This document shows positions 1 through 58,007 of a stretch of 58,007 nucleotides of DNA, piece after piece. The stretch is taken from assembly GCA_964387895.1 (NCBI GenBank), contig CAYLWX010000001.1, forward strand, positions 983 through 58,989, given 5' to 3'. A model generated the notes under the pieces. The model had not been told where the DNA came from, searched no databases, and worked only from the letters and a program-made list of their open reading frames with translations. Both the position numbers and the translations under genes were made by a program. The DNA comes from an uncultured Bdellovibrionales bacterium. Lineage in GTDB: Bacteria; Patescibacteriota; Minisyncoccia; Moranbacterales; UBA2206. How positions within the stretch are numbered: position 1 is the first letter of the stretch; each line of letters opens with the position of its first letter.

Positions 1-135
1 CAAAAAGGCGGAAAAATCGCTGGCGATGCTAGACGAAAACTTGAACTTGAATCTGGAGGCAAGGTAATTTCAAAAGAAAATTACCTAACAACGCCCGAAA
101 ATACGAAAAGGATAAAAGGAAAAAATAAAAAATAA
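1..135 (+). CDS. 3' end of a gene cut by the window edge (hypothetical, Lys-rich tail)
   Basis: Frame 1 is open from base 1 to TAA at 133-135: QKGGKIAGDARRKLELESGGKVISKENYLTTPENTKRIKGKNKK*. It is not in the ORF track because its start lies outside the window. No family assigned. Confidence 0.35.
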   Translation, partial: QKGGKIAGDARRKLELESGGKVISKENYLTTPENTKRIKGKNKK

Positions 136-158
136 ATTTTCCCCCATTTTTATTAGGA

Positions 159-308
159 GGTAAAAAATTATTATTACATCATCTAACAAAGCGTATGCGG
201 TTCAGAAATTTTTCATCTATAATTTTAATAAGGAGTAAAAAATTCCTTCACCCAAATTTTTGCTTCATTTCATTACGCAAAAACTTCGCATACTCTTAAA
301 CGTTATAT
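159..308 (+). repeat. TTACATC hairpin element, copy 1 (attC-like skeleton)
   Basis: GTAAAAAATTA..TTACATC(174-180)-ATCTAAC(181-187)-AAAG-CGTATGCG ... CGCATAC-TCTTAAAC-GTTATAT(302-308). It has the same conserved flanks as copy 2 at 656-709 but a different, longer stem and loop. Confidence 0.6.
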
Positions 309-339
309 GAAATAAATTTTTACATTAATTTTTAATAAT

Positions 340-648
340 ATGGAATTAAAACAATTTATTAAAGAAGCACTATTGAGCATTACTGGTGGAGTTGACGAAG
401 CTAATAAAGAAAATAATCGATTTAAAATACTAGGAATTAAACATAATGAAAGCGGAATAGACGGCAATTACGCTGATTTTGATGTTTCTATTGTAGTTAA
501 CGAGGAGTCTGGTAGTGCGGTTGATGGCAAAGCTAAGGCATCATGGCTAAATGTTGTTTCCGCAGAAGTTGGATCAAAGATTGATCAATCGAGCGCATAT
601 CAAAATACTCAGCGTCTGACTTTTAAAGTTTATATTTCAGAAAAGTAA
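340..648 (+). CDS. small hypothetical protein, possibly Trypco2-like (trypsin-co-occurring domain 2)
   Basis: 102-aa ORF. An N-terminal helix (LKQFIKEALLSI) is followed by a beta-rich part ending QRLTFKVYI. This is the layout I recall for Trypco2-type small effector-associated domains; from memory only, not searched. Confidence 0.5.
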   Translation: MELKQFIKEALLSITGGVDEANKENNRFKILGIKHNESGIDGNYADFDVSIVVNEESGSAVDGKAKASWLNVVSAEVGSKIDQSSAYQNTQRLTFKVYISEK

Positions 649-655
649 AAAAATT

Positions 656-709
656 AATGTAAAAAATTACATCGCCTAACAAGGAATATCCGATTCCTAA
701 ACGTTGTGC
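656..709 (+). repeat. TTACATC hairpin element, copy 2 (attC-like skeleton)
   Basis: ATGTAAaaaaTTACATC-GCCTAAC(674-680)-AAGGAAT-atccg-ATTCCT-AAAC-GTTGTGC(703-709). It begins 8 nt after the stop of the 340-648 ORF. Confidence 0.6.
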
Positions 710-838
710 ATTAAATAAGGATGGTTGATAATCCAAGGAATAAAATTTTGCTTTTTCTTAATTATTTTAGAGGGGCATAAGGTGTCTTTTTTGCTTCTGG
801 AATCGCAAAAAAGACGATTTATCCCTAATTTTAAAAAT

Positions 839-1261
839 ATGAACAAAAAAATTTCGACAGGAGTCGCAGTCGGAATAATCATAATCATCTCTATAATCGT
901 CGGTGGGTATTTTTTGTTTGAATACAAAATAAACAATGCCGATGTAAACAATAATTTATTAAGCCAGAAAACAAAACAGGATCCAAAAACTAAGGATATA
1001 ACAGGAGAAAATTTAATGCAAATAAATTCATTTGAAAAGTGTGTGGAAAATAATGGCTTTAAAACAGGGGCATCTTTCCCAGGCATCTGTTATTATGAAT
1101 ATGAAAAAGGCCAATATAAAGTTTTTGTCGAACAAAGTGTTTGTGGTAATCATAAGTGCGAAAGTGTTAATTGCGAAGAAAGGGGCATTGATAAAATTGA
1201 TTGCCCTGTCCCAGAAAACATAAAAAATGTTCTATTGACTGCGAAAAAAAAGTTGCTATAG
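839..1261 (+). CDS. membrane-anchored, Cys-containing extracytoplasmic hypothetical protein
   Basis: ORF-track 725-1261 trimmed to the ATG at 839 (MNKKISTGVAVGIIIIISIIVGGYFLF), which gives a typical N-terminal signal anchor. The C-terminal part carries 7 Cys (CVENNGF..GICYY..CGNHKCESVNCEERGIDKIDC). Confidence 0.55.
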   Translation: MNKKISTGVAVGIIIIISIIVGGYFLFEYKINNADVNNNLLSQKTKQDPKTKDITGENLMQINSFEKCVENNGFKTGASFPGICYYEYEKGQYKVFVEQSVCGNHKCESVNCEERGIDKIDCPVPENIKNVLLTAKKKLL

Positions 1262-1268
1262 CAATGTT

Positions 1269-1336
1269 AAAACAAAATGATTTACATCGTGCCTCGGATA
1301 AGGCATAATTTAGCTTGAAAACCGACATTTTGTTTT
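1269..1336 (+). repeat. hairpin element with TTACATC core, copy 3
   Basis: A perfect 11-bp inverted repeat, AAAACAAAATG (1269-1279) / CATTTTGTTTT (1326-1336), encloses TTACATCG (1282-1289) and the inner hairpin TGCCT-cggata-AGGCA. It starts 8 nt after the stop of the 839-1261 ORF. Confidence 0.55.
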
Positions 1337-1338
1337 GA

Positions 1339-1863
1339 GAGAGCTATACATGGAAACTATACAACAATGAACAATATGGATTTGAGTTTCAGTATCCTGA
1401 TAACGAAAAGTTTGGCATAAAAAATTTTGAAAAAAATTTAAGTATACAGATCGTCCAAAATATAAGCATCAGTATTTATTTTAATAAAGAGATATTAAGC
1501 TCATTAGAATACCCATGGAATAATTTTGGGCAAGAGCTTATAAAATTGCAAAAGGACTATACTTCTTATAGTAAGGATTTAAATTCAAAAAATAGGAGTC
1601 GCTGTAAGGATATGCCGGATTGCGGACCTTATCATTACAATATTTTAAAAAGAAAAATTGATGGTGTTTCTGCGATTGATTATCGCTAAAATAGCGTCGG
1701 AGGACCGGATAGAAGCATTATTTTTGAAAAAAACGGACAAATTTTTTACTTTTATCATAGTGCTTTTTATCCGCTGAATGAAGCTGATTTCTCAATAATT
1801 AAGGATGTTCAAGAATATGATGATTTTGAAAAAATCCTTTCCACTTTCAAATTTACGAATTAG
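1339..1863 (+). pseudogene. decayed gene for a secreted-type protein (no start codon, in-frame TAA)
   Basis: Frame 1 is open from the TGA at 1336-1338. It reads ESYTWKLYNNEQYGFEFQYPDNEKFG...DGVSAIDYR, then TAA at 1687-1689, then NSVGGPDRSIIFEKNGQIFYFYHSAFYPLNEADFSIIKDVQEYDDFEKILSTFKFTN and TAG at 1861-1863. There is no ATG/GTG/TTG at the 5' end. The W-K-x-Y-x-N-E-x-YGFEF-x-YP block normally follows a signal peptide, which is missing here. Confidence 0.45.
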
Positions 1864-1893
1864 TTTTTTCTTTTGACTCTGCCATGAATTTGT

Positions 1894-1920
1894 ATACATC
1901 CACCTGTTACATCCACCTTG
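1894..1920 (+). repeat. tandem direct repeat (A/T)TACATCCACCT x2
   Basis: ATACATCCACCTG (1894-1906) is immediately followed by TTACATCCACCTTG (1907-1920), 31 nt after the pseudogene stop. Confidence 0.6.
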
Positions 1921-1943
1921 TCTTATTATAGTGGAAGTGTTAT

Positions 1944-2004
1944 TATTAGAATAAGATAATAAGTTATTCTAATACAGTAGAATAAGGCCAGTCCCTATTC
2001 TAAT
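1944..2004. promoter_or_regulatory. operator-like palindromes upstream of fic
   Basis: TATTAGAATAA (1944-1954) and TTATTCTAATA (1964-1974) form a perfect 11-bp inverted repeat with a 9-nt spacer. A third half-site, TATTCTAAT, lies at 1996-2004, 7 nt before the fic ATG. TAGAATAAGG lies at 1978-1987. Confidence 0.45.
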
Positions 2005-2011
2005 CACTAAA

Positions 2012-3115
2012 ATGGCTAAAAAACCCTTCAATCCGCCAAAATTACCTCCAAAAATTGATTATGAGCCTCTGATTGGTCACATAACCAAAGCGCATCGCGC
2101 TATTGCCAGTTTAGACGCGCTCTTAAGCACATTGCCGAATCCAAGCTTGCTCGGTCGCACTTTGCAAACCAAGGAGGCAGTTTTGAGTTCGCAAATTGAG
2201 GGTACGCAAGCTACGCTGGACGAGGTTTTTAAATACGAAGCTATTAACGATAAAACTGGAAGTGAAAGGAAAAAGCAAGATATCACAGAAATTATTAACT
2301 ATCGTAGAGCGCTGGATTTGGGAATAAAAAATTTGGAGACCTTGCCATTATCAGAAAATCTGATCAAAAAGATTCACGCAATTTTGTTAAAATCTGGACG
2401 TGGCGCAAATAAAGCCCCTGGTGAATTTCGAAAAATTCAAGTTTACATCGGTATGCCCGGCGCTGACATTTCCGAAGCGTCGTATATTCCGCCGACTGCC
2501 GATGAAATTATTCCGCTGTTTTCTAATTTGGAAAAATATCTGAACTCGGATGAAGAAAAAGATAAATTGGTGCAAATTGCAGTGGCACATTATCAATTTG
2601 AAGCCATTCATCCGTTTTTGGACGGCAACGGCCGCGTTGGTCGCTTGATAATTTCCTTATTTTTATATGAGAAAAAACTTCTTTCTCATCCTTTCTTGTA
2701 TTTGAGTGAATTTTTCGAGGAGCATCGCCAAGATTATTATGAACTACTCCGAGGCGTAAGCGAAAAAAATGACTGGGGAAAATGGATTAAATTTTTTCTC
2801 AACGCTTTGACTATTCAAGCGCAAAAAGCGGAAGAAGCAGGCCGATCAATTTTAAAATTGCACCAAGAGCTCAAAGAACAAATCACGGGAATAAACTCGC
2901 AATATGCACCGTATTTATTGGATGCGATTTTCGTGCGTCCAATTTTCACCACATCCAGTTTGCATAAGCATGTGAAAATTAAAAATACCCAGACATTTTT
3001 CAGTTTGATTGCCAAATTTGTCGATGCTGGAATTTTAAAAGAAGTTGACCCGAAACAGAAAAGGAACAAAGTTTACGCATTTGATATGCTTATGAAGATA
3101 TTAAACAAATCATAA
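2012..3115 (+). CDS. fic: Fic family protein (AMPylase-type, with N-terminal Fic_N region)
   Basis: Canonical Fic motif HPFLDGNGRVGR. The N-terminal S-x-x-x-E-G inhibitory-helix motif is present (SSQIEG). The size (367 aa) is typical. Confidence 0.9.
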   Translation: MAKKPFNPPKLPPKIDYEPLIGHITKAHRAIASLDALLSTLPNPSLLGRTLQTKEAVLSSQIEGTQATLDEVFKYEAINDKTGSERKKQDITEIINYRRALDLGIKNLETLPLSENLIKKIHAILLKSGRGANKAPGEFRKIQVYIGMPGADISEASYIPPTADEIIPLFSNLEKYLNSDEEKDKLVQIAVAHYQFEAIHPFLDGNGRVGRLIISLFLYEKKLLSHPFLYLSEFFEEHRQDYYELLRGVSEKNDWGKWIKFFLNALTIQAQKAEEAGRSILKLHQELKEQITGINSQYAPYLLDAIFVRPIFTTSSLHKHVKIKNTQTFFSLIAKFVDAGILKEVDPKQKRNKVYAFDMLMKILNKS

Positions 3116-3126
3116 GGAATTTTTGA

Positions 3127-3159
3127 TTTTGGGCATTCACCCCTTACCCCTGCCCAAAA
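3127..3159. repeat. GC-loop hairpin (GGGCATTCACCCC family), likely bidirectional terminator between fic and polA
   Basis: Stem TTTTGGGCA (3127-3135) / TGCCCAAAA (3151-3159) with loop TTCACCCCTTACCCC. It shares the GGGCATTCACCCCnnnCCCCT core with the hairpin at 24224-24268. It lies between convergent genes. Confidence 0.6.
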
Positions 3160-3188
3160 TTCAAAACAGAAAAAGCGAAACCTTATTT

Positions 3189-5954
3189 TTAAACCTCCCC
3201 CCAATTCTCCCCCGTCTCAACATTCACCACCAACGGTACTTTTAGCGCGTACGCTTTCTCCATAATTTCTTTCACTTGCTTCGCTACTTCGTCTGCCCTA
3301 TCACTTTTGACTTCCAGAATAATTTCGTCATGCACCTGCAAAAGCATCCGCGCGTCCGGATTGTTTTTGAACGCTTCATACACATGAATCATGGCCAGTT
3401 TCATAATGTCCGCGGAGAGTCCCTGAATAGGCATGTTGATAGCCATGCGTTCGGCGGCGCTGACCAGTTGGAAATTGGATGAATTGATTTCGGGAATATA
3501 GCGGATTCTTCCCATTTGTGTTTCCACATAGCCGTTTTTTCGGGCAAATTGTTTAACCTCTTCCAGATATTTTGCCACGCCGGAAAATTTATTCATATAT
3601 TCTTTGATAAATTTTTCCGCTTCTTCACGCGAAATACCGGCGCTTTGGGAAAAACCGTAAGCACCCATGCCGTAGATAATACCGAAATTTAATTCTTTGG
3701 CCCGATAGCGCATATCATGAGTCACTTCTTCCAGAAGAACCTTATTAATCACCGCCGCGGTCGCGCGATGCACGTCCTCGCCTTTTAAAAATGTTTCGAT
3801 AAGCGCCTCGTCCCCGCTCATATGCGCCATCACCCGAAGATCGATTTGGGAATAATCCGCGCTAACAAGTTTATATCCCTTTTCTGCCACAAATGCCGTG
3901 CGCAAGAGTTGTCCTAAATCGGTTCGAATAGGAATGTTTTGCAAATTAGGATCCGAAGAAGAAAGACGGCCCGTCGCCGTTACCGCCTGGTTGAATTCGG
4001 TGTGGATACGGGAGTTCTCATCCGCCATCACCGGAAGCGTATCAATATAGGTAGTTTTTAACTTGAACAATTCGCGGTAACGTTCGATTTTTTCAATCAC
4101 TTTATGCTCCGACCGGATTTTGGACAATTCTTCCGCCGCGGTGGAATAGCCGGTTTTTATTTTTTTTATTTCATCCGTAGAAATTTTGAGCTTCTCAAAT
4201 AATATCGCGGCAAGCTGGCGTGAAGAGTTAATGTTAAATGTTTCTCCCGTGAGCGTGTAGATAGCTTCTTCCAGGTCTTTAATCTCTTTTTCTATTTTGT
4301 CGGATATACGTATAAACACTTCCGGGTTAAGGGTAACACCGAGCATTTCCATTTTCGCGAGTACGGGAATAAACGGCATCTCCAGATTTCTAAAAACACT
4401 TTCAAGATTGCCCGTATTTTTATCCACTTTTCCATGATGCTTGTCCTGATCTTTGGAAGTTTCTTCTATTCTTTTTTTGTATATTTGTTCCAGGCGTAAA
4501 ATATAATTAGCGCGAATACATGCTTTTCTGGCTGCGTCTCCATCCGATTCGATGCCCAGCGCCAGCTGTCCTTTGCTATTTTCCGCTTCAACTTCTTCCC
4601 CAATTTCCGAAAGCACGATATTTTCAAATTTTAACCGCCCGCCGGAAATTCCGCCCCCCGCGTTCAAAAGATAGGCCGCCAGCATCACGTCAAAAGAAAG
4701 TCCTTGTAATTTTATATTATATTTTTCCAACGCCTGTACTTCATGCTTTAAGTTATACCCGATTTTTCCGACATGCTTATTTTCCAGAACGGGTTTTAGT
4801 TTTTTAAGATTTTCTTCGGCATAAGAAACATACCCCTCGGCAAGTTCACCTTTGACGGAACTGTAAGAAATAGCAATGCCTTGCAAGTCGGCTTTAAAAT
4901 ATTTTTTATTCTCCAACAGCCGTACGTTAAGATGAATGGCAATCTCTTTTTGTTCGGCCAGAATTTTTACGAATGTATCCAGTTCCGCGCCTTCAAAAGA
5001 ATCAACCCGTAGGGGCGACCCTTGCGGTCGCCCTCGTCGGGCGGGCGCAAGACCCTCCCCTGCGGAAATTTTTTTACCGTTTTCCGGAATCCTTTTCACT
5101 AAAGAATTAAACCCTAATTCCTGGAAAATTTTTACCACCTTCTCTCGATCAAAATCTTTGACTACCGCTTTGGAAATATCCAACTCAACCGGGACATCTC
5201 GCACGATAGAAGCCAGTCGTTTACTCATTACCGCGCTATCTCTTCCTTTTTCCAATTTTTCCCGCACAGACGGTTTTAGTTTTGAAAGCGAATCATAAAT
5301 TTCATCCAAAGTTCCATATTCTTTGATCAATTCCACTGCTGTTTTTTCGCCAATACCTTTCACGCCAGGAATATTATCCGACGCGTCCCCTCGTAACGCT
5401 TTAAAGTCAACGAATTGTTCCGGCGTGAGCCCGTAACGCTCCCGGACTAACTTTTCATCATAAAGAACGACATCACTCATCCCTTTTCGAAGCGCGTATA
5501 CTCTTGTTTTCGGACTCACTAATTGCAAGGTGTCCATGTCGCCAGTCACGATAATATTTTCAATCGCTTCTTCGTTCTGTTCTGATTGCGCTACCATGGT
5601 TCCGATTACATCATCCGCTTCAAATCCAGGCGCCTCGCAAATGGGAATATTAAACGCCCGCACTATTTCTTTTATTCTTGCTATCTGCGCGTACAACTCA
5701 TCCGGCGCTTTGACTCTGTGGGCCTTGTATTGTTCATATTCCTCATGGCGAAATGTTTTTCCTGGCAAATCAAAAGAGGCCAGAAGATAGTCCGGGTCAA
5801 GCTCCTTGATCACGCGAAGCAGCACACTCGAGAATCCGTACACCGCGTTTACCAGCTCTCCTTTTTTGGTAGTAAGCGGCGGCAATGCGTGAAACGCCCG
5901 ATGAATAAGCGCGTTTCCGTCAAGAAGAACTAATTTTTTGGGAGTTTTGGCCAT
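3189..5954 (-). CDS. polA: DNA polymerase I (5'-3' exonuclease plus polymerase; central exo-like domain appears degenerate)
   Basis: 921 aa. The N-terminus LLDGNALIHRAFHA...DNIPGVKGIGEKTA is FEN-like. The C-terminus carries family-A motifs (DYSQIDLRV, RYRAKELNFGIIYG, QVHDEIILE). Confidence 0.95.
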   Translation of the reverse strand: MAKTPKKLVLLDGNALIHRAFHALPPLTTKKGELVNAVYGFSSVLLRVIKELDPDYLLASFDLPGKTFRHEEYEQYKAHRVKAPDELYAQIARIKEIVRAFNIPICEAPGFEADDVIGTMVAQSEQNEEAIENIIVTGDMDTLQLVSPKTRVYALRKGMSDVVLYDEKLVRERYGLTPEQFVDFKALRGDASDNIPGVKGIGEKTAVELIKEYGTLDEIYDSLSKLKPSVREKLEKGRDSAVMSKRLASIVRDVPVELDISKAVVKDFDREKVVKIFQELGFNSLVKRIPENGKKISAGEGLAPARRGRPQGSPLRVDSFEGAELDTFVKILAEQKEIAIHLNVRLLENKKYFKADLQGIAISYSSVKGELAEGYVSYAEENLKKLKPVLENKHVGKIGYNLKHEVQALEKYNIKLQGLSFDVMLAAYLLNAGGGISGGRLKFENIVLSEIGEEVEAENSKGQLALGIESDGDAARKACIRANYILRLEQIYKKRIEETSKDQDKHHGKVDKNTGNLESVFRNLEMPFIPVLAKMEMLGVTLNPEVFIRISDKIEKEIKDLEEAIYTLTGETFNINSSRQLAAILFEKLKISTDEIKKIKTGYSTAAEELSKIRSEHKVIEKIERYRELFKLKTTYIDTLPVMADENSRIHTEFNQAVTATGRLSSSDPNLQNIPIRTDLGQLLRTAFVAEKGYKLVSADYSQIDLRVMAHMSGDEALIETFLKGEDVHRATAAVINKVLLEEVTHDMRYRAKELNFGIIYGMGAYGFSQSAGISREEAEKFIKEYMNKFSGVAKYLEEVKQFARKNGYVETQMGRIRYIPEINSSNFQLVSAAERMAINMPIQGLSADIMKLAMIHVYEAFKNNPDARMLLQVHDEIILEVKSDRADEVAKQVKEIMEKAYALKVPLVVNVETGENWGEV
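5007..5065. repeat. GC-rich nested palindromic element inserted in frame in polA
   Basis: Outer stem CCGTAGGGG (5007-5015) ... CCCCTGCGG (5057-5065). Inner perfect hairpin GGGCGACC-cttgc-GGTCGCCC. It encodes the Gly/Pro/Arg-rich linker SAGEGLAPARRGRPQGSPLRV between the 5'-nuclease and the exo-like domain. Confidence 0.7.
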
Positions 5955-6015
5955 AGATTGACAAAAAAGGTCAATTTTGCTATACTTTTCTTAGAATTAC
6001 CACGAAAAGACCCCA

Positions 6016-6537
6016 TTAAGATTTTGTGCTTGATGGGTGCTTTTTATTTTTATACTCCAGCTTATCCTTTAAGTCATTCATAAATGCCAGTTTGTTTGCT
6101 GCTGCTTTTTTGAGCAACCCTGAATAGCTGAACCTGTCTGGAACCAGAACTTTTTCCAATTTTTTCTGGCTAAAGAGATATCGCACAAGACAATGAAAAT
6201 CCCCGTCTCCTGTCACTATGACCGCTTTATTATAACTCGCGTAATCAATCATTGCCTGCAAAACCAGTTCCGCGTCACAGTTACCTTTTACCCGCCCGTC
6301 CTTATATCGAAGTGTCGGCTTGAAAATAAGGACATAGCCGTATTTTTGCAAAGAATTGTATAAGTCCTGGTTTTCCGGGAGATATCCAATAAACAAATAC
6401 GCTACCGCAACGTCATATTTTTCTTTTAGGTATATTCTAAAACGAAAAAAGTCTAATCTCCAGCCCAGTCTTTGTATAGACAGATTCAGATTCTGGCTGT
6501 CGATGAAAGCATAGTTTTTTATCTCTGTTTTGGCCAT
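6016..6537 (-). CDS. NYN (LabA/DUF88-like, PIN-fold) domain protein
   Basis: YAFIDSQNLNL near the N-terminus and VIVTGDGDF later, the two signature acidic blocks of NYN-domain proteins. 173 aa. Confidence 0.8.
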   Translation of the reverse strand: MAKTEIKNYAFIDSQNLNLSIQRLGWRLDFFRFRIYLKEKYDVAVAYLFIGYLPENQDLYNSLQKYGYVLIFKPTLRYKDGRVKGNCDAELVLQAMIDYASYNKAVIVTGDGDFHCLVRYLFSQKKLEKVLVPDRFSYSGLLKKAAANKLAFMNDLKDKLEYKNKKHPSSTKS

Positions 6538-6543
6538 GATTTT

Positions 6544-6632
6544 AGTATAGTAGGAGAGGGAGTATCGCGCAATGCGTATTTACTGTTTTTTGTCTGAAAT
6601 ATGATTTTTCTGATTTAATGATTTCATGATTT
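6544..6632 (-). promoter_or_regulatory. -10 box 6 nt upstream of the NYN gene ATG, plus TGATTT x4 array
   Basis: On the minus strand, TATACT (6544-6549) is followed by 6 nt and then the ATG at 6537, with no Shine-Dalgarno. The plus strand carries TGATTT at 6602, 6611, 6619 and 6627, with 8-9 nt periodicity. Confidence 0.4.
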
Positions 6633-6800
6633 TATTTTAAAAAACTAAGACATCCCGCCTGAATTTACAAGTTTAAAAATAATCAAGGCAATCATTGAAC
6701 CAGGAGAATCATGGTTCAGACCAAAAAAGTATTGCTTTCCATATTTTATAGTTGTATAATGAAATTATGGAAATAAACAAATAATAATTATTAAAAAACT

Positions 6801-7208
6801 ATGACCCCATTCGAGATGCCCGTCGTGGCAACCAAAAAACCAGAAGAAGACCCCAGAGAAAAAGCAAAACTTCACTACGACGCCGTAAGAGCGGAATACG
6901 GACAAATGGCAGGTGACATTGAAGAAGTTTTGAACCAAACGAACGCAGCTGAGTACCTCAATAACAACTCTCCGCAAACACTTAAAGAACTGTTTGACGA
7001 CGCGGTAAGCAAACTGGAAATCAAACCGGAGCTTATTCCGACTGTCACAAGAGACGTGCTTGACGCAATGAGATCAGCGGCAAGAAAAGGAAAATTTACA
7101 TATGAAGACTATTCATTTGACGCAATACGAAAAGCATTAGGGGAAAAGTTTCAAAATTCATCCATATTGTCGGTAAAGGAGAAAAAAACGGCAAGGGATT
7201 TTGACTAG
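6801..7208 (+). CDS. hypothetical protein
   Basis: 135-aa ORF with a coding-like, acidic/helical composition. It is followed by a terminator hairpin. No family recognised. Confidence 0.6.
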   Translation: MTPFEMPVVATKKPEEDPREKAKLHYDAVRAEYGQMAGDIEEVLNQTNAAEYLNNNSPQTLKELFDDAVSKLEIKPELIPTVTRDVLDAMRSAARKGKFTYEDYSFDAIRKALGEKFQNSSILSVKEKKTARDFD

Positions 7209-7230
7209 AGAATATTGTGCTTAGATAATA

Positions 7231-7267
7231 AACAAGGGCGTATGCGATTACGCTCTTGTTTTATTTT
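7231..7267. terminator. bidirectional intrinsic terminator
   Basis: AACAAGGGCGTA (7231-7242) / TACGCTCTTGTT (7249-7260) form a 12-bp stem with one mismatch, followed by TTTATTTT. It lies between the convergent genes 6801-7208 and 7325-7960. Confidence 0.65.
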
Positions 7268-7324
7268 GAACTTCAAGCAGGTTTAGAGGCAGATATTGGT
7301 CTTTATTGTTTATTTCTACTTTTT

Positions 7325-7960
7325 CTACTTCTCCACCAGCTCCACTCCTTCAATCACCACATCCTCCACGGGATGATCATTGGCACCGGTTTTTACGTTT
7401 TCAATTTTGTCTACCACATCCATTCCTTCAGTCACTTCTCCAAAGTTTGTATGCTTACCGTCAAGCCACGGGGTAGCTTTTTGCGTCACGATAAAGAATT
7501 GGGATCCGTTGGTATTCCGGCCGGAGTTAGCCATGGCCAGTGATCCGCGCACCAATTTATGATTGTTGATTTCGTCTTTGAAGGTATATCCGGGACCGCC
7601 CGTTCCATCATCGGCCCAGTTATTATCTTTCGAATTTGGATCTCCCGACTGAATCATGAAGCCCTTGATCACCCGATGAAATTTCACACTGTTATAAAAT
7701 CCGTCAGAGGAAAGTTTCAAAAAATTGTTCACCGTCACCGGCGCGTCCGCATTATAAAATTTTATTTTAATATCCCCGTAGTTAGTCTTCAACACCGCCG
7801 CATCATATTTTTCCGCGTACGGCAAAGATTCTTTTGAGATAGATTCTTCTTTCTTTACTTCTGCAGGGGTTTCTTTCGGCTGCTCTTCGGGTGTTCTGGA
7901 AATAAACAACCATCCCGCGACCAGGAAGATAAACAATAGAAGGATTAATTTGAAATTCAT
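7325..7960 (-). CDS. ppiB: cyclophilin-type peptidyl-prolyl cis-trans isomerase with N-terminal signal anchor
   Basis: [15 protein letters not shown]...[18 protein letters not shown] are cyclophilin signature blocks. The start is moved from the GTG at 7987 to the ATG at 7960 ([20 protein letters not shown]). Confidence 0.9.
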
Positions 7961-7970
7961 TTTTTTGTCT

Positions 7971-8066
7971 GAACCACTGATTCGCACTGATTAAACATGA
8001 TTTCACAGATTATACAAAAAATATCAGTGGAATCAGTGTAATCACGTGTTAATCAGTGGTTCTGAT
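7971..8066. repeat. array of inverted (C)ACTGATT / AATCAGT(G) heptamers
   Basis: GAACCACTGATTcgCACTGATTaaaCATGATTtcaCAGATT ... ATCAGTGgAATCAGTGtAATCACgtgttAATCAGTGGTTC. The outer arms GAACCACTGATT and AATCAGTGGTTC are perfect complements. The array spans the ppiB upstream region and the last codons of tsaE. Confidence 0.6.
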
Positions 8067-8486
8067 TATTCTTTTCTCCTCATCCACCCACCGAAACTCA
8101 ATCCACGCCGCGTCAGGCGGAACAATTTTTTTAACTCTGTCCGCCCATTCCACTATAATCACTACATCCTTTTTCTCCCGCGTGGATTTTACCATTTCTT
8201 CCCAGCCCAAATTCAACACATCCCTTGCTTCTATCCGGTAGGCGTCGATATGATAGACTCTTTTTACTGCCCCGACGCTTTTTTTATACTCTTTCATAAT
8301 CACAAACGTCGGACTGGTATACGGCCCTCTCACGCCTAACCCTTTTAAAAAACCCTGCGTGAAGGTTGTTTTTCCCGCGCCTAAATCTCCCACAAGACAA
8401 ATAATCTCCCCGCCGCGGATTTCCCGGGCCAGCATTTCCCCCAGTTGCCGGGTCTGGGTTGAACTGGTAGTGGTAAATTCTTCCAT
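8049..8486 (-). CDS. tsaE: tRNA t6A37 threonylcarbamoyl-transfer complex ATPase TsaE
   Basis: 145 aa. P-loop GDLGAGKTTFTQG followed by SPTF..., a typical YjeE/TsaE size and layout. Confidence 0.9.
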   Translation of the reverse strand: MEEFTTTSSTQTRQLGEMLAREIRGGEIICLVGDLGAGKTTFTQGFLKGLGVRGPYTSPTFVIMKEYKKSVGAVKRVYHIDAYRIEARDVLNLGWEEMVKSTREKKDVVIIVEWADRVKKIVPPDAAWIEFRWVDEEKRIIRTTD

Positions 8487-8510
8487 GGGATTATTGTACT
8501 ATAAATCCGC

Positions 8511-8538
8511 AAAAAAAACAGACCGGTTTCCCGATCTG
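8511..8538 (-). terminator. intrinsic terminator after gene 8589-9386
   Basis: The minus strand reads CAGATCGG-gaaa-CCGGTCTG followed by TTTTTTTT (plus-strand A-run 8511-8518). Confidence 0.75.
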
Positions 8539-8588
8539 CTTTTAAAAGTGTCAAGACGAGTTTCAGATCTGTCCTTTCAATAATGCCT

Positions 8589-9386
8589 TTAAAAATTCGG
8601 TCGGACTTCACGAACCGGAGGATAGTCATCAGGACGATCGCAACCAGTTATGGCTTTTCCTTTCTTTCTATGCAGAAGATGATGGGATTCGTTAATTTTA
8701 TCTATCTTCTGGCCATGTAAAGTATCCGATCGGTTTATTCTCGATGTAAGAGCTTCATCGGCTTGCTTCTTTATATTAGCAGGAATAGTTTTTCCTTCCC
8801 TTCCGTATTGTTCCTGAAGCCGGTCTATCACCCGATCATATTCTTCATTCAGACGCTGGATATCCCGCTGGTATTCATCCATGATCTGTAAATACTGGCG
8901 GTGAAAATCCTCGTCTTCTCGCCGTATTTGCTCCACCTGCCGTTCTTTTTCCCTGACAGTTATATCATCTTTCCCTCTTTCAATAGCATCTCCCGCTGAT
9001 CTTCCTATTGAGTCCCCTATATCCCTTAATACATCTCTTACTATACTTTCTAATCCAAAACGATCTCTTCCTGCCGCTTCAGCTTTTGAAAAGTGTCCCG
9101 CGAATAGAGTTGTACCGGCATTCATTAGAAGCGCCGCGGTAAGAATTTTCCAACCGCCTTTTCTTTCTCTTGCTTTTGCGCCTAATTTTTCAAGAGTTCC
9201 CGCATGAGCTTCTTCTTGTCTTTTTAACTGCTCCGCCACTCCCTCATCAATTTTTTCTCTATCTTTTTCAGAAAATTCTTTTGGGTCTCCTTCCTCTGCC
9301 TTCTCCGCCATCATCTCCTCTTTAGCCGTATCGTAAAGATCTGGTTCTTTCTCTTTTTTTCCTGTACTCGGAGTTTCAAATCCCAT
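8589..9386 (-). CDS. hypothetical charged coiled-coil protein with one predicted TM segment
   Basis: 265 aa and very Glu/Arg/Lys rich. It has a hydrophobic stretch, WKILTAALLMNAGTTLFAG. A terminator follows. Confidence 0.6.
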   Translation of the reverse strand: MGFETPSTGKKEKEPDLYDTAKEEMMAEKAEEGDPKEFSEKDREKIDEGVAEQLKRQEEAHAGTLEKLGAKARERKGGWKILTAALLMNAGTTLFAGHFSKAEAAGRDRFGLESIVRDVLRDIGDSIGRSAGDAIERGKDDITVREKERQVEQIRREDEDFHRQYLQIMDEYQRDIQRLNEEYDRVIDRLQEQYGREGKTIPANIKKQADEALTSRINRSDTLHGQKIDKINESHHLLHRKKGKAITGCDRPDDYPPVREVRPNF

Positions 9387-9399
9387 ATAATTGTGTAAA

Positions 9400-9687
9400 T
9401 TAATTTCCTAATAACCTTTCCAGCCTCTCCCGCTCTTCCTGGTATATCGCGTCCAGCATAGCCTGTCCTTTCTCCTCATCGGCGGCCAATGCCTGGAAAG
9501 CTTCTTTTTTTCTTTTATACGCGTCGTTTAGCCATTCCAACTCACCGGGAAACGCGGTAAGAAATTCATACGTGCCGGAAATAAAATTATCGGGCGAAGC
9601 GCCGACAATAAGTTCCCATTCCTTCTTGTCTTCCTGCCCCAGAAGACTGTTCTGGATAAGTTGGATAAGGTTTTGTTTTTGGTTCAT
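9400..9687 (-). CDS. hypothetical protein
   Basis: 95-aa ORF lying 13 nt upstream of, and co-directional with, 8589-9386. On the minus strand TGcTATACT lies 9 nt upstream of the ATG. Confidence 0.6.
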   Translation of the reverse strand: MNQKQNLIQLIQNSLLGQEDKKEWELIVGASPDNFISGTYEFLTAFPGELEWLNDAYKRKKEAFQALAADEEKGQAMLDAIYQEERERLERLLGN

Positions 9688-9720
9688 AGTAGTTATAGTA
9701 TAGCATTTTTAAGACAAAAG

Positions 9721-9751
9721 GTCAAAGATGACAAGCAAGTCAAAGATGACA
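9721..9751. promoter_or_regulatory. two perfect 13-nt direct repeats GTCAAAGATGACA in a divergent intergenic region
   Basis: Copies at 9721-9733 and 9739-9751 (18-nt period). Each contains the inverted half-sites GTCA-n4-TGAC. A further TTGACA lies at 9752-9757. Confidence 0.45.
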
Positions 9752-9814
9752 TTTGACACTCTTAACCAATATGCTACATTGAAATATCGAATCTAAATCT
9801 TACCCTATACGCCT

Positions 9815-10945
9815 ATGAGCCTCGCGCCACAAGAACAGTTCAAAAAATTTCTGGAGAACTCCAAGGAGGTTCTCCTCTTTATTCCTGAAAACCCAAGCGG
9901 AGACGCCATAGGAAGCGCGTGGGCGCTTTATTTTTTTTTAGAGAAGCGGGGTATTTTACCTACCATCGCGTTTTCGCATACGGTGCCTCAAAAATATTCC
10001 TTTCTTCCCCAGCCAGTGAATATTTGCAGCGAGATTTCCGGCGCGAGAGATTTTGTGCTTTCTTTTGACACCTCGCGCAATAAAATTATCAACATCCGTT
10101 CGGAAGAAAAAGACAATCAGTATAATATCTACCTCACTCCCGAAAAAGGCTCTATTGACCCAAAAGACTTCTCTTTTATTCTGGCTAATTTTAAGTATGA
10201 CCTTCTTATCGTGCTGGACTCCCCGGACTTGGAACGCCTGGGCAAGTTGTATGAAGCTAATCCTGACTTATTTTTCGAAATTCCCATTATTAACATAGAC
10301 CACAAAAGCACCAATGAGAATTTCGGCCAGATTAATCTTGTCGACGTCATGGCTTCTTCCACCAGTGAAATACTTTCCCATATATTCGAGTCTGTGGATT
10401 CGTCCCTGATTGATGATAAAATATCCAGCTGTCTTTTAACCGGAATTATAAGCGCGACTGACAGTTTCAGGAAAAAGAACACGACCCCCCGCACGCTCCT
10501 TGCCGCCGCCGCGATCATGGATAAAGGCGCGAGCCAGCAGGAAATTATCCGCTGGCTTTATAAAACCCAGCCTCTTAATATTCTAAAGCTCTGGGGCCGC
10601 GTCATGGCGAAATTGAAATGGGATGAGGAACTGCGTCTGGTATGGTCCGAACTCACTATAGAAGATTTTGTACAAAGCCGGTCTACTCCGGAACATATTA
10701 CCTCTATCCTGGAAAAGCTCCAGGAAAATTACAGTGAAGGAAGGATATTTATGACGCTTTATGGCGCCACGCCGACTTCTGTCATGGTGCACATAAAAAC
10801 ATCCAACCCCGATGTAGCTAAAAAAATTCACGCTCACTTAGGCGGTACTATTCAAAGGGAACTTTTAGAACTTAGTTTCGAATCAGACAACATCTCGGAA
10901 ACAAGCCGGATGATTCTGCAAAAAATAAAAGAGATCGAGCTTTAA
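9815..10945 (+). CDS. DHH-family phosphoesterase (NrnA-like) with a variant DHH motif
   Basis: SGDAIGSAWAL, LLIVLDSPD, IINIDHKSTN (DHK in place of DHH) and GIISATDSFR blocks appear in the order expected for DHH/DHHA1 proteins. Confidence 0.7.
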   Translation: MSLAPQEQFKKFLENSKEVLLFIPENPSGDAIGSAWALYFFLEKRGILPTIAFSHTVPQKYSFLPQPVNICSEISGARDFVLSFDTSRNKIINIRSEEKDNQYNIYLTPEKGSIDPKDFSFILANFKYDLLIVLDSPDLERLGKLYEANPDLFFEIPIINIDHKSTNENFGQINLVDVMASSTSEILSHIFESVDSSLIDDKISSCLLTGIISATDSFRKKNTTPRTLLAAAAIMDKGASQQEIIRWLYKTQPLNILKLWGRVMAKLKWDEELRLVWSELTIEDFVQSRSTPEHITSILEKLQENYSEGRIFMTLYGATPTSVMVHIKTSNPDVAKKIHAHLGGTIQRELLELSFESDNISETSRMILQKIKEIEL

Positions 10946-11038
10946 AATACTTTATACCCTGTATCGTTTTTCTTAACCGGATCACTCCGGTAATTTGTGC
11001 ATTGGTATGAAATACCTTACAATGAAGAAGAAATTATA

Positions 11039-14000
11039 ATGTTATCCCTTATGATAAAAATACTGAAAAAGTCACTTTCTTCCAAATCAACGGAGGAGCT
11101 GCAAAAAGAAAAAGATACCCAGCAGGTTCTCTGGAAATTGCACCACCAATCAGAAGAAGAACAAGCATCCCAATACGCGGCAAAGATTAATTTTTCCTAC
11201 ATTGATACCAACCTTATCCCCATCAGCAATGAGAGTCTTAAGACGCTGCGGGAAGAGGAGTCCAGAAAATATTCCCTCGCGATTATTCAAAAAGACGGAA
11301 AACATGTGACTGCCGTTTCTACCGATCCTGCCACGCGGGAAACTGAACAATTTATCAAGAAGGTTGCCGAAGAAAATGATTGGGAAATGAAAGTGTTTGT
11401 AATTTCCCGTTATAACATGGAAAGGATTTGGGAGCGGTACAAGAAGATTATTTTTACTGATATCCTGACCCGGTTAACCGTTAACCTTACCAACGAAGAC
11501 TTAGCACATTTTGACCAGGAATTAAAAGACTTGATCGCGCTCAAACAAAAGATCAACACCTTGCCTACGACGCAGATATTGAATGTTATCATGGGGGGCG
11601 GCTTCAAACTGGGCGCGAGCGATATCCATATTGAACCGCAAGAACATGACCTACGTCTTCGATACAGAATTGACGGAGTGCTGCATGACGTAGCGCTCTT
11701 CCCTCTTGTTTTCTTTAAATCAATAGTATCCCGAATAAAAATGATGTCGGGAATGAAAATAAATCTCCGCGATATCGCGCAGGACGGTACCTTTGAAATA
11801 AACATAGTAGACAAAAAGATTGACGTCCGCGTCTCTCTTATTCCGGGAAATTTCGGAGAAAGCATAGTGATGCGGCTTCTTGATCCGGCCTCTATCGAGG
11901 TAGAGATAGAATATTTAGGCCTTCGGGGGCTGGCCTATGAAGAAATTCAAAAACAAGTAACTGCTCCGCACGGCATGGTTCTCACGACCGGACCCACCGG
12001 ATCGGGAAAAACTACCACTCTTTACGCCATTATTAACAAGCTTAACAACCCGGAAAAGAAAATTATTACCGTGGAAGATCCGATTGAATATGAAGTGAAA
12101 GGAATTTCTCAAACTCAGATAGAGAAGTCGCGCGGATATACCTTCGCGACCGGACTTCGGGCGATCGTCCGCCAGGATCCGGATGTGATTCTGGTAGGTG
12201 AAATTCGGGACGAAGAAACGGCCGACATCGCGGTGAATTCCGCGCTCACGGGCCACCTGGTGCTTTCCACGCTTCACACCAACAGCGCGGTGGGAACCAT
12301 CCCCCGCCTGATTGAGATGGGAGTAAAGCCTTCTCTTATCCCTCCATCCATGAACGCGCTTATTGGGCAAAGGCTGGTGAGAAAATTATGTGATTGCAGA
12401 GAGGAATATATCCCCGCCCGCGAATCAGTGGAATCTCTCAAGAAAGTGCTTTCCATTATTTCTCCCAAAGCCAGATTGAATATTCCCAAAGATATTTATA
12501 AACTCTACCGGCCCAGGGGATGCCAGAAATGCAACGGACTTGGCTACAAGGGCAGAATAGGAATTTTTGAAGTACTCACCATGAATGAAGAAATCGAAAA
12601 ACTTACGCTGGATTTGGCCACGGAAGCAGACATTACCATGGCCGCGCTGGAATCCGGCATGGTTACCATGCTCCAGGACGGAATTTTAAAAGCCATTGAA
12701 GGAACCACCTCTATCGATGAAGTACGGCGAGTTACGGGAGAAGGAGATTTTCTGGAAGAAATATACGAAAAACTCATGTCCCAGTCTCTTTCCCGCGGAT
12801 TTGTGATAGATAAGAAAAATTTTACCACTATCGAAAAAATATCCCATGATTTTAAAAAGTTCCACGCCACACTGGATAGCGCCGACACATCTGACATAAG
12901 CAAGCTGGTTCTCGTGGCGGCAGTTATGTTGGGAGTGGGAGACATTCATATAGAGCCGGGAGCGGAGCAGGTGGTAATCCGGTTCAGAATAGACGGGATT
13001 CTCCAAACAGTAGCCGCTATTCCTCTCAATGAATATCCCAACTTCCTGGGAGAAATTAAACTTTTAAGCGGCGTAAAGACAGAGGTGCGGGAAGGTGTGA
13101 TAGACAGCCGGTTTACTATTAAATTTTCCGAAGAGATAAAGAATATTCAGGAACGGTCAGTAGACGTACGGGTGTCTATAATCCTGGGAGGATACGGAGA
13201 GACAGTGGTGCTCCGTATTCTTAATAAGTCATCCGTAAAACTGGACGTGCGCACGCTGGGAATACGAAAGCAAAATCTGGACAAAATTTTGGAGCAGTCT
13301 AAAAAACCTCACGGAATTATCCTCAACACCGGCCCCACCGGATCAGGAAAAACGACTACCCTCTACAGCATCTTGAACATACTTAATAAACCGGAAGCAA
13401 AGATCATCACCGTGGAAGATCCGATTGAATATCAAATTGAAGGCATCCTGCAAACTCCGGTCAACGAAAAAGACGGCTATACCTTTGCCACCGCCTTGCG
13501 TTCATTATTACGCCAAAATCCGGATATTTTAATGATCGGGGAAATCCGAGACGCCGAAACCGCGCAAATCGCCGTGCAGTCCGCGCTCACGGGACACCTG
13601 GTGCTTTCCACTATTCACACCAATGACGCCGCCGGCGCGGTGCAAAGAATGCTCAATATGGAAATTTCCCCCACGGATATTGCTTCCGCGGTAAACGCGT
13701 TTATTGCCCAAAGACTCGTTAGAAAATTATGTGAATGTAAGAAAAAAATCAAGCCGTCGCCTGAAGAAAAATTAAAAATAGACCAGCTTTTGAAAACTAT
13801 CTCTCCTAAATCCGGCGTAGTTATTCCAAAAACAAGCGCTATCTACGCCCCCAAGGGTTGCGACAAATGCAATGGTCTTGGTTACAAGGGCAGAACCACG
13901 CTTTCCGAAGTACTGGTAATTGATCGCCCCCTCCAGGATCTTATCACCCGCGGAGCCATCACTTCAGAACTCCAGGAAAAAGCCGTGGAGTCCGGCATGA

Positions 14001-14083
14001 TCACCATGGCGCAGGACGGCATTTTGAAAGTGCTGGAAGGAGAAACAACACTGGAAGAAGTGGAAAGAATGACGGATTTATAA
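11039..14083 (+). CDS. tandem-fused double GspE/PilB-type secretion ATPase (two complete ATPase modules in one polypeptide)
   Basis: The track ORF starts at GTG 10997; the first ATG is 11039. An N-terminal GspE_N-like region is followed by two full modules. Walker A GPTGSGKTTTLY occurs twice (11990-12013 and 13331-13354). Walker B/Asp box is DPDVILVGEIRD / NPDILMIGEIRD. The His box is TGHLVLSTLHTN / TGHLVLSTIHTN. Both modules have tetracysteine motifs: CDC...CQKCNGLGYKGR and CEC...CDKCNGLGYKGR. Confidence 0.9.
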   Translation: MLSLMIKILKKSLSSKSTEELQKEKDTQQVLWKLHHQSEEEQASQYAAKINFSYIDTNLIPISNESLKTLREEESRKYSLAIIQKDGKHVTAVSTDPATRETEQFIKKVAEENDWEMKVFVISRYNMERIWERYKKIIFTDILTRLTVNLTNEDLAHFDQELKDLIALKQKINTLPTTQILNVIMGGGFKLGASDIHIEPQEHDLRLRYRIDGVLHDVALFPLVFFKSIVSRIKMMSGMKINLRDIAQDGTFEINIVDKKIDVRVSLIPGNFGESIVMRLLDPASIEVEIEYLGLRGLAYEEIQKQVTAPHGMVLTTGPTGSGKTTTLYAIINKLNNPEKKIITVEDPIEYEVKGISQTQIEKSRGYTFATGLRAIVRQDPDVILVGEIRDEETADIAVNSALTGHLVLSTLHTNSAVGTIPRLIEMGVKPSLIPPSMNALIGQRLVRKLCDCREEYIPARESVESLKKVLSIISPKARLNIPKDIYKLYRPRGCQKCNGLGYKGRIGIFEVLTMNEEIEKLTLDLATEADITMAALESGMVTMLQDGILKAIEGTTSIDEVRRVTGEGDFLEEIYEKLMSQSLSRGFVIDKKNFTTIEKISHDFKKFHATLDSADTSDISKLVLVAAVMLGVGDIHIEPGAEQVVIRFRIDGILQTVAAIPLNEYPNFLGEIKLLSGVKTEVREGVIDSRFTIKFSEEIKNIQERSVDVRVSIILGGYGETVVLRILNKSSVKLDVRTLGIRKQNLDKILEQSKKPHGIILNTGPTGSGKTTTLYSILNILNKPEAKIITVEDPIEYQIEGILQTPVNEKDGYTFATALRSLLRQNPDILMIGEIRDAETAQIAVQSALTGHLVLSTIHTNDAAGAVQRMLNMEISPTDIASAVNAFIAQRLVRKLCECKKKIKPSPEEKLKIDQLLKTISPKSGVVIPKTSAIYAPKGCDKCNGLGYKGRTTLSEVLVIDRPLQDLITRGAITSELQEKAVESGMITMAQDGILKVLEGETTLEEVERMTDL

Positions 14084-14104
14084 AAGAAACTTTGTAAAAA
14101 CATG

Positions 14105-14138
14105 AAAGGGAAGCACAAGGGCTTCCCTTTTTGGTTTT
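14105..14138 (+). terminator. intrinsic terminator after the double ATPase gene
   Basis: AAAGGGAAGC (14105-14114) / GCTTCCCTTT (14121-14130) form a perfect 10-bp stem with loop ACAAGG, followed by TTGGTTTT. Confidence 0.8.
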
Positions 14139-14157
14139 CAGCAAAACCGCGAGGAGA

Positions 14158-14376
14158 CTACGCATAAAAATCCAGCGTCTCGTTTCCCTTGCAATCCAGG
14201 CAATGGCACTTACCATTGCAAAGATCGCAATCGCAGACTTTCTGGCTGATCGCGACTTTGATTTCCTCGAAGATGGGAATCCGCCTGGGATCCGCGCAAG
14301 CCAAGGCGGCATCATTTGCCAGCTTTATTTCTTCTAAAACCTGCGCCCTGGAACATTTGAAAGAACATTCTGACAT
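14158..14376 (-). CDS. small cysteine-rich protein (72 aa, 9 Cys)
   Basis: The track ORF is trimmed to the ATG at 14376, which is preceded by a strong SD (AGAGGAGGAGtatgagATG). Sequence: MSECSFKCSRAQ...VCDCDLCNGKCHCLDCKG. No family recognised. Confidence 0.6.
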   Translation of the reverse strand: MSECSFKCSRAQVLEEIKLANDAALACADPRRIPIFEEIKVAISQKVCDCDLCNGKCHCLDCKGNETLDFYA

Positions 14377-14440
14377 CTCATACTCCTCCTCTGATTGAAA
14401 GTTATACGGGTTGGCCAAACTATAAGATATGCTGATACTA

Positions 14441-14480
14441 AAATAAAAAAGAACGCCAGTCAAGCGGCGTTTCTTTTTTG
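14441..14480. terminator. bidirectional terminator downstream of hepT
   Basis: GAACGCC (14451-14457) / GGCGTT(T) (14466-14472), flanked by an A-run on the left and a T-run on the right. Confidence 0.65.
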
Positions 14481-14501
14481 ACTCGGAACTAGCGCGCTAT
14501 T

Positions 14502-14957
14502 TTAATCTATCTTTTCAAGCAAGGCTATTATTTTTTCCGAGTATTTTTTGTATAAATCCACGATGATTTGTATGTTTCTCTTTGACCAAATTAAATACAC
14601 GTTCACGTCGTAGGAATGCACTATTTCATTGCGAAAACTTACCGAGTCAATTAGTGTTTTTAGATCTTCTTCCCCCAGCGCAAGCTCTTCTTTTTTTAAA
14701 ATTTTGTGCTCTAAATCCCGGAATGATTGTTTGCTACTCCATGGTTTTTCTCCCGCCACGCCCTCCAAAATAAATTCATTCACGTCAATCGCGCAATCCA
14801 CGAGTTCCTGAATTATTTTTTCCACGTATTTTAAATCTTTCGGACGGTCTTTTAATTCTTCAACAGAAACCGCGTCATATTCCTTGAGCGATTCCATGTG
14901 TCCAGTTAAAAATTCAAGCTTTTTCCGAATAAGATCTTTGTCCATGGTATTATTCAT
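14502..14957 (-). CDS. hepT: HepT-like HEPN (DUF86) toxin of a type VII toxin-antitoxin pair
   Basis: R-x4-H HEPN motif RNEIVH near the C-terminus. 151 aa. Its start overlaps the stop of the upstream nucleotidyltransferase gene by 8 nt. Confidence 0.85.
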   Translation of the reverse strand: MNNTMDKDLIRKKLEFLTGHMESLKEYDAVSVEELKDRPKDLKYVEKIIQELVDCAIDVNEFILEGVAGEKPWSSKQSFRDLEHKILKKEELALGEEDLKTLIDSVSFRNEIVHSYDVNVYLIWSKRNIQIIVDLYKKYSEKIIALLEKID

Positions 14958-15366
14958 TTAACGCGTTAATTCTTTTCTTTAGTAAATTTTCTCTTCCATA
15001 AAAAAAACGCCGGTTGTCCTCGTAAGTAAACCTGGCCCAGGATTTTATCTCCGGCCATTTTTTTTTATTTTTAATATAAAGGGGCTTGCCGTAATAAAAA
15101 ATATGGTAGAGTAATAAAGGGTTTTCGCTGGATATCGGCACTACTTCGATTTCTCTTTTTTCCATGTCTTCCGCTTCCATGAGATCAAAATTGAAATTGG
15201 AAAATTCTTTTTCATAGAACGTCGGATCAGACGGCAAAATCGCGATATCGATATCGCTTTTTTCGCGCATTGTTTCTTTCGCGGCACTCCCGAAAAGCAT
15301 GACTAATTTTAAATCATACTTCTCCGCCAAACGTTCAATGGATTTTTTAGTTTCAGATTTAAGCAT
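14950..15366 (-). CDS. mntA: MntA-like minimal nucleotidyltransferase antitoxin
   Basis: LFGSAAKETMREKSDIDIAIL matches the G-S-x(n)-D-x-D pol-beta NTase motif. The start is moved from the GTG at 15438 to the ATG at 15366, because the GTG-extended N-terminus runs through a perfect hairpin. Confidence 0.85.
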   Translation of the reverse strand: MLKSETKKSIERLAEKYDLKLVMLFGSAAKETMREKSDIDIAILPSDPTFYEKEFSNFNFDLMEAEDMEKREIEVVPISSENPLLLYHIFYYGKPLYIKNKKKWPEIKSWARFTYEDNRRFFYGRENLLKKRINALNE

Positions 15367-15406
15367 AACCGTAGTATAGCTCCAAAGAAAATTTTTCGCA
15401 ATTTTA

Positions 15407-15430
15407 AAGGGAGCCCGGTTTGGCTCCCTT
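15407..15430 (-). terminator. perfect 9-bp hairpin, possible terminator of an upstream minus-strand RNA
   Basis: AAGGGAGCC-cggttt-GGCTCCCTT. On the minus strand it is followed by TAAAATT. Confidence 0.4.
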
Positions 15431-15444
15431 ATAACCACACTAAT

Positions 15445-15586
15445 CTGCAGGCAAGTCCTGGAACCTGGGGCTCCAGGTAAGGAACAGTACCGAGGTACGG
15501 TCCAGCCGGAACCGGGCCGCCCATGTCTGGGTAAAAAAGCTCCCGATTTTGAGGATAAAAGATAGAAACCCCCAAATTACCTGCAG
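15445..15586. ncRNA. GC-rich structured element, unassigned candidate ncRNA
   Basis: 57 of the 87 nt at 15445-15531 are G/C, in an otherwise AT-rich intergenic region. The closing stem is CTGCAGG (15445-15451) / CCTGCAG (15580-15586). Internal hairpins are CCTGG-ggct-CCAGG, GTAC-cgag-GTAC and GGTCC...GGGCC. No plausible CDS. I could not match it to SRP, RNase P, tmRNA or 6S signatures by eye. Confidence 0.3.
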
Positions 15587-15654
15587 TTTACTGCTAGCCA
15601 TCAATAAGAACCTTCTTAGGTCCTTTGAAAGATGACAGAAAAGTCTAGCATAAG

Positions 15655-15683
15655 TTGGAAATTTTGTCAACTTATAGTATAAT
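15655..15683 (+). promoter_or_regulatory. sigma70-like promoter of ruvB (leaderless arrangement)
   Basis: TTGGAA (15655-15660), a 17-nt spacer, then TATAAT (15678-15683). The ATG at 15690 is 6 nt after the -10 box. No SD. Confidence 0.55.
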
Positions 15684-15689
15684 CGACTC

Positions 15690-16694
15690 ATGCTTACCCA
15701 TTCCCAGGAACAACCGGAAGATAATACTTTTGACGCGACGCTCCGGCCGCAAAAATTTGAAGAATACATCGGACAGGAAAAAGTGAAGAAAAATTTAGAT
15801 ATTTTGATCAAAGCCGCCAAAAATCGGGGGGAACCCATAGAGCATATTTTGCTTTATGGTCCAGCCGGCCTGGGCAAGACGACGCTCGCCAATATTATCG
15901 CCCGCGAGATGGGAGTGAACATTAAAACCACTTCCGGTCCGGCGATTGAGCAGGTGGGAGACTTCGGTTCTATCCTGACTAATTTAGAAGACGGAGATGT
16001 GTTGTTCATTGATGAAATTCACCGGCTCAACAAATCCATTGAAGAAGTGCTTTACCCCGCCATGGAAGATTTTAAGCTGGATATCATTATCGGGAAAGGT
16101 CCGTCGGCCCGAACTATCCAACTGGATTTGCCGCGTTTCACTCTGATCGGCGCGACTACCAAATTAGGATCCCTTACTAATCCCCTGCGCAACCGTTTTG
16201 GCGCCACCCACCGGCTTGAATTTTATACGCCGGAAGAAATTAAACGTATTCTGGGACGCTCAAGCCGGATTCTGGAAGTAAACGTGGATGATTCCGGACT
16301 GGCAAAAATCGCCGCCTGTTCAAGACAAACTCCCCGAGTGGCGAATCGGCTTCTGAAACGAGTGCGTGATTTTGCCCAAATAAAAAATCGCGCTCCGGTA
16401 GACAGCGCGGTAGCCTGTGAAGCGCTTGAGATGATTGACGTGGATCACGTCGGACTCGAACCGGCCGACAAACATATTCTCCGCACGATTATTGAAAAAT
16501 TCGACGGCGGACCAGTGGGACTGACTACTATCGCCGCCGCCACTTCCGAAGAAGTGAAAACTATTGAAGACGTTTACGAACCCTATCTCATTCAAATCGG
16601 TTTTCTGGCCCGGACTCCCAGGGGAAGAATGGCCACTGAATCAGCATACCTTCATCTGGATATCCCTTATAACAAACAACACACCTTACTCTAA
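15690..16694 (+). CDS. ruvB: Holliday junction branch migration ATPase RuvB
   Basis: [16 protein letters not shown]...[11 protein letters not shown]...DEIHRL...TRxxxLxxPLRDRFG-type blocks. 334 aa. Confidence 0.96.
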
Positions 16695-16918
16695 TGCCAT
16701 ACACTGTCATTTTAGCGCTCTATAGCATACTTATTCTGATATACGCGCTCATTTCTCTTTTTATTATTTACCATTTGCTTAAATACTCGACTAATCACGC
16801 GTTAAAAACTTTTTCTGTCCTGTTTTTTGCGGCTGTTTCTACCGGCTTGCTATTGTCTAATGTTTTGCTTTTTTTCTCCATAGACTGGAACGCGCTCATT
16901 TTAAGCGTGTTCCGTTAA
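16694..16918 (+). CDS. small membrane protein (2 TM)
   Basis: 74 aa with two long hydrophobic segments. Its start is coupled to the ruvB stop (TAATG overlap). Confidence 0.5.
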   Translation: MPYTVILALYSILILIYALISLFIIYHLLKYSTNHALKTFSVLFFAAVSTGLLLSNVLLFFSIDWNALILSVFR

Positions 16919-16925
16919 AAGGCTT

Positions 16926-17519
16926 ATGCATAATTTTCGCGACTACCACTTTTCCGGCCAAAAAAATAATGAAGAGGTCCTGCTTGTCGTGCGCCGCCAC
17001 TGGTTTGACATTCTGAAACAATTTATTGCCATATTTGCCATGTCCGCGCTACTGGTAGGAAGTTTTATTGTTTTTCCGCTGATCTTCCCCTCCATTTCGA
17101 TGCGGGGAGGAGGCCAATCCAGAACGCTTTTTGTATTCGCGGAAAATATCTTTGCCATGCTGATATGGATCACCTTCTTTCTCATTTGGATTGATTATTA
17201 TTTCGATGTTTGGATTATAACTAACTTGCGCGTGGTAAATGTGGAACAAAAAGGGCTTTTTTCCCGAAATGTAAGCGAGCTGGAGCTGGAACGCATTCAG
17301 GATGTTACTACGGAAGTATACGGCATGATTCCTACTTTTCTAAACTACGGCGACGTTTTCGTGCAAACTGCCGGAGAACGCGAACGGTTTCAGTTTCGCC
17401 AGGTTCCTGATCCGTATTATATCAAAGATATGATCATGAAACTGCAGGATAAACAGGAAAAAGCGGAGGCAAACGAGTTGGGAGAGATTATTAAGAAAAA
17501 AATAAACAGAACCTACTAA
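16926..17519 (+). CDS. membrane protein with bacterial PH (YdbS/YdbT-like) domain
   Basis: Two TM helices are followed by YFDVWIITNLRVVNVEQKGLFSRNVSELELERIQDV, the bPH_2 pattern. Confidence 0.65.
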   Translation: MHNFRDYHFSGQKNNEEVLLVVRRHWFDILKQFIAIFAMSALLVGSFIVFPLIFPSISMRGGGQSRTLFVFAENIFAMLIWITFFLIWIDYYFDVWIITNLRVVNVEQKGLFSRNVSELELERIQDVTTEVYGMIPTFLNYGDVFVQTAGERERFQFRQVPDPYYIKDMIMKLQDKQEKAEANELGEIIKKKINRTY

Positions 17520-17539
17520 AGATACATCCTCATTGCTAC

Positions 17540-20215
17540 ATGTCTCACTATACAAAATATCTCTTCTTTTTCTTACTTCTTATCCCTTCTCTCTCCTATG
17601 CCGAAACTGCTGATCACCTTGTCATCTCTGAAGTAGCCGCTGGTATAGGAAGCGCAAATAATGAGTTTGTTGAAATCTATAATCCGACTGCTGACGAAAT
17701 AAACATAAAAGAATCCGGCATAAAATTGAATATTGCAAATTCTTCTGGAAAGATTACCTCTAAAAATATAACCGCATGGAACAATACTACTATCAAGCCT
17801 CACGGCTTTTTTTTATTTGGAGCAGGAAATGTAAATATCTCTTTTGACGCTACTTACAGTAGCGGTTCTATTACCGGGATCGGAGGCATAGTTATCACCG
17901 ACAAAGATAATATAGTAATCGATAAAGTAGCCTGGGGAGAAAAACCGCCCCACGTAAAACTTCCGCCTGTTTCAGCCTCTGAATTCCAGGGGTTTGAAAT
18001 TGATCAACCCGGAGGGATGGACACCGATAAATCTATCGAACGAAAGGCTGGGAAAAATTCTACCTTGGAATCTATGGTAAGCGGGGAAGATGTTGCTCTT
18101 GGAAATGGATGGGACAGTGATAATAATAACGAAGATTTTATATTACGGTCCGTGGTTTATCCTCAAAATTCTCTTTCCCTCCGGGAGCCGGAACCAGAAG
18201 AAGAGCAACCCGGCCCTCCTGATGACCCCGCGCCACTACCGCCGCCTGCTCCGGAAAATAAAGACGAAGAGCCAAAACAAAAAATCTATCCGCATGAAAT
18301 CAGACTTAGTGAACTTCTTCCCGATCCCAAAGGAAGCGACGAGACGCTGGAGTTTATTGAACTGGAAAATTATGGAGAAAGAGAAACAGATCTTACCAAC
18401 TGGAGCATTCAGGACGCAAAAGAAAACGAAAATCAACAAGAAACTGTCCATACATTCACGCTTACTCCCTCCTACTGCGCCGCCAGATCAGACGCGTGCA
18501 AAATTCCTGCCGGAGAATTTTTTGTGATGTACAGCCGGGATTACTCCGTAAAAAACCTTACGCTCAATAATACTCAAGGTGATACGGTTCGGCTTCTTAA
18601 TCCTCAGAATACCATAATAAACACCGTTTCCTACGCAGAAAAGAAAGTCAAAGAAGACCATTCTTACGCGTTGAATAATGCAGAATGGCAATGGACCTCC
18701 ATACTTACCCCGGGAAAGAAAAATCAGTTTCCCGCCATTTCGGAAAACAAAGTCTCGCCGGAACCCACAATCCAAATTTCTTATTCGTCCAACATACATT
18801 TCAATGAAATTCTGCCGAACGCAAGCGAGGAATACATTGAGCTGTACAATAACAACAATAAAGCCCTGGATCTTTCAGGATGGATTCTGCGCGATGCTTC
18901 AAAAACAGGAAAATATATGTTGCCAAAGAACACCATTATTGCGTCCAGGGGCTTTCTTGTTATCACAAAGAAAGAATTCAAATTCGCGTTAAATAATTCC
19001 GGAGAGGAATCAGTATTTTTATACAACCCTCGCGCAGAACTTGTTTCGTCCGTCTCTTACAAAGGTAGCAAAAAAGATGTTTCTTACAACTTTGACGGTT
19101 CCTTCTGGCGATGGAGCCGTTTTTTGACTCCCGGAGCAGAAAATAAATTCCCCGCGCCGTTGAGGGTTAAAATAAAAAAACCGGAACGAGTGTATCGGAA
19201 CATTCCCGCTTCTTTCGAAGCCGACACTTCAAAAGAAGCGAAAATAACATGGAACTTTGGAGACGGTCATAAGAGCTATCAGTTTTCCGCGCGTCATACG
19301 TATACAAATACAGGCGCATACGAAGCCAGCGTTAAAGTTTCAACGGCAGAGGATTTTTTAGAAAAATTTCTCGTCACCGTGGAAGACTTCCCGGAAATTA
19401 AAGTAAAAATTTCCGCCTTTTCGCCTAACCCCAAAGGAAATGACACGGAACTGGAATGGATTGAAATTGAAAATAATTCCAAACAAAAAGTCAATCTTAA
19501 AAATTGGAGCGTCGCCACCGGATGGGATAAGTTGATCAATCATCCCATTAAAAAAGACTTCGTCATCAAACAGGGAGAATCAAAAAAATTAACCCGCAAA
19601 TTCGCTAATTTTACCCTGCAAAATAAGAAATCCAAAATTGAACTACGCTACCCAAGCGGAGAAACCGCCCATTCGGTAAAATATAAAAGCGCGGACACAA
19701 TCGCGGACGATATGGTGTATCAAAAGGGCAGGAAAAAATGGAAATGGATCGCCGCGGCCGGCGCTTCAAAAGATAAAAAAAATAAAAACGCTCCTGCCGA
19801 AAAAGATACTACTCTCGCGTCAGAAACCGCTCCATCGGAAAATATACCGCCTGCTTCTACTACACAGACCGTCCTGTCTCCAGACGAAAATATATCCGCG
19901 GAAGCTTCTGCCACAAATTTAAACAGCGCCGCTCTCCGGGAATCATTTGGATATTCCGAATCACCGGAATGGAAAGAGAAAAAAGAGCGAACCGCGGCGT
20001 TATTGGACGGTATGGGCATATGGCAATATGTCCCCGCGAAAAAACAAACAGAACTGATTAATAAACTGCTATCTATAAAAACTATTTACGCCCAGGATGA
20101 AATTTATGTATTTACCAGTTCCGCGCCGGAAGAACATTACGCGGTTAAGTTCGTAAAAGAATCAGGAAGAGATATAAATTATTGGCTGGCAAAAATTGTT
20201 AGAAAGCTGTTTTGA
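17540..20215 (+). CDS. secreted protein with four lamin-tail domains (LTD) and one PKD domain
   Basis: Signal peptide present. LTD-like starts recur four times: LVISEVAAG..NEFVEIYNPT, IRLSELLPDPKGSDETLEFIELENYG, IHFNEILPNASEEYIELYNNN..LSGW, and ISAFSPNPKGNDTELEWIEIENNS..LKNW. The PKD-like block is ITWNFGDGHKSYQFSARHTYTNTGAYEASVKV. Ends with TGA. Confidence 0.85.
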   Translation: MSHYTKYLFFFLLLIPSLSYAETADHLVISEVAAGIGSANNEFVEIYNPTADEINIKESGIKLNIANSSGKITSKNITAWNNTTIKPHGFFLFGAGNVNISFDATYSSGSITGIGGIVITDKDNIVIDKVAWGEKPPHVKLPPVSASEFQGFEIDQPGGMDTDKSIERKAGKNSTLESMVSGEDVALGNGWDSDNNNEDFILRSVVYPQNSLSLREPEPEEEQPGPPDDPAPLPPPAPENKDEEPKQKIYPHEIRLSELLPDPKGSDETLEFIELENYGERETDLTNWSIQDAKENENQQETVHTFTLTPSYCAARSDACKIPAGEFFVMYSRDYSVKNLTLNNTQGDTVRLLNPQNTIINTVSYAEKKVKEDHSYALNNAEWQWTSILTPGKKNQFPAISENKVSPEPTIQISYSSNIHFNEILPNASEEYIELYNNNNKALDLSGWILRDASKTGKYMLPKNTIIASRGFLVITKKEFKFALNNSGEESVFLYNPRAELVSSVSYKGSKKDVSYNFDGSFWRWSRFLTPGAENKFPAPLRVKIKKPERVYRNIPASFEADTSKEAKITWNFGDGHKSYQFSARHTYTNTGAYEASVKVSTAEDFLEKFLVTVEDFPEIKVKISAFSPNPKGNDTELEWIEIENNSKQKVNLKNWSVATGWDKLINHPIKKDFVIKQGESKKLTRKFANFTLQNKKSKIELRYPSGETAHSVKYKSADTIADDMVYQKGRKKWKWIAAAGASKDKKNKNAPAEKDTTLASETAPSENIPPASTTQTVLSPDENISAEASATNLNSAALRESFGYSESPEWKEKKERTAALLDGMGIWQYVPAKKQTELINKLLSIKTIYAQDEIYVFTSSAPEEHYAVKFVKESGRDINYWLAKIVRKLF

Positions 20216-20216
20216 A

Positions 20217-20225
20217 TGGTAAAAT
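20217..20225 (+). promoter_or_regulatory. extended -10 (TGgTAAAAT) 6 nt upstream of the 20232 ATG
   Basis: TGGTAAAAT at 20217-20225, a 6-nt spacer ATATGC, then ATG. No SD. Confidence 0.45.
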
Positions 20226-20231
20226 ATATGC

Positions 20232-20828
20232 ATGAAAAAACACTCTCCTCATTTTTCTCTAATACTGTCCCTGGTATTGGTATTTCCGGGATTTTTCTTT
20301 TTCCTCACTCCCGCAACTCACGCTGAGTGCGACATCAGACCATGGGCCGACCAGTACATGGATGATCTTTACGCGTATTCCACTTTTGGATTAAGCAAGC
20401 CGAATCTAGTCATAGAAACCGGCAAGCTGGCTCAAATGAACCAGGGCGAAATAAGCCAGTATGGCATTTCTAAAAAATCGAATAAGAAATATTACATCGG
20501 CGCGTATACGGACGGAGACACTATCGGAATATACCAGAAGCTCTTTTCTTCCTATAAAAAATGTGACAAAGTTGCCAAAAGTAAACTGCGCGCCATGATC
20601 GCGCATGAATACACTCACTACATAGATGGAAGCTCATACGGGCTTAGCCGCTTGTCCGGTCTTATTGAAACTGCCAATTATGAAAAAACCGCCATTATCG
20701 GGGAACATACGCTTGCAAAACTCGTCTGGAATAAATCCATCAACCCCACGCGGAATCTTACTTCTCGGGAGAAAAAAACAGACGCAGTAACGTTGAGGAA
20801 TTACTTCAGAAGCCGGAGAGGAAATTGA
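20232..20828 (+). CDS. secreted putative zinc metallopeptidase (HExxH)
   Basis: Signal peptide MKKHSPHFSLILSLVLVFPGFFFFLTPATHA. HExxH motif in MIAHEYTHYIDG. No further family assignment. Confidence 0.6.
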   Translation: MKKHSPHFSLILSLVLVFPGFFFFLTPATHAECDIRPWADQYMDDLYAYSTFGLSKPNLVIETGKLAQMNQGEISQYGISKKSNKKYYIGAYTDGDTIGIYQKLFSSYKKCDKVAKSKLRAMIAHEYTHYIDGSSYGLSRLSGLIETANYEKTAIIGEHTLAKLVWNKSINPTRNLTSREKKTDAVTLRNYFRSRRGN

Positions 20829-20890
20829 TTTTAGTTGATTAGTTACGTAGTTATATGAAATATGCTTTTCTTTTTACGGCTAACGCCTTA

Positions 20891-20921
20891 CACTTTTCTA
20901 TAATGAACAAATTTTATTTTT
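20891..20921. repeat. left inverted repeat of the island
   Basis: CACTTTTCTATAATGAACAAATTTTATTTTT. Its reverse complement, AAAAATAAAATTTGTTCATTATAGAAAAGTG, matches 24268-24298 apart from 2 mismatches. Confidence 0.85.
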
Positions 20922-20996
20922 AATTATTTGAGGGGGTATGTGGTGTTTTCTTCCGCTTCGCTCCAGAAAACGATTTATTTATAATTTTTTAAAAGC

Positions 20997-21002
20997 TATA
21001 AT
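20997..21002 (+). promoter_or_regulatory. -10 box TATAAT 6 nt upstream of the methyltransferase ATG
   Basis: TATAAT at 20997-21002, spacer CAAGAT, ATG at 21009. No SD. A second TATAAT lies at 20980-20985. Confidence 0.45.
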
Positions 21003-21008
21003 CAAGAT

Positions 21009-21755
21009 ATGTCGGATATAACAAAATTCATAAACAAAATAATCTGCGGGGATACGGTTGAAATAATGAAAAAAATGCCGGACGGATCGGTTGATTTAAT
21101 TGTGACTTCACCACCTTATAACCTTAAAAACTCTACTGGCAATGGTATGAAAGACGGCCGAGGCGGAAAATGGGCAAATGCCGCTTTGCAAAAGGGCTAC
21201 TCACATTACAACGATAATATGCCACACAAAGAATATGTTAAGTGGCAAAGAAATTGTCTCACGGAAATGATGAGATTGATTCCTGAAGATGGAGCAATTT
21301 TTTACAATCATAAATGGCGCGTTCAAGCTAATTTATTACAAGATCGCCAAGATATTGTGAGTGGGTTACCCGTCCGTCAAATTATTATTTGGAGACGTGC
21401 CGGTGGACTGAATTTTAATGCTGGTTATTTTTTGCCCACTTATGAAGTAATCTATTTAATTGCTAAACCAAAATTCAAACTTGCGCCGAAAGCAAACGCT
21501 TACGGCGACATTTGGGAAATACCACAAGAAATGAAAAACGGACATCCAGCACCTTTTCCTGTTAAACTCATTGACCGGATAATTTCATCAACGAACGCAA
21601 AAATTATTTTAGATCCATTCATGGGTTCTGGAACAACTGCTATATCAGCAATAAATTTTAATCGTAATTATATTGGGATTGATATTTCTCCGGATTATTG
21701 TGAGTCAGCAAAAAAAAGGATAAAACAACATCAATCGCAAGCTAAACTTTTATAA
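21009..21755 (+). CDS. beta-class DNA methyltransferase (N4-cytosine or N6-adenine), type II R-M
   Basis: Motif IV DLIVTSPPYNL is near the N-terminus and motif I ILDPFMGSGTT near the C-terminus, which is beta-class order. Partnering with a BcnI/MvaI-like nuclease suggests m4C. Confidence 0.9.
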   Translation: MSDITKFINKIICGDTVEIMKKMPDGSVDLIVTSPPYNLKNSTGNGMKDGRGGKWANAALQKGYSHYNDNMPHKEYVKWQRNCLTEMMRLIPEDGAIFYNHKWRVQANLLQDRQDIVSGLPVRQIIIWRRAGGLNFNAGYFLPTYEVIYLIAKPKFKLAPKANAYGDIWEIPQEMKNGHPAPFPVKLIDRIISSTNAKIILDPFMGSGTTAISAINFNRNYIGIDISPDYCESAKKRIKQHQSQAKLL

Positions 21756-21757
21756 CT

Positions 21758-22552
21758 ATGACAGATCAAATTATCTACACAAAACCGGCTCTAATCGAAA
21801 AGTTGAAAGAAATTTCTGCAATGAGATTTGTGCCAAACGCGCGAAAAGGAAATGCCGGAGGTATCGGCAACACTCTTGAAGATTTACTTGGAATTAAGGA
21901 AAACAACCTACCAATCCCAAACGCCGCCGAATGGGAATTGAAAGCTCAACGTTTGAATTCAACATCTCTCACGACACTTTTTCATATTGAGCCCTCGCCA
22001 CGAGCAATCCGCTTTGTACCGCAAGTTTTATTACCTTTTTACGGCTGGGCACACCAAGAAGATGGCAAAAAATATCCAAAAGGCGAAATGAGTTTCCGAC
22101 AAACTATTCACGGCAATTCATGCAGTGATCGTGGCTTTAAGGTTGTCATTGATCGTAAGGAGCGAAAAATTTTAATTTCGTTTGATTCAAAATGCGTAGA
22201 CAAAAGGCACAAAAAGTGGCTACAACAAGTTAAAAAGCATGTTGGCCTTAGTGAATTAAATCCACAACCATATTGGGGCTTTGATGATTTAGAGCATAAA
22301 GCCGGAACAAAACTACTCAATGCCTTTTACGTACAGGCAGAAGTAGAAATCAGGCGCAAAAAAGAATTTTATCACTATACAAAAGTAATGATGTTACAGA
22401 AGTTTAGTTTTGAAGGATTTTTAAAAGCATTGGGGGAAGGTAAAATTCTCGTGGATTTTGACGCACGCACTGGTCATAATCACGGAACAAAATTTAGAAT
22501 GAGGCAGGATTGTTTGCCTATGCTTTACGAAAAACAATCAATAATAATTTAA
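21758..22552 (+). CDS. type II restriction endonuclease, MvaI/BcnI-like
   Basis: Blocks GNTLEDLLGIKENNLPIPNAAEWELKAQR...SLTTLFHIEPSP and EFYHYTKVMML...VDFDARTG..HGTKFRM match my recollection of BcnI (GQILERQFGVQENN..GEFELKG..LTLFH; FHFTKAYML; RGPHLRI). It lies 2 nt downstream of the MTase. Confidence 0.7.
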   Translation: MTDQIIYTKPALIEKLKEISAMRFVPNARKGNAGGIGNTLEDLLGIKENNLPIPNAAEWELKAQRLNSTSLTTLFHIEPSPRAIRFVPQVLLPFYGWAHQEDGKKYPKGEMSFRQTIHGNSCSDRGFKVVIDRKERKILISFDSKCVDKRHKKWLQQVKKHVGLSELNPQPYWGFDDLEHKAGTKLLNAFYVQAEVEIRRKKEFYHYTKVMMLQKFSFEGFLKALGEGKILVDFDARTGHNHGTKFRMRQDCLPMLYEKQSIII

Positions 22553-22568
22553 TAATATTTAAAAACAT

Positions 22569-23597
22569 ATGAGCAAAATTGATCTAATTAAAAAAATCGA
22601 AGCAAAAAGAAATTCAAAAGTAATAACCTATTTAACAAGCGACCGGCCGGGTCCTCTTAACGCAAAAATTGCTGGCGACATTATACCAATAATTAGTCAA
22701 CAACTACGAAAAATTGGCAAGGTTGAAAATATTGATTTATTTATTTTCAGCCAAGGTGGCGATACTATGGTTCCATGGCGATTAGTTTCCATGATAAGAG
22801 AATACTGCACTAAATTTTCTGTTTTAATTCCTTACAAAGCACACAGCTCCGCAAGCATGATTTCTCTAGGTGCCGACGAAATTGTAATGACGGATTTATC
22901 AGAAATTTCACCGATTGACCCGTCAACTGCAAATATTTTTAATCCTAGCGACCCACAAAATCCTCAAAATAAAATTCCGATTTCAGTAGAGGATGTTATG
23001 GCTTATTTTGATTTAGTAAAAAATAAATTTGGAATTAAAAATGACGAGGATTTAACTAAAATATTTAATAAGTTTGTGGAATCAAATCCGCAGATACACC
23101 CGTTAGCGCTCGGGAACGTTAACCGTACCCACAATTTAATTAGAGTTCTCGCAAAAAGATTGCTTAAGAGCCACAATAGCCCTATAGCAGAAAATGTAAT
23201 AGAAAAAATCGTGGATAACTTAACAGAAAAACTTTATTCACATCAATATTACATAGGTAGAAAAGAGGCAAAAAATGATTTAAAAATTGACACTGTCGTT
23301 TTTGCGGATGACGAAACATCAAGATTATTAAGTGATCTGTATGAAGAATACCGAAAGGAAATGGGCCTAAATATAACAAGTTGGAGTCCTGAAGTAGAAT
23401 TAGGCACCGGAACCGCCCAGATTAAAAAAGACTATAAAATTGCTTACATTGAAAGCGTTGAACTATCAAACTATTTTCAGCTATCTATTGAATACAAAAA
23501 ACAACAGGTTAATATAACACAGCCAACACCACAAGGACCGATTCAAGTTCCACAAGAACAAATCGGATTTAGAATTGTTGATCAAGGCTGGAAATAA
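22569..23597 (+). CDS. SDH-family (serine dehydrogenase proteinase, ClpP/SppA fold) serine protease with an unassigned C-terminal half
   Basis: NIDLFIFSQGGDTMVPW...LIPYKAHSSASMISLGADEIVMTDLSEISPIDPS parallels the family blocks (hTpGG; AmSaGTliALaaDeIvM; LGPIDP). Residues from about 190 to 342 match nothing I recognise. Confidence 0.75.
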   Translation: MSKIDLIKKIEAKRNSKVITYLTSDRPGPLNAKIAGDIIPIISQQLRKIGKVENIDLFIFSQGGDTMVPWRLVSMIREYCTKFSVLIPYKAHSSASMISLGADEIVMTDLSEISPIDPSTANIFNPSDPQNPQNKIPISVEDVMAYFDLVKNKFGIKNDEDLTKIFNKFVESNPQIHPLALGNVNRTHNLIRVLAKRLLKSHNSPIAENVIEKIVDNLTEKLYSHQYYIGRKEAKNDLKIDTVVFADDETSRLLSDLYEEYRKEMGLNITSWSPEVELGTGTAQIKKDYKIAYIESVELSNYFQLSIEYKKQQVNITQPTPQGPIQVPQEQIGFRIVDQGWK

Positions 23598-23608
23598 CAG
23601 AAAGTTAT

Positions 23609-24210
23609 ATGGTTAATTTTTTAAACTCAGGTTTTTTCACAGGCTTAGCAACAATATTAACTGCGATTGTAGCAATTTTTTTGTATTACTGGGAGCAACG
23701 AAAAAAGAAACGAGACGCTGCAAAAATAATCATTCAGGAAATAAGAAGAGCCGAAGATTTAATCAGCGAATACAAAGAATGTGGCGGGTATAAATTTACA
23801 AAAAAAATAATTGCAACAAATAGCTGGGCGAAAATATTCATTATTTTGTTGGCGATTTAGCACAAGACGAGGTAGATAAAATAAGTACCTTGTATTCAAC
23901 TGGCGAATACCTTGATACCATAATTGCAAAAGTATCAGATCACGCTTTTGATGAACAGGTAAAATCATACGAAAGCGAAATTAAACAAATTGTTGCCGGA
24001 CTCCAAAATCCTATAACGAGCCAGCAGTCAACATCTAGCGGCGATCAATCGGGCGCTCAAGTAATCCCCAAAATTGTGCAAAGAGCAGTACCTGTAAAAA
24101 TTCAAATACCGCCGCCATGGAAAATATTATTAGACGAAATATCTTTTAATTACGAGCCGATTTATCATTCAAGTATTTGTGAAAAATTGAAAAAAATTGG
24201 CAAGATATAA
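23609..24210 (+). pseudogene. membrane-anchored hypothetical gene interrupted by a frameshift at an A-run
   Basis: ORF 23609-23860 (frame 2, N-terminal TM) and ORF 23890-24210 (frame 1) form one reading unit. Frame 1 is already open from 23824 and overlaps the end of frame 2. One extra A in GCGAAAATATT (about 23829-23834) would read ...ATNSWAKNIHYFVGDLAQDEVDKISTLYSTGEY... Confidence 0.6.
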
Positions 24211-24223
24211 AATTCCAATAAGG

Positions 24224-24268
24224 TGTCTTGGCTTCGGGGCATTCACCCCCAGCCCCTACGCCAAGACA
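24224..24268. repeat. GC-loop hairpin (GGGCATTCACCCC family)
   Basis: Stem TGTCTTGGC (24224-24232) / GCCAAGACA (24260-24268). The loop contains GGGGCATTCACCCCCAGCCCCT. It lies immediately inside the right IR. Confidence 0.65.
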
Positions 24269-24298
24269 AAAATAAAATTTGTTCATTACAGGAAAGTG
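24268..24298. repeat. right inverted repeat of the island
   Basis: AAAAATAAAATTTGTTCATTACAGGAAAGTG. It is followed by the short palindrome GTTCCG-ctaaga-CGGAAC. Confidence 0.85.
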
Positions 24299-24434
24299 GT
24301 TCCGCTAAGACGGAACAAATATAATATATGCCGATACGTTAAATAGAAAACTATGAAAACATTTCTCTTTCCTATTCAACCAGTCAATCGCCTTGAGTTT
24401 CAATATTCAAAATGATAGTATTAGTTTGAGATAA

Positions 24435-24440
24435 TAATAT
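24435..24440 (+). promoter_or_regulatory. -10-like TAATAT 6 nt upstream of the yebC ATG
   Basis: TAATAT, spacer CATTTT, ATG at 24447. No SD. Confidence 0.35.
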
Positions 24441-24446
24441 CATTTT

Positions 24447-25163
24447 ATGTCCGGACATTCACATTGGGCTGGCATTAAACATAAAAAGGGCATCAAAGAC
24501 GCCGAGCGGGCAAAAGTATTTACCAAGCACGGAAAGCTTATTTCCATCGCCGCCAGAGAAGGCGGAGGAGATCCTGAAAAAAACTGGAAGCTTCGCCTTG
24601 TAGTAGAAAGAGCCAGGGCGGACAATATGCCTAAGGATAATATTGAACGCGCCATCAAGCGCGGCACAGGAGAGTTGAAAGGCGCAGAAATCAAAGAAAT
24701 TATCTATGAAGCCGTGGGACCGGGCGGGGTGATGATGCTTATAAAAACCGCGACTGACAACCGTAACCGCACAGTTAATGAGCTTAAGGGAATTTTTTCC
24801 AAAGCCGGGGGTAAACTGGGAAAAGTCGGAAGCGCGATGTGGAATTTTAAACAAATGGGAGCAATCACCATACCTGTTTCCAAAAAAGACGATCCCTACG
24901 GCCTGGAAATGAAAGCGATTGAAGCCGGCGCGGAAGACACGGAATATGCCGGTGATTATCTTGCAGTTTACACTAAAACAGAATGCTTGCAGGACGTAAG
25001 ACGTAACCTGGAACAGATAGAAATTCCCATCGACTTCGTCGGCATAGTATACGTTCCCAACCAAAAAACCGCTCTTGATGCCTCGGATAAAATAGACTAT
25101 GAACGATTACTGCAATCACTGGACGAACAGGAAGATGCGCAGGAAGTATTTGATAACCTGTGA
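24447..25163 (+). CDS. yebC: YebC/PmpR family DNA-binding transcriptional regulator
   Basis: MSGHSHWAGIKHKKG... is the invariant N-terminus of the family. 238 aa. Ends with TGA. Confidence 0.95.
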   Translation: MSGHSHWAGIKHKKGIKDAERAKVFTKHGKLISIAAREGGGDPEKNWKLRLVVERARADNMPKDNIERAIKRGTGELKGAEIKEIIYEAVGPGGVMMLIKTATDNRNRTVNELKGIFSKAGGKLGKVGSAMWNFKQMGAITIPVSKKDDPYGLEMKAIEAGAEDTEYAGDYLAVYTKTECLQDVRRNLEQIEIPIDFVGIVYVPNQKTALDASDKIDYERLLQSLDEQEDAQEVFDNL

Positions 25164-25215
25164 AATAAATGTTATCTCCTCCAAATCTTACGCTCTTTTT
25201 TATTTTAATGCCCTT

Positions 25216-25290
25216 AATTTCCAATTCCCAAATCCCAATTTCCAATAAATGTCCAAAATTTTGGAAATTGGATATTGGAAATTGGAAATT
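25216..25290. repeat. long imperfect AT-rich hairpin built from GGAAATTGG units
   Basis: AATTTCCAATTCCCAAATCCCAATTTCCAA (25216-25245) pairs with TTGGAAATTGGATATTGGAAATTGGAAATT (25261-25290): 30-nt arms with 3 mismatches and a 15-nt loop. Confidence 0.75.
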
Positions 25291-25320
25291 TCATCGCGCT
25301 ATATTACTAAATAAACTTGC

Positions 25321-25866
25321 GTGTTAATAAAAAATACCCCCCTGGATAATCTTCGCGTTCTTGGTATAGATCCTGGTACTGCCATCACTGGATGGGCCGT
25401 AATAGAGCAAAAAAATGGCGCAGTGTCTTCCGTGGCGCATGGTCATATCGCCACGGATGCTTCCATGAGTGATTTCGAAAGACTGTGGGAAATTTCCCAA
25501 CAACTGAAGAAAATAATTTCTCTCTACCAGCCAGCAGAAGCAGCCATAGAAAAAGTATTTTTCTTTAAGAATGAGAAGACAGTCATTGAAGTGAGCCAGT
25601 CCAGAGGAGCAATCGCATTGACACTGGAGCAGCATCATGTTAAAGTTTTCGGTTACACTCCGCTCCAAGTGAAACAATCAGTGACCGGTTATGGCAGAGC
25701 GAACAAAAAACAGGTACAGTATATGGTGAAAAGTATTTTACGCCTTAACGCGGTACCTAAACCGGATGACACCGCTGACGCGATTGCGATAGCAATATGC
25801 CACGCGCATAGCAGGAAATATATCATGGAACATGAAGCACATAACATAGAACAAAATTTAAAATAA
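25321..25866 (+). CDS. ruvC: crossover junction endodeoxyribonuclease RuvC
   Basis: VLGIDPGTAITGWAVIE...GYGRANKKQVQYMV...PDDTADAIAIAICHA. GTG start at 25321. Confidence 0.9.
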   Translation: MLIKNTPLDNLRVLGIDPGTAITGWAVIEQKNGAVSSVAHGHIATDASMSDFERLWEISQQLKKIISLYQPAEAAIEKVFFFKNEKTVIEVSQSRGAIALTLEQHHVKVFGYTPLQVKQSVTGYGRANKKQVQYMVKSILRLNAVPKPDDTADAIAIAICHAHSRKYIMEHEAHNIEQNLK

Positions 25867-25931
25867 CTTGTTCCATGTTTTATGTTATGTGTTTTATGTT
25901 TTAACCTCAATAACCCATCTAACCACACTTT

Positions 25932-26591
25932 ATGGAATTAACTATCAGCCCTATCATAAACTTCTTTATATCCAAAGGTGTTCCTTTTGAAACCGCGCTT
26001 CTGATTCTTATGCTGCCTATAATCGCCACCCTGATCACTTTCCTGCGGCAAGTGATTGGCATAAAGGCTTTTGGTATTTATACCCCCCTTATCGTCACAT
26101 TCGCGTTTCTTGCCACTAACGGCATTAAATACGGAATAGGCATATTTATCGCCGTTATCCTGACAGGCATGCTTATGCGATTCGCGTTAAAACCTTTCCG
26201 GCTCCTGTATCTTCCCAGAGTCGCCATCATGCTTTCAGCAGTCGCGCTTGTTATTCTTGCCATGCTGGTGCTTGGCGGAACCATAAAGAGAACCGGACTG
26301 GCCTCTGTTTCCATTTTTCCTATTTTAATTATGATAACCATCGTGGAAAAATTCATCGCGGTGCAAATTGAAAAAGGAAATAAAACCGCAGTCCTGCTCG
26401 CTCTGGAAACACTTGCTATTTCTGTATTGGGATATTACATCGCCAGTTGGAGCATACTCATACGGCTTCTCTCGGCTTATCCCTGGATTGTACTACTCAC
26501 AGTGCCAGTAAATATATTTTTGGGCAAATGGACCGGACTTAGAATACAGGAGTATTTGAGGTTCAGGGAAATAATGAAAAGAATTCAATAG
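25932..26591 (+). CDS. polytopic membrane protein, 7TM domain of the type usually fused to an inactive transglutaminase
   Basis: 219 aa with about 6-7 TM segments. The block FLRQVIGIKAFGIYTPLIV and the position directly upstream of an ATPgrasp_ST-type ligase fit the 7TM_transglut family as I recall it. Confidence 0.6.
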   Translation: MELTISPIINFFISKGVPFETALLILMLPIIATLITFLRQVIGIKAFGIYTPLIVTFAFLATNGIKYGIGIFIAVILTGMLMRFALKPFRLLYLPRVAIMLSAVALVILAMLVLGGTIKRTGLASVSIFPILIMITIVEKFIAVQIEKGNKTAVLLALETLAISVLGYYIASWSILIRLLSAYPWIVLLTVPVNIFLGKWTGLRIQEYLRFREIMKRIQ

Positions 26592-26604
26592 AGTTAACGC
26601 CCCT

Positions 26605-27999
26605 ATGCTTTCATACTTGAAAAAAAGCCATAAAATTCTAGGCATGAACTCAAGAAATCTTGAGTATATACGGGCGTATAACTTATTGAAAGCGAAAAGA
26701 TTCGCGGATGATAAGCTGCTTAGTAAAAAAATACTGAAGCAAAACGAGCTCCCCGTACCCGCGCTTATCGCGAAAATAAAAAATCGCGAGGAGTTGGATA
26801 AGTTTCGTTGGCAATCTCTTCCAAACAGCTTCGCCTTAAAACCTAACCGAGGGTTTGGAGGAGACGGAATTATAGTGGTGTACGGAAAGAAAAAGGGACG
26901 GGATGACGCCTGGATCAAAGCAGACCGCTCTCTTATCACTATAGACGATTTAAGAAATCATGTGCTTAACATACTGGACGGTTCTTTTTCTCTTTCCAAT
27001 ACTCCCGACATTGCCTTTTTCGAAGAACGATTAAGACTCCTGAAACTCTTTAAACCCTACACTTACAAGGGTATTCCTGACATTCGCGTGATTGTGTTCA
27101 ATAAAGTTCCTGTTATGGCCATGTTGCGCCTTCCTACGTATGAATCGGGAGGAAAAGCGAATGTTACCTTAGGCGCGCTGGGAGTGGGAATTGATATGGC
27201 TTCAGGCGTCACCACTACTGCCATCCAGGGGAAACATAAGATAGTGGAAAAGGTTCCTGGCACCCGCCTCATTTTAAGCGGAGTTAAGATTCCTTACTGG
27301 AAAGATATCCTCTCCCTGGCGGTGCGCGCCCAGGAAATTTCAGGATTAGGATATTTGGGAGCGGATATTGCCATCGACAAAGAGCGCGGCCCGGTCTTTT
27401 TTGAACTCAATGCCAGACCTGGTCTTTCCATCCAGATTGCCAACCTGGCCGGACTCAAGGAACGACTCGAGCGCGTGGCCGGATTGAAAATAAAGACTAT
27501 AGGAAAGGGCGTGCGAGTAGGCATGGATCTTTTTGGAGGAGAAATTGAAGAAGAAGTGGAAGATATCTCAGGAAAAAAAGTTATCAGCACGGTAGAAAAG
27601 GTTACGCTCACCGGAAAGAACGGCAACAAGGCCGATGTGGAAGCCAAAATTGATACGGGAGCGGGTTATACTTCCATTGACAGCAACCTTGCCAGACAAT
27701 TAGGGTTTTCTCACACTGTGGACGAGTTTGAAAGAATAAGTCCGGGATATGAAACCCTGAAAAGCCTCGGTGTTTCTGAAAGAAAAAATCTCTTCCAGGC
27801 CATTCCGGATCTCGCGGATACGGTTATTGTCCACTCATCGCATGGAACTACCTACCGACCCATGATTACTATTACTATTCTTATGGACAATCTTACTATT
27901 CCTGCTAAGGTTACAGTGGTAGATCGCTCTCATCTAAAATATCCGTTAATTATTGGAAAGCAAAATTTAAAAAAATTTCTCATTGACGCAAGTAAATAA
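26605..27999 (+). CDS. alpha-L-glutamate-ligase-like ATP-grasp enzyme (ATPgrasp_ST type) fused to a RimB-like retropepsin domain
   Basis: N-terminus ILGMNSRNLEYIRAYNLLKAKRFADDKLLSKKIL..ELPVP (family signature), then the ATP-grasp core (GADIAIDKERGPVFFELNARPGL). The C-terminal ~130 aa carry KIDTGAGYTSID (a D-T-G-A aspartic protease motif), as in the so-called ATP-dependent zinc protease / RimB domain. Confidence 0.8.
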   Translation: MLSYLKKSHKILGMNSRNLEYIRAYNLLKAKRFADDKLLSKKILKQNELPVPALIAKIKNREELDKFRWQSLPNSFALKPNRGFGGDGIIVVYGKKKGRDDAWIKADRSLITIDDLRNHVLNILDGSFSLSNTPDIAFFEERLRLLKLFKPYTYKGIPDIRVIVFNKVPVMAMLRLPTYESGGKANVTLGALGVGIDMASGVTTTAIQGKHKIVEKVPGTRLILSGVKIPYWKDILSLAVRAQEISGLGYLGADIAIDKERGPVFFELNARPGLSIQIANLAGLKERLERVAGLKIKTIGKGVRVGMDLFGGEIEEEVEDISGKKVISTVEKVTLTGKNGNKADVEAKIDTGAGYTSIDSNLARQLGFSHTVDEFERISPGYETLKSLGVSERKNLFQAIPDLADTVIVHSSHGTTYRPMITITILMDNLTIPAKVTVVDRSHLKYPLIIGKQNLKKFLIDASK

Positions 28000-28001
28000 C
28001 C

Positions 28002-28967
28002 ATGAAAAAAGTACTCATCCTTTTTGGCAGAAGCAACTGGGAAAAATCCGTTCCCTTTAGTAATAAAGAATACCAATACTCCTACGAATATTTTTATTCT
28101 CTCTGTAAGGAACAAGGCATCCAAATGTATAGAGCCTCCTATGAATGGTACAATTATGATAAACATATTTTTTCTCATGCCTGGATATTTGAAGGCAAGG
28201 GCGGGAAGTGGAAAAAAGTCTCTCAAATAACTCCCGACCTTATCTATGATAAAACAAAAGCTCGAATGGAGTTATATTATAAAAAGGAACTGATCCAAAA
28301 TCACTACCCTTTTATCAATGACCTCCATTTTACTCGAATTGTAAATGACAAGCTTATCACAAGTCTCATATTCAGCCTCTGGAGCAAAAAAAGCTGGATC
28401 GCAAACAACAAGGGAGAACTGTCAAAAATTTTACCCTATATCCCATCTGAAAAAGTTGTACTAAAATCAATTTTGGGAAGTGGCGGAGAAGATGTGCAAG
28501 TAAGAGATAAAAACACTATAGCCTCAATAGATCTTTTTAACACTCCGACTTTAGCACAGGAGTTTATTGATTCTTCAAGTGGAATTCCTGGAATCTGCAA
28601 TGGCATGCACGACTTAAGACTGGTCTGTGTTAATGAAAAAATCATCTATGCTTATATTCGAGAACCTAAAAAGGGAAGCTACCTGGCAAATTTAGCCCAG
28701 GGAGGAACACTCACCATCGTACCGAAAAACAAGTTGCCGATTACATTATTTCCTATCATGAACTATATCAATGAAATATTTACCACATGGAACCCTCGTG
28801 TCTATTCTATCGATTTTATGTTTGACCAGCATCATCACCCCTGGATCGTGGAACTTAACGGTATGCCAGGGCTTTATTTCACTCCAAAAGAAAAGCCTTA
28901 TATGATAGAAATGTACCAGGAACTTTTGGAAATGTTCAAGAAAAAATTGGAAATGTCCCATGCATAA
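28002..28967 (+). CDS. ATP-grasp ligase, RimK/YheC-YheD-like
   Basis: VVLKSILGSGGEDVQV, HDLRLVCVNEKIIYAYIREPKKGSYLANLAQGGTL and YSIDFMF...WIVELNGMPGL are the ATP-grasp phosphate-binding and Mg-binding blocks. Confidence 0.75.
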   Translation: MKKVLILFGRSNWEKSVPFSNKEYQYSYEYFYSLCKEQGIQMYRASYEWYNYDKHIFSHAWIFEGKGGKWKKVSQITPDLIYDKTKARMELYYKKELIQNHYPFINDLHFTRIVNDKLITSLIFSLWSKKSWIANNKGELSKILPYIPSEKVVLKSILGSGGEDVQVRDKNTIASIDLFNTPTLAQEFIDSSSGIPGICNGMHDLRLVCVNEKIIYAYIREPKKGSYLANLAQGGTLTIVPKNKLPITLFPIMNYINEIFTTWNPRVYSIDFMFDQHHHPWIVELNGMPGLYFTPKEKPYMIEMYQELLEMFKKKLEMSHA

Positions 28968-29919
28968 TATTTCCGCGCCCAAAAGAAAAATAGTCATGTA
29001 CTTTAAAAAAGATCGCTCCCCTCGGGATCCTTTTGCCGAATTTTCCCGCAAAGAAAAGATATATCATTTATTTTTTTCCGAAGGAACCAGGCAGGGACAT
29101 AAGATGTATCTGGCAAGCGGAGCAGCCAGCTATCAGGGCAATATGACGTTTTCCAATGCGTATCTTTATAATGGGCGCTCTTTCAATACTGAATCTTGCG
29201 TCATAGAAGCAGATGCGATATACGATCGTAGCGCTGGCCTCAACTTTCCTCCGGAAAATATTTCAAAAAAAACATTAAACTGCGCGCAATTCAAAAAGCT
29301 CTGTGACAACAAAAATCTTATGTACCAATTGCTTGGAAAGTACATGCCGAAAACATTTCCAATTAAAAATAAAGAGGATCTTCATCAAGCATTGCACTTT
29401 TTCCCTCCAGGCGATCTCGTGGTGCTCAAACCCTCTAATGGCTTAGGCGGAAAAGGAATTATTATCGATACTCCCTTAAAACTCAGGGAAGCATTGATAA
29501 AAGAAGGGGGAGAATATTCTTTGCAGCAATTTATCGATACTTCCCGCGGAATTCCCGGAATTACTCACGAGCGCCATGATTTACGAATAGCAATTGTGGA
29601 GGGCGAGATAGTATTTTCCCACGTTCGTATTCCGCCGCGAGGAAATTATTTGGCTAATGTGGCGCAAGGAGGGTCTCTCCGGGAAGTTTTATTAGAAAAT
29701 ATTCCCCCGTGCGTGATAGAAACAACGCGCCAGATACAATCCCTCATTGACTCCAATTTTCACTATCCGGTATATTCCATTGACTTTGGTATCATGGGAG
29801 ATAGGCCGTACATATTTGAAATCAATGATCGTATCGGGTTCCCCGCGGAAAATATGCACAATGCTCCGCGATTCATTGAAGCGCTTCTTCAGTCCCTGCT
29901 TTTACGTGCCAACGCATAG
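28960..29919 (+). CDS. ATP-grasp ligase, RimK/YheC-YheD-like (paralog of 28002-28967)
   Basis: VVLKPSNGLGGKGIII, HDLRIAIVEGEIVFSHVRIPPRGNYLANVAQGGSL and YSIDFGI..PYIFEINDRIGF. It overlaps the upstream gene by 8 nt. Confidence 0.75.
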   Translation: MHNISAPKRKIVMYFKKDRSPRDPFAEFSRKEKIYHLFFSEGTRQGHKMYLASGAASYQGNMTFSNAYLYNGRSFNTESCVIEADAIYDRSAGLNFPPENISKKTLNCAQFKKLCDNKNLMYQLLGKYMPKTFPIKNKEDLHQALHFFPPGDLVVLKPSNGLGGKGIIIDTPLKLREALIKEGGEYSLQQFIDTSRGIPGITHERHDLRIAIVEGEIVFSHVRIPPRGNYLANVAQGGSLREVLLENIPPCVIETTRQIQSLIDSNFHYPVYSIDFGIMGDRPYIFEINDRIGFPAENMHNAPRFIEALLQSLLLRANA

Positions 29920-29972
29920 CAATTTATGCGTTTGATTTCCCGCGTAATATATAGTAGAATGGGAATCAACTT

Positions 29973-32495
29973 ATGGGCCATACATTTATCTCCCCCACAC
30001 CATCTAAAAAACCTTCTTCCCTGGGAAGGTGGTTTAATATTTTGCTTAAAATAAGCATATTTTTGGGTATAGCCTCCATACTCTTCGTAGCGGGAGCTTT
30101 TGTATATTTAGCCAAGGATCTACCCAGCCCCGGCAAGATTAACAAGCGGTTTATCGCCGAATCAACCAAAATTTACGATCGCACCGGCACTCACTTACTC
30201 TATGACATTCATAGTGAAGAAAAAAGAACGATTATTCCTTTCAAGGACATGCCGGAGAGTATTCGCTACGCCACAATCGCTCTTGAGGATCAGGACTTTT
30301 ACTCCCACCGGGGAATAAAGTTCAGCTCTATTATCCGCGCGGCGTTTAAGGATGTGATAAAAGGCAGTGCCGCGCAGGGAGGCTCCACAATTACCCAGCA
30401 GCTTATAAAAAATTCCCTGCTTACCTCTGAACGCACGTTTACTCGAAAAATCAAGGAGGTTATTTTATCCATAGAACTGGAACGCAAGTTTTCCAAAGAC
30501 CAGATTCTGGAAATGTATCTAAATGAGATTCCCTACGGATCAAACGCCTACGGAATAGAGGCTGCCGCGCAAACTTTCTTTGGGCGCCACGCGTCCGAAC
30601 TCACCCTCGATGAAGCTGCTCTTCTTGCCGCGCTCCCCAAAGCTCCCACCTATTATTCCCCTTTTGGTTCTCATCCTGAAGAATTAAAAGGCAGGCAGGA
30701 ACATGCATTGCGCACCATGGCTTCTTTGGGATACATTTTACCGGAAGAAGCCGAAAAGGCGGCCGGCGTTAATATACTTGCCAAAATTTCCCCTACCCGG
30801 GAAAATATTTCCGCTCCTCATTTTGTCATGTATGTAAAAGAGTATTTAGAATCAAAATATGGAAGACAGGAAATAGAACAGGGGGGGCTTAGGGTATACA
30901 CCACGCTGGATTGGGAAAAACAACAGATCGCGGAGGAGATAGTAAGGGAAGGAGCGGAAAACAACGCAAAAAAATATGGCGCTTCCAACGCGGCCCTGGT
31001 CGCTATAGACCCGAAAACCGGACAGATTTTGTCTATGGTGGGTTCCAGAAATTATTTCGACAAATCTGTCGACGGACAAGTCAATGTGGCAATTCGCGAC
31101 CGCCAGCCGGGATCTTCTTTTAAGCCATACGTCTACCTTACCGCTTTTAAAAAAGGCTATACTCCTGAAACAATTTTATGGGATGTTGACACAAATTTCA
31201 GCACGGAAACCGGCAAGGAATATAATCCAAAAAATTATGATAACAAGAACAGGGGGCCGTTAAAAATAAAAGAGGCCCTGGCAATGTCGCTCAATGTTCC
31301 AGCCGTGAAGGCGCTCTACCTTGCCGGAGTGAAAAATTCTGTTGATACGGCGAGACTTATGGGGATTACTACCCTGAAAAACCCTGAAAAATTCGGCCTC
31401 TCCCTTGTGCTGGGCGGCGGCGAGGTAAAGCTCCTTGACCACGTAAGCGCGTTTGGAACGCTCGCTACAGGAGGAGTGCATCATAAGAAGAACGCTATTT
31501 TAAAAGTACTCGATGGAGCGGGAAATGTGCTGGAAGAATATAAGGACAATCCGGGAGAAAGAGTTATAGAAGAAAAATATGTGGCTATGCTTGACCATAT
31601 TCTCTCTACAAACTCCTACCGGGCTCCCGTGTTTGGCGCCAATAATCCTTTGAGATTCGACCATCGTCCGGTAGCGGCAAAAACAGGAACTACCAATGAG
31701 TGGCGGGATGGGTGGACCCTGGGCTACATTCCTACTTTAGCGGTGGGTGTATGGGCCGGCAACAATAATAATTTCCCCATGGCGCAGGGAGCGGACGGCG
31801 TCTATGTGGCCGCGCCTATCTGGAGAAAGTTCATGGATGAGGCAACAAAAAATTACGCTATAGAACAATTCCCTGATTATGAAAAAGAGGAAACAGGAAA
31901 AGCTGTCCTGGACGGAAACTTAAAGCTTCCAGATGAAATAAAGGTATGCAAAATTCCCGGAAAAAAAGATTCTTACTGTCTCGCCAGCAGCGCGTGTCCG
32001 GAAAACCAGGTAAAAAAGAAAAAGTTTTCACTGAATCATGACATCTTGTGGTATGTAAAAAAAGATGATCCCCGGGGAGATTACCCGGAAAATCCACAGA
32101 ATGACTCTCAATTCAAAAATTGGGAAAAAGCAGTACAAAAATGGATGGAAAAGGAAGACTATGAAGGAAAAGAGCCTCCCGCAGAAGAATGTAGGGAAAG
32201 TGATTTTGAGAATTTCCTGCCTTCCATTAACATCACCGCCCCCGACGATGGCGACACAATTACTTCTTCAAGTATAAATATATCTGTCAGTTTAAACGCG
32301 CCTTACGGCATAGATGAAGCGTCTCTTTATATTGATGACACTAAAGTGGTTTCTAAAAAAGAATCTTCTTTTGACTATACCTACTCGGTTCCAGAAAGCA
32401 AAAAATCATCGGAAATCACCATAGTCGCCATGGTAAAAGACAAAAATAGAAATTCGGACTCTTCTACTGTAAAAGTAAGGACTGATATTCTTTAA
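29973..32495 (+). CDS. ponA: class A penicillin-binding protein (GT51 glycosyltransferase plus transpeptidase) with a C-terminal extension
   Basis: GT51 motifs EDQDFYSHRGI, GGSTITQQL and RKIKE. Transpeptidase motifs SSFKP (SxxK) and KTGTT. N-terminal TM anchor. Confidence 0.95.
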   Translation: MGHTFISPTPSKKPSSLGRWFNILLKISIFLGIASILFVAGAFVYLAKDLPSPGKINKRFIAESTKIYDRTGTHLLYDIHSEEKRTIIPFKDMPESIRYATIALEDQDFYSHRGIKFSSIIRAAFKDVIKGSAAQGGSTITQQLIKNSLLTSERTFTRKIKEVILSIELERKFSKDQILEMYLNEIPYGSNAYGIEAAAQTFFGRHASELTLDEAALLAALPKAPTYYSPFGSHPEELKGRQEHALRTMASLGYILPEEAEKAAGVNILAKISPTRENISAPHFVMYVKEYLESKYGRQEIEQGGLRVYTTLDWEKQQIAEEIVREGAENNAKKYGASNAALVAIDPKTGQILSMVGSRNYFDKSVDGQVNVAIRDRQPGSSFKPYVYLTAFKKGYTPETILWDVDTNFSTETGKEYNPKNYDNKNRGPLKIKEALAMSLNVPAVKALYLAGVKNSVDTARLMGITTLKNPEKFGLSLVLGGGEVKLLDHVSAFGTLATGGVHHKKNAILKVLDGAGNVLEEYKDNPGERVIEEKYVAMLDHILSTNSYRAPVFGANNPLRFDHRPVAAKTGTTNEWRDGWTLGYIPTLAVGVWAGNNNNFPMAQGADGVYVAAPIWRKFMDEATKNYAIEQFPDYEKEETGKAVLDGNLKLPDEIKVCKIPGKKDSYCLASSACPENQVKKKKFSLNHDILWYVKKDDPRGDYPENPQNDSQFKNWEKAVQKWMEKEDYEGKEPPAEECRESDFENFLPSINITAPDDGDTITSSSINISVSLNAPYGIDEASLYIDDTKVVSKKESSFDYTYSVPESKKSSEITIVAMVKDKNRNSDSSTVKVRTDIL

Positions 32496-32502
32496 GATTA
32501 TT

Positions 32503-32799
32503 CTACTTCACTTTTAACTCCAAAACGCACACGCCTCCTAATTCTTCATTTATCCTTTTCATAATTCTCTCTTTTTCGAGCCACAGCTCTGAAGCCCAGG
32601 CGGCGCTTTTGGATTTGATAAAAAGTTTTTTATGGGAAAAGTAATCTGCCTGAAAGTTCTCCTTTCCTACGCGCCCGAATTCTTCCTGAATAATTTTGTA
32701 AAAAATAAAAAATACCGTCTTATCGTCGACAAGAGTATTATATAATTCCTTGCTACTACTAACATTTTTTGCCCTAAGAAGGCTTTGGAGAGACTGCAT
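32503..32799 (-). CDS. DUF721 (DciA-like) protein
   Basis: 98 aa. KSKSAAWASELWLEKERIMKRINEELG..VLELKV follows the DUF721 pattern (ssaWa.EL......l..ln..lG...v..i.v). It is located in the dnaA/dnaN neighbourhood. Confidence 0.6.
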   Translation of the reverse strand: MQSLQSLLRAKNVSSSKELYNTLVDDKTVFFIFYKIIQEEFGRVGKENFQADYFSHKKLFIKSKSAAWASELWLEKERIMKRINEELGGVCVLELKVK

Positions 32800-32807
32800 A
32801 TAAAGTC

Positions 32808-32929
32808 AAATCCGAGCACGAAATTCTAAACAATATCAAAATTAAAATACTCAAAATTCAAAACGTTTCGAATTTTATATTTTTGTTATTTGGATTTATT
32901 TAGGATTTAGAATTTCGTGCTTGGGATTT
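32808..32929. repeat. long imperfect inverted repeat (MITE-like hairpin)
   Basis: AAATCCGAGCACGAAATTCTAAA (32808-32830) pairs with TTTAGAATTTCGTGCTTGGGATTT (32906-32929). GGATTTA-type units surround the right arm. Confidence 0.7.
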
Positions 32930-32950
32930 AGGATTTATTTTGGAAATTGC

Positions 32951-32978
32951 CCGCCCAAGGCGGATGCGCCTTGGGCGG
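32951..32978 (-). terminator. GC hairpin downstream of gdhA
   Basis: CCGCCCAAGGCG-gatg-CGCCTTGGGCGG, a perfect 12-bp stem 28 nt after the gdhA stop. It is flanked by TTGGAAATTG / TTGGAAATTGGAAATT units, as at 25261-25290. Confidence 0.6.
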
Positions 32979-33005
32979 AGGATTTGGAAATTGGAAATTT
33001 ATGTC

Positions 33006-34259
33006 TTAGCTTCTCCCCCTGTTCTTCATCGCCTCCGCTATGCGGGAAACTGCCACAAGATAGGCCGCGTTGCGAAGGTTGGTATGATACTTTTCTTTTT
33101 GCTTCCACACCGCTTCAAACGCCTCCTGCATGAGAATTTTCAATTTTTCCAACACTTCCGCTTCACTCCAATAATAGCCGTACGCGTTTTGCACTTGTTC
33201 AAAGTAACTCACCGCTACTCCGCCCGCGTTAGCCAGAATGTCCGGAATAACTTCCACTCCTTTTTGCGCCAATATTTCATCCGCTTCAGGCGTAAGAGGA
33301 CCATTTGCCAGCTCCAGAATGAGCTTAGCCTTAATACTGGAAGCGTTTTCCTTAGTGATTGAATTTTCCAGGGCTGCCGGAACTAAAATATCCATATCCT
33401 GGGAAAAAAACGCTTCCACGCTTAACGTTTGGGCGCCAGAAAATCCCGTCACTGATCCTGTTTTTTCTTTATGCTGTTCAAGTTCTTCCGGATTGATTCC
33501 GATATAATTGCACACCGTTCCACTGGAATCACTCACCATGACTATCACATATCCAGCCTGGTGAAGTATCTTCGCGATATTTCTGCCCGCGTTGCCAAAT
33601 CCCTGGATCGCCACTCGTATTCCGTCAGTTTTCTTCATACTCATCGCCGACTCTAACACGTAATACCCTCCCTGGGCCGTGGAATAATCCCTGGCTTTCG
33701 ATCCTCCTATTCCCAATGGCTTTCCCGTAATCACTCCCGGCACATGTCTTCCTATGATTTTTTCATATTCATCCAGCATCCATCCCATAATTCTCGCGTC
33801 AGTACTCACATCCGGAGCAGGAATATCCAGGTCCGGTCCTATAAATTTCCAAATAGCGCGGACATATCCGCGAGAGAGCGCTTCCAGCTCTCGCGGAGAA
33901 AGTTTTTTAGGATCTACGACCACTCCTCCTTTTCCGCCGCCGAGAGGAATATTCACTACCGCTGTTTTAAACGCCATCCAGGCAGACAAAACTTTTACTT
34001 CATCATAGGAAACTTCCGGATGAAATCGTATCCCCCCCTTAAAGGGCCCTCTCGCGTCATTAAATTGCGATCTAAACCCCTGAAACATCTTTATAGATCC
34101 ATCATCCATTATTACAGGAATGTTCACCTCCAAAACTCTTACAGGGGCCTGTAATTGAATGTAGCTACTTTCATTTAATTGTATCATCTCCCTGACTTTC
34201 GCAAGTTGAGAAAGATAATTTTCAAACGCGGTAGCCGGCCGTGTGATATGTGGTCCCAT
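33006..34259 (-). CDS. gdhA: NAD(P)-dependent glutamate dehydrogenase
   Basis: PLGGGKGGVVVDP active-site Lys motif, the GFGNAG dinucleotide fold, 417 aa. Confidence 0.95.
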   Translation of the reverse strand: MGPHITRPATAFENYLSQLAKVREMIQLNESSYIQLQAPVRVLEVNIPVIMDDGSIKMFQGFRSQFNDARGPFKGGIRFHPEVSYDEVKVLSAWMAFKTAVVNIPLGGGKGGVVVDPKKLSPRELEALSRGYVRAIWKFIGPDLDIPAPDVSTDARIMGWMLDEYEKIIGRHVPGVITGKPLGIGGSKARDYSTAQGGYYVLESAMSMKKTDGIRVAIQGFGNAGRNIAKILHQAGYVIVMVSDSSGTVCNYIGINPEELEQHKEKTGSVTGFSGAQTLSVEAFFSQDMDILVPAALENSITKENASSIKAKLILELANGPLTPEADEILAQKGVEVIPDILANAGGVAVSYFEQVQNAYGYYWSEAEVLEKLKILMQEAFEAVWKQKEKYHTNLRNAAYLVAVSRIAEAMKNRGRS

Positions 34260-34334
34260 ATATATAGTCAGTAAACACGCCTTATGATGTGTATTTTCCC
34301 CATATCCAGACGTGGTGACTGATAAATAAACTAT

Positions 34335-35492
34335 TTAATTTTTAATTGGCATGACAATATAGAGATAATCCCCTAAAACTTCTCCTGTTTCTTCGTTGAT
34401 TTCCCGCAATGCTACAGGAGTAGATTCACTGTTCACCAATAACGCTACTTTTGAAGTGGCAATATTATTAATCCCGTCCAGGAGATATTTTGAATTAAAT
34501 ACCACTTTTTGCGAAGGTCCCGTTATATCCGCTTCCATTTCTGATACATTTTCTCCTATTTCAGAACTGTGTACCTGAATAATAACTTTCTTCTTTTCAC
34601 TATGTATCTCAAGACTAATCTCACTAGTCTTGCCGGTAGTAAAAAATCCAGCCATTTTCACCGCTCCCTGAATAAAACTTTTCTCTATCACTGCCCTTGT
34701 TTTAAATTCCTGGGGTACAATATGCTTATACTCAGGATATTTCCCATTAATAAGTCTGGAAATAATAGTAGTTCCTGGAATTTCAAAAAATATTTGTCCT
34801 TCTTCAATCGCTACTTTTACTTTCCCTTCTTCATCTCCTGAAATTATCCGGTTTAATTCCATTAAAGTAACTGCCGGAATAATAATATTTTCTGTTTTTT
34901 CTCTTAATGCGGTATATCTCTCTTCATTTACCTCATCTTTTCCTAAATTAATTCGGTTTTCAGAAAGCCGAAAGCTGTCTGTAGAGGCAAAAAATATCTC
35001 CCGTTCTTTTAATACCACATTTATCCCCGTGAGTTCCTGTCTGGATTCATGAAATGCCACGGAAACCATTATTTTAGTAATAATTCTTTTTAGATCATTT
35101 GCGGATAACTGAAATTGAAAATCAGTACTTTTATGTGGAATTAAGGGAAAATCAGACGCAGAAAGCCCTTTAATCACTGCTTTAATGGATCCACTTTTTA
35201 TTTTTAAATTTTGATCTATTACCTCCAAAGTAATATTTTCCCCCACAGGAAGGTTGTTTATTACATTACTAATTAATTTCGCCGGAATAGTAATTTTACC
35301 TTCTTTTTCCACTTTTGCGCCTATATGCGCTATTACTCCCATTTCAAGATTAGTCGCGGATAAAGTTAAGCCTTTTTTATCCGCTTCAAAAAGAATATTA
35401 TTTAAAATCGGCAAGGTAGTTTGCTTGGACACTACTTTTTCTGAATTAAATATTGCTCGCTTAAAATTTTCCTGAGTACAGATAAGATGCAT
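34335..35492 (-). CDS. dnaN: DNA polymerase III beta sliding clamp
   Basis: 385 aa. It lies downstream of dnaA and has the typical start MHLICTQENFKRAI...LPILNNILFE. Confidence 0.95.
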   Translation of the reverse strand: MHLICTQENFKRAIFNSEKVVSKQTTLPILNNILFEADKKGLTLSATNLEMGVIAHIGAKVEKEGKITIPAKLISNVINNLPVGENITLEVIDQNLKIKSGSIKAVIKGLSASDFPLIPHKSTDFQFQLSANDLKRIITKIMVSVAFHESRQELTGINVVLKEREIFFASTDSFRLSENRINLGKDEVNEERYTALREKTENIIIPAVTLMELNRIISGDEEGKVKVAIEEGQIFFEIPGTTIISRLINGKYPEYKHIVPQEFKTRAVIEKSFIQGAVKMAGFFTTGKTSEISLEIHSEKKKVIIQVHSSEIGENVSEMEADITGPSQKVVFNSKYLLDGINNIATSKVALLVNSESTPVALREINEETGEVLGDYLYIVMPIKN

Positions 35493-35772
35493 AGATATAA
35501 AATTAATTAATAACTAATTTATATAAGTAGATTATTATTACTAGCAAGGAACACTTCTGGGGATATCTCAATAAAATGGCTTAGGGTACACATTACTTGC
35601 TTAAATATCTGTGGATAACTCCTGAATTATCCAATGATGAGCTTCTTAATGGTATGTGGGCAGGGGGAGTAATTATATGAGCGGGTAAGATTATCCAAGT
35701 TTACTACCAGGGAATAGAAGAGGTTATCTACAAGGTTATTCTAGGGGTAACACACTCTTTATCCACATGTTA
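35493..35772. other. probable oriC (dnaA-dnaN intergenic region): AT-rich unwinding segment plus DnaA boxes
   Basis: Perfect DnaA boxes are TGTGGATAA (35610-35618) and TTATCCACA (35759-35767). One-mismatch boxes are TTATCCAAT (35627-35635), TTATCCAAG (35691-35699) and TTATCTACA (35724-35732). A very AT-rich tract lies at 35493-35550. Confidence 0.7.
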
Positions 35773-37152
35773 TCAACTTATGGCGTATAACTGTTCTCTG
35801 AGAAAGGAAACTTCTTCGGAGAGTTTTTTGTCATGCTCTAATTCTTTGTTTATTTTTTCAAACGCATGGATAGCCGTGGTGTGGTCTCTTCCTCCCATTT
35901 TTTCTCCTATTCCGGGGTAGGAATAGTGAAGTTCACTCCTCATAAGATACATGGCGATTTGCCGAGGACGGACTATTTCTTTTTTTCTTCCTTTAATAAC
36001 CAGTTCATCCTGGGTAATTTCGTAAAAATCGGAAACTAGTTTAATGATGTGTTTATGGGTTATTCCCTTCTTTTTTCCGCTTGAAATGAGCTCAGAAAGG
36101 AGGTTTTCCACAAAATGAAGAGTAATTTCCTTTTGAGCAAGTTGCGCGGAAACGGAAATTCTATTTAAGGCTCCTTCCAGCTCTCGAATGTTATTGGTAA
36201 TATTAGATGCCAGGAAATCAATTACGTCGTCTCCTATACGCAGATTTTCCTCTAATGATTTTTTCCTTAAAATGGCCATTCTTGTTTCCAGATCAGCCCT
36301 GGATACGTCGGCGATCATTCCTCCCTCAAAACGTGAGCGGAGACGTTCTTCCAGGGTCGGGATAGCCTTAGGAGGACGGTCGCTACTAAGCACTACTTGT
36401 TTATTGAGCTGGTAAAGATGGTTAAAAATATGAAAAAATTCTTCCTGGGTCTTTTCTTTTCCGGATAAAAACTGTACGTCGTCGATAATTAAGAGGTCGA
36501 TTGTTTGATAATACTCCTTAAATTCATGTATTTTCTGATTTTTTATTGAATCAACCAGGTCCTTGGTAAACCTCTCGGAAGTAATATAACGTACTCGGCA
36601 GGAAGGATTTTTCAGAAGCACTTCGTTGCCTATGGATTGAAGCAAATGAGTCTTCCCTAAGCCCACTCCTCCATAGATAAAAAGAGGATTATAGCTTTTT
36701 CCCAGGTTTTGAGACACGGCATAGCACGCGGCTCTTGCCAGCTCATTACTGCTCCCTATAACAAAATTTTGGAAGGTATATTTAGGGTTAAGGTTGTTTT
36801 CCTGGTTGATACTAAAGTTTCTTCCTGCCGCGACGCGAGGTTCTAAAAGAGGTTTTCTTGAGGAAGTTACTGCGTCAACAGAGGGTTTTCTTGCTGCGTC
36901 TTCCTGATGAACCACCAGCGCGCAGGAGACTTCCCGGATCTCCGGATTATTATGGTGAAGCGCCTTAAGAATGTAGAGATTGTACTTATTTTCAAGCCAT
37001 TCTTTGGCGAATCCATTAGGAACTCCTATAACAACTTTTCCTTCCGTTATTGATAAAATGGAGGTGTTTTTAAACCATGTGATAAAATTGGCCTTTGAAA
37101 TAGAAAGCTCAATTTCCCCCAGCGCCGCGTGCCAAAGCTCTTCGTTAGTCAT
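35773..37152 (-). CDS. dnaA: chromosomal replication initiator protein DnaA
   Basis: GGVGLGKTHLL Walker A, LLIDDVQF, and the C-terminal domain IV (VRPRQIAMYLMR...GGRDHTTAIHA). Confidence 0.97.
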   Translation of the reverse strand: MTNEELWHAALGEIELSISKANFITWFKNTSILSITEGKVVIGVPNGFAKEWLENKYNLYILKALHHNNPEIREVSCALVVHQEDAARKPSVDAVTSSRKPLLEPRVAAGRNFSINQENNLNPKYTFQNFVIGSSNELARAACYAVSQNLGKSYNPLFIYGGVGLGKTHLLQSIGNEVLLKNPSCRVRYITSERFTKDLVDSIKNQKIHEFKEYYQTIDLLIIDDVQFLSGKEKTQEEFFHIFNHLYQLNKQVVLSSDRPPKAIPTLEERLRSRFEGGMIADVSRADLETRMAILRKKSLEENLRIGDDVIDFLASNITNNIRELEGALNRISVSAQLAQKEITLHFVENLLSELISSGKKKGITHKHIIKLVSDFYEITQDELVIKGRKKEIVRPRQIAMYLMRSELHYSYPGIGEKMGGRDHTTAIHAFEKINKELEHDKKLSEEVSFLREQLYAIS

Positions 37153-37228
37153 AGAAGGAAGGATGTTAAAAAATAGAGATATTACTGCCGAAGTATACCA
37201 TATCGAAAAATATTGAGTAAGGTAAAAT

Positions 37229-37249
37229 TGTGGATAAACCTGTTGATAA
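37229..37249. promoter_or_regulatory. DnaA boxes upstream of dnaA
   Basis: TGTGGATAA (37229-37237, perfect) and TGTTGATAA (37241-37249, one mismatch). Confidence 0.6.
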
Positions 37250-37415
37250 CCTGTGGGTTCCTCTTATTATTATATAATACAAAAAGTAATTATGATCAAG
37301 TGGCTCTTTTTGATTGACTTTTAACCGTGTAGTTGGTACACTTTTAAATAGTTAAATTTTAAGCGGGGGCTACAGGCCGTCTCGGCAGAAGTTATAAGAT
37401 TAGCCAAAAAATAGT

Positions 37416-37550
37416 ATGAGTCAAACATATCAGCCTAAAAAAAAGAGACGAAAAAAAAGACACGGATTTATAAAAAGAAGCCGCACGCAGGACGGGAGAA
37501 ATGTGTTGAAAAGAAGACGGCGCAAGGGCAGGAAAAAACTTACGGCATAA
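37416..37550 (+). CDS. rpmH: 50S ribosomal protein L34
   Basis: Not in the ORF track (44 aa): [44 protein letters not shown]. It sits in the canonical position before rnpA. Confidence 0.9.
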
Positions 37551-37561
37551 AGACGCATTCC

Positions 37562-37930
37562 ATGTTACCTTTTAAAAACAGATTAACGAAAAAGAAGGAT
37601 TTTGAGAGAGTACAAAGGGGTGGAACGTTCTTTTCTGATGGCAATATTGCCGTCAAAATAAGCAAAAACGACTTAAGGGAGACCAGGGTAGGAATTATTG
37701 TAGGGGTAAAGTTTTCCAAAAAAGCAACAGAAAGAAACCAGGCAAAGAGATGGCTCCGTGAAATTTTTCAAAGAGAAATGAGGCGCTTAAGGAAGGGAGC
37801 GGATATTGCTGTTATGGTGAGAAGAAGAGATAAGGAACCATTGCGCCTGAGGGAAGTAACTAAAAATGTCGTGCGTGTGCTTGAGAAAAGCCGCCTTTTT
37901 GAACCAGGAGAGGCGCGCACACGCGAGTAA
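37562..37930 (+). CDS. rnpA: ribonuclease P protein component
   Basis: 122 aa and basic. It follows rpmH and precedes yidC, with the LTKKKDFERV start. Confidence 0.9.
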   Translation: MLPFKNRLTKKKDFERVQRGGTFFSDGNIAVKISKNDLRETRVGIIVGVKFSKKATERNQAKRWLREIFQREMRRLRKGADIAVMVRRRDKEPLRLREVTKNVVRVLEKSRLFEPGEARTRE

Positions 37931-37941
37931 ACCTTATAGTT

Positions 37942-38727
37942 ATGTCGTTTTTATTCCATGAACTTATCTATCGTCCGTTGTATAATGTGCTTATTTTTAT
38001 CTATAACGCGCTTCCTTTTGACGATTTCGGGATCGCGATTATAGTGGTTACCTTGCTTTTAAAATTAGTGCTGATTCCTTTAAGTAAGAAACAGATTGAA
38101 TCCCAGAAAAAAATGCAGGCATTACAGCCTAAGATAAAGGAAATTCAGGAAAAATATAAAAAAGACAAGGAAAAACAGAGCCGGGCGCTTATGGAATTGT
38201 ATAAGACTTCTAAAACCAACCCCTTTGCGGGATGCGTGCCTATTATAGTGCAGCTGGTGTTTTTAATCGCTATTTACAGAGTTCTTTTTAATATATCTAC
38301 CGCCGGTCTGGTGGTGAACCCGGGAGATTTATATTCTTTCGTTAGAAATCCAGGGCAGATAAACCAATTTTTCATGGGTATTATTAGTTTATCCTCGGCA
38401 GTTGACGTAAAGCATATCGCTTTAGCTAATGTGCCGCAAGTGTTGTTGATCTTCGCGGCAGCTTTTTCTCAGTATATCCAAATGAAAATGATGATGGATA
38501 AAATGCCCGCGGGTGCGGGAGCGAAGGAAAGTGATTTCGCGCAAATAATGTCGAAACAGATGCTCTACCTCGGGCCGGTGCTTACTCTGGTGATAGGGTT
38601 TCAATTTCCTTCGGGAGTCGCGCTGTATTGGCTTGTTTCCACGGTGTTTATGATAGTACAACAGTATTATTTACAAAAAAACGCGCCTCCCGCGAAGACA
38701 CGCGCCAGCCAGGTGCTAAATGACTAA
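37942..38727 (+). CDS. yidC: YidC/Oxa1-family membrane protein insertase (short form)
   Basis: LIPLSKKQIESQKKMQALQPKIKEIQEKYKKDKEKQSRALMELYKTSKTNPFAGCVP is the family signature. Confidence 0.92.
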   Translation: MSFLFHELIYRPLYNVLIFIYNALPFDDFGIAIIVVTLLLKLVLIPLSKKQIESQKKMQALQPKIKEIQEKYKKDKEKQSRALMELYKTSKTNPFAGCVPIIVQLVFLIAIYRVLFNISTAGLVVNPGDLYSFVRNPGQINQFFMGIISLSSAVDVKHIALANVPQVLLIFAAAFSQYIQMKMMMDKMPAGAGAKESDFAQIMSKQMLYLGPVLTLVIGFQFPSGVALYWLVSTVFMIVQQYYLQKNAPPAKTRASQVLND

Positions 38728-38736
38728 TTTAACTAT

Positions 38737-39231
38737 ATGGAACAAAAAGAGCTGGAACAGCTTATTAAAGAAACAGTGGAAGAACTAGTGCAAAAAATGG
38801 GGTTTCCCAGTAAAGTAGAAATACAAAGGACATCAGGAGAGCAGGAAGGGATAGAAGGTATTGTCTGTAATATTCAAAATGAAGAATCCAGCTTTTTAAT
38901 TGGCCAGTATGGGGTGAATTTGCAATCTCTCCAGCATATCGCGCGGGTAATACTTCGAAAAAAAACAGACGAGAAGATCAATTTTATCGTGGATGTGAAC
39001 TCGTATCGCCAGGAAAAGAGCAGCGCGGTGGAAAAGTTGGCCCGGGAAACCGCGGCGCAAGTGATAAGAGAAAAACGCCCGATAATCTTACGAGCTATGT
39101 CTTCTTATGAAAGAAGGATTATTCATGTAGAACTTTCTAAAAACAGCCAGGTAAAAACAGAGAGTATCGGAGAAGGGGAAGAAAGAAAAGTAATAGTAAA
39201 GCCGGCCCCCTACTATACAAATGAGGACTGA
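38737..39231 (+). CDS. jag: Jag/SpoIIIJ-associated RNA-binding protein (KH plus R3H)
   Basis: The position after yidC and the R3H block SYERRIIHVEL. Confidence 0.85.
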   Translation: MEQKELEQLIKETVEELVQKMGFPSKVEIQRTSGEQEGIEGIVCNIQNEESSFLIGQYGVNLQSLQHIARVILRKKTDEKINFIVDVNSYRQEKSSAVEKLARETAAQVIREKRPIILRAMSSYERRIIHVELSKNSQVKTESIGEGEERKVIVKPAPYYTNED

Positions 39232-39237
39232 CACTCC

Positions 39238-39301
39238 TTAATATTCTCCTGCTTCACCTTTAATTCCAACACGCACACCTCCTAATTCTTCATTTATTCT
39301 T
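39238..39301 (-). pseudogene. 3'-terminal remnant of a second DUF721 gene
   Basis: 39252-39301 aligns with 32506-32557 (46 identities, 4 mismatches, one 2-nt indel). The minus strand reads RINEELGGV, then shifts frame relative to the intact copy, then TAA at 39238-39240. The remnant is cut off exactly at the flippase ATG (39302). Confidence 0.55.
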
Positions 39302-40747
39302 ATGGCTCTCGCGCGAAGAATAGCGTATAACGTGGCAGTTAACAGTGTGGCGAAAGTAATTTCCACTGTTCTCGCGTTGATTGCTATTGGGTTTATTACC
39401 CGGTATTTAGGAAAAGAAGGATTTGGAGAATATTCTACCGTACTTGCGTTTTTATCTTTTTTTGCCTCGGTCTCCGATTTGGGTCTCTACCACATTTCTA
39501 CGCGGGAAATTTCCCGTCCGAACGCCGAGGAAAAGAAGATTATCAGTAATATATTTTCTTTGCGCTTGTTTGCTTCTCTTGGTGTTCTTATTTTAGCCCC
39601 TCTTGTTACACTTTTTTTACCCTATCCAGGGCGAGTCAAGTGGGGAATATTGATTATAGCGCTCTCTTTATTATTTTCTTCCAGTTATCAGATACTCAAT
39701 GGGGTGTTTCAGAAAAGGCTTGCCATGGACAAGGTAGCCTTCGCGGAATTAGCCGGGAAAATCGTGCAGGTGGGGGTAGTTATCATGGCAGTAACATGGC
39801 GTTGGAGTTTTGAATGGATAGTTGGCGCGGTATTTTTTAACGCGGTTATTAGCTTTATAATAGCGTTTCTTTGGTCCAGGAATTATTTGAAGTTCTCTCT
39901 TAGTTTTGACATTCCTTATTGGAAATCTTTTCTGAAGGAATCTTTGCCTATGGGATGGGCGGCCGTAATTACCTTTCTTTACTTCAAAATGGACACTATT
40001 CTTCTTTCCGTGATGAAAACCAGCGGAGAGGTAGGTATTTATAATGCTTCGTATAAAGTAATAGAAAATCTTAATTTTTTCCCCGCTATGATTATAGGGT
40101 TAGTAATGCCTATTATGTCACGAACGGTTTTTCATGATCGGAAAAAATTTGAAACAATTTCTAATAAAACCCTGAAGATATTTATTATCTTAACAGTGCC
40201 TCTTGTTGTGGGCACGCTGTTTCTTTCCGGGGGTATAGTGTATCTTATCGGGGGAAACAGCTTCTCCCAGTCGGCCGAAGTTTTGCAAATATTAATTTTT
40301 GCGCTGGTGTGCATGTTTTTTGGTCATTTTTTCAGCGCGGCATTGATTGTGGGTAACCTTCAAAAAACTTTAATGCGTATTTTCGCGTTCGCGGCAGTAT
40401 TTAATGTGGCAAGCAACTTGATCATTATCCCGTATTATTCCTATTTGGGGGCGGCGTATACGTCGGTAATTACGGAACTTCTAGTGGTGCTCCTTTCGTT
40501 TTATTGCACAAGGAGATATATATGCTATTCTCCCGCAGTGAAAAAAACAGGTCAGATTTTTTTTTCCGGGGCTATTATGGCATTATTTTTATATCTCTTC
40601 CAAGACAGGTACGGGTTTTTCTTTCTTGTGATGGTGAGCGCGGCTGTGTATTTGTTTTGTCTTTGGATTTTCCGCGCGGTGAAGACTGCGGAGATTTTAA
40701 GCTTAATTAGCAAAAAGGGCGTTGAGGAATATGAAGAACTTGCCTAA
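39302..40747 (+). CDS. Wzx-like polysaccharide/oligosaccharide flippase (MOP superfamily)
   Basis: 481 aa with about 12-14 TM segments. N-terminus NSVAKVISTVLALIAIGFITRYLGKEGFGEYS, typical of polysaccharide biosynthesis protein family members. Confidence 0.85.
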   Translation: MALARRIAYNVAVNSVAKVISTVLALIAIGFITRYLGKEGFGEYSTVLAFLSFFASVSDLGLYHISTREISRPNAEEKKIISNIFSLRLFASLGVLILAPLVTLFLPYPGRVKWGILIIALSLLFSSSYQILNGVFQKRLAMDKVAFAELAGKIVQVGVVIMAVTWRWSFEWIVGAVFFNAVISFIIAFLWSRNYLKFSLSFDIPYWKSFLKESLPMGWAAVITFLYFKMDTILLSVMKTSGEVGIYNASYKVIENLNFFPAMIIGLVMPIMSRTVFHDRKKFETISNKTLKIFIILTVPLVVGTLFLSGGIVYLIGGNSFSQSAEVLQILIFALVCMFFGHFFSAALIVGNLQKTLMRIFAFAAVFNVASNLIIIPYYSYLGAAYTSVITELLVVLLSFYCTRRYICYSPAVKKTGQIFFSGAIMALFLYLFQDRYGFFFLVMVSAAVYLFCLWIFRAVKTAEILSLISKKGVEEYEELA

Positions 40748-41594
40748 AGTGTTTGTGGTAGTGTTAAATTACAATGGTAAAAACGTGATTCAGAAGTGTC
40801 TGATGAGTGTTTTTAAGATTACATATCCCAATTTTGAAGTGGTAGTGGTGGACAACGGGTCTGAAGACGGGTCTTTTGAGCTGGCGAAATCCTATTTTTC
40901 CAAAGCTCATTTTATTTTAAACGAAGCTAACCTTGGCTTTTCCGCGGGGAATAATGTCGGCATCCGATTCTCACTGGAAAGACTGGCCGAATATGTGCTG
41001 CTTTTAAACAATGATGTAGAAGTAGAAGAAGACTTTCTTACTAAGCTGGTATACAAAATGGAATCCAGCCCGAGCACAGGCATTATCAGCCCGGTAATAT
41101 TTAATGGATATAATAAGAGGGTATGGTTCGCGGGAGGAAAAATTCATTGGCTTCGCATGAAGACGGCACATGACCAGAGAATTCATTCAGAGGAGTACCT
41201 TTCTTCGGAATTTATTTCCGGTTGCGCGATGCTGGTGAGAGATGATGTTTTTAAAAAAGTGGGTCTTTTGGATAAGGATTATTTCCTTTATTGGGAAGAT
41301 GTGGATTTTAGCGTGCGAGCTCGAAACGCGGGGTTTTCCATGGGAGTGCTTACTTCCAGCTGGGTGTATCATTTTGAAAGGAGCGAGCGGGCTATGCAGA
41401 ATAAAGTGTATTGGCTGGTGTTCTCGGGGCTTCTGTTTTTTGAGAAAAATGCCTCTGTTGTGTTAAAATTATGGACCAGACCATACACGCTTTTTCGAAG
41501 GCTTAAAAACTATATTGACGTGATACGCGGAAGAAATGAGTTAGCGAACATAGTGCGAAAGGCATACCAGGATTTTAAATACGCGAAAAAATAG
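40731..41594 (+). CDS. family 2 glycosyltransferase
   Basis: VVVLNYNG...VVVVDNGSEDGS...NLGFSAGNN...LLNNDVEV. The ATG at 40731 is preferred over the TTG at 40722. Confidence 0.85.
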   Translation: MKNLPKVFVVVLNYNGKNVIQKCLMSVFKITYPNFEVVVVDNGSEDGSFELAKSYFSKAHFILNEANLGFSAGNNVGIRFSLERLAEYVLLLNNDVEVEEDFLTKLVYKMESSPSTGIISPVIFNGYNKRVWFAGGKIHWLRMKTAHDQRIHSEEYLSSEFISGCAMLVRDDVFKKVGLLDKDYFLYWEDVDFSVRARNAGFSMGVLTSSWVYHFERSERAMQNKVYWLVFSGLLFFEKNASVVLKLWTRPYTLFRRLKNYIDVIRGRNELANIVRKAYQDFKYAKK

Positions 41595-41619
41595 AAATAC
41601 CGCGGCGTGAAAAAGAGTC

Positions 41620-42408
41620 ATGAGATATATGCTTCTTTCTGTTATTATAGTGAATTATAAAAATCGTCTTCATCTTCCGGAATGTCTCAATTCGGTGTGT
41701 TCTGTTTGTTCTGAAGGTATGCCGCTGGAAATTATTGTAGTCAATAATGATGTGGAAGACGCACTGGGTGAAATTCAGGAACAATTTCCGGAAATTATGG
41801 TTATACATAATAATCAAAATATCGGTTTTGGACGGGCTGTAAATGTCGGCGCGGCGAAGGCGAAGGGGGAAGTGTTATTATTTCTTAATCCTGACGCCAA
41901 AATCCTAACGCATGCCATGGAGAAATTACTCCTGGAATTTGACATCCGTGACCGGTTGGGGATTGTGGGCCCCAGGCTTGTTACTAAAGAGAATAAAACT
42001 CAATTATGGAGCGCCGGGGAAGAAGTTACCTTGAAAAGCTTGATAGGGAATAATTTGGGTATAGTAAGGAGTAAAAGGATATGGGAAGGATTGGAAAAAA
42101 GGTCCGTACATTGGGTAAGTGGAGCATCGATGTTTGTGAGACAGGATGTGTTTAGGCGCCTGGGAGGGTTTGACGAACGGTTTTTTATGTATTTTGAGGA
42201 TATCGATCTGTGTCGGAGAGCAAGAAAGATACATAAAGAAGTATTATACTTTCCCGAGCTGGAAGTGCGGCATGTGTCCGGCGGAAGCACGCTGGATGAA
42301 AAAGAAAGAAAAAGGATTTATTATCAATCCCAGGACTATTATTTTCAAAAACATCATGGGCGAAGCAAGGCAGCAGTGGTGAAGCTTTTGAGAAGGCTGC
42401 TCGCGTAG
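41620..42408 (+). CDS. family 2 glycosyltransferase
   Basis: SVIIVNYKN...IIVVNNDVED...NIGFGRAVN...FLNPDAKI...MYFEDIDLCRR. Confidence 0.85.
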   Translation: MRYMLLSVIIVNYKNRLHLPECLNSVCSVCSEGMPLEIIVVNNDVEDALGEIQEQFPEIMVIHNNQNIGFGRAVNVGAAKAKGEVLLFLNPDAKILTHAMEKLLLEFDIRDRLGIVGPRLVTKENKTQLWSAGEEVTLKSLIGNNLGIVRSKRIWEGLEKRSVHWVSGASMFVRQDVFRRLGGFDERFFMYFEDIDLCRRARKIHKEVLYFPELEVRHVSGGSTLDEKERKRIYYQSQDYYFQKHHGRSKAAVVKLLRRLLA

Positions 42409-42429
42409 TTTTTTCATCGGGCTATCTTT

Positions 42430-43716
42430 ATGTATATATTGCTATTATTTATTGCTTTTTATCTCCCTTTTCAATTGGCGCTTAACCCTGCTCCGGGTAT
42501 TGACCTGGCTTCGATACGGGTACTGATTATCATGGTGTTTTTGCTATGGGTTGCTAGAAGTTTAAAGCATAGAAATCTTTTTATCCCTGCTATCCCGCTA
42601 ACGGGCTTGCTGGTTGTATTTCTCTTTTTTCATCTGGGCTCTTTATTGGTAGCTCAAAACCAGGAATGGGCAATGAGGAAGATTCTTTTTCTTTTTTCCA
42701 TAGTTCCTCTTTATTTTGCGGCTTCCGCGCTTCTGCGAAGTAGAGACAGGGCGCTTCAGGTAATAAACGCGCTGGTGATAAGCGGTACGGTCGCGGCGCT
42801 GGTGGGAATCATTCAGTTTTTAGGGCAATTTGTCATGGGAACAGACGCGGTGTATGCTTTTTGGGCTGAGTATGTAGTAGTACCTTTTTTAGGGAAAAGC
42901 TTTTCCCAGGCAGTTCTTGCTAATCCGAGCTGGCTTGTGAATGTAGGCGGCGACACGTTTCTCCGAGCTACTGCCACATTTCCTGATCCGCATATGTTTT
43001 CTTTTTATCTAGGCTTGCTAATCCCCTTTTCTGCGGCGCTTTTTTTTCGCACAAAATCAAAAAAGAGATGGTGGTGGTTGTTTTCATGCGGAGCGCTTAT
43101 TATTGCTGATTTGCTTACTTTTTCAAGAGGAGGATATGTGGGTCTGGCGGCGGCTGCGATAGTAAGTCTTGGTATGGCGAAGGAGGCCTTTTATACGAAT
43201 CATTGGGCGAAAGTGGCGGCAGTGTGCGGTATGCTTGCGCTTATAATAGTTTTTACTCCGGTATCAAAAAGATTTCATTCCATAGTTGATGTGAAGGAAG
43301 GTTCTAATAGAGGAAGAATAGAGACATGGGAAAAAGCCTGGGAAGTATTAATGCGCCATCCTGTGCGAGGAGTAGGCATAGGAAATTATCCAATAGAGGT
43401 GAAGCCCGCTGCTTCATACAGGGACCCCATTTATGCTCATAACTCATATTTGGACATTGCGGTAGAAACAGGAATGGCGAGCGCGCTGGTGTGGGTTATC
43501 GCGCTTGGTGTCGCGGGGTATCGCTTGTATAAAAAGGCGGGGTATGACAAAATTTTCCTGGCGGGAGCATTCAGCATAATTATATTTTCTCTGCACTCGC
43601 TGGTGGAAACGGCGACTTATTCTTCTCACGTGTTGCCGCTTTTAATGCTTATTATGAGTTTAAGTAACGGCGAAGTTTCTGAAGATAATAATTTTGAAGA
43701 TAGCGCTTATGAATAA
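42430..43716 (+). CDS. O-antigen ligase/polymerase family (Wzy_C) membrane protein
   Basis: Polytopic. The LLTFSRGGYVGL block and the periplasmic loop GIGNYP...AHNSYLDIAVETG are typical of O-antigen ligase-like proteins. Confidence 0.8.
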   Translation: MYILLLFIAFYLPFQLALNPAPGIDLASIRVLIIMVFLLWVARSLKHRNLFIPAIPLTGLLVVFLFFHLGSLLVAQNQEWAMRKILFLFSIVPLYFAASALLRSRDRALQVINALVISGTVAALVGIIQFLGQFVMGTDAVYAFWAEYVVVPFLGKSFSQAVLANPSWLVNVGGDTFLRATATFPDPHMFSFYLGLLIPFSAALFFRTKSKKRWWWLFSCGALIIADLLTFSRGGYVGLAAAAIVSLGMAKEAFYTNHWAKVAAVCGMLALIIVFTPVSKRFHSIVDVKEGSNRGRIETWEKAWEVLMRHPVRGVGIGNYPIEVKPAASYRDPIYAHNSYLDIAVETGMASALVWVIALGVAGYRLYKKAGYDKIFLAGAFSIIIFSLHSLVETATYSSHVLPLLMLIMSLSNGEVSEDNNFEDSAYE

Positions 43717-44842
43717 TAGTCTGCCGTATCTCGTTATTTTTTTTCTCCCTGCCTATTTGCTGAGGGTAGTTATATTAGGGATTCCCACTAATGTATTTGA
43801 AATTTTGGTAGTTTTTCTTTTATCACTTCAATTATTGGACAAAAAGCGCGGGAAGCGGTTTCTTGCGGTAGCAATGCAACATCGAGAATATATGCCGCCT
43901 GTAATCATGATTTTTTTAGGGCTATTCGTTTCTATGAGTATGTACGGGGGTTATGCCAGAGGACTGGGGGTTATAAAGGGGTGGTTTATTATTCCAATTA
44001 TTACGTTTATTTTGCTAAAAAGTACGGTTGCCCCGGAAAACAGAAAATACGTGTTTATCGCGCTCTATTGGTCTTCTTTTGTAGTTGCTTTTACAGGGAT
44101 TTTTTATTTTTTTCAAGGCAGTCTTACATATGATGGACGGTTACAGGCATTTTTTAATTCTCCCAATTATCTGGCTATGTATCTTTCGCCGGCCGTGATT
44201 ATTGGGGTAACTTTTTTTGAAGAACATAAAAAAGTATATCTATTGTCCCTGGGAGTTATTGCGATGGCACTGTATCTTACCTTTTCTTATGCTGCCTGGA
44301 TTGCCTTACTCTGCGCGCTGACGGTAAGCGTAATCGCGGTCAGAAAGAGTATATTTTTTAAAAAAATATATGTCCTGGTGTTTATAGCTATGGTGGTTCT
44401 GGTTTCTCAGCGCGGAGCTGGTAAGATGAATGATCTTCTGGAGTTAAAGGAGAGATCTTCGCTTGCTTCCCGGATTATGATTTGGAAATCTTCCGTGAAA
44501 ATCATCTCTGATTACTGGATGTGGGGAGTTGGTCCCGGAAATTTCCAGGATACCTACCTTTACTACCAAAAATATTTTTCTCCGTATTTAGAATGGGCGG
44601 TTCCTCATCCTCATAATGTGTATATGGCGTTCTGGCTTCAATCCGGTATAGTGGGTCTTGCAGGTTTTTTTTGGCTTCTTTGTGTGTGGGTAAGGCGCTA
44701 TTTGGAATCAGAAACGACTATTGATCCAGCGTTACGAAGTATCATGGCGGGAATCATGGTTTATGCCCTATTGCACGGCATGGTGGATACCACCTATTTT
44801 AAAAACGACCTCGCAGTCGTCTTTTGGTTGGGCATTATATAG
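43709..44842 (+). CDS. O-antigen ligase-like membrane protein (second copy)
   Basis: Polytopic. GVGPGNFQ...PHPHNVYMAFWLQSGIVGL. The ATG at 43709 is preferred over the TTG at 43694. Confidence 0.7.
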   Translation: MNNSLPYLVIFFLPAYLLRVVILGIPTNVFEILVVFLLSLQLLDKKRGKRFLAVAMQHREYMPPVIMIFLGLFVSMSMYGGYARGLGVIKGWFIIPIITFILLKSTVAPENRKYVFIALYWSSFVVAFTGIFYFFQGSLTYDGRLQAFFNSPNYLAMYLSPAVIIGVTFFEEHKKVYLLSLGVIAMALYLTFSYAAWIALLCALTVSVIAVRKSIFFKKIYVLVFIAMVVLVSQRGAGKMNDLLELKERSSLASRIMIWKSSVKIISDYWMWGVGPGNFQDTYLYYQKYFSPYLEWAVPHPHNVYMAFWLQSGIVGLAGFFWLLCVWVRRYLESETTIDPALRSIMAGIMVYALLHGMVDTTYFKNDLAVVFWLGII

Positions 44843-44856
44843 TTTTTTTTCCTTGT

Positions 44857-44908
44857 CCTCCCCTCCCCGTCAGAGGCGGACGGGGAGAGGGATTGAGGGT
44901 GAGGGGTC
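44857..44908. repeat. GC-rich palindromic element (CCCCGT-loop-ACGGGGAGAGGG family), copy 1; likely bidirectional terminator
   Basis: CCTCCCCTCCCCGT-CAGAGGCGG-ACGGGGAGAGGGATTGAGGGTGAGGGGTC, between convergent genes. Its reverse complement shares 29 consecutive nt with 52834-52862. Confidence 0.8.
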
Positions 44909-44930
44909 GTCAAATATGGTTGAAGCTAGT

Positions 44931-46070
44931 TTAAAGCGCTATCTTATAAAGTTTGCTGTCGATTTTATTTACGAAAAACAACTCGCTTTCATCCGGACTA
45001 AGGAAAAGATTGGAAGCATCAAACGGGGTTTTGATCTTATCTAGGTCAACGAGCCTTGTTTTTTCTCCCGTGGTTATATTCACTTTCCAAAAAGTGTCTA
45101 TGGTAGTAAATGTATTCGCGTCATATTTATCGGGGAGCACTGTATTCTCCGGAATAGATCCGGGCAGGGAGTAATATATAAAGGCATCATCTTTAGACCA
45201 CGCGCATTTAGAAACAAATGTTGGTATTTCCAGGCTTTTATATTCACCGTTTCCATATTGAAGCAAGCCAAGCTGGATTTTTGATCCTCCTTTTTCATTG
45301 CTATGGCTGAGTAGAGCGTAGGTGCCCTTATTATTCCAAAGATAATCTCCCCCGAATTTTCCTTTTAGAATAGTCTTTGTTTCTCCGCCTAGCGCGGGAA
45401 CTGATTGAAGTATGCTTTCAGAGAAGGCGTCAGGTTTGTTCCAAAAAGAAATCAGGCTGCTTTCCGGAATGGGCGCGGTAGTGATGTATTTTTGATCAAG
45501 GGAAGCAATGGTTTTCCAGTGGGAGCCATCAGGATCGGCAATATTCAGAGTCCTTTCTTTGCTTTTAGGGTCATAATACTTATAGATAATTTTATTATCA
45601 TTTTGCCACACTACGGTATCAAGGTTTTCTTTTAATGCGACGCCCTTGTTTTCCTTGTAGTTATAATAGTAGAACTTTGCAGATCCTCCCTGGGAAAGTT
45701 TGGAAATTACCTTTGACCTGTTCGGAGACCAGATTACTTCAGAAAGAGCGGGCAACTCTTTATTGGAAAGAACTTGCTTATTGTTCCCATCAAGATCGAC
45801 CTGGTACGCTTTGCCGCTGTCTTTCGCGTAATATTTTATTACTGAATTTTCCTTGTCAAGCACTACTGCGCGTACGGCATCTTCTGATACTGCTAGTACT
45901 TTAGATCTGGCGGCGGGGGCTTGAGGGTTTGAGGGGGTGGTGTCGTCTGACTGAAAAGCATCAAGAACTTCAGAGGACTTTTGAAAAGAAAAGAAGTAAA
46001 TAGCCCAAAAAAACAGCAGGATGCCAAGAAGAGAAGAGGAGATGATGAATATTTTTTTAGAAATACGCAT
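44931..46070 (-). CDS. membrane-anchored TolB-like beta-propeller (PD40/WD40-like repeats) protein
   Basis: N-terminal TM (IFIISSSLLGILLFFWAIYFF). Repeated W-S-P-D/N-like blades (VIWSPNRSKV, LFLSPDESELFF, CAWSKDDAFIYY). Confidence 0.6.
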   Translation of the reverse strand: MRISKKIFIISSSLLGILLFFWAIYFFSFQKSSEVLDAFQSDDTTPSNPQAPAARSKVLAVSEDAVRAVVLDKENSVIKYYAKDSGKAYQVDLDGNNKQVLSNKELPALSEVIWSPNRSKVISKLSQGGSAKFYYYNYKENKGVALKENLDTVVWQNDNKIIYKYYDPKSKERTLNIADPDGSHWKTIASLDQKYITTAPIPESSLISFWNKPDAFSESILQSVPALGGETKTILKGKFGGDYLWNNKGTYALLSHSNEKGGSKIQLGLLQYGNGEYKSLEIPTFVSKCAWSKDDAFIYYSLPGSIPENTVLPDKYDANTFTTIDTFWKVNITTGEKTRLVDLDKIKTPFDASNLFLSPDESELFFVNKIDSKLYKIAL

Positions 46071-46102
46071 GCGGAAATAATTTAAAATTGAAAACTCTTA
46101 CT

Positions 46103-47059
46103 TCAGCTTCCCTGGCATTGTCGATAATAATCCAGGAAAGTGGAAGTTCTAGCGGGGACTGGACAGTAGCCCCCGCAGTCTATGCGGCAATCCCATTTTT
46201 TATAAGAGTTTCCCAGTTTGTTGACCATTCCGGCACAGCTTTGGCTTGCTTCCAACGCGACAGGACCTCCGTTGTATCCCGCGTAAGCGTCTCTCACCCA
46301 TTGTTCTGTCGGACTTTTTCTCCATTTTGATTGGAGTTTTTTTAGATAATTCGCGGCGCACGTTACCGCTTTTTCGGGATTTTTTTCCAAGTCGTCACAG
46401 GTAGTGCCGCAATTGTCGGCCGCGGCAATCTGCATTACACTGCAATCTCTTCCTCCTAACGTTCGGGGCGGTTGTTGGTTGCATCCGGATTCTTTAGCGG
46501 CCGTAGCGAGCAAGATGCACTTGGAAACACCAGTCGCGGCGGACACCCGGTTAAAAATATCCTGCCAGCGCGCGTCATTGCAATTTGAAGGGAGCTTCGA
46601 TTGAATGTCAGGGTATATGCCGTCATATTCTTTCGCGAGCTGCTCTTCTCTTTGTCTGGTTTGTGCTCCCGGCTCGAGTCTTTTTATTTGTACTAAATCG
46701 GGATTGATGACGTAGAGAATGAGCCAGGCGGATAGCGCCAGAAGAAGCCCAATAACGGCGTCAGTGATTACACCCTTGGCTTTTTCCATACTGGAATTGT
46801 TGCCAGCAGAAGTCAAATACACGTAACCTCCAAAGGTGATCATAAACAGCGCTGCTACTCCTATGAACCAGAGTCCGAATTTATATACCTGGGAGATATA
46901 GACAAAAAAATCTCCGCTTGTCTCTTCTTCAAATCCGGGAATTTTCTCCATAGGGACATAATCAAGAGAATCCGCGTATGAAAGCAGAGGCATTATTACG
47001 AAAAAAAGTCCAAAGAAAAGAAAGGAGAGTATTCGGGTATAATAATTATTTTTCTTCAT
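46103..47059 (-). CDS. fusion of a TrbC/VirB2-like pilin-type membrane domain and a VirB1-like lytic transglycosylase domain
   Basis: N-terminus: signal peptide plus two TM helices (FGLWFIGVAALFMITFGGYVYL; VITDAVIGLLLALSAWLILYVINP). C-terminus: AAKESGCN...DCSVMQIAA...AANYLKKL...AYAGYNGGP, the SLT pattern (catalytic E-S, MQI, AYNxGP). Confidence 0.65.
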   Translation of the reverse strand: MKKNNYYTRILSFLFFGLFFVIMPLLSYADSLDYVPMEKIPGFEEETSGDFFVYISQVYKFGLWFIGVAALFMITFGGYVYLTSAGNNSSMEKAKGVITDAVIGLLLALSAWLILYVINPDLVQIKRLEPGAQTRQREEQLAKEYDGIYPDIQSKLPSNCNDARWQDIFNRVSAATGVSKCILLATAAKESGCNQQPPRTLGGRDCSVMQIAAADNCGTTCDDLEKNPEKAVTCAANYLKKLQSKWRKSPTEQWVRDAYAGYNGGPVALEASQSCAGMVNKLGNSYKKWDCRIDCGGYCPVPARTSTFLDYYRQCQGS

Positions 47060-49736
47060 AGGTAGGGAAAAAAGAGAATATAAAGCCTGAAGCTACAAGA
47101 ATGAGCAGTATGGTGAGCACCGCTCGCAGGAGAAAACTCATGTAAGAAGGGAGGTTCGAGGAAAGCGCGGCAAGGAATTTCTTATCCGGAGCGCCACCGC
47201 GCGCGATAGTATCCTCCGTTCCACTGAAGGTGTTCATTAATTTAATTTTAATTATATCAGAAACAGGAGTTTCATAAAACTCAGAAAGAGATACGTTCCA
47301 GTATTTATGCAAAGCTTTTCTTACCTGGTTGTTTTGTCCGTATACAGTGGCTACGCTTACTCGGTAAAGTTCTCCTACGTCTTTGTTGGCAACAAAGGAA
47401 AGAGTATGCTCTTCTTCATCCAGGCTGGCTATCCCTGGCATTGCTTCTGATTCGTCTATAAACCACACGTAATCGTCGGTATAGCCAGTATTAGGAGTCG
47501 CTTTTACCTTCACTACGGCTCCCACAACTGTTTCAAATTCTTTATCGCTGTAATCGGGCCATTTCTTATTGTCGAGATCTATATAGTTTCCCAGCAGGAC
47601 GGGCCTGGTAGTGTCTTCGTCGGCAGAGCTGATAGTAATTTTCGGATCAACTACTTCAAAAGTTCTTGTGATGTTCACTTTTTCTCCTGTGTTCTTATCT
47701 TTCTCTGTTTTTTCCGCTATAAAGGTAACGGTATAATACTCTCCTTTATCTTTCAAAACTGGAAAATAGGCTTGATTGGTGCTTTCCCCTGTTCTTTTGT
47801 CACATTCTCCAAAGGAACAATTTAAATCATTGTAGACCATCGGTTCTCCGTCAACGGTCCAGGAAAAGTTAGTGAGATTGCTGCCGGGAACTTTGAGGCC
47901 TGTGATTTCATTTTTCACTACAGGACATATTACTCTGTCCATTTTTTCTTTGCACCGTTCTTTTTCATCGGTATCCTGCATGGTAATGTCTAAATTGTCG
48001 GATACGGACACAGGATATACTTTGATCCGATAAGGGTTAGTTTCAATGTGGACGATAACATCACTATGTCCTTCACGAACTGTTTGTTTGGAAACAGTTT
48101 CTGAGGCGGTAAGTTTTATTTTTACATAGGCAGGGATAGCCTGATCAGGCAGGGGCGTTCGGGGTCTTTCGTTTTTCGCGGTAATGGAAGTTTTTTCCGT
48201 AAAAGCTAACTTAAAGCTCAAAGTGTCCAAACCTATTCCGGACATTTGCGTTATTTCAGGCAGCTCCTGTTTGGATATGGGGTTACCCCAACTGTCCGGG
48301 TCTGGCTCGGTGCTGGTGTATACCTGCCATACGTATTTTAGGTATTTTTCGTTCCTTATATTCAATAATGAGGCGTTCACCACAAGTTCATCTGAATTCT
48401 CCAGGGTAAGTTCTCCATCACCGTTTACAGACGAGTCATTGACAGGAGACTTGGGGAAATAAGACAGCTTCACGTCGATTTTGTTAGTTTCTCCTCCTTC
48501 AGTCGGGTCTGCCAGGTTATCTTCCAGACAGTTGTTTATCTTTTTGGTCGCCATTTGAAAGAGGTTTTTGGTCCTGGTTTTTGTGCTTTCGTCAGTTGTT
48601 TCCGATCGGACATTGCCTTCCTCGTCGGTTACTGTGGTGACTATAGTGGTGACTATAGTAAGTGTGGCGCTTGACTCTGGCGCGTTGTCGATAGTGGTAG
48701 TAGTTTCTACCGTAGTGACTACGGTCGTAGTGAGCGTTTCCGGTTCCCCTGTTTCTTCGTTTATTACTTCTTCCATGCTTGTTTCGGTGGTAGTTTCCGT
48801 GATGGTGCCTTCTCTTACTTTTTCCAGTGCGGCATTAACATCGCATCTGCTGTCTTTTCTGTTAGATATCCAGATATTTTTAGGCAAAGCCCACATGATT
48901 TTATAGGAAGCGTCTTTGTAGTGGGTGGGTTCCACGGAGATGCCCTCCACGGCTACTCCCACTTTGTCTCCTTCCCGGTAATTCCACGTAAATTCAGTAA
49001 CGCCCAGTCCGGACACCGTCGCTTCGTCCAGGTTTCCAGTCGCGGCAGTATCAGAATTGGTCGGGTCGGTTCTCCAGAATCGCTCTTCGTCTTTTCCAAA
49101 CACTCCATCACCTGTTTCTTCCCCGGGAGCGTTGGGAAAAAGGTGATCACATCCGGATAATTCATACTCATCTCCGGTTTTAGGATTATGGATATAGCAA
49201 TGATCAGCCTTGCCTCTCTGCTCTTCTCCTCCCATAATCGCTCTGTAACCGTCATCATCAGTATCAGTATCATAGGTGTCCGGCTTATCCCATTCAAAAT
49301 CATTGCTAGCAATAATTCGCGCGGCTTCTATTTTGTAATCTTCCACATCCTCATCTCCATCACCATTGAGATCTCTGTTATCATCCGCGTGTTTGATGTA
49401 CCATGTGTAATACATTTTAGTGAGGTCGCTCATGAAATACATCGGCTTGGCTACCGCGGTTACTTTTTCTCCAGGTACTGGATTGGAAGGGTTAAACGTG
49501 AGCATCACCTGCGGAGGAATCTTTTTTTGGCGGGAAACATTAAAACTTCTTGTGTAATATTTCACTTCTTTCGCATCCAGACCATTGGTGGAACCCGGCC
49601 TTCCCACGCCTATATAATCCAGGATTTGTCCCGCTGCTTCTCTGGGTTGCGGCCAGGAAAAATCAGCTATGGCAGGGGAAATCCCGATAAAAAATATGGT
49701 TATTATCGTGAGGATACTAAAGAATGCTCTTTTCAT
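47046..49736 (-). CDS. large secreted/surface protein with Thr-rich repeat region and C-terminal TM anchor
   Basis: 896 aa. It has a signal peptide, a Thr/Val/Glu-rich low-complexity tract (TETTTETS...TTTVVTTVETTTTIDN...IVTTIVTTVTDEEG) and a C-terminal hydrophobic anchor (LLRAVLTILLILVASGFIFSFF). It overlaps both neighbours (4 and 14 nt). Confidence 0.7.
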   Translation of the reverse strand: MKRAFFSILTIITIFFIGISPAIADFSWPQPREAAGQILDYIGVGRPGSTNGLDAKEVKYYTRSFNVSRQKKIPPQVMLTFNPSNPVPGEKVTAVAKPMYFMSDLTKMYYTWYIKHADDNRDLNGDGDEDVEDYKIEAARIIASNDFEWDKPDTYDTDTDDDGYRAIMGGEEQRGKADHCYIHNPKTGDEYELSGCDHLFPNAPGEETGDGVFGKDEERFWRTDPTNSDTAATGNLDEATVSGLGVTEFTWNYREGDKVGVAVEGISVEPTHYKDASYKIMWALPKNIWISNRKDSRCDVNAALEKVREGTITETTTETSMEEVINEETGEPETLTTTVVTTVETTTTIDNAPESSATLTIVTTIVTTVTDEEGNVRSETTDESTKTRTKNLFQMATKKINNCLEDNLADPTEGGETNKIDVKLSYFPKSPVNDSSVNGDGELTLENSDELVVNASLLNIRNEKYLKYVWQVYTSTEPDPDSWGNPISKQELPEITQMSGIGLDTLSFKLAFTEKTSITAKNERPRTPLPDQAIPAYVKIKLTASETVSKQTVREGHSDVIVHIETNPYRIKVYPVSVSDNLDITMQDTDEKERCKEKMDRVICPVVKNEITGLKVPGSNLTNFSWTVDGEPMVYNDLNCSFGECDKRTGESTNQAYFPVLKDKGEYYTVTFIAEKTEKDKNTGEKVNITRTFEVVDPKITISSADEDTTRPVLLGNYIDLDNKKWPDYSDKEFETVVGAVVKVKATPNTGYTDDYVWFIDESEAMPGIASLDEEEHTLSFVANKDVGELYRVSVATVYGQNNQVRKALHKYWNVSLSEFYETPVSDIIKIKLMNTFSGTEDTIARGGAPDKKFLAALSSNLPSYMSFLLRAVLTILLILVASGFIFSFFPTYEEK

Positions 49737-50410
49737 AAGCGGTTAAGTGTATAGATTATATAAGAATCTGTAATCGCGAAAAATATAATTTCCATAAGGT
49801 ACGCGTAGAGAAATGAGCGGCTTTTATACGCGACGATGGCGCCGGTGAGGGAGGTGATGATAAAAGGCACTCTTTGCCAGTCCAGATTTTTAGCTAGCAT
49901 AAGTATTCCTAAAAAAAGGCCGAAAGAAAGGATAATCGACCACCCTCCAAGTTTTTCCCGAAAGGTAAAGAGGAAAAATCCCTTAAAAAAGAACTCCTGA
50001 AAGAAAAACAGCGCGCTCGCGATAATAAATTCATAAAGCAGGAAAACCCAGAAATTTTCTCCGATGCCCGTGGGTACGGTATACTGGGTTTGGAAGGGGG
50101 TAAACTTAATGATCAGAGCAAGAATCAAAAGGGAAAGTGCCAACAGCGTCCCTCCCCACACTATGCCGGTACCCGTATTCTTCAGGCTGAATCCGAATTC
50201 TACAACAGAGCGTTTCAAAACTAATGTTATGTAAAAAAAGGGAAGCATAAAAAGAAAAAGCACGCTTTTTGTTACATTTTCTAATACGCCTTCAGAGGGG
50301 AAAAGAAAAAAGAGAGCCAGGCAAACCGCCGCTATTAAGGAAGTTACTCCAATTTCTTTTCTCTGCAAGAGAGGGAAGGTATGTTGGTTTTGTGTTGGTA
50401 TCGATATCAT
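49733..50410 (-). CDS. polytopic membrane protein, CPBP (CAAX protease/Abi)-like with a degenerate motif 1
   Basis: 6-7 TM segments. FFQEFFFKGFF occupies the place of the EExxxR motif (Q-E...K). Assignment is weak. Confidence 0.4.
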   Translation of the reverse strand: MISIPTQNQHTFPLLQRKEIGVTSLIAAVCLALFFLFPSEGVLENVTKSVLFLFMLPFFYITLVLKRSVVEFGFSLKNTGTGIVWGGTLLALSLLILALIIKFTPFQTQYTVPTGIGENFWVFLLYEFIIASALFFFQEFFFKGFFLFTFREKLGGWSIILSFGLFLGILMLAKNLDWQRVPFIITSLTGAIVAYKSRSFLYAYLMEIIFFAITDSYIIYTLNRL

Positions 50411-50441
50411 GAAAATACTAATACATCGGCAATTTTATTTT

Positions 50442-50939
50442 TTATGCCGTTTCCCATATAAGCGCGCCCTTACGTTCTTCCTGATAGTTCTCCTGGCGTT
50501 CTTTTAAGGTGAGGACATACACGATAATTATTGTAAGAGTTTCTATCGGTAGAACATTAACTCCAAAAAGAAATTCAATCATTGTGCCCCCAAACAACGT
50601 GCCGTAACGTTTGGCAATGGATCGGGCCATCTTCTTTTTAGAATATCCTCCTACTAGAAGCATAATAGATCCAAGAGAGAGGGAAATCAGAATAGTAATC
50701 ACCGTACCAATAAGAGGAAGAGAACCGATTCCCACAAGATCAACCAGATCTTTGAGTATTGCGAGTGCAAGCGCGATAGCATAAAGCCAATCCCATAGCG
50801 GATTGATGTGTTGGGAAAGAGATCCAATCTGAGCTATGGAAGCCATTTGGGAAGCATTTTTCATTGGCTGAGTTGCTCGCGATGCGTTGTCGCGCTGTCT
50901 GACTCGATGTAAATTATTGGCGTACGAAAATTCCTGCAT
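50442..50939 (-). CDS. membrane protein of the T4SS-like operon (unassigned)
   Basis: 165 aa with 3-4 TM segments, between the virB4-like and CPBP-like genes. Confidence 0.55.
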   Translation of the reverse strand: MQEFSYANNLHRVRQRDNASRATQPMKNASQMASIAQIGSLSQHINPLWDWLYAIALALAILKDLVDLVGIGSLPLIGTVITILISLSLGSIMLLVGGYSKKKMARSIAKRYGTLFGGTMIEFLFGVNVLPIETLTIIIVYVLTLKERQENYQEERKGALIWETA

Positions 50940-50947
50940 ATAAAAGA

Positions 50948-52519
50948 CTAATTTATGTTCTCTTCTTCAAAATCCTTCTTTGCCTGTTCAATTTCCAGAA
51001 GCTGGGCGGGGTCGGTAGTGATGATCTGGTCTTCGGAATAGGAAGCAATAACTTTGATGGCAACATGCTTGATGCCGGCGAAGAAGATTCCTTCTCCCAC
51101 ATTACTTTCCAGAAGCAGAAATTTTTCCTGGTCGGTGAGGTAAAATGTTTCTACTATCAAATCGATCGCGGCGGGAGATTGCTTCAGGAGAAGTTGAATT
51201 GAAGAATTGGTGACAATGGGTTTTCCATATCTGGATGCCAGAAAATCATTCACGTCCTGGGTAATGGTAGTAAGTCCAGTATAATATTTTCTGCACCGTT
51301 TCGCAATTCCAAAAAGGAAAGACGCCGCGTCGTCATATTTCATCATCACCCAAGCTTCATCTACCAGAACGAGACGCTTTTTTAAGTTAGTCCTCATCTC
51401 ATTCCAAATAAAATGCAAAATCATATACATGGCGACCGGCCGCAGTTCTTCTTCCATATCGCGGATATTGAAGACTACCAGGGAGTTATCAATGGAAATG
51501 TTGGTGGGGTTATTGAGGAATCCGGCAAAAACTCCTTCAGTATATTTTTCCAGCCGTATCGCTAAATCTTCCGCTCCCTCCATATTTCTAAGCACCTGGT
51601 ATAAGTCAGACATGGTGGGAAACGATTCTTTGCTCAGCGTATTGAAATTGACTTCCGGAGAAATGTCCCTGATGGCGTAGGTCTCATGAACGGCCCGGTC
51701 CAGAATGGAATCTTCTTCCTGGGTGATGTTGCCCAACATGATATGAAGCAGTCCGATGATGCTGGCAATGTTGTTTCGCAGGATATCTTCCGGGTCTTCG
51801 CCTTCAATCATTTTTGGCAAATCAAAAGGATTTAAGTGATTATCAGAATTAAGCGATATTTTAATGAATGATCCGCCGACTGTATCGCACAGATGTTTAT
51901 ATTCGCTTTCAGGATCAATAATAATAACGTCCGTTCCTACCATCAGAGAGCGCAGCACTTCTAATTTGATAGCGTAACTTTTTCCCGCGCCGGATTTGGC
52001 AAATACGACCATGTTGGCATTTTCCATTTTAAACCGGTCGAAGATGATCAGGCTGTTGTTATGCCGGTTTATGCCATAGAGGATTCCTTCATCATTGGAA
52101 AGATTAGAGGAAACAAAGGGGAAGGTGGTGGAAAGAGGCGCGCTGTTCATGCTTGTGCCTATATCCAGTTCATCATTTGCCAGAGGAAGGGAAGAGTTGA
52201 ATCCCTGTTCGGCTTTAAAAATCGCCGGCTTTACGTAGACGAGTTGCGCTTCAAGGATTACGGTAATTTCACTGGCTAACTTATCAAGTTCTTCTTCAGT
52301 TTGGGCGTAGACGGTAATATAGAGTCCATAACGAAAAAACTTTTCTGTTCCCTGTTGAAGTTTGTCGCGGAGTTCATCGATATCTTTAATGGCGGTTTCC
52401 AATGCCGGATCCCGTATGATTCCCTTGTCTTCTTCGATATGAACCTGGGATTGCATTTGGGTAGCGCTTTTTCGGAGTGTTTTTAATATGTCGTATGTGT
52501 TAATGGGATGCACGAACAT
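50948..52519 (-). CDS. virB4: VirB4/TrbE-like T4SS ATPase, C-terminal two-thirds (homology continues upstream to 52783 across an in-frame TAG)
   Basis: Walker A VFAKSGAGKSYAIK and Walker B LVLVDEAWVMM. Upstream in the same frame the sequence reads MLNFFHKNNSSRPAPEI-TAG(52730-52732)-DEVLRTEKIYQEGISRLLDLIAPPAVKITPRHIRVGETLAQTLFVITYPRYLHSNWFSPIINIDIPLDIS-M(52519). That is conserved VirB4 sequence with no ATG/GTG/TTG start after the TAG. Confidence 0.85.
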   Translation of the reverse strand: MFVHPINTYDILKTLRKSATQMQSQVHIEEDKGIIRDPALETAIKDIDELRDKLQQGTEKFFRYGLYITVYAQTEEELDKLASEITVILEAQLVYVKPAIFKAEQGFNSSLPLANDELDIGTSMNSAPLSTTFPFVSSNLSNDEGILYGINRHNNSLIIFDRFKMENANMVVFAKSGAGKSYAIKLEVLRSLMVGTDVIIIDPESEYKHLCDTVGGSFIKISLNSDNHLNPFDLPKMIEGEDPEDILRNNIASIIGLLHIMLGNITQEEDSILDRAVHETYAIRDISPEVNFNTLSKESFPTMSDLYQVLRNMEGAEDLAIRLEKYTEGVFAGFLNNPTNISIDNSLVVFNIRDMEEELRPVAMYMILHFIWNEMRTNLKKRLVLVDEAWVMMKYDDAASFLFGIAKRCRKYYTGLTTITQDVNDFLASRYGKPIVTNSSIQLLLKQSPAAIDLIVETFYLTDQEKFLLLESNVGEGIFFAGIKHVAIKVIASYSEDQIITTDPAQLLEIEQAKKDFEEENIN

Positions 52520-52833
52520 GGAAATATCCAGAGGTATGTCGATATTGATAATGGGGGAGAACCAGTTACTGTGGAGATATCGAGGATAGGTGATTACAAA
52601 GAGTGTTTGGGCCAGTGTTTCTCCTACCCGGATGTGGCGGGGGGTAATTTTTACTGCCGGAGGAGCGATAAGATCAAGCAGTCTTGAAATTCCTTCCTGG
52701 TATATTTTTTCAGTTCGAAGTACTTCGTCCTAAATTTCAGGGGCAGGCCGGGAAGAGTTGTTTTTATGGAAAAAATTTAACATGGGAATAAGTTTTGGTT
52801 TACGAAAATCCTTGTTTGTTTCCCCTTTCCTGT

Positions 52834-52887
52834 GACCCCTCACCCTCAATCCCTCTCCCCGTTCGAGGCGGACGGGGAGAGGGAGGA
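52834..52887. repeat. GC-rich palindromic element, copy 2, in the gap between the two virB4 fragments
   Basis: GACCCCTCACCCTCAATCCCTCTCCCCGT-TCGAGGCGG-ACGGGGAGAGGGAGGA. The stem CTCTCCCCGT / ACGGGGAGAG is perfect. Confidence 0.8.
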
Positions 52888-52896
52888 CGAGGAAAA

Positions 52897-53583
52897 TTAC
52901 TTTATATCCAACTTGCCTATATCTCCTATTTCTGTCGAAATGAACACGTTTGGATTATATGAGTTGTATACTAATTCTATCAAATCCTGCGTCTGGAGGG
53001 GGGCCAAACGCAGTCCTATGCCGGAAAGACCGGCAATAACGTGGTCAACTCTCTGGAATAGCTGGTTTTTGTAGGTTTCAAAATTCTCTCGTTTATCCAG
53101 AATGTTTTTTTTAGGATTAAAACTATTCAATACATTGTTGAAAAATCCTTTTTTACTGCTTTCTATGGGTGAGAAAGGAATAATGATATAGAAATTTTTA
53201 TCCATAATATTAGAAACAGAAACAAGCTGGTTGATGAATTGCTTATACTCTGAAATTTGAAGTTTAAGAAGCTCGTTGTCCAGCTCCTTTGCCTTATCGT
53301 CAACGTATTTTAAATAATCCCCCATATTTATTTTTCGGGAGCTGATAAGAATTTGGAGGGGGAAATCCAGAGAGTTGAGAAAATTCTGGTATTGACCAAT
53401 GATAGCCTCTTGTTCATCAGTCGATTTGAGGTCGTAGTTAATCGCGGAAACTGCCAGAACCGCTCTCACTGAACCGTTTTTCAGCACAATGACATCTTCC
53501 TTGATTTCCAGCACGTCCAGGAGCTTCTGGGTGGCAGAAGTAGTAGAAGAACCGGAGAGTTTGTTCGAGTGGAGGGATTCCAT
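52897..53583 (-). CDS. VirB4 N-terminal domain encoded as a separate ORF
   Basis: LLDVLEIKEDVIVLKNGSVRAVLAVSAINYDLKSTDEQEAIIGQYQNFLNSLDFPLQILISSRK follows the N-terminal pattern of Gram-positive-type VirB4 proteins. It ends 113 nt upstream of the ATG at 52783. Confidence 0.65.
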   Translation of the reverse strand: MESLHSNKLSGSSTTSATQKLLDVLEIKEDVIVLKNGSVRAVLAVSAINYDLKSTDEQEAIIGQYQNFLNSLDFPLQILISSRKINMGDYLKYVDDKAKELDNELLKLQISEYKQFINQLVSVSNIMDKNFYIIIPFSPIESSKKGFFNNVLNSFNPKKNILDKRENFETYKNQLFQRVDHVIAGLSGIGLRLAPLQTQDLIELVYNSYNPNVFISTEIGDIGKLDIK

Positions 53584-53587
53584 TAAA

Positions 53588-53983
53588 TTATCTTGTATTA
53601 TCTAATATTTTTGATAATACTTCTATTTTTTTCTCATTTATTTCTTTGACAGAATGGGCCGCCTCTTGTTTTTTGCCTGATTTTTTGGGCATTTTTATTT
53701 CTTCCGGCAACCTTCTCCACACGTACATTTTCGGTCTCATGAGAAAGGATATAGAAGAGAGCGCGAATCCTATAAGCGGCTGGTTATTGGGACGATAAAA
53801 GGCAAGCGCGCCAAAAATCAACACTATTGGAATGGCAGCGACTACAAACGCGGATAAATCAAACATGCTCCAGAGAACAAAAAGCAATGCCGCCCCTCCG
53901 GCTATCCAGCCCAGCTGCCTGGCCGTAAACGGACCGACAATTTTGTCTTCCTTGTCGATGAATTGCGGAATATTGAAAAGCAT
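53588..53983 (-). CDS. PrgI/VirB3-like small membrane protein
   Basis: IPQFIDKEDKIVGPFTARQLGWIAGGAALLF followed by a second TM, the PrgI-family layout. It lies directly upstream of the virB4 N-fragment. Confidence 0.75.
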   Translation of the reverse strand: MLFNIPQFIDKEDKIVGPFTARQLGWIAGGAALLFVLWSMFDLSAFVVAAIPIVLIFGALAFYRPNNQPLIGFALSSISFLMRPKMYVWRRLPEEIKMPKKSGKKQEAAHSVKEINEKKIEVLSKILDNTR

Positions 53984-53996
53984 ATATTTTGAGGTA

Positions 53997-54521
53997 TCAA
54001 TTAAATCCGATTTTCTTTTTCGATTTTTTCTCTTCTAAAAGCCAGTTGATTAGGAAAAATACTTTGCCGAATTTTTTGTCATAAACTTTCTCCATTTGAG
54101 CAATTTTTTCTCGTAGATCTTTATGAGTCAAAAGAATTTCCCTTACTCTTACGAACACTCTCATGATGAAAATATTTACTTCGATAGCCTTAGGGCTATT
54201 TAAGGCGCTGGAGAGCATGGCTACTCCCAGTTCAGTAAATGCGAAGGGCGGTTTGCGTAATCCCATTCTTTCTTTATTGGATATCACAATTTGTGATTTC
54301 CAATTTTCCATCTCTTTTCTGCTTAACTGGAACATAAAATCATCGGGAAAGCGTTCTTTGTTTCTTCTTACTGCCTGGTTGAGCGCTCTTGTTTCTATTT
54401 CGTATAGCTCAGCAAGATCTCTGTCCAGCATCACCCGTTTCCCTCGAATGAAAAAAATTTTATTCTCAATTCGGGCTTGTAAAAGTAAGTTAAGGGATTT
54501 TGATTTAAGTTGAATGCTCAT
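53997..54521 (-). CDS. ORF6N-domain DNA-binding protein (mobile-element / antirepressor-type)
   Basis: IFFIRGKRVMLDRDLAELYEIETRALNQAVRRNKERFPDDFMFQL...RKPPFAFTELGVAMLSSALNSPKAIEVNIFIMRVF is a near-consensus ORF6N domain. Confidence 0.85.
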   Translation of the reverse strand: MSIQLKSKSLNLLLQARIENKIFFIRGKRVMLDRDLAELYEIETRALNQAVRRNKERFPDDFMFQLSRKEMENWKSQIVISNKERMGLRKPPFAFTELGVAMLSSALNSPKAIEVNIFIMRVFVRVREILLTHKDLREKIAQMEKVYDKKFGKVFFLINWLLEEKKSKKKIGFN

Positions 54522-54722
54522 TATTATATTGGTTTATGTTCTATTTGGATATTTCATTTTAGAACATCCAGACTTTGTTTTGTAGATTTTCTTTGATTCT
54601 ATCTTTTTTCAAGGTCGCAAAATGTGACCTTGAAAGTGAGTGAAATCATGTGTAATCAATGCGAATCAACAACTCGACACTATTTTACCATAACTTACTC
54701 TATTATCCGAAATTTTATATAA

Positions 54723-55814
54723 TTATTCCTTTAAATTTACCACATTCTTTCCTAACACTCTCTCGTCTTTCTTTTCTGTCTGAGGCTTTTTTGGCAAATT
54801 TCCCGGATTGATTTGCGGAGGCGGAAAAGATGGTTTTAATTGATTTTTTTCATAGGACAGCTTTTGGGGAAAGGAAAATTTTATATTTGAATCTCTTGAA
54901 TCTTTCGGAGCTTGCGGGGAAGGCGTAATCATCGGTTGGAGGCGCGGCGTTTCCGTCTGGGGACGATAAGACCCGCTTGCAACCTTGTTTTGCGGCACAG
55001 CATTGCGGGCAGGCGCGGATATGTTATTCGGTAAAACTTGTTCCGCGTTTCGGGCGGATTTTTGCAAGTCAGCGGTTATCTTTTCAAACGCAATCTGCCT
55101 GGTGTTTTTATTGATGGTAATGGGGATGTTTTCATCTAAAGATTTTAATAGATAGGATAATTTCTGGCGGTCCTGCGGGTTTAACGTTTTGGAATTGGCT
55201 CCCTGGAATATGTAATTGCTTCGTTCCATGGAATTGTGCCGCCCATGGCCCAACTGCCAGGTGTAATCGGCGATCCAGTTTTTTATGGAAGGCCGGACAG
55301 GATCGGGGAAGTTTTTGAGTTTAATGTGGGAGGAAGTGACGAGTTGTTCGCCAAGTTCGGGGTATTCTTTTAAGGCTTTTTGCAGAGAAATATTTTCAAA
55401 TCGTGATTCGTAAGAAATTTCATACGAGCTGTCTTTAATAATATTTTTGACTACAGCTTGAGAAATTTCCTGGGCTTTTGGGGTATCAATATTCATTTCC
55501 TTGGAAAAAATGGAAGGAAAATTTTCCAACATAATTTCTCCAAAGTAATAACTCCTAATAGCCCTGGAAATATCGGCCATTTGAAGAAGTTTCAAATTGA
55601 AAGTTTCTCCAATTTGTTGTATTTTTTTGCTGGTCTCATAAGAGACTAGCTTTTCTTTAATATCTTCGGGTAATTTTAGAAGATTTTCCTGTCTCCATAT
55701 AACTTGTTCCGTAGTTTCATTGTCAGGATTTTTGGTAACCGAAGCACATTGGGGTATGGTACACTTCTCAATTTGCCATTTTTTATCCATTTGTAAGAAA
55801 GGTTTTTTTGCCAT
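54723..55814 (-). CDS. hypothetical protein with Pro/Gln-rich C-terminus
   Basis: 363-aa ORF lying 5 nt downstream of, and co-directional with, the VirB6-like gene. Confidence 0.6.
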   Translation of the reverse strand: MAKKPFLQMDKKWQIEKCTIPQCASVTKNPDNETTEQVIWRQENLLKLPEDIKEKLVSYETSKKIQQIGETFNLKLLQMADISRAIRSYYFGEIMLENFPSIFSKEMNIDTPKAQEISQAVVKNIIKDSSYEISYESRFENISLQKALKEYPELGEQLVTSSHIKLKNFPDPVRPSIKNWIADYTWQLGHGRHNSMERSNYIFQGANSKTLNPQDRQKLSYLLKSLDENIPITINKNTRQIAFEKITADLQKSARNAEQVLPNNISAPARNAVPQNKVASGSYRPQTETPRLQPMITPSPQAPKDSRDSNIKFSFPQKLSYEKNQLKPSFPPPQINPGNLPKKPQTEKKDERVLGKNVVNLKE

Positions 55815-55819
55815 AGTTT

Positions 55820-57790
55820 CTATATTATTGGTATACCAACTGATTCAAGAGCGGCCACATTATTAGGGTTAATTCTTTTGCGTAGCTCTGATCTAGCTTC
55901 TGGCATTAATTTATCAAAGGCAACATAAGCTGCTCCAATAATGCGAGCCTTATCCATAGTTATTGGAGGTTTCACTATTTCTACCCAATCCTGGACGGAC
56001 CATTGTTCAGCAGTAAGTTTACCCATCTCTTGTCTTGCAATATATTCTTTAGCCTGGTCGTCAGTTATAAAGTGAGGATTTGCTGTTCTTACTTCACTTA
56101 TTTCCTGTGTATCATTCATTTTGTTTATTGCTGCAATATCAGCTCGGTCCTGTTTTACTTTAGAGTTAATAGCATTTTGAATCTTTTTATCCTTATTTAT
56201 CAAGGTGAATGCATCGTAGGTAGTTTGATCCATATCCTTATCTTCAGCTAAGCGATATGCGGCAGCTGTATCTCCTTTCTTTGCCATTTCTTTAAGTTCG
56301 TCTTTGAGGTAACCTTTTTTCTTATACTCTTCGGCTCTTCTTCTCATGTCTTTTTCCATAGAGCCTGGCACTTTAAATGGTCCAAGTCCTGCTATCCTGG
56401 ACTCTCTTGTTTGTCTGGCTGATTCAAATGAGTCTCTTATATTTTCGTATTTTTGTTTAACTCCCCCAGGTACGCCAGTTGCCTTTATTCCTTTCCAGGG
56501 GAGTTTATAGGTTTGTCTTCCTCCCCACTTAGCCATTTTCTGGGCCTGTCCCATCACCGCGCCGGCTCCCGCGATGCTCATGCTTTGGGCCGTTCCCAGT
56601 CCTATCCAAAGCACGACGATAGGAATGGAAAAAAACGCGATGGAGGCGATGATATTCGGATCCACGGCATGTTTAGAAGCGATGACCCCCAGATTGAGTT
56701 TCGGATTTCCCATAAATCCCATAATTTGAGTAGCGATATAGATCATAAACATCATGATGGGTCCGAAAAACGCGTACCTGAACAGATTGTCCCAGAATTT
56801 ATTGGTGTAATTGCCGGAAGAAGGAAGGGAGATAATGGCTCCCACGAACGCAATCGGGGAAAAGATGATTAAAATAGCCAGTGCGATGATTCGGATCACT
56901 AGCATAATGCCGATGCCCCAAAGCGTGATGGCAAAAATAAAACCGAAAATAATCGCGGCGACAATATACGCTGTATCATTTGACGACTGTCCGGCTGAAA
57001 TAATATCCTGTATACCAGAGGTTTCGGCAATCATTCCCATAGAATTTTCCGCTCCTATGTTGTTTTTAATGAGCGTGTACATCAGAGTGTTGGAAACGTC
57101 GATAATGCCGCGTGTTATGGGAAAACTGAAATTCACCAGAAGCGCCATGATAACCAGGGTGAGAAGTATTTTTTTGTAATTATACTTTTCTATCTGAAAA
57201 ATAGTGGAAAAGGCGGAAAAAAGAAGCACGAGGATGAAGCTCATATTAAGGAGATCGCGGACAGTGCTCCAGGATTTATAAAGTCCCGGATTGTCCAGAA
57301 TAGCGTTCATATTGTCTACTTTTATAATCAATTCAAAAAGAGCTACTGACGCGGAAACCATCCAGCCTACAAAAGTGAGGATAACAATAAGAAGCCCCTG
57401 GAACACCCAACCTAAAGCCGAACTGAGAGCCGATGAGATAGGATCCCAGGTTCCTTTTGTTGTCGCGGGTCCGACTTGGGCGGTTTTCCATTTGAGTGTC
57501 CCGCCGGTATAGTTCTTAGCTATGCATAAATCAGTACACTGTTTTTTTTCCGAATCGGTGAGGTTATTTTTATCTCCAACGGTCATTGGAATTTTGTCTT
57601 TTAATATGTTTTCAGCGCTAAATTCACTAGCAATAGTGATAAAACAATTGCAGTTCATTTCATCCGCGCGCGCAGATTTGGGATTAGTTGTGAATAAAAG
57701 GAAGATGATAAAAAATAACACTAAAACCGCCGCTTTTTTGCCAAGCCGCGCATAAGGTTTTTTTTGGCTACAATGGATATTGGTATTCAA
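55820..57790 (-). CDS. VirB6/TrbL-like polytopic membrane protein
   Basis: 656 aa. It has a signal/anchor, a Cys-containing extracytoplasmic segment, about 7 TM helices and a charged cytoplasmic tail. Its size, topology and operon context fit VirB6-type proteins. It has a TTG start with no close SD. Confidence 0.5.
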   Translation of the reverse strand: MNTNIHCSQKKPYARLGKKAAVLVLFFIIFLLFTTNPKSARADEMNCNCFITIASEFSAENILKDKIPMTVGDKNNLTDSEKKQCTDLCIAKNYTGGTLKWKTAQVGPATTKGTWDPISSALSSALGWVFQGLLIVILTFVGWMVSASVALFELIIKVDNMNAILDNPGLYKSWSTVRDLLNMSFILVLLFSAFSTIFQIEKYNYKKILLTLVIMALLVNFSFPITRGIIDVSNTLMYTLIKNNIGAENSMGMIAETSGIQDIISAGQSSNDTAYIVAAIIFGFIFAITLWGIGIMLVIRIIALAILIIFSPIAFVGAIISLPSSGNYTNKFWDNLFRYAFFGPIMMFMIYIATQIMGFMGNPKLNLGVIASKHAVDPNIIASIAFFSIPIVVLWIGLGTAQSMSIAGAGAVMGQAQKMAKWGGRQTYKLPWKGIKATGVPGGVKQKYENIRDSFESARQTRESRIAGLGPFKVPGSMEKDMRRRAEEYKKKGYLKDELKEMAKKGDTAAAYRLAEDKDMDQTTYDAFTLINKDKKIQNAINSKVKQDRADIAAINKMNDTQEISEVRTANPHFITDDQAKEYIARQEMGKLTAEQWSVQDWVEIVKPPITMDKARIIGAAYVAFDKLMPEARSELRKRINPNNVAALESVGIPII

Positions 57791-57821
57791 TGTTTTGATT
57801 TCTTTTTTAGCCTCCTCCTCT

Positions 57822-58007
57822 TTATCTCCTGAACATCGCCCCGGGACCGGTTTCTTTTACTTCTTTCGCTTTTTCTCTTTCGGCGTTGCGCTGGACAGAT
57901 TCTGTATCCCTATACAGATTACTTTGCATGTTTCCCCATTCTCCTTTTAACGATTTCTGGAGATATTCCGCCACAAACGCGGCCAAAAATTCTCCCGGGT
58001 GCTGGGC
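57822..58007 (-). CDS. 3' end of a gene cut by the window edge (hypothetical)
   Basis: The minus-strand frame is open from 58007 to TAA (57822-57824): AQHPGEFLAAFVAEYLQKSLKGEWGNMQSNLYRDTESVQRNAEREKAKEVKETGPGAMFRR*. Confidence 0.4.
   Translation of the reverse strand, partial: AQHPGEFLAAFVAEYLQKSLKGEWGNMQSNLYRDTESVQRNAEREKAKEVKETGPGAMFRR

Follow-up and report, generated by a model that had tools for sequence, protein, structure and literature searches.

Comparative analysis indicated that positions 20851-24338 of a 58,007-nt stretch of DNA from an uncultured Bdellovibrionales bacterium (GCA_964387895.1 CAYLWX010000001.1:983-58989; hereafter the window) are probably one gene cassette belonging to an integron-like system of site-specific recombination. 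The system seems undescribed and, judging from the loci compared, is widespread in uncultured bacteria, the hosts being probably CPR. For the copy in the window, the best reading is a stranded solo cassette, because this copy is low in GC, is absent from four relatives, has no integrase nearby, and has lost most of its attC-like hairpin site, here called H. The original prediction had described a non-autonomous cargo element, or the scar of one, bounded by 31-bp inverted repeats. Its foreign cargo, the link to gene-content differences, and part of the idea of a scar held up, but the reading of the repeats as transposon-like termini did not. The features discussed below are as follows, with coordinates counted from the first letter of the window.

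173-1261, + strand: small cassette array of the same system (nhmmer E 4e-16; sequence reading; inverted-repeat search)
20829-20850, + strand: left flank and putative target, 22 nt from the HExxH stop codon to the junction
20850-20852, + strand: left junction G|TT (homology to the L099/L120 cassettes starts at 20850/20851)
20851-20921, + strand: 5' arm (T->), near-invariant in >100 contigs
20922-21008, + strand: leader module i1, conserved beside the 5' arm in 61 distinct copies
21009-21755, + strand: cargo 1, Type II DNA methyltransferase (MTase) of the N6_N4 (beta) class (Pfam PF01555, 1.5e-41; PADLOC MTase_II, 1.7e-117)
21758-22552, + strand: cargo 2, MvaI/BcnI-family Type II restriction endonuclease (REase) (Pfam PF15515, 2.6e-64; PADLOC REase_II, 7.9e-83)
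22569-23597, + strand: cargo 3, SDH-type ClpP-like serine protease (Pfam PF01972, 1e-12)
23609-24210, + strand: cargo 4, frameshifted gene for a protein with an N-terminal transmembrane helix (three-frame translation)
24225-24267, + strand: module i2, compound hairpin GTCTTGGC..GGGGC..GCCCC..GCCAAGAC, conserved beside the 3' arm in 39 distinct copies
24268-24316, - strand: 3' arm (T<-), 31-mer plus a small covarying hairpin (sequence comparison)
24317-24338, + strand: remnant of the cassette's own H site (comparison with H of L099 and L148)
24338-24340, + strand: right junction G|TT, placed by analogy with the L138/L169 and L135/L170 breakpoints
24339-24446, + strand: right flank, presumed original intergenic sequence plus yebC promoter region (from 24385; conserved in relatives)

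The cargo is as originally predicted: Pfam, PADLOC, and translation together gave four co-directional genes, for an MTase, a BcnI/MvaI-like REase, an SDH protease, and a frameshifted membrane protein. The adjacent MTase and REase belong to matching families and are predicted to form a Type II R-M system; their products share 95% and 94-95% amino-acid identity, respectively, with those of the L099 and L120 cassettes. Homology to these sister cassettes covers 20850-22551, where it breaks off at the REase stop codon, and 24207-24319; the slot of the protease, which had no PADLOC match, holds a different gene in them. Cargo 4 consists of two open reading frames in different frames (23609-23860 and 23890-24210), with the frameshift near 23840-23890, and matched neither Pfam nor PADLOC. 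A proposed comparison of composition with the flanks indicated a GC content of 0.357 in the cassette versus 0.417 in the remaining window, and GC3 of 0.27-0.33 in the cargo genes versus 0.41-0.49 in their neighbors.

As the original prediction had it, the 31-mers at 20891-20921 (+) and 24268-24298 (-) are inverted repeats identical at 29 of 31 positions. The 58-kb window has no further copy, and dinucleotide-preserving shuffles (n=100) contained no occurrence of the repeat. The search for further copies that it had called for found the 21-nt core in at least 120 metagenome contigs, linked with differences in gene content; almost all of these contigs carry an identical or near-identical full 31-mer, and about 50 dataset identifiers are represented among the 80 core matches listed. 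Forty-two pairs in "+ ... -" arrangement enclose 0.5-4.8 kb of unrelated cargo, including several R-M systems, Mrr, a NERD-UvrD-TOTE protein, GNAT, YibE/F, MFS, DprA, and epimerases, and no recombinase was found inside any of the 42 units. The related loci were all retrieved via the 31-mer, so the share of arm-bearing cassettes within arrays is not independently sampled.

Outside the 31-mer conservation continues, separating the arms into two classes that are linked to gene polarity. Since the conserved repeat unit reaches about 40 nt beyond the 31-mer on each side, the outer ends of the 31-mers are not functional boundaries; on this comparison, the 31-mer is the inner part of a ~75-nt arm adjoining H. 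The 5' arm of the window comprises, in order, an R'-type box TTATATGAAAT, ATGCTTTTCTTTTT, a small hairpin GGCtaacGCC (20877-20890), and the 31-mer in its TATAAT variant. Leader i1 contains an A/T-rich stretch, a G tract (20932-20936), a hairpin GTTTTCT..AGAAAAC (20945-20971), a T-rich tail, and a TATAAT immediately ahead of the MTase ATG; among copies the stem covaries (GTTTTCT/AGAAAAC versus GTTTCC/GGAAAC) and the G tract is 4-18 nt long. Module i2 lies directly 3' of the cargo, followed by the 3' arm with the TGTAAT variant of the 31-mer. At position 10, arms at gene 5' ends have A in 59 of 61 cases, and those at gene 3' ends have G in 30 of 39. The palindrome GTTCCGctaagaCGGAAC, which had been ascribed to the right flank, was confirmed at 24299-24316, but it is a conserved, covarying part of the 3' arm and not a flank feature.

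Next to the arms lie the H sites. Each is framed by two outer boxes, the first with AAC at its end and the last with GTT at its start, both essentially invariant; between them come a variable inner arm (L''), a center, and the complementary arm (L'). This is the layout of attC sites (R''/R' outer boxes, L''/L' inner boxes, variable center), and it was found in the 46 distinct H sites compared, of which 41-46 keep the AAC/GTT pairs and some have canonical GCCTAAC/GTTAGGC boxes. Often they are long (100-215 nt) and contain conserved internal motifs. Pairing in the L''/L' helix stands at 98%, and 7 of its 11 pairs covary, having changed on both sides, while all slid controls dropped to 16-45%; because one arm per site was located by complementarity search, the percentage paired is partly built in, and the register relative to AAC/GTT is independent of that search. 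The R and L boxes paired in the minimum-free-energy DNA fold of the window site at 173-314, and the fold of one other H site (L120) did not return R/L pairing. This covariation shows selection for pairing, which fits single-stranded DNA, a cruciform, or RNA alike; the attC sites of integrons recombine as a folded single (bottom) strand, and H may do so too.

H sites occur in co-oriented arrays that separate very diverse cargo, with 7 sites in L124, 9 in L128, and an integrase followed by 5 in L129. Adjoining the arrays in 15-18 related loci is a tyrosine recombinase of ~270 aa, the commonest protein family among the fetched loci; its gene is divergent from the array, with 75-112 nt between its start codon and the first GTT box, and an attI-like sequence (..TTCGTATA..AGTA|GTT) is found beside it. 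The recombinase resembles XerA and IntI and scores as XerA equally well: the best NCBIfam model was usually the XerA/integron-integrase NF040815 (4/5 proteins), and TIGR02249 matched in two stretches with scores of 208-238, under its cut-off of 265. Aligned to VchIntIA (2a3v), the enzyme places residues 177-199 opposite IntI4 residues 174-239, about 43 residues short, and the IntI-specific domain is absent. This recombinase would presumably carry out strand exchange at G|TT. No homologue of it was found within the 58-kb window, so it would have acted on the window copy in trans.

Breakpoints between loci mark where exchange would occur. One cassette is found in two contexts in L138 and L169 (99.7% identity over 2986 nt), and the homology stops at GTT boxes on both sides; another, shared by L142 and L164 (100% over 1974 nt), has its GTT-box end visible on one side, the other being hidden where contig L164 begins inside the homology. 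L135 equals L170 plus one extra cassette, which starts at G|TTAGGCG and has its own site with box CGCCTAAC. The evidence from sequence for arrays of 5-9 co-oriented H sites is joined by G|TT breakpoints in three pairs of loci. Breakpoints had been predicted at the outer ends of the 31-mers; these presence/absence and context polymorphisms place them instead at G|TT boxes about 40 nt outside, and asymmetrically, with one 5' of the 31-mer and the other at the far end of the 3' hairpin site.

The junctions in the window fit this pattern. The first base of the cassette is T20851, within the same box at which other cassettes break, and by analogy its last base would be G24338, which gives G|TT at both junctions. 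The left flank ends ...TTACGTA G, with a loose likeness to the attI-like sequence, and a degenerate look-alike of the arm start (TTAAATAGAAAACTATG...CATTTCTCTTTCC) lies right of the junction. What is left of the cassette's own H site is 22 nt, comprising AAA, TATAAT (a relic of the R'' box), and ATATGCCGATAC-G (the L' arm, a spacer, and the first base of R'); the L'' arm and the entire center, about 110 nt, are gone. Within the remnant, ATATGCCGATACGTT exactly matches the 3' end of H in L099 and L148, and the H profile gave a marginal match only (nhmmer E=1.8). As H has no center and lacks one arm, excision of the cassette is probably no longer possible. Another H site is found no closer than 20 kb, in a second array at window positions 1-1300. 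This array contains a full H site (173-312) and, at 301-712, a cassette that has a 102-aa ORF and 20-nt inverted arms of its own. A mini attC-like site (GCCTAAC...GTTGTGC) occupies 662-712, and the following cassette combines an i1-like leader with an ORF at 839-1261.

The flanking genes encode the predicted HExxH protein (a weak M48 match, below the cut-off), YebC, and RuvC, in agreement with Pfam. In four relatives (L082-L085) the HExxH gene is followed directly by yebC and the cassette is absent, which bears out the reading of this segment as foreign DNA. Because the closest relatives share at most 74% amino-acid identity, the empty site is located to within about 150 nt in the lineage of the window; the reconstructed empty intergenic region is ~129 nt, slightly above the 31-100 nt of the relatives.

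These observations suggest a model for the symmetry of the cassette. In a circular intermediate, the order cargo end - i2 - arm - H - arm - i1 - cargo start would form a long palindrome, and integration at the G|TT of the downstream box would cut it. The TATAAT-variant arm, followed by the G-tract/hairpin leader, would then stand ahead of the cargo, and the TGTAAT-variant arm, preceded by its hairpin, would stand behind it, followed by H. The cargo would thus be bracketed by inverted repeats because integration splits an extended palindrome, and the arms, which had been taken for the ends of the element, would be cassette-internal extensions of the attC-like palindrome. The window cassette would have entered singly at a secondary G|TT site between the HExxH gene and yebC, and the precise empty site before this insertion would read ...ACGTAG|TTAAATAG...

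Other explanations are less consistent with these data. A resident integron-like array might have lost its integrase and all other cassettes, leaving this relic with no single-cassette insertion; the left flank ends ..GTA|GTT like several attI-like sequences, the arm-start look-alike persists past the right junction, and the same genome holds a second array. We consider this unlikely, as the 22 nt from the HExxH stop codon to the junction leave no room for an integron platform, the HExxH gene and yebC are direct neighbors in the four relatives, more distant relatives had no H site or integrase seen near yebC, and the reconstructed empty region is slightly longer than those of the relatives. 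There is very little chance of a non-autonomous transposon (mobile-insertion-cassette or MITE type) with the 31-bp repeats as terminal inverted repeats and a transposase elsewhere. Near-perfect inverted repeats do bracket cargo that has no recombinase, and the same repeats surround many different cargos, but no target-site duplication was found beside the 31-mers (as the original prediction had also noted), and conservation and breakpoints reach beyond the 31-mer by about 40 nt on one side and past a 100-200 nt hairpin site on the other. The arms, moreover, are not equivalent, their polarity being fixed relative to the genes. A transposase flanked by the same repeats had been proposed as a search target; Pfam found no transposase among 40 proteins representing the largest cargo clusters (42 cassettes) and 10 neighbor proteins from 120 loci fetched, and the recurrent neighbor was the tyrosine recombinase beside the arrays.

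Two further readings concern the function of the repeats. Inverted repeats 3.3 kb apart, and a recombinase that weakly matches tyrosine-type DNA invertase models, might suggest an invertible segment in which an invertase flips the R-M block, or sites that are substrates of homologous recombination only. This is hardly credible given that the arm variants stay tied to gene 5' and 3' ends across 61 and 39 distinct copies, arrays are co-oriented, no cassette was seen in both orientations relative to arms or H sites, and the polymorphisms are presence/absence and context changes rather than inversions. It is equally hard to credit that the repeat unit works chiefly in regulation or as an RNA (promoter, terminator, or small-RNA module) instead of being a recombination site. 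In favor are TATAAT in the 5' arm and, mostly, TGTAAT in the 3' arm, terminal hairpins in both i1 and i2, covariation in i1, and covariation of H as expected for a structured RNA; against this, the repeat unit matched no Rfam family, gene-content breakpoints fall exactly at GTT boxes, and a recombinase adjoins. Nor is the 31-mer a general intergenic motif, because 58 kb hold one cassette and one small array, and both exact 21-mer matches in a 763-kb contig (L106, L156) lie inside H arrays, two in all, one of 5 sites and one of 4. Control of expression may well be a further function of the arms, which is compatible with a role in recombination: they may act as promoters or terminators, and arm-bearing cassettes may bring their own promoter, although neither arm yielded a -35/-10 pair in a sigma-70 scan, which makes the promoter role tentative.

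The proposed cassette system can be compared with several known systems. Integrons consist of intI, attI, and an array of cassettes each ending in attC, and sedentary chromosomal integrons have highly similar attC sites. As in integrons, a divergent tyrosine recombinase heads co-oriented arrays; the hairpin sites have AAC/GTT boxes, complementary variable inner arms, a variable center, and a G|TT breakpoint; and the cassettes are diverse, mostly accessory, rich in defense genes, and devoid of a recombinase. Unlike attC sites, H is often 100-215 nt long with conserved internal motifs, and many cassettes of the H system have a near-invariant ~75-nt inverted arm outside each outer box together with leader and tail hairpin modules; to our knowledge, classical attC sites have no such arms or modules. 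An additional IntI-specific domain near patch III defines integron integrases, according to a passage of PMC9668308 that cites Messier & Roy 2001. The ~270-aa recombinase of the H system differs from them in having no such domain around patch III.

Classical integrons offer established precedents, namely solo cassettes (SALIN, single attC site lacking an integron integrase) and cassettes that insert at genomic GWT sites (attG; Loot et al., bioRxiv 10.1101/2022.09.11.507474). The window cassette is similar in standing alone on a chromosome between ordinary genes, away from any integrase or other att site, and its flanking G|TT fits the GWT consensus. It differs in that its attC-like site is largely deleted and the system is non-canonical; insertion at this site would presumably be the work of the recombinase.

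Mobile insertion cassettes and MITE-like passengers, which are moved in trans by an IS transposase, also have inverted repeats around cargo and no internal recombinase. The terminal repeats with duplication of such elements were not recovered here, since there is no duplication and the boundaries lie outside the 31-mers and are asymmetric; in place of a cognate transposase we found a tyrosine recombinase and an array organization. The pdif (Xer) modules of Acinetobacter plasmids are small, lack their own recombinase, have inverted recombination sites attributed to Xer-type tyrosine recombinases, and carry cargo that includes accessory and toxin-antitoxin-type genes. Their pdif sites are 28-bp double-stranded XerC/XerD sites in alternating orientation, whereas the H sites are long, co-oriented hairpins with a dedicated recombinase gene beside the array.

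The two 31-nt inverted repeats named in the original prediction were recovered at the predicted positions, with 29 of their 31 positions matching as reverse complements. The 58-kb window contains no further copy, and no copy arose in 100 dinucleotide-preserving shuffles. The genes predicted to lie between them and on either side were also confirmed, the flanks being the gene of a secreted HExxH protein on the left and yebC and ruvC on the right. The composition checks proposed with the prediction likewise set the island apart, with a GC content of 0.357 versus 0.417 in the surroundings and a GC3 of 0.27-0.33 versus 0.41-0.49. The island is arranged as follows.

20891-20921 (+): left 31-mer
cargo 1: N6_N4 DNA methyltransferase (MTase)
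cargo 2: MvaI/BcnI-family endonuclease
cargo 3: SDH-type ClpP-like protease
cargo 4: two ORFs in different frames, read as one frameshifted membrane-protein gene with an N-terminal transmembrane helix
24268-24298 (-): right 31-mer

Further copies of the 31-mer, for which the prediction proposed a search, proved to be widespread. A scan with its 21-nt core matched at least 120 metagenome contigs (about 50 dataset identifiers among 80 of them), and in almost all the matches listed the whole 31-mer was identical or one position off. In IMG/VR the 21-mer had a single match, judged to be due to chance, in the bin of a giant virus; sequence outside the 21-mer is not conserved there. The loci fetched contained 42 pairs in the order plus then minus, enclosing 0.5-4.8 kb of cargo whose proteins group into 64 clusters; no transposase or recombinase was found among the cargo of the 42 pairs, for which 40 representatives of the largest clusters were scanned. 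The cargo included the following.

restriction-modification (R-M): Tsp45I, MvaI/BcnI, MutH-like and C5-methylase systems
other: Mrr, a NERD-UvrD-TOTE protein, DprA, ADP-ribosylglycohydrolase
enzymes: EPSP-synthase-like protein, epimerases, radical SAM enzyme, S49 peptidase
further proteins: GNAT, YibE/F, MFS transporter, Na/Ca exchanger

Two sister cassettes, L099 and L120, carry the R-M pair of the window at 94-96% amino-acid and 88% nucleotide identity, followed in third place by another defence gene, which differs from the gene in the window: PD-T7-4 in L099 (L099:330-1010 (-), 9e-87) and an HNH-like protein in L120 (L120:1829-2518 (+)). From their position in the slot after the R-M pair, the SDH protease and membrane protein of the window are candidates for a defence function. 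The NERD-UvrD-TOTE protein, of 968 aa, occupies a cassette at L154:10451-13357 (-).

Conservation of the repeat extends outward past the 31-mer to arms of about 75 nt, which fall into two classes. These outer parts are evident only from the metagenome copies; inward of the 31-mers, the similarity of the two window arms ends. The short palindrome predicted on the right flank (24299-24316) is real, but it is the small hairpin of the arm and not a feature of the flank. The arms and the modules next to them have the following layout.

5' arm, at gene 5' ends: GTTATATGAAAT-ATGCTTTTCTTTTT-small hairpin-31-mer, in the TATAAT variant
leader, after the 5' arm: A/T-rich stretch, G tract of 4-18 nt, hairpin GTTTTCT..AGAAAAC with covarying variants
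3' arm, at gene 3' ends: the same ~75 nt, mostly TGTAAT, then the compound hairpin GTCTTGGC...GCCAAGAC

At position 10, A is found in 59 of 61 distinct arms of the 5' class and G in 30 of 39 of the 3' class, and the stem of the small hairpin covaries among copies (GTCTCGC/GCGAGAC, GTTCCGC/GCGGAAC, GGC/GCC). The TATAAT/TGTAAT polarity weakly suggests the hypothesis that the 5' arm is a promoter; a sigma-70 scan of the arms found no -35/-10 pair, leaving a canonical promoter unsupported. Hypothetical roles for the arms are a 5' promoter, a weakened 3' copy combined with a terminator, or binding sites or folding aids in recombination. The leader G tract (mode 6 G among the fetched loci L086-L205; e.g. 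L106:4999-5030, L149:86-110) is of the kind that slips in replication, so cassette expression might be phase-variable. A small ORF considered in the leader was rejected because its frame is not kept between copies.

A hairpin site, here called H and 100-215 nt long, is found past the 3' arm and in many loci also upstream of the 5' arm. Rfam searches found no family for either the arms or H. The site reads as follows.

first half: ..ACATC-NNNN-AAC, one base, an 11-nt arm L'', a covarying stem-loop, TCCACCCATATTT
second half: a second stem-loop, AAAC, the complement L', AAAC, then GTT-NNNNN-GAAAT

Minimum-free-energy DNA folding of H gave inconsistent results, and covariation was therefore used as the test. 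The AAC/GTT pairs hold in 41-46 of 46 distinct sites. The L''/L' helix is 98% paired in the 46 sites, a percentage that is partly built in as one arm was located by complementarity search; its register relative to AAC/GTT is fixed independently of that search, and sliding the partner by 1-3 columns drops the pairing to 16-45%. Two-sided changes occur in 7 of 11 pairs of the helix (e.g. CG 25 / GC 17; CG 18 / UA 17 / AU 5). This layout is that of the attC sites of integrons, and some H sites have canonical GCCTAAC / GTTAGGC boxes.

Three natural comparisons among the metagenome loci define the unit that moves. Loci L135 and L170 are 99-100% identical save for one extra cassette of ~870 nt in L135. 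In L170 the site H2 is followed by G|TTATATGAAAT. In L135, G|TTAGGCGAAAT comes after it, then an ORF and then a further H; the 5' box of this new H is ..ATCGCCTAAC, and its 3' end reads ..AC G|TTATATGAAAT once more. L138 and L169 share, in differing contexts, a cassette with 99.7% identity over 2986 nt. The two are homologous from the GTT box that lies 41 nt before the 5' 31-mer to the one at the distal end of H, beyond which they read GTTATCCG.. and GTTATGTG... Finally, an identical cassette follows an H site in L142 and an attI-like sequence beside an integrase in L164. Together these comparisons indicate a mobile unit of the form TT..arm-leader-cargo-tail-arm-H..G. In a circular cassette the two arms would flank H, forming one long palindrome, and a cut at G|TT would place one arm in front of the cargo. 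Such a model would explain why the cargo appears bracketed by inverted repeats and why a target duplication is absent.

A profile search with H found up to nine co-oriented sites per contig, 0.5-2.5 kb apart. The most recurrent protein family of the fetched loci was a tyrosine recombinase of 268-282 aa (15-18 loci, 32-68% identity), whose gene and the array occupy opposite strands. A distance of 75-112 nt separates its start codon from a sequence of the form TTCGTATA..A|GTT-NNNNN-GAAAT, in which the first cassette starts; the five bases following this GTT vary with the cassette. The recombinase scored about equally as an archaeal XerA and as an integron integrase (NCBIfam; solved structures). 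In an alignment to VchIntIA, 23 of its residues face 66 of IntI; it therefore lacks the IntI-specific domain, a defining test for integrons proper, and integrase screens built on that domain are probably blind to it.

Comparison with relatives addressed whether the island is an insertion. No species-level relative was present in the collections searched. YebC relatives in a genome-collection scan reached at most 60% identity. Several of them are labelled as the CPR lineages Spechtbacteria, Wildermuthbacteria and Falkowbacteria, which makes a CPR/Patescibacteria host probable; they keep the synteny LTD ... yebC-ruvC-7TM and are too distant for breakpoints. The same type of scan found no relative of the HExxH protein. 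A separate HExxH protein search yielded four relatives at 66-74% identity (L082-L085), with empty sites that are coarse and give no nucleotide-level breakpoint. In L082, L083 and L085, yebC directly follows the HExxH gene (gap 31-100 nt), and in L084 a 35-aa gene fragment with a yebC-like beginning follows it after 75 nt. The yebC promoter region of the relatives aligns from window position 24385 onward, and neither these four loci nor the more distant syntenic ones contain a copy of the repeat system. The juxtaposition of HExxH and yebC and the absence of the repeat system in relatives indicate that the island is an insertion in the lineage of the window, with a position good to ~150 nt by this comparison.

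Exact-protein look-up returned no record for YebC and, for HExxH, a single 1.6-kb contig identical to the window (L001, a Logan SRR4343435 contig of 1586 nt equal to window 19432-21017), the sole other assembly with an identical HExxH gene. It runs past the 5' arm and leader and stops 9 nt inside the MTase gene, an end that could be an assembly break at a repeat or at a strain-variable junction. In the more distant syntenic loci L003, L004 and L006, the interval from the LTD-domain gene to yebC measures 0.4-5.3 kb, differs in gene content and contains neither H sites nor an integrase; other causes of variability also seem to act at this locus.

In the window, homology to the sister cassettes starts at 20850/20851 (G|TTATATGAAAT). 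At the right end the tail hairpin, 31-mer and small hairpin are intact, followed by a remnant of 22 nt (AAA-TATAAT-ATATGCCGATAC-G, then TT) where ~130 nt of H would be expected; its last 15 nt recur without change at the 3' ends of the H sites of L099 and of L148, another fetched locus. The left start of homology and this remnant together delimit a cassette of 20851-24338 with G|TT at both junctions. One arm and the centre of the recombination site are missing from this cassette, and the 58-kb window contains no integrase homologue. The reconstructed empty site would be:

20850 joined to 24339: ...ACGTAG|TTAAATAG...

In the simplest history, a single cassette would have inserted at a secondary G|TT site and then decayed. 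Solo cassettes (single attC sites lacking an integron integrase, SALIN) and insertions at GWT 'attG' sites are documented for classical integrons (bioRxiv 10.1101/2022.09.11.507474), and the island would be a stranded cassette of this SALIN kind. It might instead be the relic of a once larger array at the HExxH-yebC locus, which is less likely, the locus being empty in relatives. Transposon, inverton and pure-RNA readings were also weighed and rejected. The island is best read as a decayed member of an integron-like family: a stranded, decaying solo cassette and not a novel sort of transposon, with its odd look an ordinary outcome of the system.

A second array was found at the start of the window, where the H profile matched positions 173-321 (E 4e-16).

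173-312: full H site
301-712: cassette holding a 102-aa ORF, with 20-nt inverted arms of its own beside the boxes (302-333 / 649-680)
662-712: mini attC-like site of 50 nt, GCCTAAC ... GTTGTGC
839-1261: ORF of the next cassette, whose leader resembles the one after the 5' arm

This array, within window 1-1300, indicates that the genome hosts the system; it may continue upstream of the window. Another cassette may be represented by the gene that runs off the window start, with its end at position 135. Exact-protein look-up of the 102-aa protein returned no record.

Other repeats were observed in the window. A 29-nt inverted repeat, TGATTCGCAYTGATTAMACATGATTTCAC (27/29), occurs at 7978-8006 and 54640-54668, with 46.6 kb between the copies; it equals the 31-mer pair in strength, and no extended similarity surrounds it. 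A 73-nt inverted repeat, 77% complementary (44836-44908 and 52834-52906), contains a G+C-rich palindromic motif, CCCCTCCCCGT..GGCGGACGGGGAGAGGGA, also present as a direct repeat (44860 / 52852), and is possibly a repeated terminator or other small repeat family. Adjacent paralogous genes at 11966-12576 and 13307-13914 (~75% DNA identity, spacing 1341 nt) share a conserved stretch encoding a ..CxxCxxxGYKGR.. motif reminiscent of PilB/GspE-type secretion ATPases. Long A/T-rich palindromes lie between yebC and ruvC (25216-25290; 30-nt arms, unit TTGGAAAT), after ruvC (25829-25900; 25-nt arms) and at 32812-32924 (52-nt arms), with sequences unrelated to the cassette arms.

The literature searched reports integrons in Archaea and many bacterial phyla, as well as many 'integron-type' recombinases without detectable attC sites; searches on integron-like arrays in CPR/Patescibacteria found no description of the present system. 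We tentatively propose, as a serious possibility, a class of integron-like platform undescribed in that literature, widespread in metagenomes from groundwater and sediment and probably of CPR/Patescibacteria, with a short XerA-like integrase that has no IntI-specific domain and a near-invariant, polar shell. The shell would consist of ~75-nt inverted arms plus leader and tail hairpins, moving with the recombination site while cargo is swapped.

Both the definition of integrons and the searches for them rely on an integrase that has a specific extra domain and on a covariance model built from known attC sites. Should a Xer-like enzyme without the extra domain really recombine cassettes, integron-type capture would be mechanistically broader than surveys show, and its host range would also extend into small-genome uncultured bacteria, where much of the flux of accessory and anti-phage genes may use the system (cargo: R-M, PD-T7-4, TOTE-type). 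The polar arms may be relevant to the expression of cassettes and to the way in which genes come by attC sites; if the shell is what recruits new genes, it would give concrete access to cassette birth. We know of no counterpart in classical cassettes to the near-invariant polar arms with leader and tail modules. The system would work like an integron, from which it differs in lacking the IntI-specific domain and in having these arms and modules around an attC-like site.

Follow-up and report, generated by a model that had tools for sequence, protein, structure and literature searches.

The window, by which we mean the whole 58,007-nucleotide stretch of DNA that was analysed, carries a run of four co-directional open reading frames (ORFs) on the plus strand, at 21009-21755, 21758-22552, 22569-23597 and from 23609 onward. 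They are separated by 2, 16 and 11 nt, the spacing given for the island in a first-pass annotation of this DNA. The first gene (21009-21755) encodes a type II N4/N6 DNA methyltransferase of 248 aa (PF01555, E = 1.5e-41; PADLOC MTase_II, E = 1.7e-117, 391.7 bits), and the second (21758-22552) encodes a type II restriction endonuclease of 264 aa belonging to the MvaI/BcnI family (PF15515, E = 2.6e-64; PADLOC REase_II, E = 7.9e-83, 276.2 bits). A methyltransferase thus lies next to an endonuclease of cognate type, as in type II systems, and the PF01555 and PF15515 matches confirm the restriction-modification (R-M) pair that had been proposed upstream of the protease gene. The third gene (22569-23597, plus strand), the conserved element of the locus, encodes a ClpP-fold serine protease of the SDH type, and the fourth a putative membrane protein whose reading frame is broken.

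The island has a GC content of 0.356, compared with 0.417 in the rest of the window, and a repeat search of the window revealed a 31-nt inverted repeat around it. The left arm (20891-20921, plus strand) contains a TATAAT hexamer, and the right arm (24268-24298, minus strand) is 94% complementary to it; the window holds just these two copies of the repeat, and shuffled sequences gave none. The left arm is part of a conserved non-coding cassette leader (20850-21008, plus strand), which is about 90% identical over about 145-165 nt to a region of a related locus, L001, situated there upstream of a different R-M pair. At the other end, a stable hairpin (24224-24268, plus strand) lies directly 3' of the last gene (fold of 24205-24310: −29.2 kcal/mol, z = −3.05). 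The 31-nt inverted repeat encloses the four genes as a low-GC cassette. Long, locus-specific inverted repeats of 31 to 289 nt were found in the window and at loci L010, L056 and L067; those around L027, L028, L072, L016 and L053 were discounted, being repeats of multiple copies, hairpins or artefacts of contig ends. Scanning the window for Rfam families and tRNAs returned nothing, which indicates that it holds no tRNA attachment site. A search for the empty site at the island borders found no island-free allele; in this search the 198-aa protein encoded upstream had no relative in the metagenome collection, and the nearest YebC relatives were only 55% identical.

The 342-aa product of the third gene matches PF01972 (SDH_protease) with 48.2 bits, above the gathering score of 31.3 (E = 1e-12); the match is partial, covering residues 3-142 of the protein and positions 37-181 of the 286 in the profile. 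The family assignment made from the letters of the sequence is thus upheld by profile search, and the motifs quoted for it were located at residues 61-65 (SQGGD), 91-107 (AHSSASMISLGADEIVM) and 114-118 (SPIDP). The protein is laid out as a ClpP-like core (1-118), a helical domain (140-280) and a C-terminal three-stranded β-sheet (284-341). The stretch of about 150 C-terminal residues noticed earlier does exist, but it can no longer be called unassigned: it is part of the family throughout, is conserved end to end and holds the invariant His225. In an alignment of 40 representatives down to 34% identity, Ser93, His225, Gly63-Gly64, Glu141 and Arg186 are invariant and Asp117 is nearly so (at least 90%), and Trp341 is also among the invariant residues of the protease. 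All of Ser93, Asp117, His225, Gly63-Gly64, Glu141 and Arg186 are invariant in a 51-sequence alignment of the CPR and proteobacterial clades. Going by sequence positions, the conserved residues 93, 117 and 225 follow the Ser-Asp-His order of SDH proteinases, and with these three residues invariant the protease looks catalytically competent.

The AlphaFold model of the protease (pLDDT 86.7, pTM 0.83) predicts a ClpP/crotonase-like fold. A sequence search against PDB chains gave no match at all, and Foldseek against the PDB matched the model to SppA and ClpP with a probability of 1.0 (E about 2e-5; for ClpP, TM values of up to 0.65). Better matches were obtained with giant-virus 'serine dehydrogenase proteinases' (E = 3e-11, TM 0.5-0.66), so that the top structural matches carry the annotation of the PF01972 (formerly DUF114)/NF047768 family. 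The protease also resembles this family in its score above the Pfam threshold, its ClpP/crotonase core, the GG oxyanion motif, the putative nucleophile serine and the Ser-Asp-His sequence order of the conserved residues. It differs in being about 80 aa longer, with a helical domain of its own and a C-terminal β-sheet ending in the invariant Trp. Moreover, it scores 50.9 bits against NF047768 ('SDH family Clp fold serine proteinase'), below the equivalog cut-off of 250 bits, and five relatives, including the E. coli homologue, likewise reach 53-78 bits, with 50-78 bits for proteobacterial relatives; the window protein and its relatives therefore form a separate subfamily. Fused domains were sought in longer members (400-500 aa) of the family, which numbers roughly 6000 proteins, and the extensions were low-complexity sequence or over-called ORFs. 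By Foldseek, SppA (S49) and ClpP (S14) share the fold. However, the protease lacks the signal peptide or transmembrane (TM) segment of SppA, which uses a Ser-Lys pair (Lys90 is not conserved in the protease family), and ClpP has the order Ser-His-Asp, whereas the conserved His lies here about 130 residues after the Ser. No ClpX or ClpA partner gene was found near the protease gene. The protein is a cytoplasmic, putative serine protease of a large, distinct branch, of about 335-345 aa, in the SDH ClpP/SppA-fold superfamily.

One could also take the gene for the remnant of a decayed prophage, a head-maturation (prohead) protease now stranded or degenerate, in view of weak matches to the ClpP-related head-maturation models phrog_1684 (E = 1e-7) and NF045542 (35.8 bits, below the cut-off of 120). 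These matches span only about 70 residues around the serine, whereas the best PHROG is the unannotated phrog_11747 (E = 7e-38), matched over nearly the full length. Furthermore, the gene does not occupy a portal-capsid position: the window, 81 genome loci and 23 viral contigs show no portal, capsid or scaffold gene next to it, and the prophages that carry it have structural modules of their own elsewhere. The gene thus sits outside head-morphogenesis modules in the genome loci, prophages and viral contigs examined, as the first-pass annotation expected of a defence gene, and we regard a head-protease origin as extremely improbable.

The fourth gene had been described as encoding a protein of about 190 aa with one N-terminal TM helix. 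The helix is present, but the single ORF is not, the gene being split between two frames. An 83-aa ORF in frame 2 (23609-23860, plus strand) encodes the TM helix and the first half of a conserved domain before a frameshift ends it, and the remainder of the protein is encoded in frame 1 (23824-24210, plus strand), which is open. DNA alignment with the two nearest relatives, L122 and L001, places the frameshift at a run of four A residues (23831-23834, plus strand) that has five in both relatives. Indeed, relatives at 98% and 91% DNA identity read GCGAAAAAT where the window reads GCGAAAAT, which indicates that one A of the A5 run is missing. Once the A is restored, the gene encodes a protein of 200 aa, the length of the intact relatives, and this protein shares 99% identity with P0271, a database entry also of 200 aa. 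The missing A reflects either a true pseudogene or an assembly error. Programmed frameshifting was considered and rejected, as the site lacks an X XXY YYZ heptamer, transcriptional slippage would need a longer A run and the ORF of the relatives is plain and continuous. In the window, only the R-M pair and the protease gene are intact. The restored 200-aa protein has a TM helix, a conserved helical domain, a disordered Q/S/P-rich linker (residues 135-164) and conserved C-terminal helices. Structure prediction, which supplied a ClpP-type fold for the protease, gave a model of this partner with a pLDDT of 79.9, and a PDB fold search with it returned nothing significant (best E-value 0.67).

We then asked whether protease and partner belong together. 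The first-pass annotation saw in them a candidate defence module of abortive-infection type, made of a protease effector and a membrane partner. Taken as an obligate two-gene module, it would have the protease as effector or activator and the membrane protein as sensor or pore. The partner family is indeed the commonest gene at position +1 after the protease (13 of 76 loci, N-terminal fragments counted, at gaps of −35 to +40 nt), of four partner homologues examined, two immediately follow a protease gene, and the partner has a TM anchor and, in its disordered linker, what could be a cleavage site. A fixed pair is nevertheless contradicted by the same loci, since at least 16 unrelated families occur at +1. 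TM proteins are not enriched at +1 and +2 (38% and 34%, compared with a background of 34-43%), and no protease gene is found close to the other two homologues, P0353 and P0343. The divergence of the two proteins is uncorrelated, the median pairwise identity being 77% among the proteases and 41.5% among the partners. In addition, the protease gene stands alone on non-CPR contigs of 2 Mb and in the prophages of E. coli, Pseudomonas and Klebsiella, and the window partner is frameshifted. An obligate pair of this kind is therefore unlikely. The NfeD/STOPP-stomatin and SppA-YteJ operons likewise have a ClpP-fold protease gene with a membrane-anchored protein encoded behind it, and some proteobacterial relatives show a sub-threshold NfeD1b_N match (26-28 bits, against a cut-off of 40 bits). 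In contrast to these systems, the window partner shows neither an SPFH/stomatin nor a YteJ-like fold and is no constant neighbour of the protease, which is itself soluble.

Given that a tightly linked, co-directional +1 gene is present in 58 of the 76 loci, the arrangement may be one of a conserved protease with a variable second component. By analogy with gasdermin and its protease, for which the same activation logic holds, the ultra-conserved protease could be the constant 'trigger' half that activates, by proteolysis, whichever variable protein is encoded downstream. The units would then lie in cassettes flanked by the long inverted repeats (31 to 289 nt), which would enable them to invert or move, and the protease gene would be a recombination anchor for the exchange of R-M systems and effectors. 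We consider this extension improbable as well.

To follow the protease gene beyond the window, 185,579 GTDB species genomes were scanned with a pattern built on a 10-sequence alignment, a scan that finds only relatives keeping two search peptides and that gave 229 of them. The best 80 of these 229 are 68-97% identical and distributed across many Patescibacteria classes. Non-CPR relatives, at 70-80% identity, were found on contigs of 2.1-2.4 Mb, where the protease gene is alone, and four MAGs carry two copies, with different neighbours around each. Proteobacterial homologues (32-46% identical) are lone genes in prophage accessory slots. The E. coli homologue (WP_044064371; 39.5% identical; 47 of 5426 genomes) lies on the opposite strand between antiterminator Q and holin, the Pseudomonas homologue directly follows a cI-like S24 repressor, divergent from cro, and that of Raoultella/Klebsiella is found past the tail-fibre genes, where the prophage ends. 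The 23 viral contigs have methyltransferases, NinB, repressors, DinI and integrases around the gene. The protease gene acts like an autonomous accessory gene, moving horizontally between very different bacteria. Comparison of loci shows which cassette parts are held in common: L001 matches the window in the leader (about 90% nt identity) and in the protease and partner genes (91%) and has a different R-M pair (DpnII, where the window has MvaI), and the window and L002 share the R-M pair and protease (83.5% nt) and differ in the genes downstream.

The locus set comprises 81 loci, mostly from Patescibacteria, with proteases 68-97% identical and ORFs called by a crude longest-ORF caller. In 14 of the 81 the protease gene occupies the interval between grpE and dnaK, a placement that could indicate a role in proteostasis. 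The protease would then be a housekeeping quality-control enzyme of Patescibacteria, within the hrcA-grpE-dnaK-dnaJ heat-shock regulon, beside which defence genes merely insert. With grpE upstream, often directly, and dnaK/dnaJ downstream, these loci favour such a role, as do the very strong conservation of the protease sequence and the ClpP fold, typical of proteostasis enzymes. However, unrelated cargo separates the protease gene from dnaK in the grpE loci (for example, a DUF262-HNH restriction enzyme in L018), so that the site resembles an insertion hotspot, and the majority of loci lie at other genomic positions. The gene is present twice in some MAGs and missing from most, with only 229 matches in the pattern-based scan of 185,579 species genomes, and the 70-80% identity to non-CPR copies, together with the proteobacterial prophage slots, argues for an accessory, transferred gene. 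A housekeeping function is thus very unlikely.

The neighbourhood of the gene points to defence. Within the 68-97% identity clade, and with ORFs from the same crude caller, DNA methyltransferases account for 25 of the 561 genes lying one to four positions from the protease gene, as against 1 of the 615 genes six or more positions away (Fisher p = 1.4e-7). Counted by locus, a methyltransferase lies within four genes of the protease in 25 of 81 loci and is absent in 56. In a random sample of 150 near genes we found N6_N4_Mtase (eight times), HNH (three times), GmrSD_N, Mrr_cat, DpnII, HSDR_N, an AbiEii-like AAA_21, MazE, PIN and RadC, whereas 150 random far genes were housekeeping genes. The enrichment of homologues near defence genes, on which the first-pass proposal depended, is thus borne out, the near sample being rich in R-M, type IV restriction and toxin-antitoxin genes, and the association of the protease with defence islands is supported. 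Defence genes normally diversify. The median identity of 77% among the proteases is unusually high for a defence gene and counts against a defence reading.

PADLOC, run on the island, recognised the methyltransferase and the endonuclease and left protease and partner unmatched. In PADLOC-DB 2.0.0, neither the protease nor the two halves of the partner match any family up to E = 0.1, and ten alternative +1 genes match none up to E = 0.01. Our literature search found no paper tying the protease family to defence, nor an experimentally defined role for the PF01972/NF047768 family; apparent matches to 'DUF114' were to DUF1145 and DUF1149, a coincidence of name prefix. The earlier remark that no named defence system is built on this protease family agrees with both searches.

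Alternatively, the protease could serve the mobile element itself, as an anti-defence, addiction or R-M control factor. Its substrates could, for instance, be defence proteins of the host, or the restriction enzyme at times when methylation falls behind, in the manner of ClpXP-type restriction alleviation; in E. coli, HsdR is degraded by ClpXP during restriction alleviation. Such a role would fit the order methyltransferase, restriction enzyme, protease, co-operonic in the window, L001, L002, L010 and L056, the frequent RadC-like JAB genes upstream (9 loci), and the carriage of the gene by prophages and inverted-repeat-bounded cassettes. An adjacent R-M system is absent from most loci, however, and the nearby methyltransferases are paired with restriction enzymes, which marks them as true defence systems rather than orphan anti-restriction methylases. 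Moreover, the prophage slots expressed in the lysogen (after cI, or on the opposite strand between Q and holin) typify exclusion genes and not early anti-defence genes. We find service to the mobile element rather doubtful.

Prophage exclusion genes occupy similar places: rexAB follows cI in lambda, P22 has sieA/sieB, and BstA lies beside the repressor (general knowledge and PMC10883804). The protease homologues are found in the same lysogen-expressed positions, after a cI-like repressor, at the Q-lysis region or at the prophage end, although they have no sequence or fold relation to these exclusion proteins, none of which is a ClpP-fold protease. Proteases do act in known defence or abortive-infection systems, namely the Lit metalloprotease, the IetS subtilase of IetAS, the CHAT/caspase-like and Lon-like CRISPR-associated proteases and those that activate gasdermins. 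In our working model, the window protease would resemble them as a defence-island protease whose target is a protein of the host or the phage, or else an effector encoded next to it. It differs from them in fold and catalytic type, in having no consistently linked ATPase, sensor or gasdermin-like partner, and in matching no PADLOC model.

It is reasonable to consider the protease a candidate single-gene phage-defence protease, its function being read from the neighbouring genes only. We propose, with a probability that we put at somewhat under one half (about 0.45), that it is an autonomous, mobile SDH ClpP-fold protease that acts alone as a phage-exclusion or abortive-infection factor. In Patescibacteria, the gene would act from within variable, R-M-rich islands; in Proteobacteria, a lone copy in a prophage accessory ('moron') slot would be expressed by the lysogen. 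Upon infection, the protease would cleave an essential host protein, or a late or assembly protein of the phage. The +1 gene would be interchangeable island cargo and at most an optional accessory, as might be the membrane-anchored helical partner of the window, apparently inactivated by the 1-nt deletion. Recombination at either edge of the protease gene, itself highly conserved, would exchange parts of the cassette.

Patescibacteria have so far yielded few defence systems, and LdgA and DdgA/Dallas are defence genes described from them (PMC12366544). The present results describe variable, R-M-rich islands of these bacteria that are marked by one highly conserved gene, that of the protease. 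If the protease were instead a trigger for variable downstream proteins, this would be a new organisational principle for patescibacterial defence loci. Should it prove not to be protective, it would still be a useful marker for new CPR island cargo, as at least 16 unannotated families follow it. Since homologues occur in E. coli, Klebsiella and Pseudomonas prophages, the hypothesis is directly testable in laboratory strains. If the protease does protect against phage, a ClpP-fold Ser-Asp-His protease would join the short list of protease-based immunity mechanisms, and several thousand proteins named only by their fold would gain a first biological role.

The island consists of four co-directional open reading frames separated by 2, 16 and 11 nt, in agreement with the operon-like layout described in the first-pass annotation. 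No intrinsic terminator was predicted on the plus strand between these genes, the single prediction falling inside the methyltransferase ORF, and a stable hairpin lies directly 3' of the last gene. The first gene (21009-21755) encodes an N4/N6 DNA methyltransferase (PF01555, E 1.5e-41) and the second (21758-22552) an MvaI/BcnI-family endonuclease (PF15515, E 2.6e-64); both are strong matches to the PADLOC type II R-M models, so the restriction-modification pair recognized earlier holds. The island has a GC content of 0.356, versus 0.417 in the remaining window, and is bordered upstream by genes for a secreted lamin-tail-domain protein and a 198-aa protein, and downstream by yebC-ruvC.

The third gene (22569-23597, +) encodes the 342-aa protease. 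Its assignment to the SDH/ClpP fold was upheld by a match to PF01972 ('ClpP-like SDH-type serine proteinase') at 48.2 bits for a threshold of 31.3, with an alignment covering only residues 3-142. The protein also matches the unannotated phage family phrog_11747 almost full-length (residues 6-272, E 7e-38), and it had no match in PADLOC or among PDB sequences. When 1.84 billion representative proteins were scanned in full, 406 clusters came up at E<1e-30, most of which align end to end; the C-terminal part, initially left unassigned, therefore belongs to the family. In 40 representatives, down to 34% identity, Gly63, Gly64, Ser93, Glu141, Pro178, Leu181, Gly182, Arg186, His225 and Trp341 are invariant and Asp117 is nearly so; when the proteobacterial clade was added, Ser93, Asp117, Glu141, His225 and Trp341 were still invariant. 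Lys90 varies within the family, which makes a Ser-Lys dyad of the SppA type unlikely. AlphaFold gave a confident model (pLDDT 86.7, pTM 0.83), made up of a ClpP-like alpha/beta core (residues 1-118), a loop of low confidence (119-139), a helical domain carrying His225 (140-280) and a three-stranded beta-sheet (284-341). In the PDB, Foldseek matched this model to SppA and ClpP (E about 2e-5), and in BFVD to giant-virus 'serine dehydrogenase proteinases' (E 3e-11, TM 0.5-0.66). Judging from the alignments, Ser, Asp and His are conserved in this SDH/ClpP-fold protein, which would be proteolytic in vivo. We file it as a distinct subfamily of the SDH superfamily because, in addition to the alignment and fold data, the window protease and its E. 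coli, Klebsiella and Pseudomonas relatives score 50-78 bits, far under the 250 bits that NCBIfam sets for the equivalog. In P0121, a 70%-identical relative, residues 186-267 of the helical domain weakly match the NCBIfam 'FFLEELY motif protein', at a sub-threshold 24 bits (cut-off 55 bits).

The fourth gene had been read as encoding a single protein of about 190 aa, and this did not hold: the ORF is split, frame 2 encoding 83 aa (23609-23860) and the remainder lying in frame 1, open from 23824 to 24210. Alignment with the related loci L122 (98% identical) and L001 (91% identical) indicates that one A is absent from an A5 run at 23831-23834, within the most conserved motif of the partner family, NSWAKNIH. 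Restoring this base yields a 200-aa partner, 99% identical to a 200-aa database protein. The N-terminal TM helix claimed for it is present in the intact protein and continues into long helices, followed by a disordered linker rich in Q, S and P (about 135-164) and by conserved helices at the C-terminus; no match was found in Pfam, PADLOC or PDB folds. The missing A may denote a pseudogene or a homopolymer assembly error, both being compatible with the assembled sequence. Programmed frameshifting was considered and rejected, nothing at the break pointing to it.

We then asked how constant the gene following the protease is, using simple longest-ORF calling and BLAST clustering of the neighbours. 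This gene is co-directional and within 60 nt of the protease in 58 of 76 loci, and the followers belong to at least 16 unrelated families: the partner family of the window (13 loci, N-terminal fragments counted), DUF6941 (8 loci), further families with an N-terminal TM helix, DUF6680 among them, a soluble 200-aa family with a PIN-type toxin-antitoxin pair after it, a Cys-rich protein, Bro-N-like proteins and many singletons. At +1/+2, no enrichment of TM proteins was seen. From the partner side, two of four homologues come directly after a protease, next to a type III R-M system or DpnI, and two occur without it, one of them beside a Schlafen-type helicase, MazG and RadC. Across the same loci, the protease copies share a median of 77% identity in pairwise comparison and the partners 41.5%, with no correlation between their divergences. 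The fixed pair of protease and membrane partner proposed in the first-pass annotation is thus not borne out, given the variety of followers and the partners devoid of protease, and an obligate two-gene module is improbable. Equally improbable, although kept alive because the protease is unusually conserved and tightly linked to a variable +1 gene, is that the protease serves as a constant activator of interchangeable effectors. Two other associations recur. A block of three genes, whose products are a soluble protein of 200-220 aa, one of ~90 aa and one of 160-185 aa (PIN-like by eye only), accompanies the protease in L021, L037, L043 and L055, at +1 to +3 or -3 to -1. Moreover, a gene for a class II-type ribonucleotide reductase of about 800-1280 aa adjoins it in four unrelated loci, directly upstream in L004, L035 and L052 and at +4 in L029; one of these loci lies in a non-CPR genome of 2.4 Mb.

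A 31-nt inverted repeat (94% complementary; 20891-20921 and 24268-24298) lies just outside the first and last island genes, with no further copies in the window and none in any shuffle. The window and L001 share a non-coding leader (about 90% nt identity, left repeat arm included) and the protease-partner pair (91% nt), and their R-M pairs differ (MvaI vs DpnII); L002 has the R-M pair and the protease in common with the window (83.5% nt), and different downstream genes follow. The edges of the protease gene are therefore where homology ends. Inverted repeats that are longer, specific to each locus and unrelated to one another surround the protease islands in L010 (182-296/4699-4814, 116 nt, the 5-kb contig being essentially the element), L056 (~1196-1285/5049-5149, about 90 nt) and L067 (5015-5302/9678-9966, 289 nt, 98.6% identity); as in the window, the right arm lies immediately beyond the protease and its follower. 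None of these four repeat-bounded cassettes contains a recombinase gene; they may be invertible or mobile.

The defence module first suggested implied that defence genes should be enriched around protease homologues, and around close relatives (68-97% identity) they are. Methyltransferases account for 25 of 561 genes at offsets 1-4 versus 1 of 615 at offsets >=6 (odds ratio 29, p 1.4e-7), and one lies <=4 genes from the protease in 25 of 81 loci. A Pfam scan of 150 random genes <=3 positions away returned N6_N4_Mtase (8), HNH (3), GmrSD_N, Mrr_cat, NA-iREase1, AAA_21/AbiEii-like, MazE and RadC (2 each), DpnII, EcoRI methylase, HSDR_N and PIN_8, versus housekeeping families and a few ResIII/DEAD helicases among 150 random genes >=6 positions away. 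R-M and other defence genes are thus strongly enriched locally. Elsewhere in the window, a HepT-like RNase (PF01934) and an MNT-type nucleotidyltransferase (PF18765) form a HEPN/MNT toxin-antitoxin module in a low-GC stretch (14502-15438, -; GC 0.36). A Fic/DOC protein (2012-3115, +), an ORF6N-domain protein (53997-54521, -) and a VirB4/TraG-like P-loop ATPase (50948-52519, -) suggest further mobile or conflict-related genes; four other loci likewise have a Fic gene as a neighbour of the protease. Minus-strand dnaN and dnaA precede plus-strand rnpA and yidC (34335-38727), the GC skew changes sign near 36-37 kb, and the gap at 37.15-37.56 kb, some 13 kb away from the island, probably contains the replication origin.

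A word-indexed search gave 1893 protease relatives, the best 120 clusters (73-97% identical) coming mostly from Patescibacteria MAGs. Scanning a single genome for each GTDB species yielded 229 matches, the best 80 of which (68-97% identity) span many Patescibacteria classes as well as Smithella, Nitrospirae, Omnitrophota, Bacteroidota and one 2.09 Mb deltaproteobacterial contig; a flagellated bacterium has a further homologue, 80% identical, on a contig of 2.4 Mb. Four MAGs each carry two copies (77-92% identical to one another) with different neighbours. The protease is therefore an accessory gene with a horizontally transferred distribution. In 14 Patescibacteria loci (including L005-L007, L014, L018, L036, L044, L050 and L075, about 8-15 kb in each), it occupies, with variable followers, the grpE-dnaK gap of the hrcA-grpE-dnaK-dnaJ operon, together with a DUF262-HNH restriction enzyme in one case. 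This site looks like an island-insertion hotspot inside the heat-shock operon rather than a functional link, and housekeeping proteostasis is a very unlikely role.

A 39.5%-identical homologue is present in 47 of 5426 complete E. coli genomes and belongs to a clade of >4000 members across Proteobacteria. In the three contexts inspected, it stands alone on the opposite strand of a lambdoid prophage, with antiterminator Q on one side and the lambda-type holin on the other. In a Pseudomonas prophage the homologue directly follows a cI-like S24 repressor, divergent from cro, and in Raoultella/Klebsiella a lone copy sits at the prophage edge, past the tail-fibre genes. Prophage accessory slots thus hold the protease as a lone gene; such slots are classic for exclusion or defence genes expressed in lysogens, such as lambda rexAB and P22 sie. 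On 23 IMG/VR contigs (32-46% identity), its neighbours include DNA methyltransferases, NinB, repressors, DinI, UmuD-like proteins and integrases, and also the large terminase, at the module border. Portal, capsid and scaffold are missing from the 25 commonest PHROGs on these contigs, and phage head proteases gave far worse Foldseek scores; that the protein is a stranded head protease, whose placement in head modules had been named as a refutation of the defence idea, is scarcely credible. In six prophage contigs (L109, L110, L114, L116, L119 and L120; about 7970-8150), a conserved T/Q/S/N-rich low-complexity ORF of 55-61 aa begins at the 3' end of the gene for the protease homologue; the next gene, on the other strand, encodes a C5 DNA methyltransferase of about 620 aa.

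Altogether, we favour a single-gene defence protease, at a probability of roughly 45% on comparative evidence: the protease would act alone and contribute to phage exclusion. Some other benefit to the mobile element, namely anti-defence, addiction or R-M control, is an unlikely reading, though the most probable of the alternatives. Protease-based immunity and prophage exclusion genes are already known kinds, and neither the PADLOC models nor the literature searched links this family to defence. A ClpP-fold SDH protease in a defence role, if true, would add a variant to these kinds, and the idea can be tested directly through the E. coli homologue.

What the first reader, a model, noticed from the sequence alone, without database searches (positions are those of the whole stretch)
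25932..29919. Four-gene amidoligase cluster: 7TM protein, ATPgrasp_ST ligase fused to a retropepsin-like domain, and two further ATP-grasp ligases
The genes are tightly packed (gaps of 13 and 2 nt, then an 8-nt overlap). Gene 2 begins with the ILGMNxRNxxYIxxYN...DDKLxxK signature of alpha-L-glutamate-ligase-like enzymes and ends with a D-T-G-A aspartic protease domain of the RimB type. Gene 1 is the 7TM partner usually seen with that ligase. Genes 3 and 4 are paralogous RimK/YheC-YheD-like ATP-grasp enzymes with intact ATP and Mg blocks. Three peptide-bond-forming ligases, a protease domain and a membrane component suggest synthesis or tailing of a peptide, poly-amino-acid or cell-wall side chain whose substrate is unknown. 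The core ligase-7TM-protease association has been noted in comparative genomics but, to my knowledge, has never been characterised. The cluster sits directly upstream of the class A PBP, which raises a possible cell-envelope link. I see no precursor-peptide ORF.
Basis: partly seen in the sequence, partly recalled or inferred. Interest (0 to 1): 0.7.

Follow-up and report, generated by a model that had tools for sequence, protein, structure and literature searches.

The report
CPR polyglutamate-type ligase–protease gene cluster
An uncultured Moranbacteria (candidate phyla radiation) genome carries a compact version of the recently described Rlo/Rim [quoted passage not shown] system, with the protease fused to the ligase and two extra ligases from a cassette that varies between species; this is a new variant of a known but biochemically unsolved system, not an unprecedented one.

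Summary
Four tightly packed + strand genes encode a 7TM_transglut-family membrane protein, an ATPgrasp_ST (RloC-like) ligase fused to a DTGA retropepsin (RimB/RloA-like), and two further intact ATP-grasp ligases.

The claim that the ligase–7TM–protease association was never characterised is out of date. The rloABC operon of P. aeruginosa (mBio 2025) and a RimB–RimK hybrid (JBC 2025) have been described, although what the ligase and the 7TM protein make is still unknown.

What is new here is a CPR-wide variant:
- The protease is fused to the C-terminus of the ligase and is cytoplasmic.
- The two domains are joined by an invariant, predicted-disordered Glu-rich linker.
- The 7TM protein lacks the transglutaminase domain.
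- A hypervariable cassette follows the core (33 families, 46 combinations in 66 Moranbacteria loci). It holds ATP-grasp and Mur-type ligases, MATCAP peptidases and sugar-modifying enzymes. Genes 3 and 4 are one unique combination.

Across diverse lineages the 7TM gene directly precedes the fusion in 63/65 loci, and accessory ATP-grasps lie within 5 kb downstream in 55/70. PBP1A is within 8 kb in only 12/41 and tracks an origin-proximal synteny block, so a cell-wall link is not supported by context.

Most likely function: membrane-docked synthesis, trimming and lineage-specific tailoring of an acidic (poly-Glu-type) peptide.

The parts
25932..26591 (+). g1: 7-TM membrane protein of the 7TM_transglut/RloB family, TM module only (no transglutaminase-like or PKD ectodomain)
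   Evidence: PF14402 E 2e-30; NCBIfam RloB model positions 313-507 only. Seven hydrophobic segments with N-out/C-in topology by the positive-inside rule. Residues conserved in 76 Moranbacteria and at least 5 of 6 distant homologues (R39 K45 R96 R204 E207 R210 F211 and others) lie on cytoplasmic loops and the C-terminal tail. AF2 model pLDDT 74, with no significant PDB neighbour.
26605..27999 (+). g2: fusion protein, RloC-type ATP-grasp ligase + linker + RimB/RloA-type retropepsin
   Evidence: Orthologues are 63-83% identical across Moranbacteria; 407 GTDB species representatives encode a relative.
26626..27483 (+). g2 ligase domain (res 8-293), ATPgrasp_ST / alpha-L-glutamate-ligase-like
   Evidence: PF14397 E 9.5e-66; TIGR02291 E 2e-82. 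AF2 pLDDT 80-95. Nearest folds are ArgX/LysX, RimK, the CphA1 G domain and Ddl.
27529..27573 (+). Invariant Glu-rich linker motif LFGGEIEEEVEDISG (res 309-323) within the disordered linker (res 294-326)
   Evidence: F310 G311 G312 E313 E315 E316 E319 S322 G323 are invariant in 28 orthologues. F310 is invariant and the acidic motif is common in fused homologues down to 36% identity. The motif is absent from stand-alone ligases of about 300 aa. AF2 pLDDT is 26-45.
27583..27996 (+). g2 retropepsin domain (res 327-464) with K348-I-D350-T-G-A353, R418-P419, R441, G451
   Evidence: PF05618 E 1.2e-8; NCBIfam RloA E 1.2e-7. Direct alignments to PDB 9g58 (E 1.3e-5), 9g59 and 2pma share the AK-DTGA, RP-I and (D/N)R..YPLL-G motifs. 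No Cys and no signal peptide. pLDDT 80-93.
28002..28967 (+). g3: accessory ATP-grasp ligase, family F0 (the commonest accessory family, 31 of 66 Moranbacteria loci)
   Evidence: RimK E 3e-10, TTL and YheCD weak. Catalytic motifs K155, QEFID186, HDLR203, R220..N230..GG, D271, E284-L-N286 are conserved in 30 family members. 64-68% identical to orthologues in L001 and L005. GC 0.369 against 0.43-0.45 in neighbouring genes.
28960..29919 (+). g4: accessory ATP-grasp ligase, family F3 (11 of 66 loci; elsewhere usually preceded by the RimK-like family F4)
   Evidence: GSH-S_ATP E 5e-7. Motifs K157, QQFID189, HDLR206, R223..N233..GG, D275, E287-I-N289 are conserved in 11 members. An F4-F3 pair also follows the core in a distant lineage without PBP1A (L157, L165, L169).
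29973..32495 (+). Context only: class A PBP (PBP1A); conserved neighbour in Moranbacteria but not part of the system
   Evidence: TIGR02074 528 bits. Adjacency in 12/41 diverse loci, linked to the YebC-RuvC...DciA-DnaN-DnaA synteny block.

Best explanation
The cluster is a Patescibacteria version of the Rlo/Rim-type acidic-peptide system: a membrane-docked, ATP-dependent, template-free synthesis-and-trimming machine for a poly-/oligo-glutamate-type peptide, with species-specific tailoring. The proposed steps are as follows. (1) The N-terminal RloC-type ATP-grasp domain of g2 ligates L-Glu (or a similar acidic residue) onto a carboxylate acceptor in the cytoplasm. This is inferred from family membership and fold neighbours. 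(2) The C-terminal retropepsin of the same polypeptide acts as a homodimer in the cytoplasm. It binds the acidic chain through K348, R418 and R441 and cleaves it with D350, so it limits chain length or releases product. It probably also stimulates ligase turnover, as RimB does for RimK. The residues are shown; the activity is inferred. (3) g1, a 7-TM protein with N-out/C-in topology, docks the ligase through its conserved, largely basic cytoplasmic face and passes or anchors the product at the membrane. The association is shown by near-universal adjacency and by a natural 7TM-ligase fusion; the export role is inferred. (4) g3 and g4 are two active accessory ATP-grasp ligases drawn from a hypervariable cassette. 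They extend or decorate the product in a lineage-specific way (inferred). (5) The adjacency to PBP1A is inherited origin-proximal synteny.
For: The genetics and biochemistry of the homologous systems are published. RloA cleaves stretches of 8 or more Glu using K46/R114/R137, and rloB/rloC deletions suppress the rloA1-3 defects (PMC12239564). RimB trims poly-Glu and stimulates poly-alpha-L-Glu synthesis by RimK about 4-fold, and the RimBK hybrid is proteolytically active (PMC11957791). The same K-x-DTGA, RP and R motifs are present and invariant here, and the domain has no Cys or signal peptide, like cytosolic RimB. The fold neighbours of the ligase are ArgX/LysX, RimK and the CphA1 G domain, all of which extend acidic tails or poly-amino-acid chains. 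The 7TM gene directly precedes the fusion in 63/65 diverse loci, and P0255 is a natural 7TM+ATPgrasp_ST fusion. The conserved 7TM residues are cytoplasmic. Accessory ATP-grasps lie within 5 kb downstream in 55/70 diverse loci. P0152 fuses the core to a second ATP-grasp domain, and other proteins fuse it to a MATCAP peptidase. The catalytic motifs of g3 and g4 are intact.
Against: No RloC-type (ATPgrasp_ST) enzyme has a demonstrated product, so poly-Glu synthesis is an analogy. g2 scores below the TIGR02291 equivalog cut-off (276.7 against 314.2 bits). In P. aeruginosa the protease is periplasmic, whereas here it is cytoplasmic, so the order of export and trimming must differ. The 7TM model resembles no solved transporter (best Foldseek E = 1.0), so the export role is unsupported by structure. 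Cassettes in relatives also hold GT4 glycosyltransferases, YdjC and GNAT enzymes, which hints at a sugar-containing product rather than plain poly-Glu. No acceptor was identified.
Confidence: 0.5

Rival explanations
1. Reversible C-terminal tailing of a specific protein, as in RimK-RpsF or the tubulin TTL/MATCAP cycle. The ligases would add Glu or other residues to the C-terminus or acidic tail of a target protein (possibly a membrane or surface protein, the 7TM partner, or g2's own Glu-rich linker), and the retropepsin would remove them.
For: The closest folds (ArgX/LysX, RimK) act on acidic C-terminal tails of proteins. RimB/RimK act on RpsF. Relatives fuse or pair the ligase with MATCAP-type carboxypeptidases, and some accessory ligases have weak TTL hits. 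The linker is invariant, disordered and acidic.
Against: The near-obligate 7TM partner is not explained by a cytosolic protein-modification cycle. No encoded acidic-tailed candidate exists in the window, and the P. aeruginosa study found no encoded poly-Glu substrates. The number and type of accessory ligases vary widely between close relatives, which is unusual for modification of one conserved protein.
Confidence: 0.2
2. Cell-wall precursor modification. The ATP-grasp (and, in relatives, Mur-type) ligases would add amino acids to the peptidoglycan stem peptide or build cross-bridges, acting together with the adjacent PBP1A.
For: PBP1A lies immediately downstream in nearly all Moranbacteria loci and in two other lineages. 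The rlo mutants of P. aeruginosa show beta-lactam, cell-shape and hypo-osmotic phenotypes. The cassettes include Ddl-like and Mur-ligase-like families and GT4 enzymes.
Against: PBP1A is within 8 kb in only 12/41 diverse loci and tracks the YebC-RuvC/DciA-DnaN synteny block, while accessory ligases persist in 23/29 loci without it. The Mur-like proteins match the cyanophycin synthetase M domain (E 8e-54) far better than MurC-F. The retropepsin keeps the poly-Glu-binding residues.
Confidence: 0.1
3. A cytoplasmic storage or osmolyte polymer (cyanophycin- or poly-Glu-like) that is never exported. The 7TM protein would be a sensor or regulator of synthesis rather than a conduit.
For: Relatives carry cyanophycin-synthetase G-domain-like (E 1e-50) and M-domain-like (E 8e-54) accessory genes (a fused form occurs in L109). 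Glutamate is an osmolyte, and Rlo is tied to osmotic stress. The protease is cytoplasmic.
Against: This window lacks the CphA-like genes. The 7TM partner carries extracytoplasmic transglutaminase-like or PKD domains in other lineages, which points to an outward-facing role. High turnover of cassette content is more typical of surface structures.
Confidence: 0.08
4. Fortuitous adjacency of unrelated genes.
For: None beyond the generally conserved synteny of small CPR genomes.
Against: The 7TM gene is directly upstream in 63/65 loci and accessory ATP-grasps lie within 5 kb downstream in 55/70 loci, across lineages sharing only 33-51% identity and with different flanks. Natural gene fusions also link 7TM-ligase, ligase-retropepsin, ligase-MATCAP and ligase-second ATP-grasp.
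Confidence: 0.02

Closest known systems
rloABC operon of Pseudomonas aeruginosa (Lormand et al., mBio 2025, PMC12239564)
   Same: The three component families are the same: an RloC-type ATP-grasp (PF14397/TIGR02291), an RloB-type 7TM protein (PF14402) and an RloA-type retropepsin with DTGA and the K/R/R acidic-substrate residues. They are encoded together.
   Different: Here the protease is fused to the C-terminus of the ligase, has no signal peptide or disulfide cysteines and is therefore cytoplasmic. The 7TM protein lacks the periplasmic inactive transglutaminase domain. One to five extra ligases, peptidases or sugar enzymes follow. The host is a CPR bacterium rather than a Gammaproteobacterium (the paper reports 96% of RloB hits in Proteobacteria).
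RimK/RimB and the RimBK hybrid (Little et al., JBC 2025, PMC11957791)
   Same: A cytosolic retropepsin-like endopeptidase is paired or fused with a Glu-ligating ATP-grasp enzyme. The protease trims poly-Glu and stimulates poly-alpha-L-Glu synthesis.
   Different: RimBK has the protease at the N-terminus and a true RimK ligase. Here the order is reversed and the ligase is ATPgrasp_ST (TIGR00768 48.7 bits against a 143.4 cut-off). The Rim systems have no 7TM partner. The RpsF target is not established here.
Cyanophycin synthetase CphA1 (ATP-grasp G domain + Mur-ligase-like M domain)
   Same: It is a template-free poly-amino-acid synthesis by ATP-grasp plus Mur-type ligases. Accessory genes in relatives match its G and M domains (E 1e-50 and 8e-54).
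   Different: The window itself has no CphA-like gene (g2 scores 18.6 bits against an 850 cut-off). There is no N domain, and the modules are separate genes attached to the 7TM-ligase-protease core.
Tubulin tyrosine ligase / TTLL polyglutamylases with MATCAP or CCP peptidases (eukaryotes)
   Same: The logic is an ATP-grasp ligase that adds residues to an acidic tail, paired with a dedicated peptidase that removes them. MATCAP-family (PF08014) domains are fused to, or encoded next to, the ligase in CPR relatives.
   Different: There is no MATCAP gene in this window. TTL similarity of g3 is weak (E 4e-4), and no protein target is known.
LysX/ArgX-LysW amino-group carrier system
   Same: It gives the best structural match to the g2 ligase domain (3vpb, E 1.6e-8). 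These enzymes ligate to the C-terminal Glu of an acidic tail.
   Different: Identity is only 16-17%. There is no LysW-like carrier gene and no lysine or arginine biosynthesis genes nearby.

Membership tests
rloABC system | RloC-type ATP-grasp ligase (PF14397 / TIGR02291) | tested here: met
   PF14397 scores 222 bits (cut-off 31.4). TIGR02291 gives E 2e-82 but 276.7 bits, below the 314.2 equivalog cut-off, so this is family-level rather than equivalog-level membership.
rloABC system | RloB: 7TM module fused to a periplasmic inactive transglutaminase domain | tested here: not met
   g1 is 219 aa and matches only the 7TM part (PF14402 positions 58-247; RloB model positions 313-507, 75.6 bits against a cut-off of 900). 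There is no ectodomain.
rloABC system | RloA: separately encoded, secreted retropepsin with a signal peptide and conserved disulfide | tested here: not met
   The domain is fused after residue 326 of the ligase, and the whole protein has no N-terminal hydrophobic signal and no Cys (criterion).
rloABC system | Catalytic DTG(A) and the basic residues that coordinate poly-Glu (K46, R114, R137 of RloA) | tested here: met
   K348, D350-T-G-A353, R418 and R441 are invariant or nearly so in 28 orthologues. They align to AK-DTGA, RP-I and DR in the solved homologues 9g58, 9g59 and 2pma. Equivalence to the RloA_Pa numbering is by motif and spacing.
rloABC system | Osmotic, beta-lactam, biofilm and cell-shape phenotypes, with rloB/rloC epistatic to rloA | not testable with these tools
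   This requires genetics, and the organism is uncultured.
RimK/RimB (RimBK hybrid) | RimK-family alpha-L-glutamate ligase (TIGR00768) | tested here: not met
   g2 scores 48.7 bits, g3 47.6 and g4 30.5, against a cut-off of 143.4.
RimK/RimB (RimBK hybrid) | Protease domain N-terminal to the ligase | tested here: not met
   The order here is ligase then protease (criterion).
RimK/RimB (RimBK hybrid) | Cytosolic retropepsin-like aspartic endopeptidase (PF05618) | tested here: met
   PF05618 scores 35.3 bits (cut-off 27). There is no signal peptide and no Cys.
RimK/RimB (RimBK hybrid) | Polyglutamylation of ribosomal protein S6 (RpsF) | not testable with these tools
   rpsF is not in the window, and biochemistry would be required.
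ATP-grasp superfamily (g3, g4) | ATP-binding Lys and Gly-rich loop, hinge, catalytic Arg, and Mg-binding D...E-x-N | tested here: met
   All motifs are present and conserved within the families. Pfam RimK and GSH-S_ATP hits are above their cut-offs.
Cyanophycin synthetase | G (ATP-grasp) plus M (Mur-like) domains scoring as CphA (TIGR02068) | tested here: not met
   g2 scores 18.6 bits against a cut-off of 850, and g3 and g4 give no hit. Only relatives carry G-like and M-like accessory genes.
Graspetide / RiPP ATP-grasp clusters | Adjacent precursor-peptide gene | tested here: not met
   Intergenic gaps are 13 nt, 2 nt and -8 nt, and there is no small conserved ORF or acidic-tailed ORF.
Known anti-phage defence systems | Match to a PADLOC model | tested here: not met
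   None of g1-g4 hits any model at E <= 1e-3.

The most novel reading that the evidence does not exclude
The CPR locus would be a modular, template-free 'peptide O-antigen'-like assembly line. The conserved 7TM-ligase-protease core would self-prime on (or autoprocess at) its invariant disordered Glu-rich linker. A rapidly exchanging cassette of stand-alone ATP-grasp and Mur-type ligases, peptidases and sugar enzymes would then build a lineage-specific acidic (glyco)peptide polymer, which the 7TM protein delivers to the cell surface of these episymbiotic bacteria. This would be a new class of variable surface polymer and a new membrane translocation fold.
Probability: 0.15. Interest if true: 0.8.

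Novelty: new variant of a known kind. Interest (0 to 1): 0.55.

Why it matters
The Rlo system affects antibiotic tolerance, biofilm formation and cell shape in P. aeruginosa, yet nobody knows what RloC makes or what RloB does. The CPR version is a stripped-down natural experiment: the protease is fused to the ligase, the 7TM module has no ectodomain, and natural 7TM-ligase fusions exist. It should therefore be easier to reconstitute, and it argues that the 7TM module and the ligase work as one unit at the cytoplasmic face of the membrane. CPR bacteria have very small genomes and little biosynthetic capacity, yet at least 407 species representatives keep this core, and many invest 1-5 further genes in a highly variable ligase cassette. 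That suggests an important product, possibly surface-exposed, in organisms whose envelope biology and host attachment are almost unknown. Independent fusions of Glu-type ligases to retropepsins (in both domain orders) and to MATCAP peptidases also generalise a 'ligase plus dedicated trimming peptidase' design principle shared with eukaryotic tubulin tail modification.

Tried and rejected
- Promoter and terminator scan of 23.5-33.5 kb: counts did not exceed shuffled controls, so no operon boundaries could be assigned.
- Foldseek search of the 7TM model against the PDB: no significant match (best E = 1.0, RnfA/RnfE, TM 0.37-0.42), so there is no functional transfer.
- Search for an acceptor or precursor: no ORF of 40 aa or more in the window has an acidic C-terminal tail or a run of 4 or more Glu/Asp.
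- PADLOC: no defence-system match for g1-g4 or for two neighbouring ORFs.
- The hypothesis that the acidic linker is simply the cis cleavage site of the retropepsin: only partly supported. The acidic linker goes with an intact DTG in 27 representatives. It is also present in 9 with a degenerate protease and absent in 21 with an intact one, and the association is phylogenetically confounded. AF2 gives no docked pose, only disorder.
- The TupA-like ATP-grasp CfmP of Klebsiella (PMC13419641) was checked as a possible relative: it is a different family (PF14305) and not relevant.
- Iyer et al. 2009 (PMC3268129), the original comparative-genomics description, could not be read.
- Literature searches for MATCAP/DUF1704 with ATP-grasp in bacteria, or for this system in Patescibacteria, found nothing.
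- I ran no further search on g3 or g4, because the locus surveys already showed that their families travel with the core.

Full report
**Observation.** The gaps are 13 nt and 2 nt, followed by an 8-nt overlap.

Profile searches support every domain call:
- g1 matches PF14402 7TM_transglut (E 2e-30), but only the membrane part. It matches only the C-terminal 7TM region of NCBIfam's RloB model.
- g2 matches PF14397 ATPgrasp_ST (E 9.5e-66, res 17-291) and TIGR02291 'alpha-L-glutamate ligase-like' (E 2e-82, 276.7 bits, below the 314.2 equivalog cut-off).
- g2 also matches PF05618 (RimB-like/Zn_protease, E 1.2e-8) and the RloA retropepsin models over res 341-460.
- g3 matches RimK (E 3e-10), and g4 matches the glutathione-synthetase ATP-grasp domain (E 5e-7).

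g3 and g4 are 31% identical to each other. Both keep every ATP-grasp catalytic block, and those blocks are conserved in their own families. A class A PBP follows. RuvC and YebC precede the cluster.

**Organism and conservation.** g2 has more than 5,600 homologues in the word-indexed protein search. The 120 best are 67-83% identical full-length fusions, and the named ones come from Candidatus Moranbacteria, Parcubacteria or Patescibacteria.

A scan of GTDB species representatives found 407 that encode a relative, and the best 80 are all Moranbacteria. In those loci YebC-RuvC-7TM-fusion is essentially invariant.

An exhaustive HMMER search of 1.84 billion cluster representatives gave 413 clusters at E <= 1e-30. 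These include full fusions down to 38% identity and stand-alone ligases of about 300 aa.

**What was already known.** NCBIfam's RloA and RloB models led to Lormand et al. 2025 (PMC12239564). [quoted passage not shown]
- RloA cleaves stretches of 8 or more Glu, using K46, R114 and R137 around D48.
- Loss of all three RloA paralogues causes hypo-osmotic lethality and defects in beta-lactam tolerance, biofilm formation and cell shape.
- Deleting rloB or rloC suppresses those defects.

Little et al. 2025 (PMC11957791) showed that the cytosolic homologue RimB trims polyglutamylated RpsF. RimB also stimulates RimK's ATPase about four-fold and is needed for efficient poly-alpha-L-Glu synthesis (chains up to 28-36 residues). 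A natural RimB-RimK hybrid (protease N-terminal) is proteolytically active and is present in 12% of rim-containing accessions.

The product of the RloC-type ligase and the role of the 7TM protein remain unknown.

**Anatomy of the fusion protein.** The AF2 model (mean pLDDT 77) has a confident ATP-grasp domain (res ~30-290, pLDDT 80-95) and a confident retropepsin domain (res 328-460, pLDDT 80-93). A linker (res 293-326) joins them at pLDDT 26-45.

The nearest folds to the ligase are ArgX/LysX, RimK, the cyanophycin synthetase G domain, Ddl and PsnB, at 13-20% identity. No ATPgrasp_ST member has been solved.

The retropepsin domain aligns directly to PDB 9g58 (E 1.3e-5), 9g59 and 2pma. It shares AK-DTGA, RP-I and (D/N)R..YPLL-G with them. 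K348, D350-T-G-A353, R418-P419, R441 and G451 are invariant or nearly so in 28 orthologues. Their spacing matches that of RloA's K46, D48, R114 and R137.

The protein has no cysteine at all and no signal peptide. That matches cytosolic RimB rather than periplasmic RloA, whose orthologues keep a disulfide.

**The linker.** Although predicted to be disordered, the segment L309-F-G-G-E-I-E-E-E-V-E-D-I-S-G323 is almost invariant in Moranbacteria. F310 is invariant, and the acidic LFGGE-EEE-E motif is frequent in fused homologues down to 36% identity, including those that carry a MATCAP domain. Stand-alone RloC-like ligases end before it.

Across 150 representatives the counts are:

| Linker | Intact DTG | Degenerate or absent retropepsin |
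|---|---|---|
| Acidic | 27 | 9 |
| Non-acidic | 21 | 53 |

A further 41 representatives have neither linker nor retropepsin. The association is real but phylogenetically confounded.

A conserved linear motif of this kind next to a poly-Glu-specific protease and a Glu-type ligase is a candidate autoprocessing site, pseudo-substrate, primer or docking element. I cannot discriminate between these possibilities.

**The 7TM partner.** g1 has seven hydrophobic segments. The positive-inside rule gives an N-out/C-in topology (about 14 K+R on the cytoplasmic side against about 5 outside). Homologues agree with this topology:
- Extracytoplasmic domains sit at the N-terminus: transglutaminase-like in RloB and PKD in L089 and L090.
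- In P0255 the ligase is fused to the C-terminus.

Residues conserved in 76 Moranbacteria and at least 5 of 6 distant homologues include R39, K45, R96, F141, G149, L203, R204, E207, R210 and F211. They lie on cytoplasmic loops 1, 3 and 5 and on the C-terminal GLRxxEYxRFR tail. This is a mostly basic face suited to docking the ligase or handling an acidic product.

The AF2 model (pLDDT 74) has no significant neighbour in the PDB (best E = 1.0). The fold therefore gives no functional clue.

**Genes 3 and 4 belong to a hypervariable cassette.** In 66 Moranbacteria loci where both flanks were present, the space between the fusion gene and PBP1A is 1.0-6.0 kb. It holds 1-5 genes, all on the same strand. 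The 174 proteins fall into 33 families at 38% identity or more, arranged in 46 different combinations.

By Pfam and NCBIfam the families are:
- many distinct ATP-grasp ligases (RimK-like, GshB-like, Ddl-like);
- a cyanophycin-synthetase G-domain-like family (E 1e-50);
- Mur-type ligases that match the cyanophycin synthetase M domain (E 8e-54);
- MATCAP-type metallopeptidases and DUF3541 proteins;
- GT4 glycosyltransferases, GNAT acetyltransferases and YdjC-like deacetylases;
- three families with no Pfam match.

g3 belongs to the commonest family (F0, 31 loci). g4 belongs to F3 (11 loci), which elsewhere usually follows the RimK-like family F4. The F0-F3 combination in this window was seen nowhere else. 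g3 is also more AT-rich (GC 0.369) than its neighbours (0.43-0.45).

**Do the accessory genes go with the core or with PBP1A?** I fetched six distant contexts by exact look-up and 80 diverse metagenome loci with an alignment of distant fusions (33-51% identity). I annotated them with HMMs built from the families above. The results:

| Feature | Loci |
|---|---|
| 7TM gene directly upstream of the fusion | 63/65 |
| Accessory ATP-grasp directly downstream | 48/70 |
| Accessory ATP-grasp within 5 kb | 55/70 |
| PBP1A within 8 kb downstream | 12/41 |

PBP1A co-occurs with RuvC upstream. Among the 28 loci with both flanks long, 8 have both genes, 16 have neither and 4 are mixed. Accessory ligases are present in 23/29 loci that lack PBP1A.

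An F4-F3 (g4-like) pair follows the core in a distant lineage without PBP1A (L157, L165, L169). A recurrent module of 7TM, fusion and three ATP-grasps with a MATCAP gene on the opposite strand occurs in another lineage.

Natural fusions reinforce the links:
- the core plus a second ATP-grasp domain (P0152);
- the core plus MATCAP (proteins of about 800 aa, in which the retropepsin has lost DTG and the Arg residues);
- the core plus YdjC (P0123).

The accessory enzymes therefore belong to the ligase system. The PBP1A adjacency is part of an origin-proximal synteny block (YebC-RuvC ... PBP1A-DciA-DnaN-DnaA).

**Mechanism.** The best-supported reading is a membrane-docked system for synthesising and trimming an acidic peptide.
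1. The RloC-type domain ligates Glu-type residues in the cytoplasm.
2. The fused retropepsin dimer binds and cleaves the acidic chain and probably stimulates turnover, as RimB does for RimK.
3. The 7TM protein holds the enzyme at the membrane and handles the product.
4. g3 and g4 tailor the product in a species-specific way.

What is shown: the domain identities, intact catalytic and substrate-binding residues, cytoplasmic location of the protease, topology and conservation pattern of the 7TM protein, near-universal 7TM-ligase coupling, and cassette variability. What is inferred: the chemical nature of the product, export, and the roles of g3 and g4.

The main rivals are:
- reversible C-terminal tailing of a protein (supported by the ArgX/LysX/RimK fold neighbours and the MATCAP/TTL parallels);
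- peptidoglycan precursor modification (weakened by the context statistics, and by the Mur-like genes being CphA-like);
- a non-exported storage or osmolyte polymer.

No PADLOC defence model matches, and no precursor peptide or acidic-tailed ORF is present.

**Novelty and verdict.** The component families and the idea of a ligase-retropepsin fusion are known. No paper in the searchable library describes the following:
- the CPR-wide architecture: an ATPgrasp_ST ligase N-terminal to a cytosolic retropepsin, with an ectodomain-less 7TM partner;
- the invariant disordered acidic linker;
- the alternative MATCAP fusions;
- the hypervariable accessory cassette.

I rate this a new variant of a known kind, of moderate interest. 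It offers a minimal, reconstitutable form of a clinically relevant but biochemically unsolved system, and it points to a variable peptide-based product in bacteria whose envelope biology is largely unexplored.

Noticed in passing
window 20232-24300: A low-GC stretch (0.35-0.385) is inserted between the LTD/PKD surface protein and YebC relative to L001, L003 and L005. It holds an unknown 198-aa ORF, an N4/N6 DNA methyltransferase (21009-21755), an MvaI/BcnI-family restriction endonuclease (21758-22552), an SDH-type ClpP-like serine protease (22569-23597) and small ORFs. It looks like a type II R-M island; the 198-aa ORF and the protease gave no PADLOC hit.
   Followed up: partly
window 25216-25290 (also 3468 and 32984): The YebC-RuvC intergenic region holds an inverted repeat with 30-nt arms (87% complementary), built from TTGGAAATTGG units. 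The 12-mer occurs 7 times in the window against 1.2 expected. Its function is unknown; it could be a terminator, an operator or a REP-like element.
   Followed up: partly
window 32812-32990: Two further inverted repeats (52-nt arms at 73% complementarity, and GC-rich 24-nt arms at 79%) lie in the intergenic region between the DciA-like ORF and glutamate dehydrogenase.
   Followed up: no
window 33006-34259 (-): A Glu/Leu/Phe/Val dehydrogenase (probably glutamate dehydrogenase, PF00208 E 2.6e-74) lies two genes downstream of a putative glutamate-ligase cluster. It is not conserved at this position, since L003 has a pyridine-nucleotide oxidoreductase there.
   Followed up: partly
window 34335-37152 (-) and GC-skew profile: DnaN (34335-35492) and a probable DnaA (35773-37152, assigned by position and by relatives) lie close to the cumulative GC-skew minimum at about 34-36 kb. 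The cluster therefore lies close to the replication origin.
   Followed up: partly
L090 3474-5876; P0128, P0139, P0143 and about 50 other representatives: A large class of proteins of about 800 aa combines ATPgrasp_ST, a degenerate retropepsin (DTG and Arg residues lost) and a MATCAP (PF08014) metallopeptidase. Stand-alone MATCAP genes also occur in the cassettes. This is a bacterial ligase/MATCAP pairing that parallels the tubulin tyrosination cycle, and I found no literature on it.
   Followed up: partly
L087 9001-11801: An archaeal-looking contig (PTH2, TruD, intein/LAGLIDADG) encodes a 7TM_transglut+ATPgrasp_ST fusion (576 aa) followed by a separate Transglut_core protein (357 aa). The same components are partitioned differently here.
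   Followed up: no
L089 6418-8001; L090 1870-3420; L095, L102, L128, L147, L152: In several CPR lineages the 7TM partner is about 505-545 aa. Pfam shows an N-terminal PKD domain in L089 and L090, where Proteobacteria have the inactive transglutaminase domain.
   Followed up: partly
L109 (853-aa ORF); L113, L116, L118 and others (ORFs of about 565 aa): Some cassettes contain a single gene joining the CphA G-like and Mur/M-like modules, giving a cyanophycin-synthetase-like protein without the N domain. Others contain enlarged G-like proteins of about 565 aa.
   Followed up: no
L007, L017-L019, L021, L022 and other GTDB records: Many MAG records whose fusion gene and synteny are typical of Moranbacteria are titled 'uncultured Bdellovibrionales bacterium' (binchicken/SRP co-assemblies). 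The taxonomic label looks wrong.
   Followed up: no
L089 9407-9883: In Kerfeldbacteria the fused retropepsin has a degenerate motif (DTGL, with R441 replaced by D) and a degenerate linker. A separate RimB-like gene of 158 aa follows immediately, which may be compensation for loss of the fused protease.
   Followed up: partly
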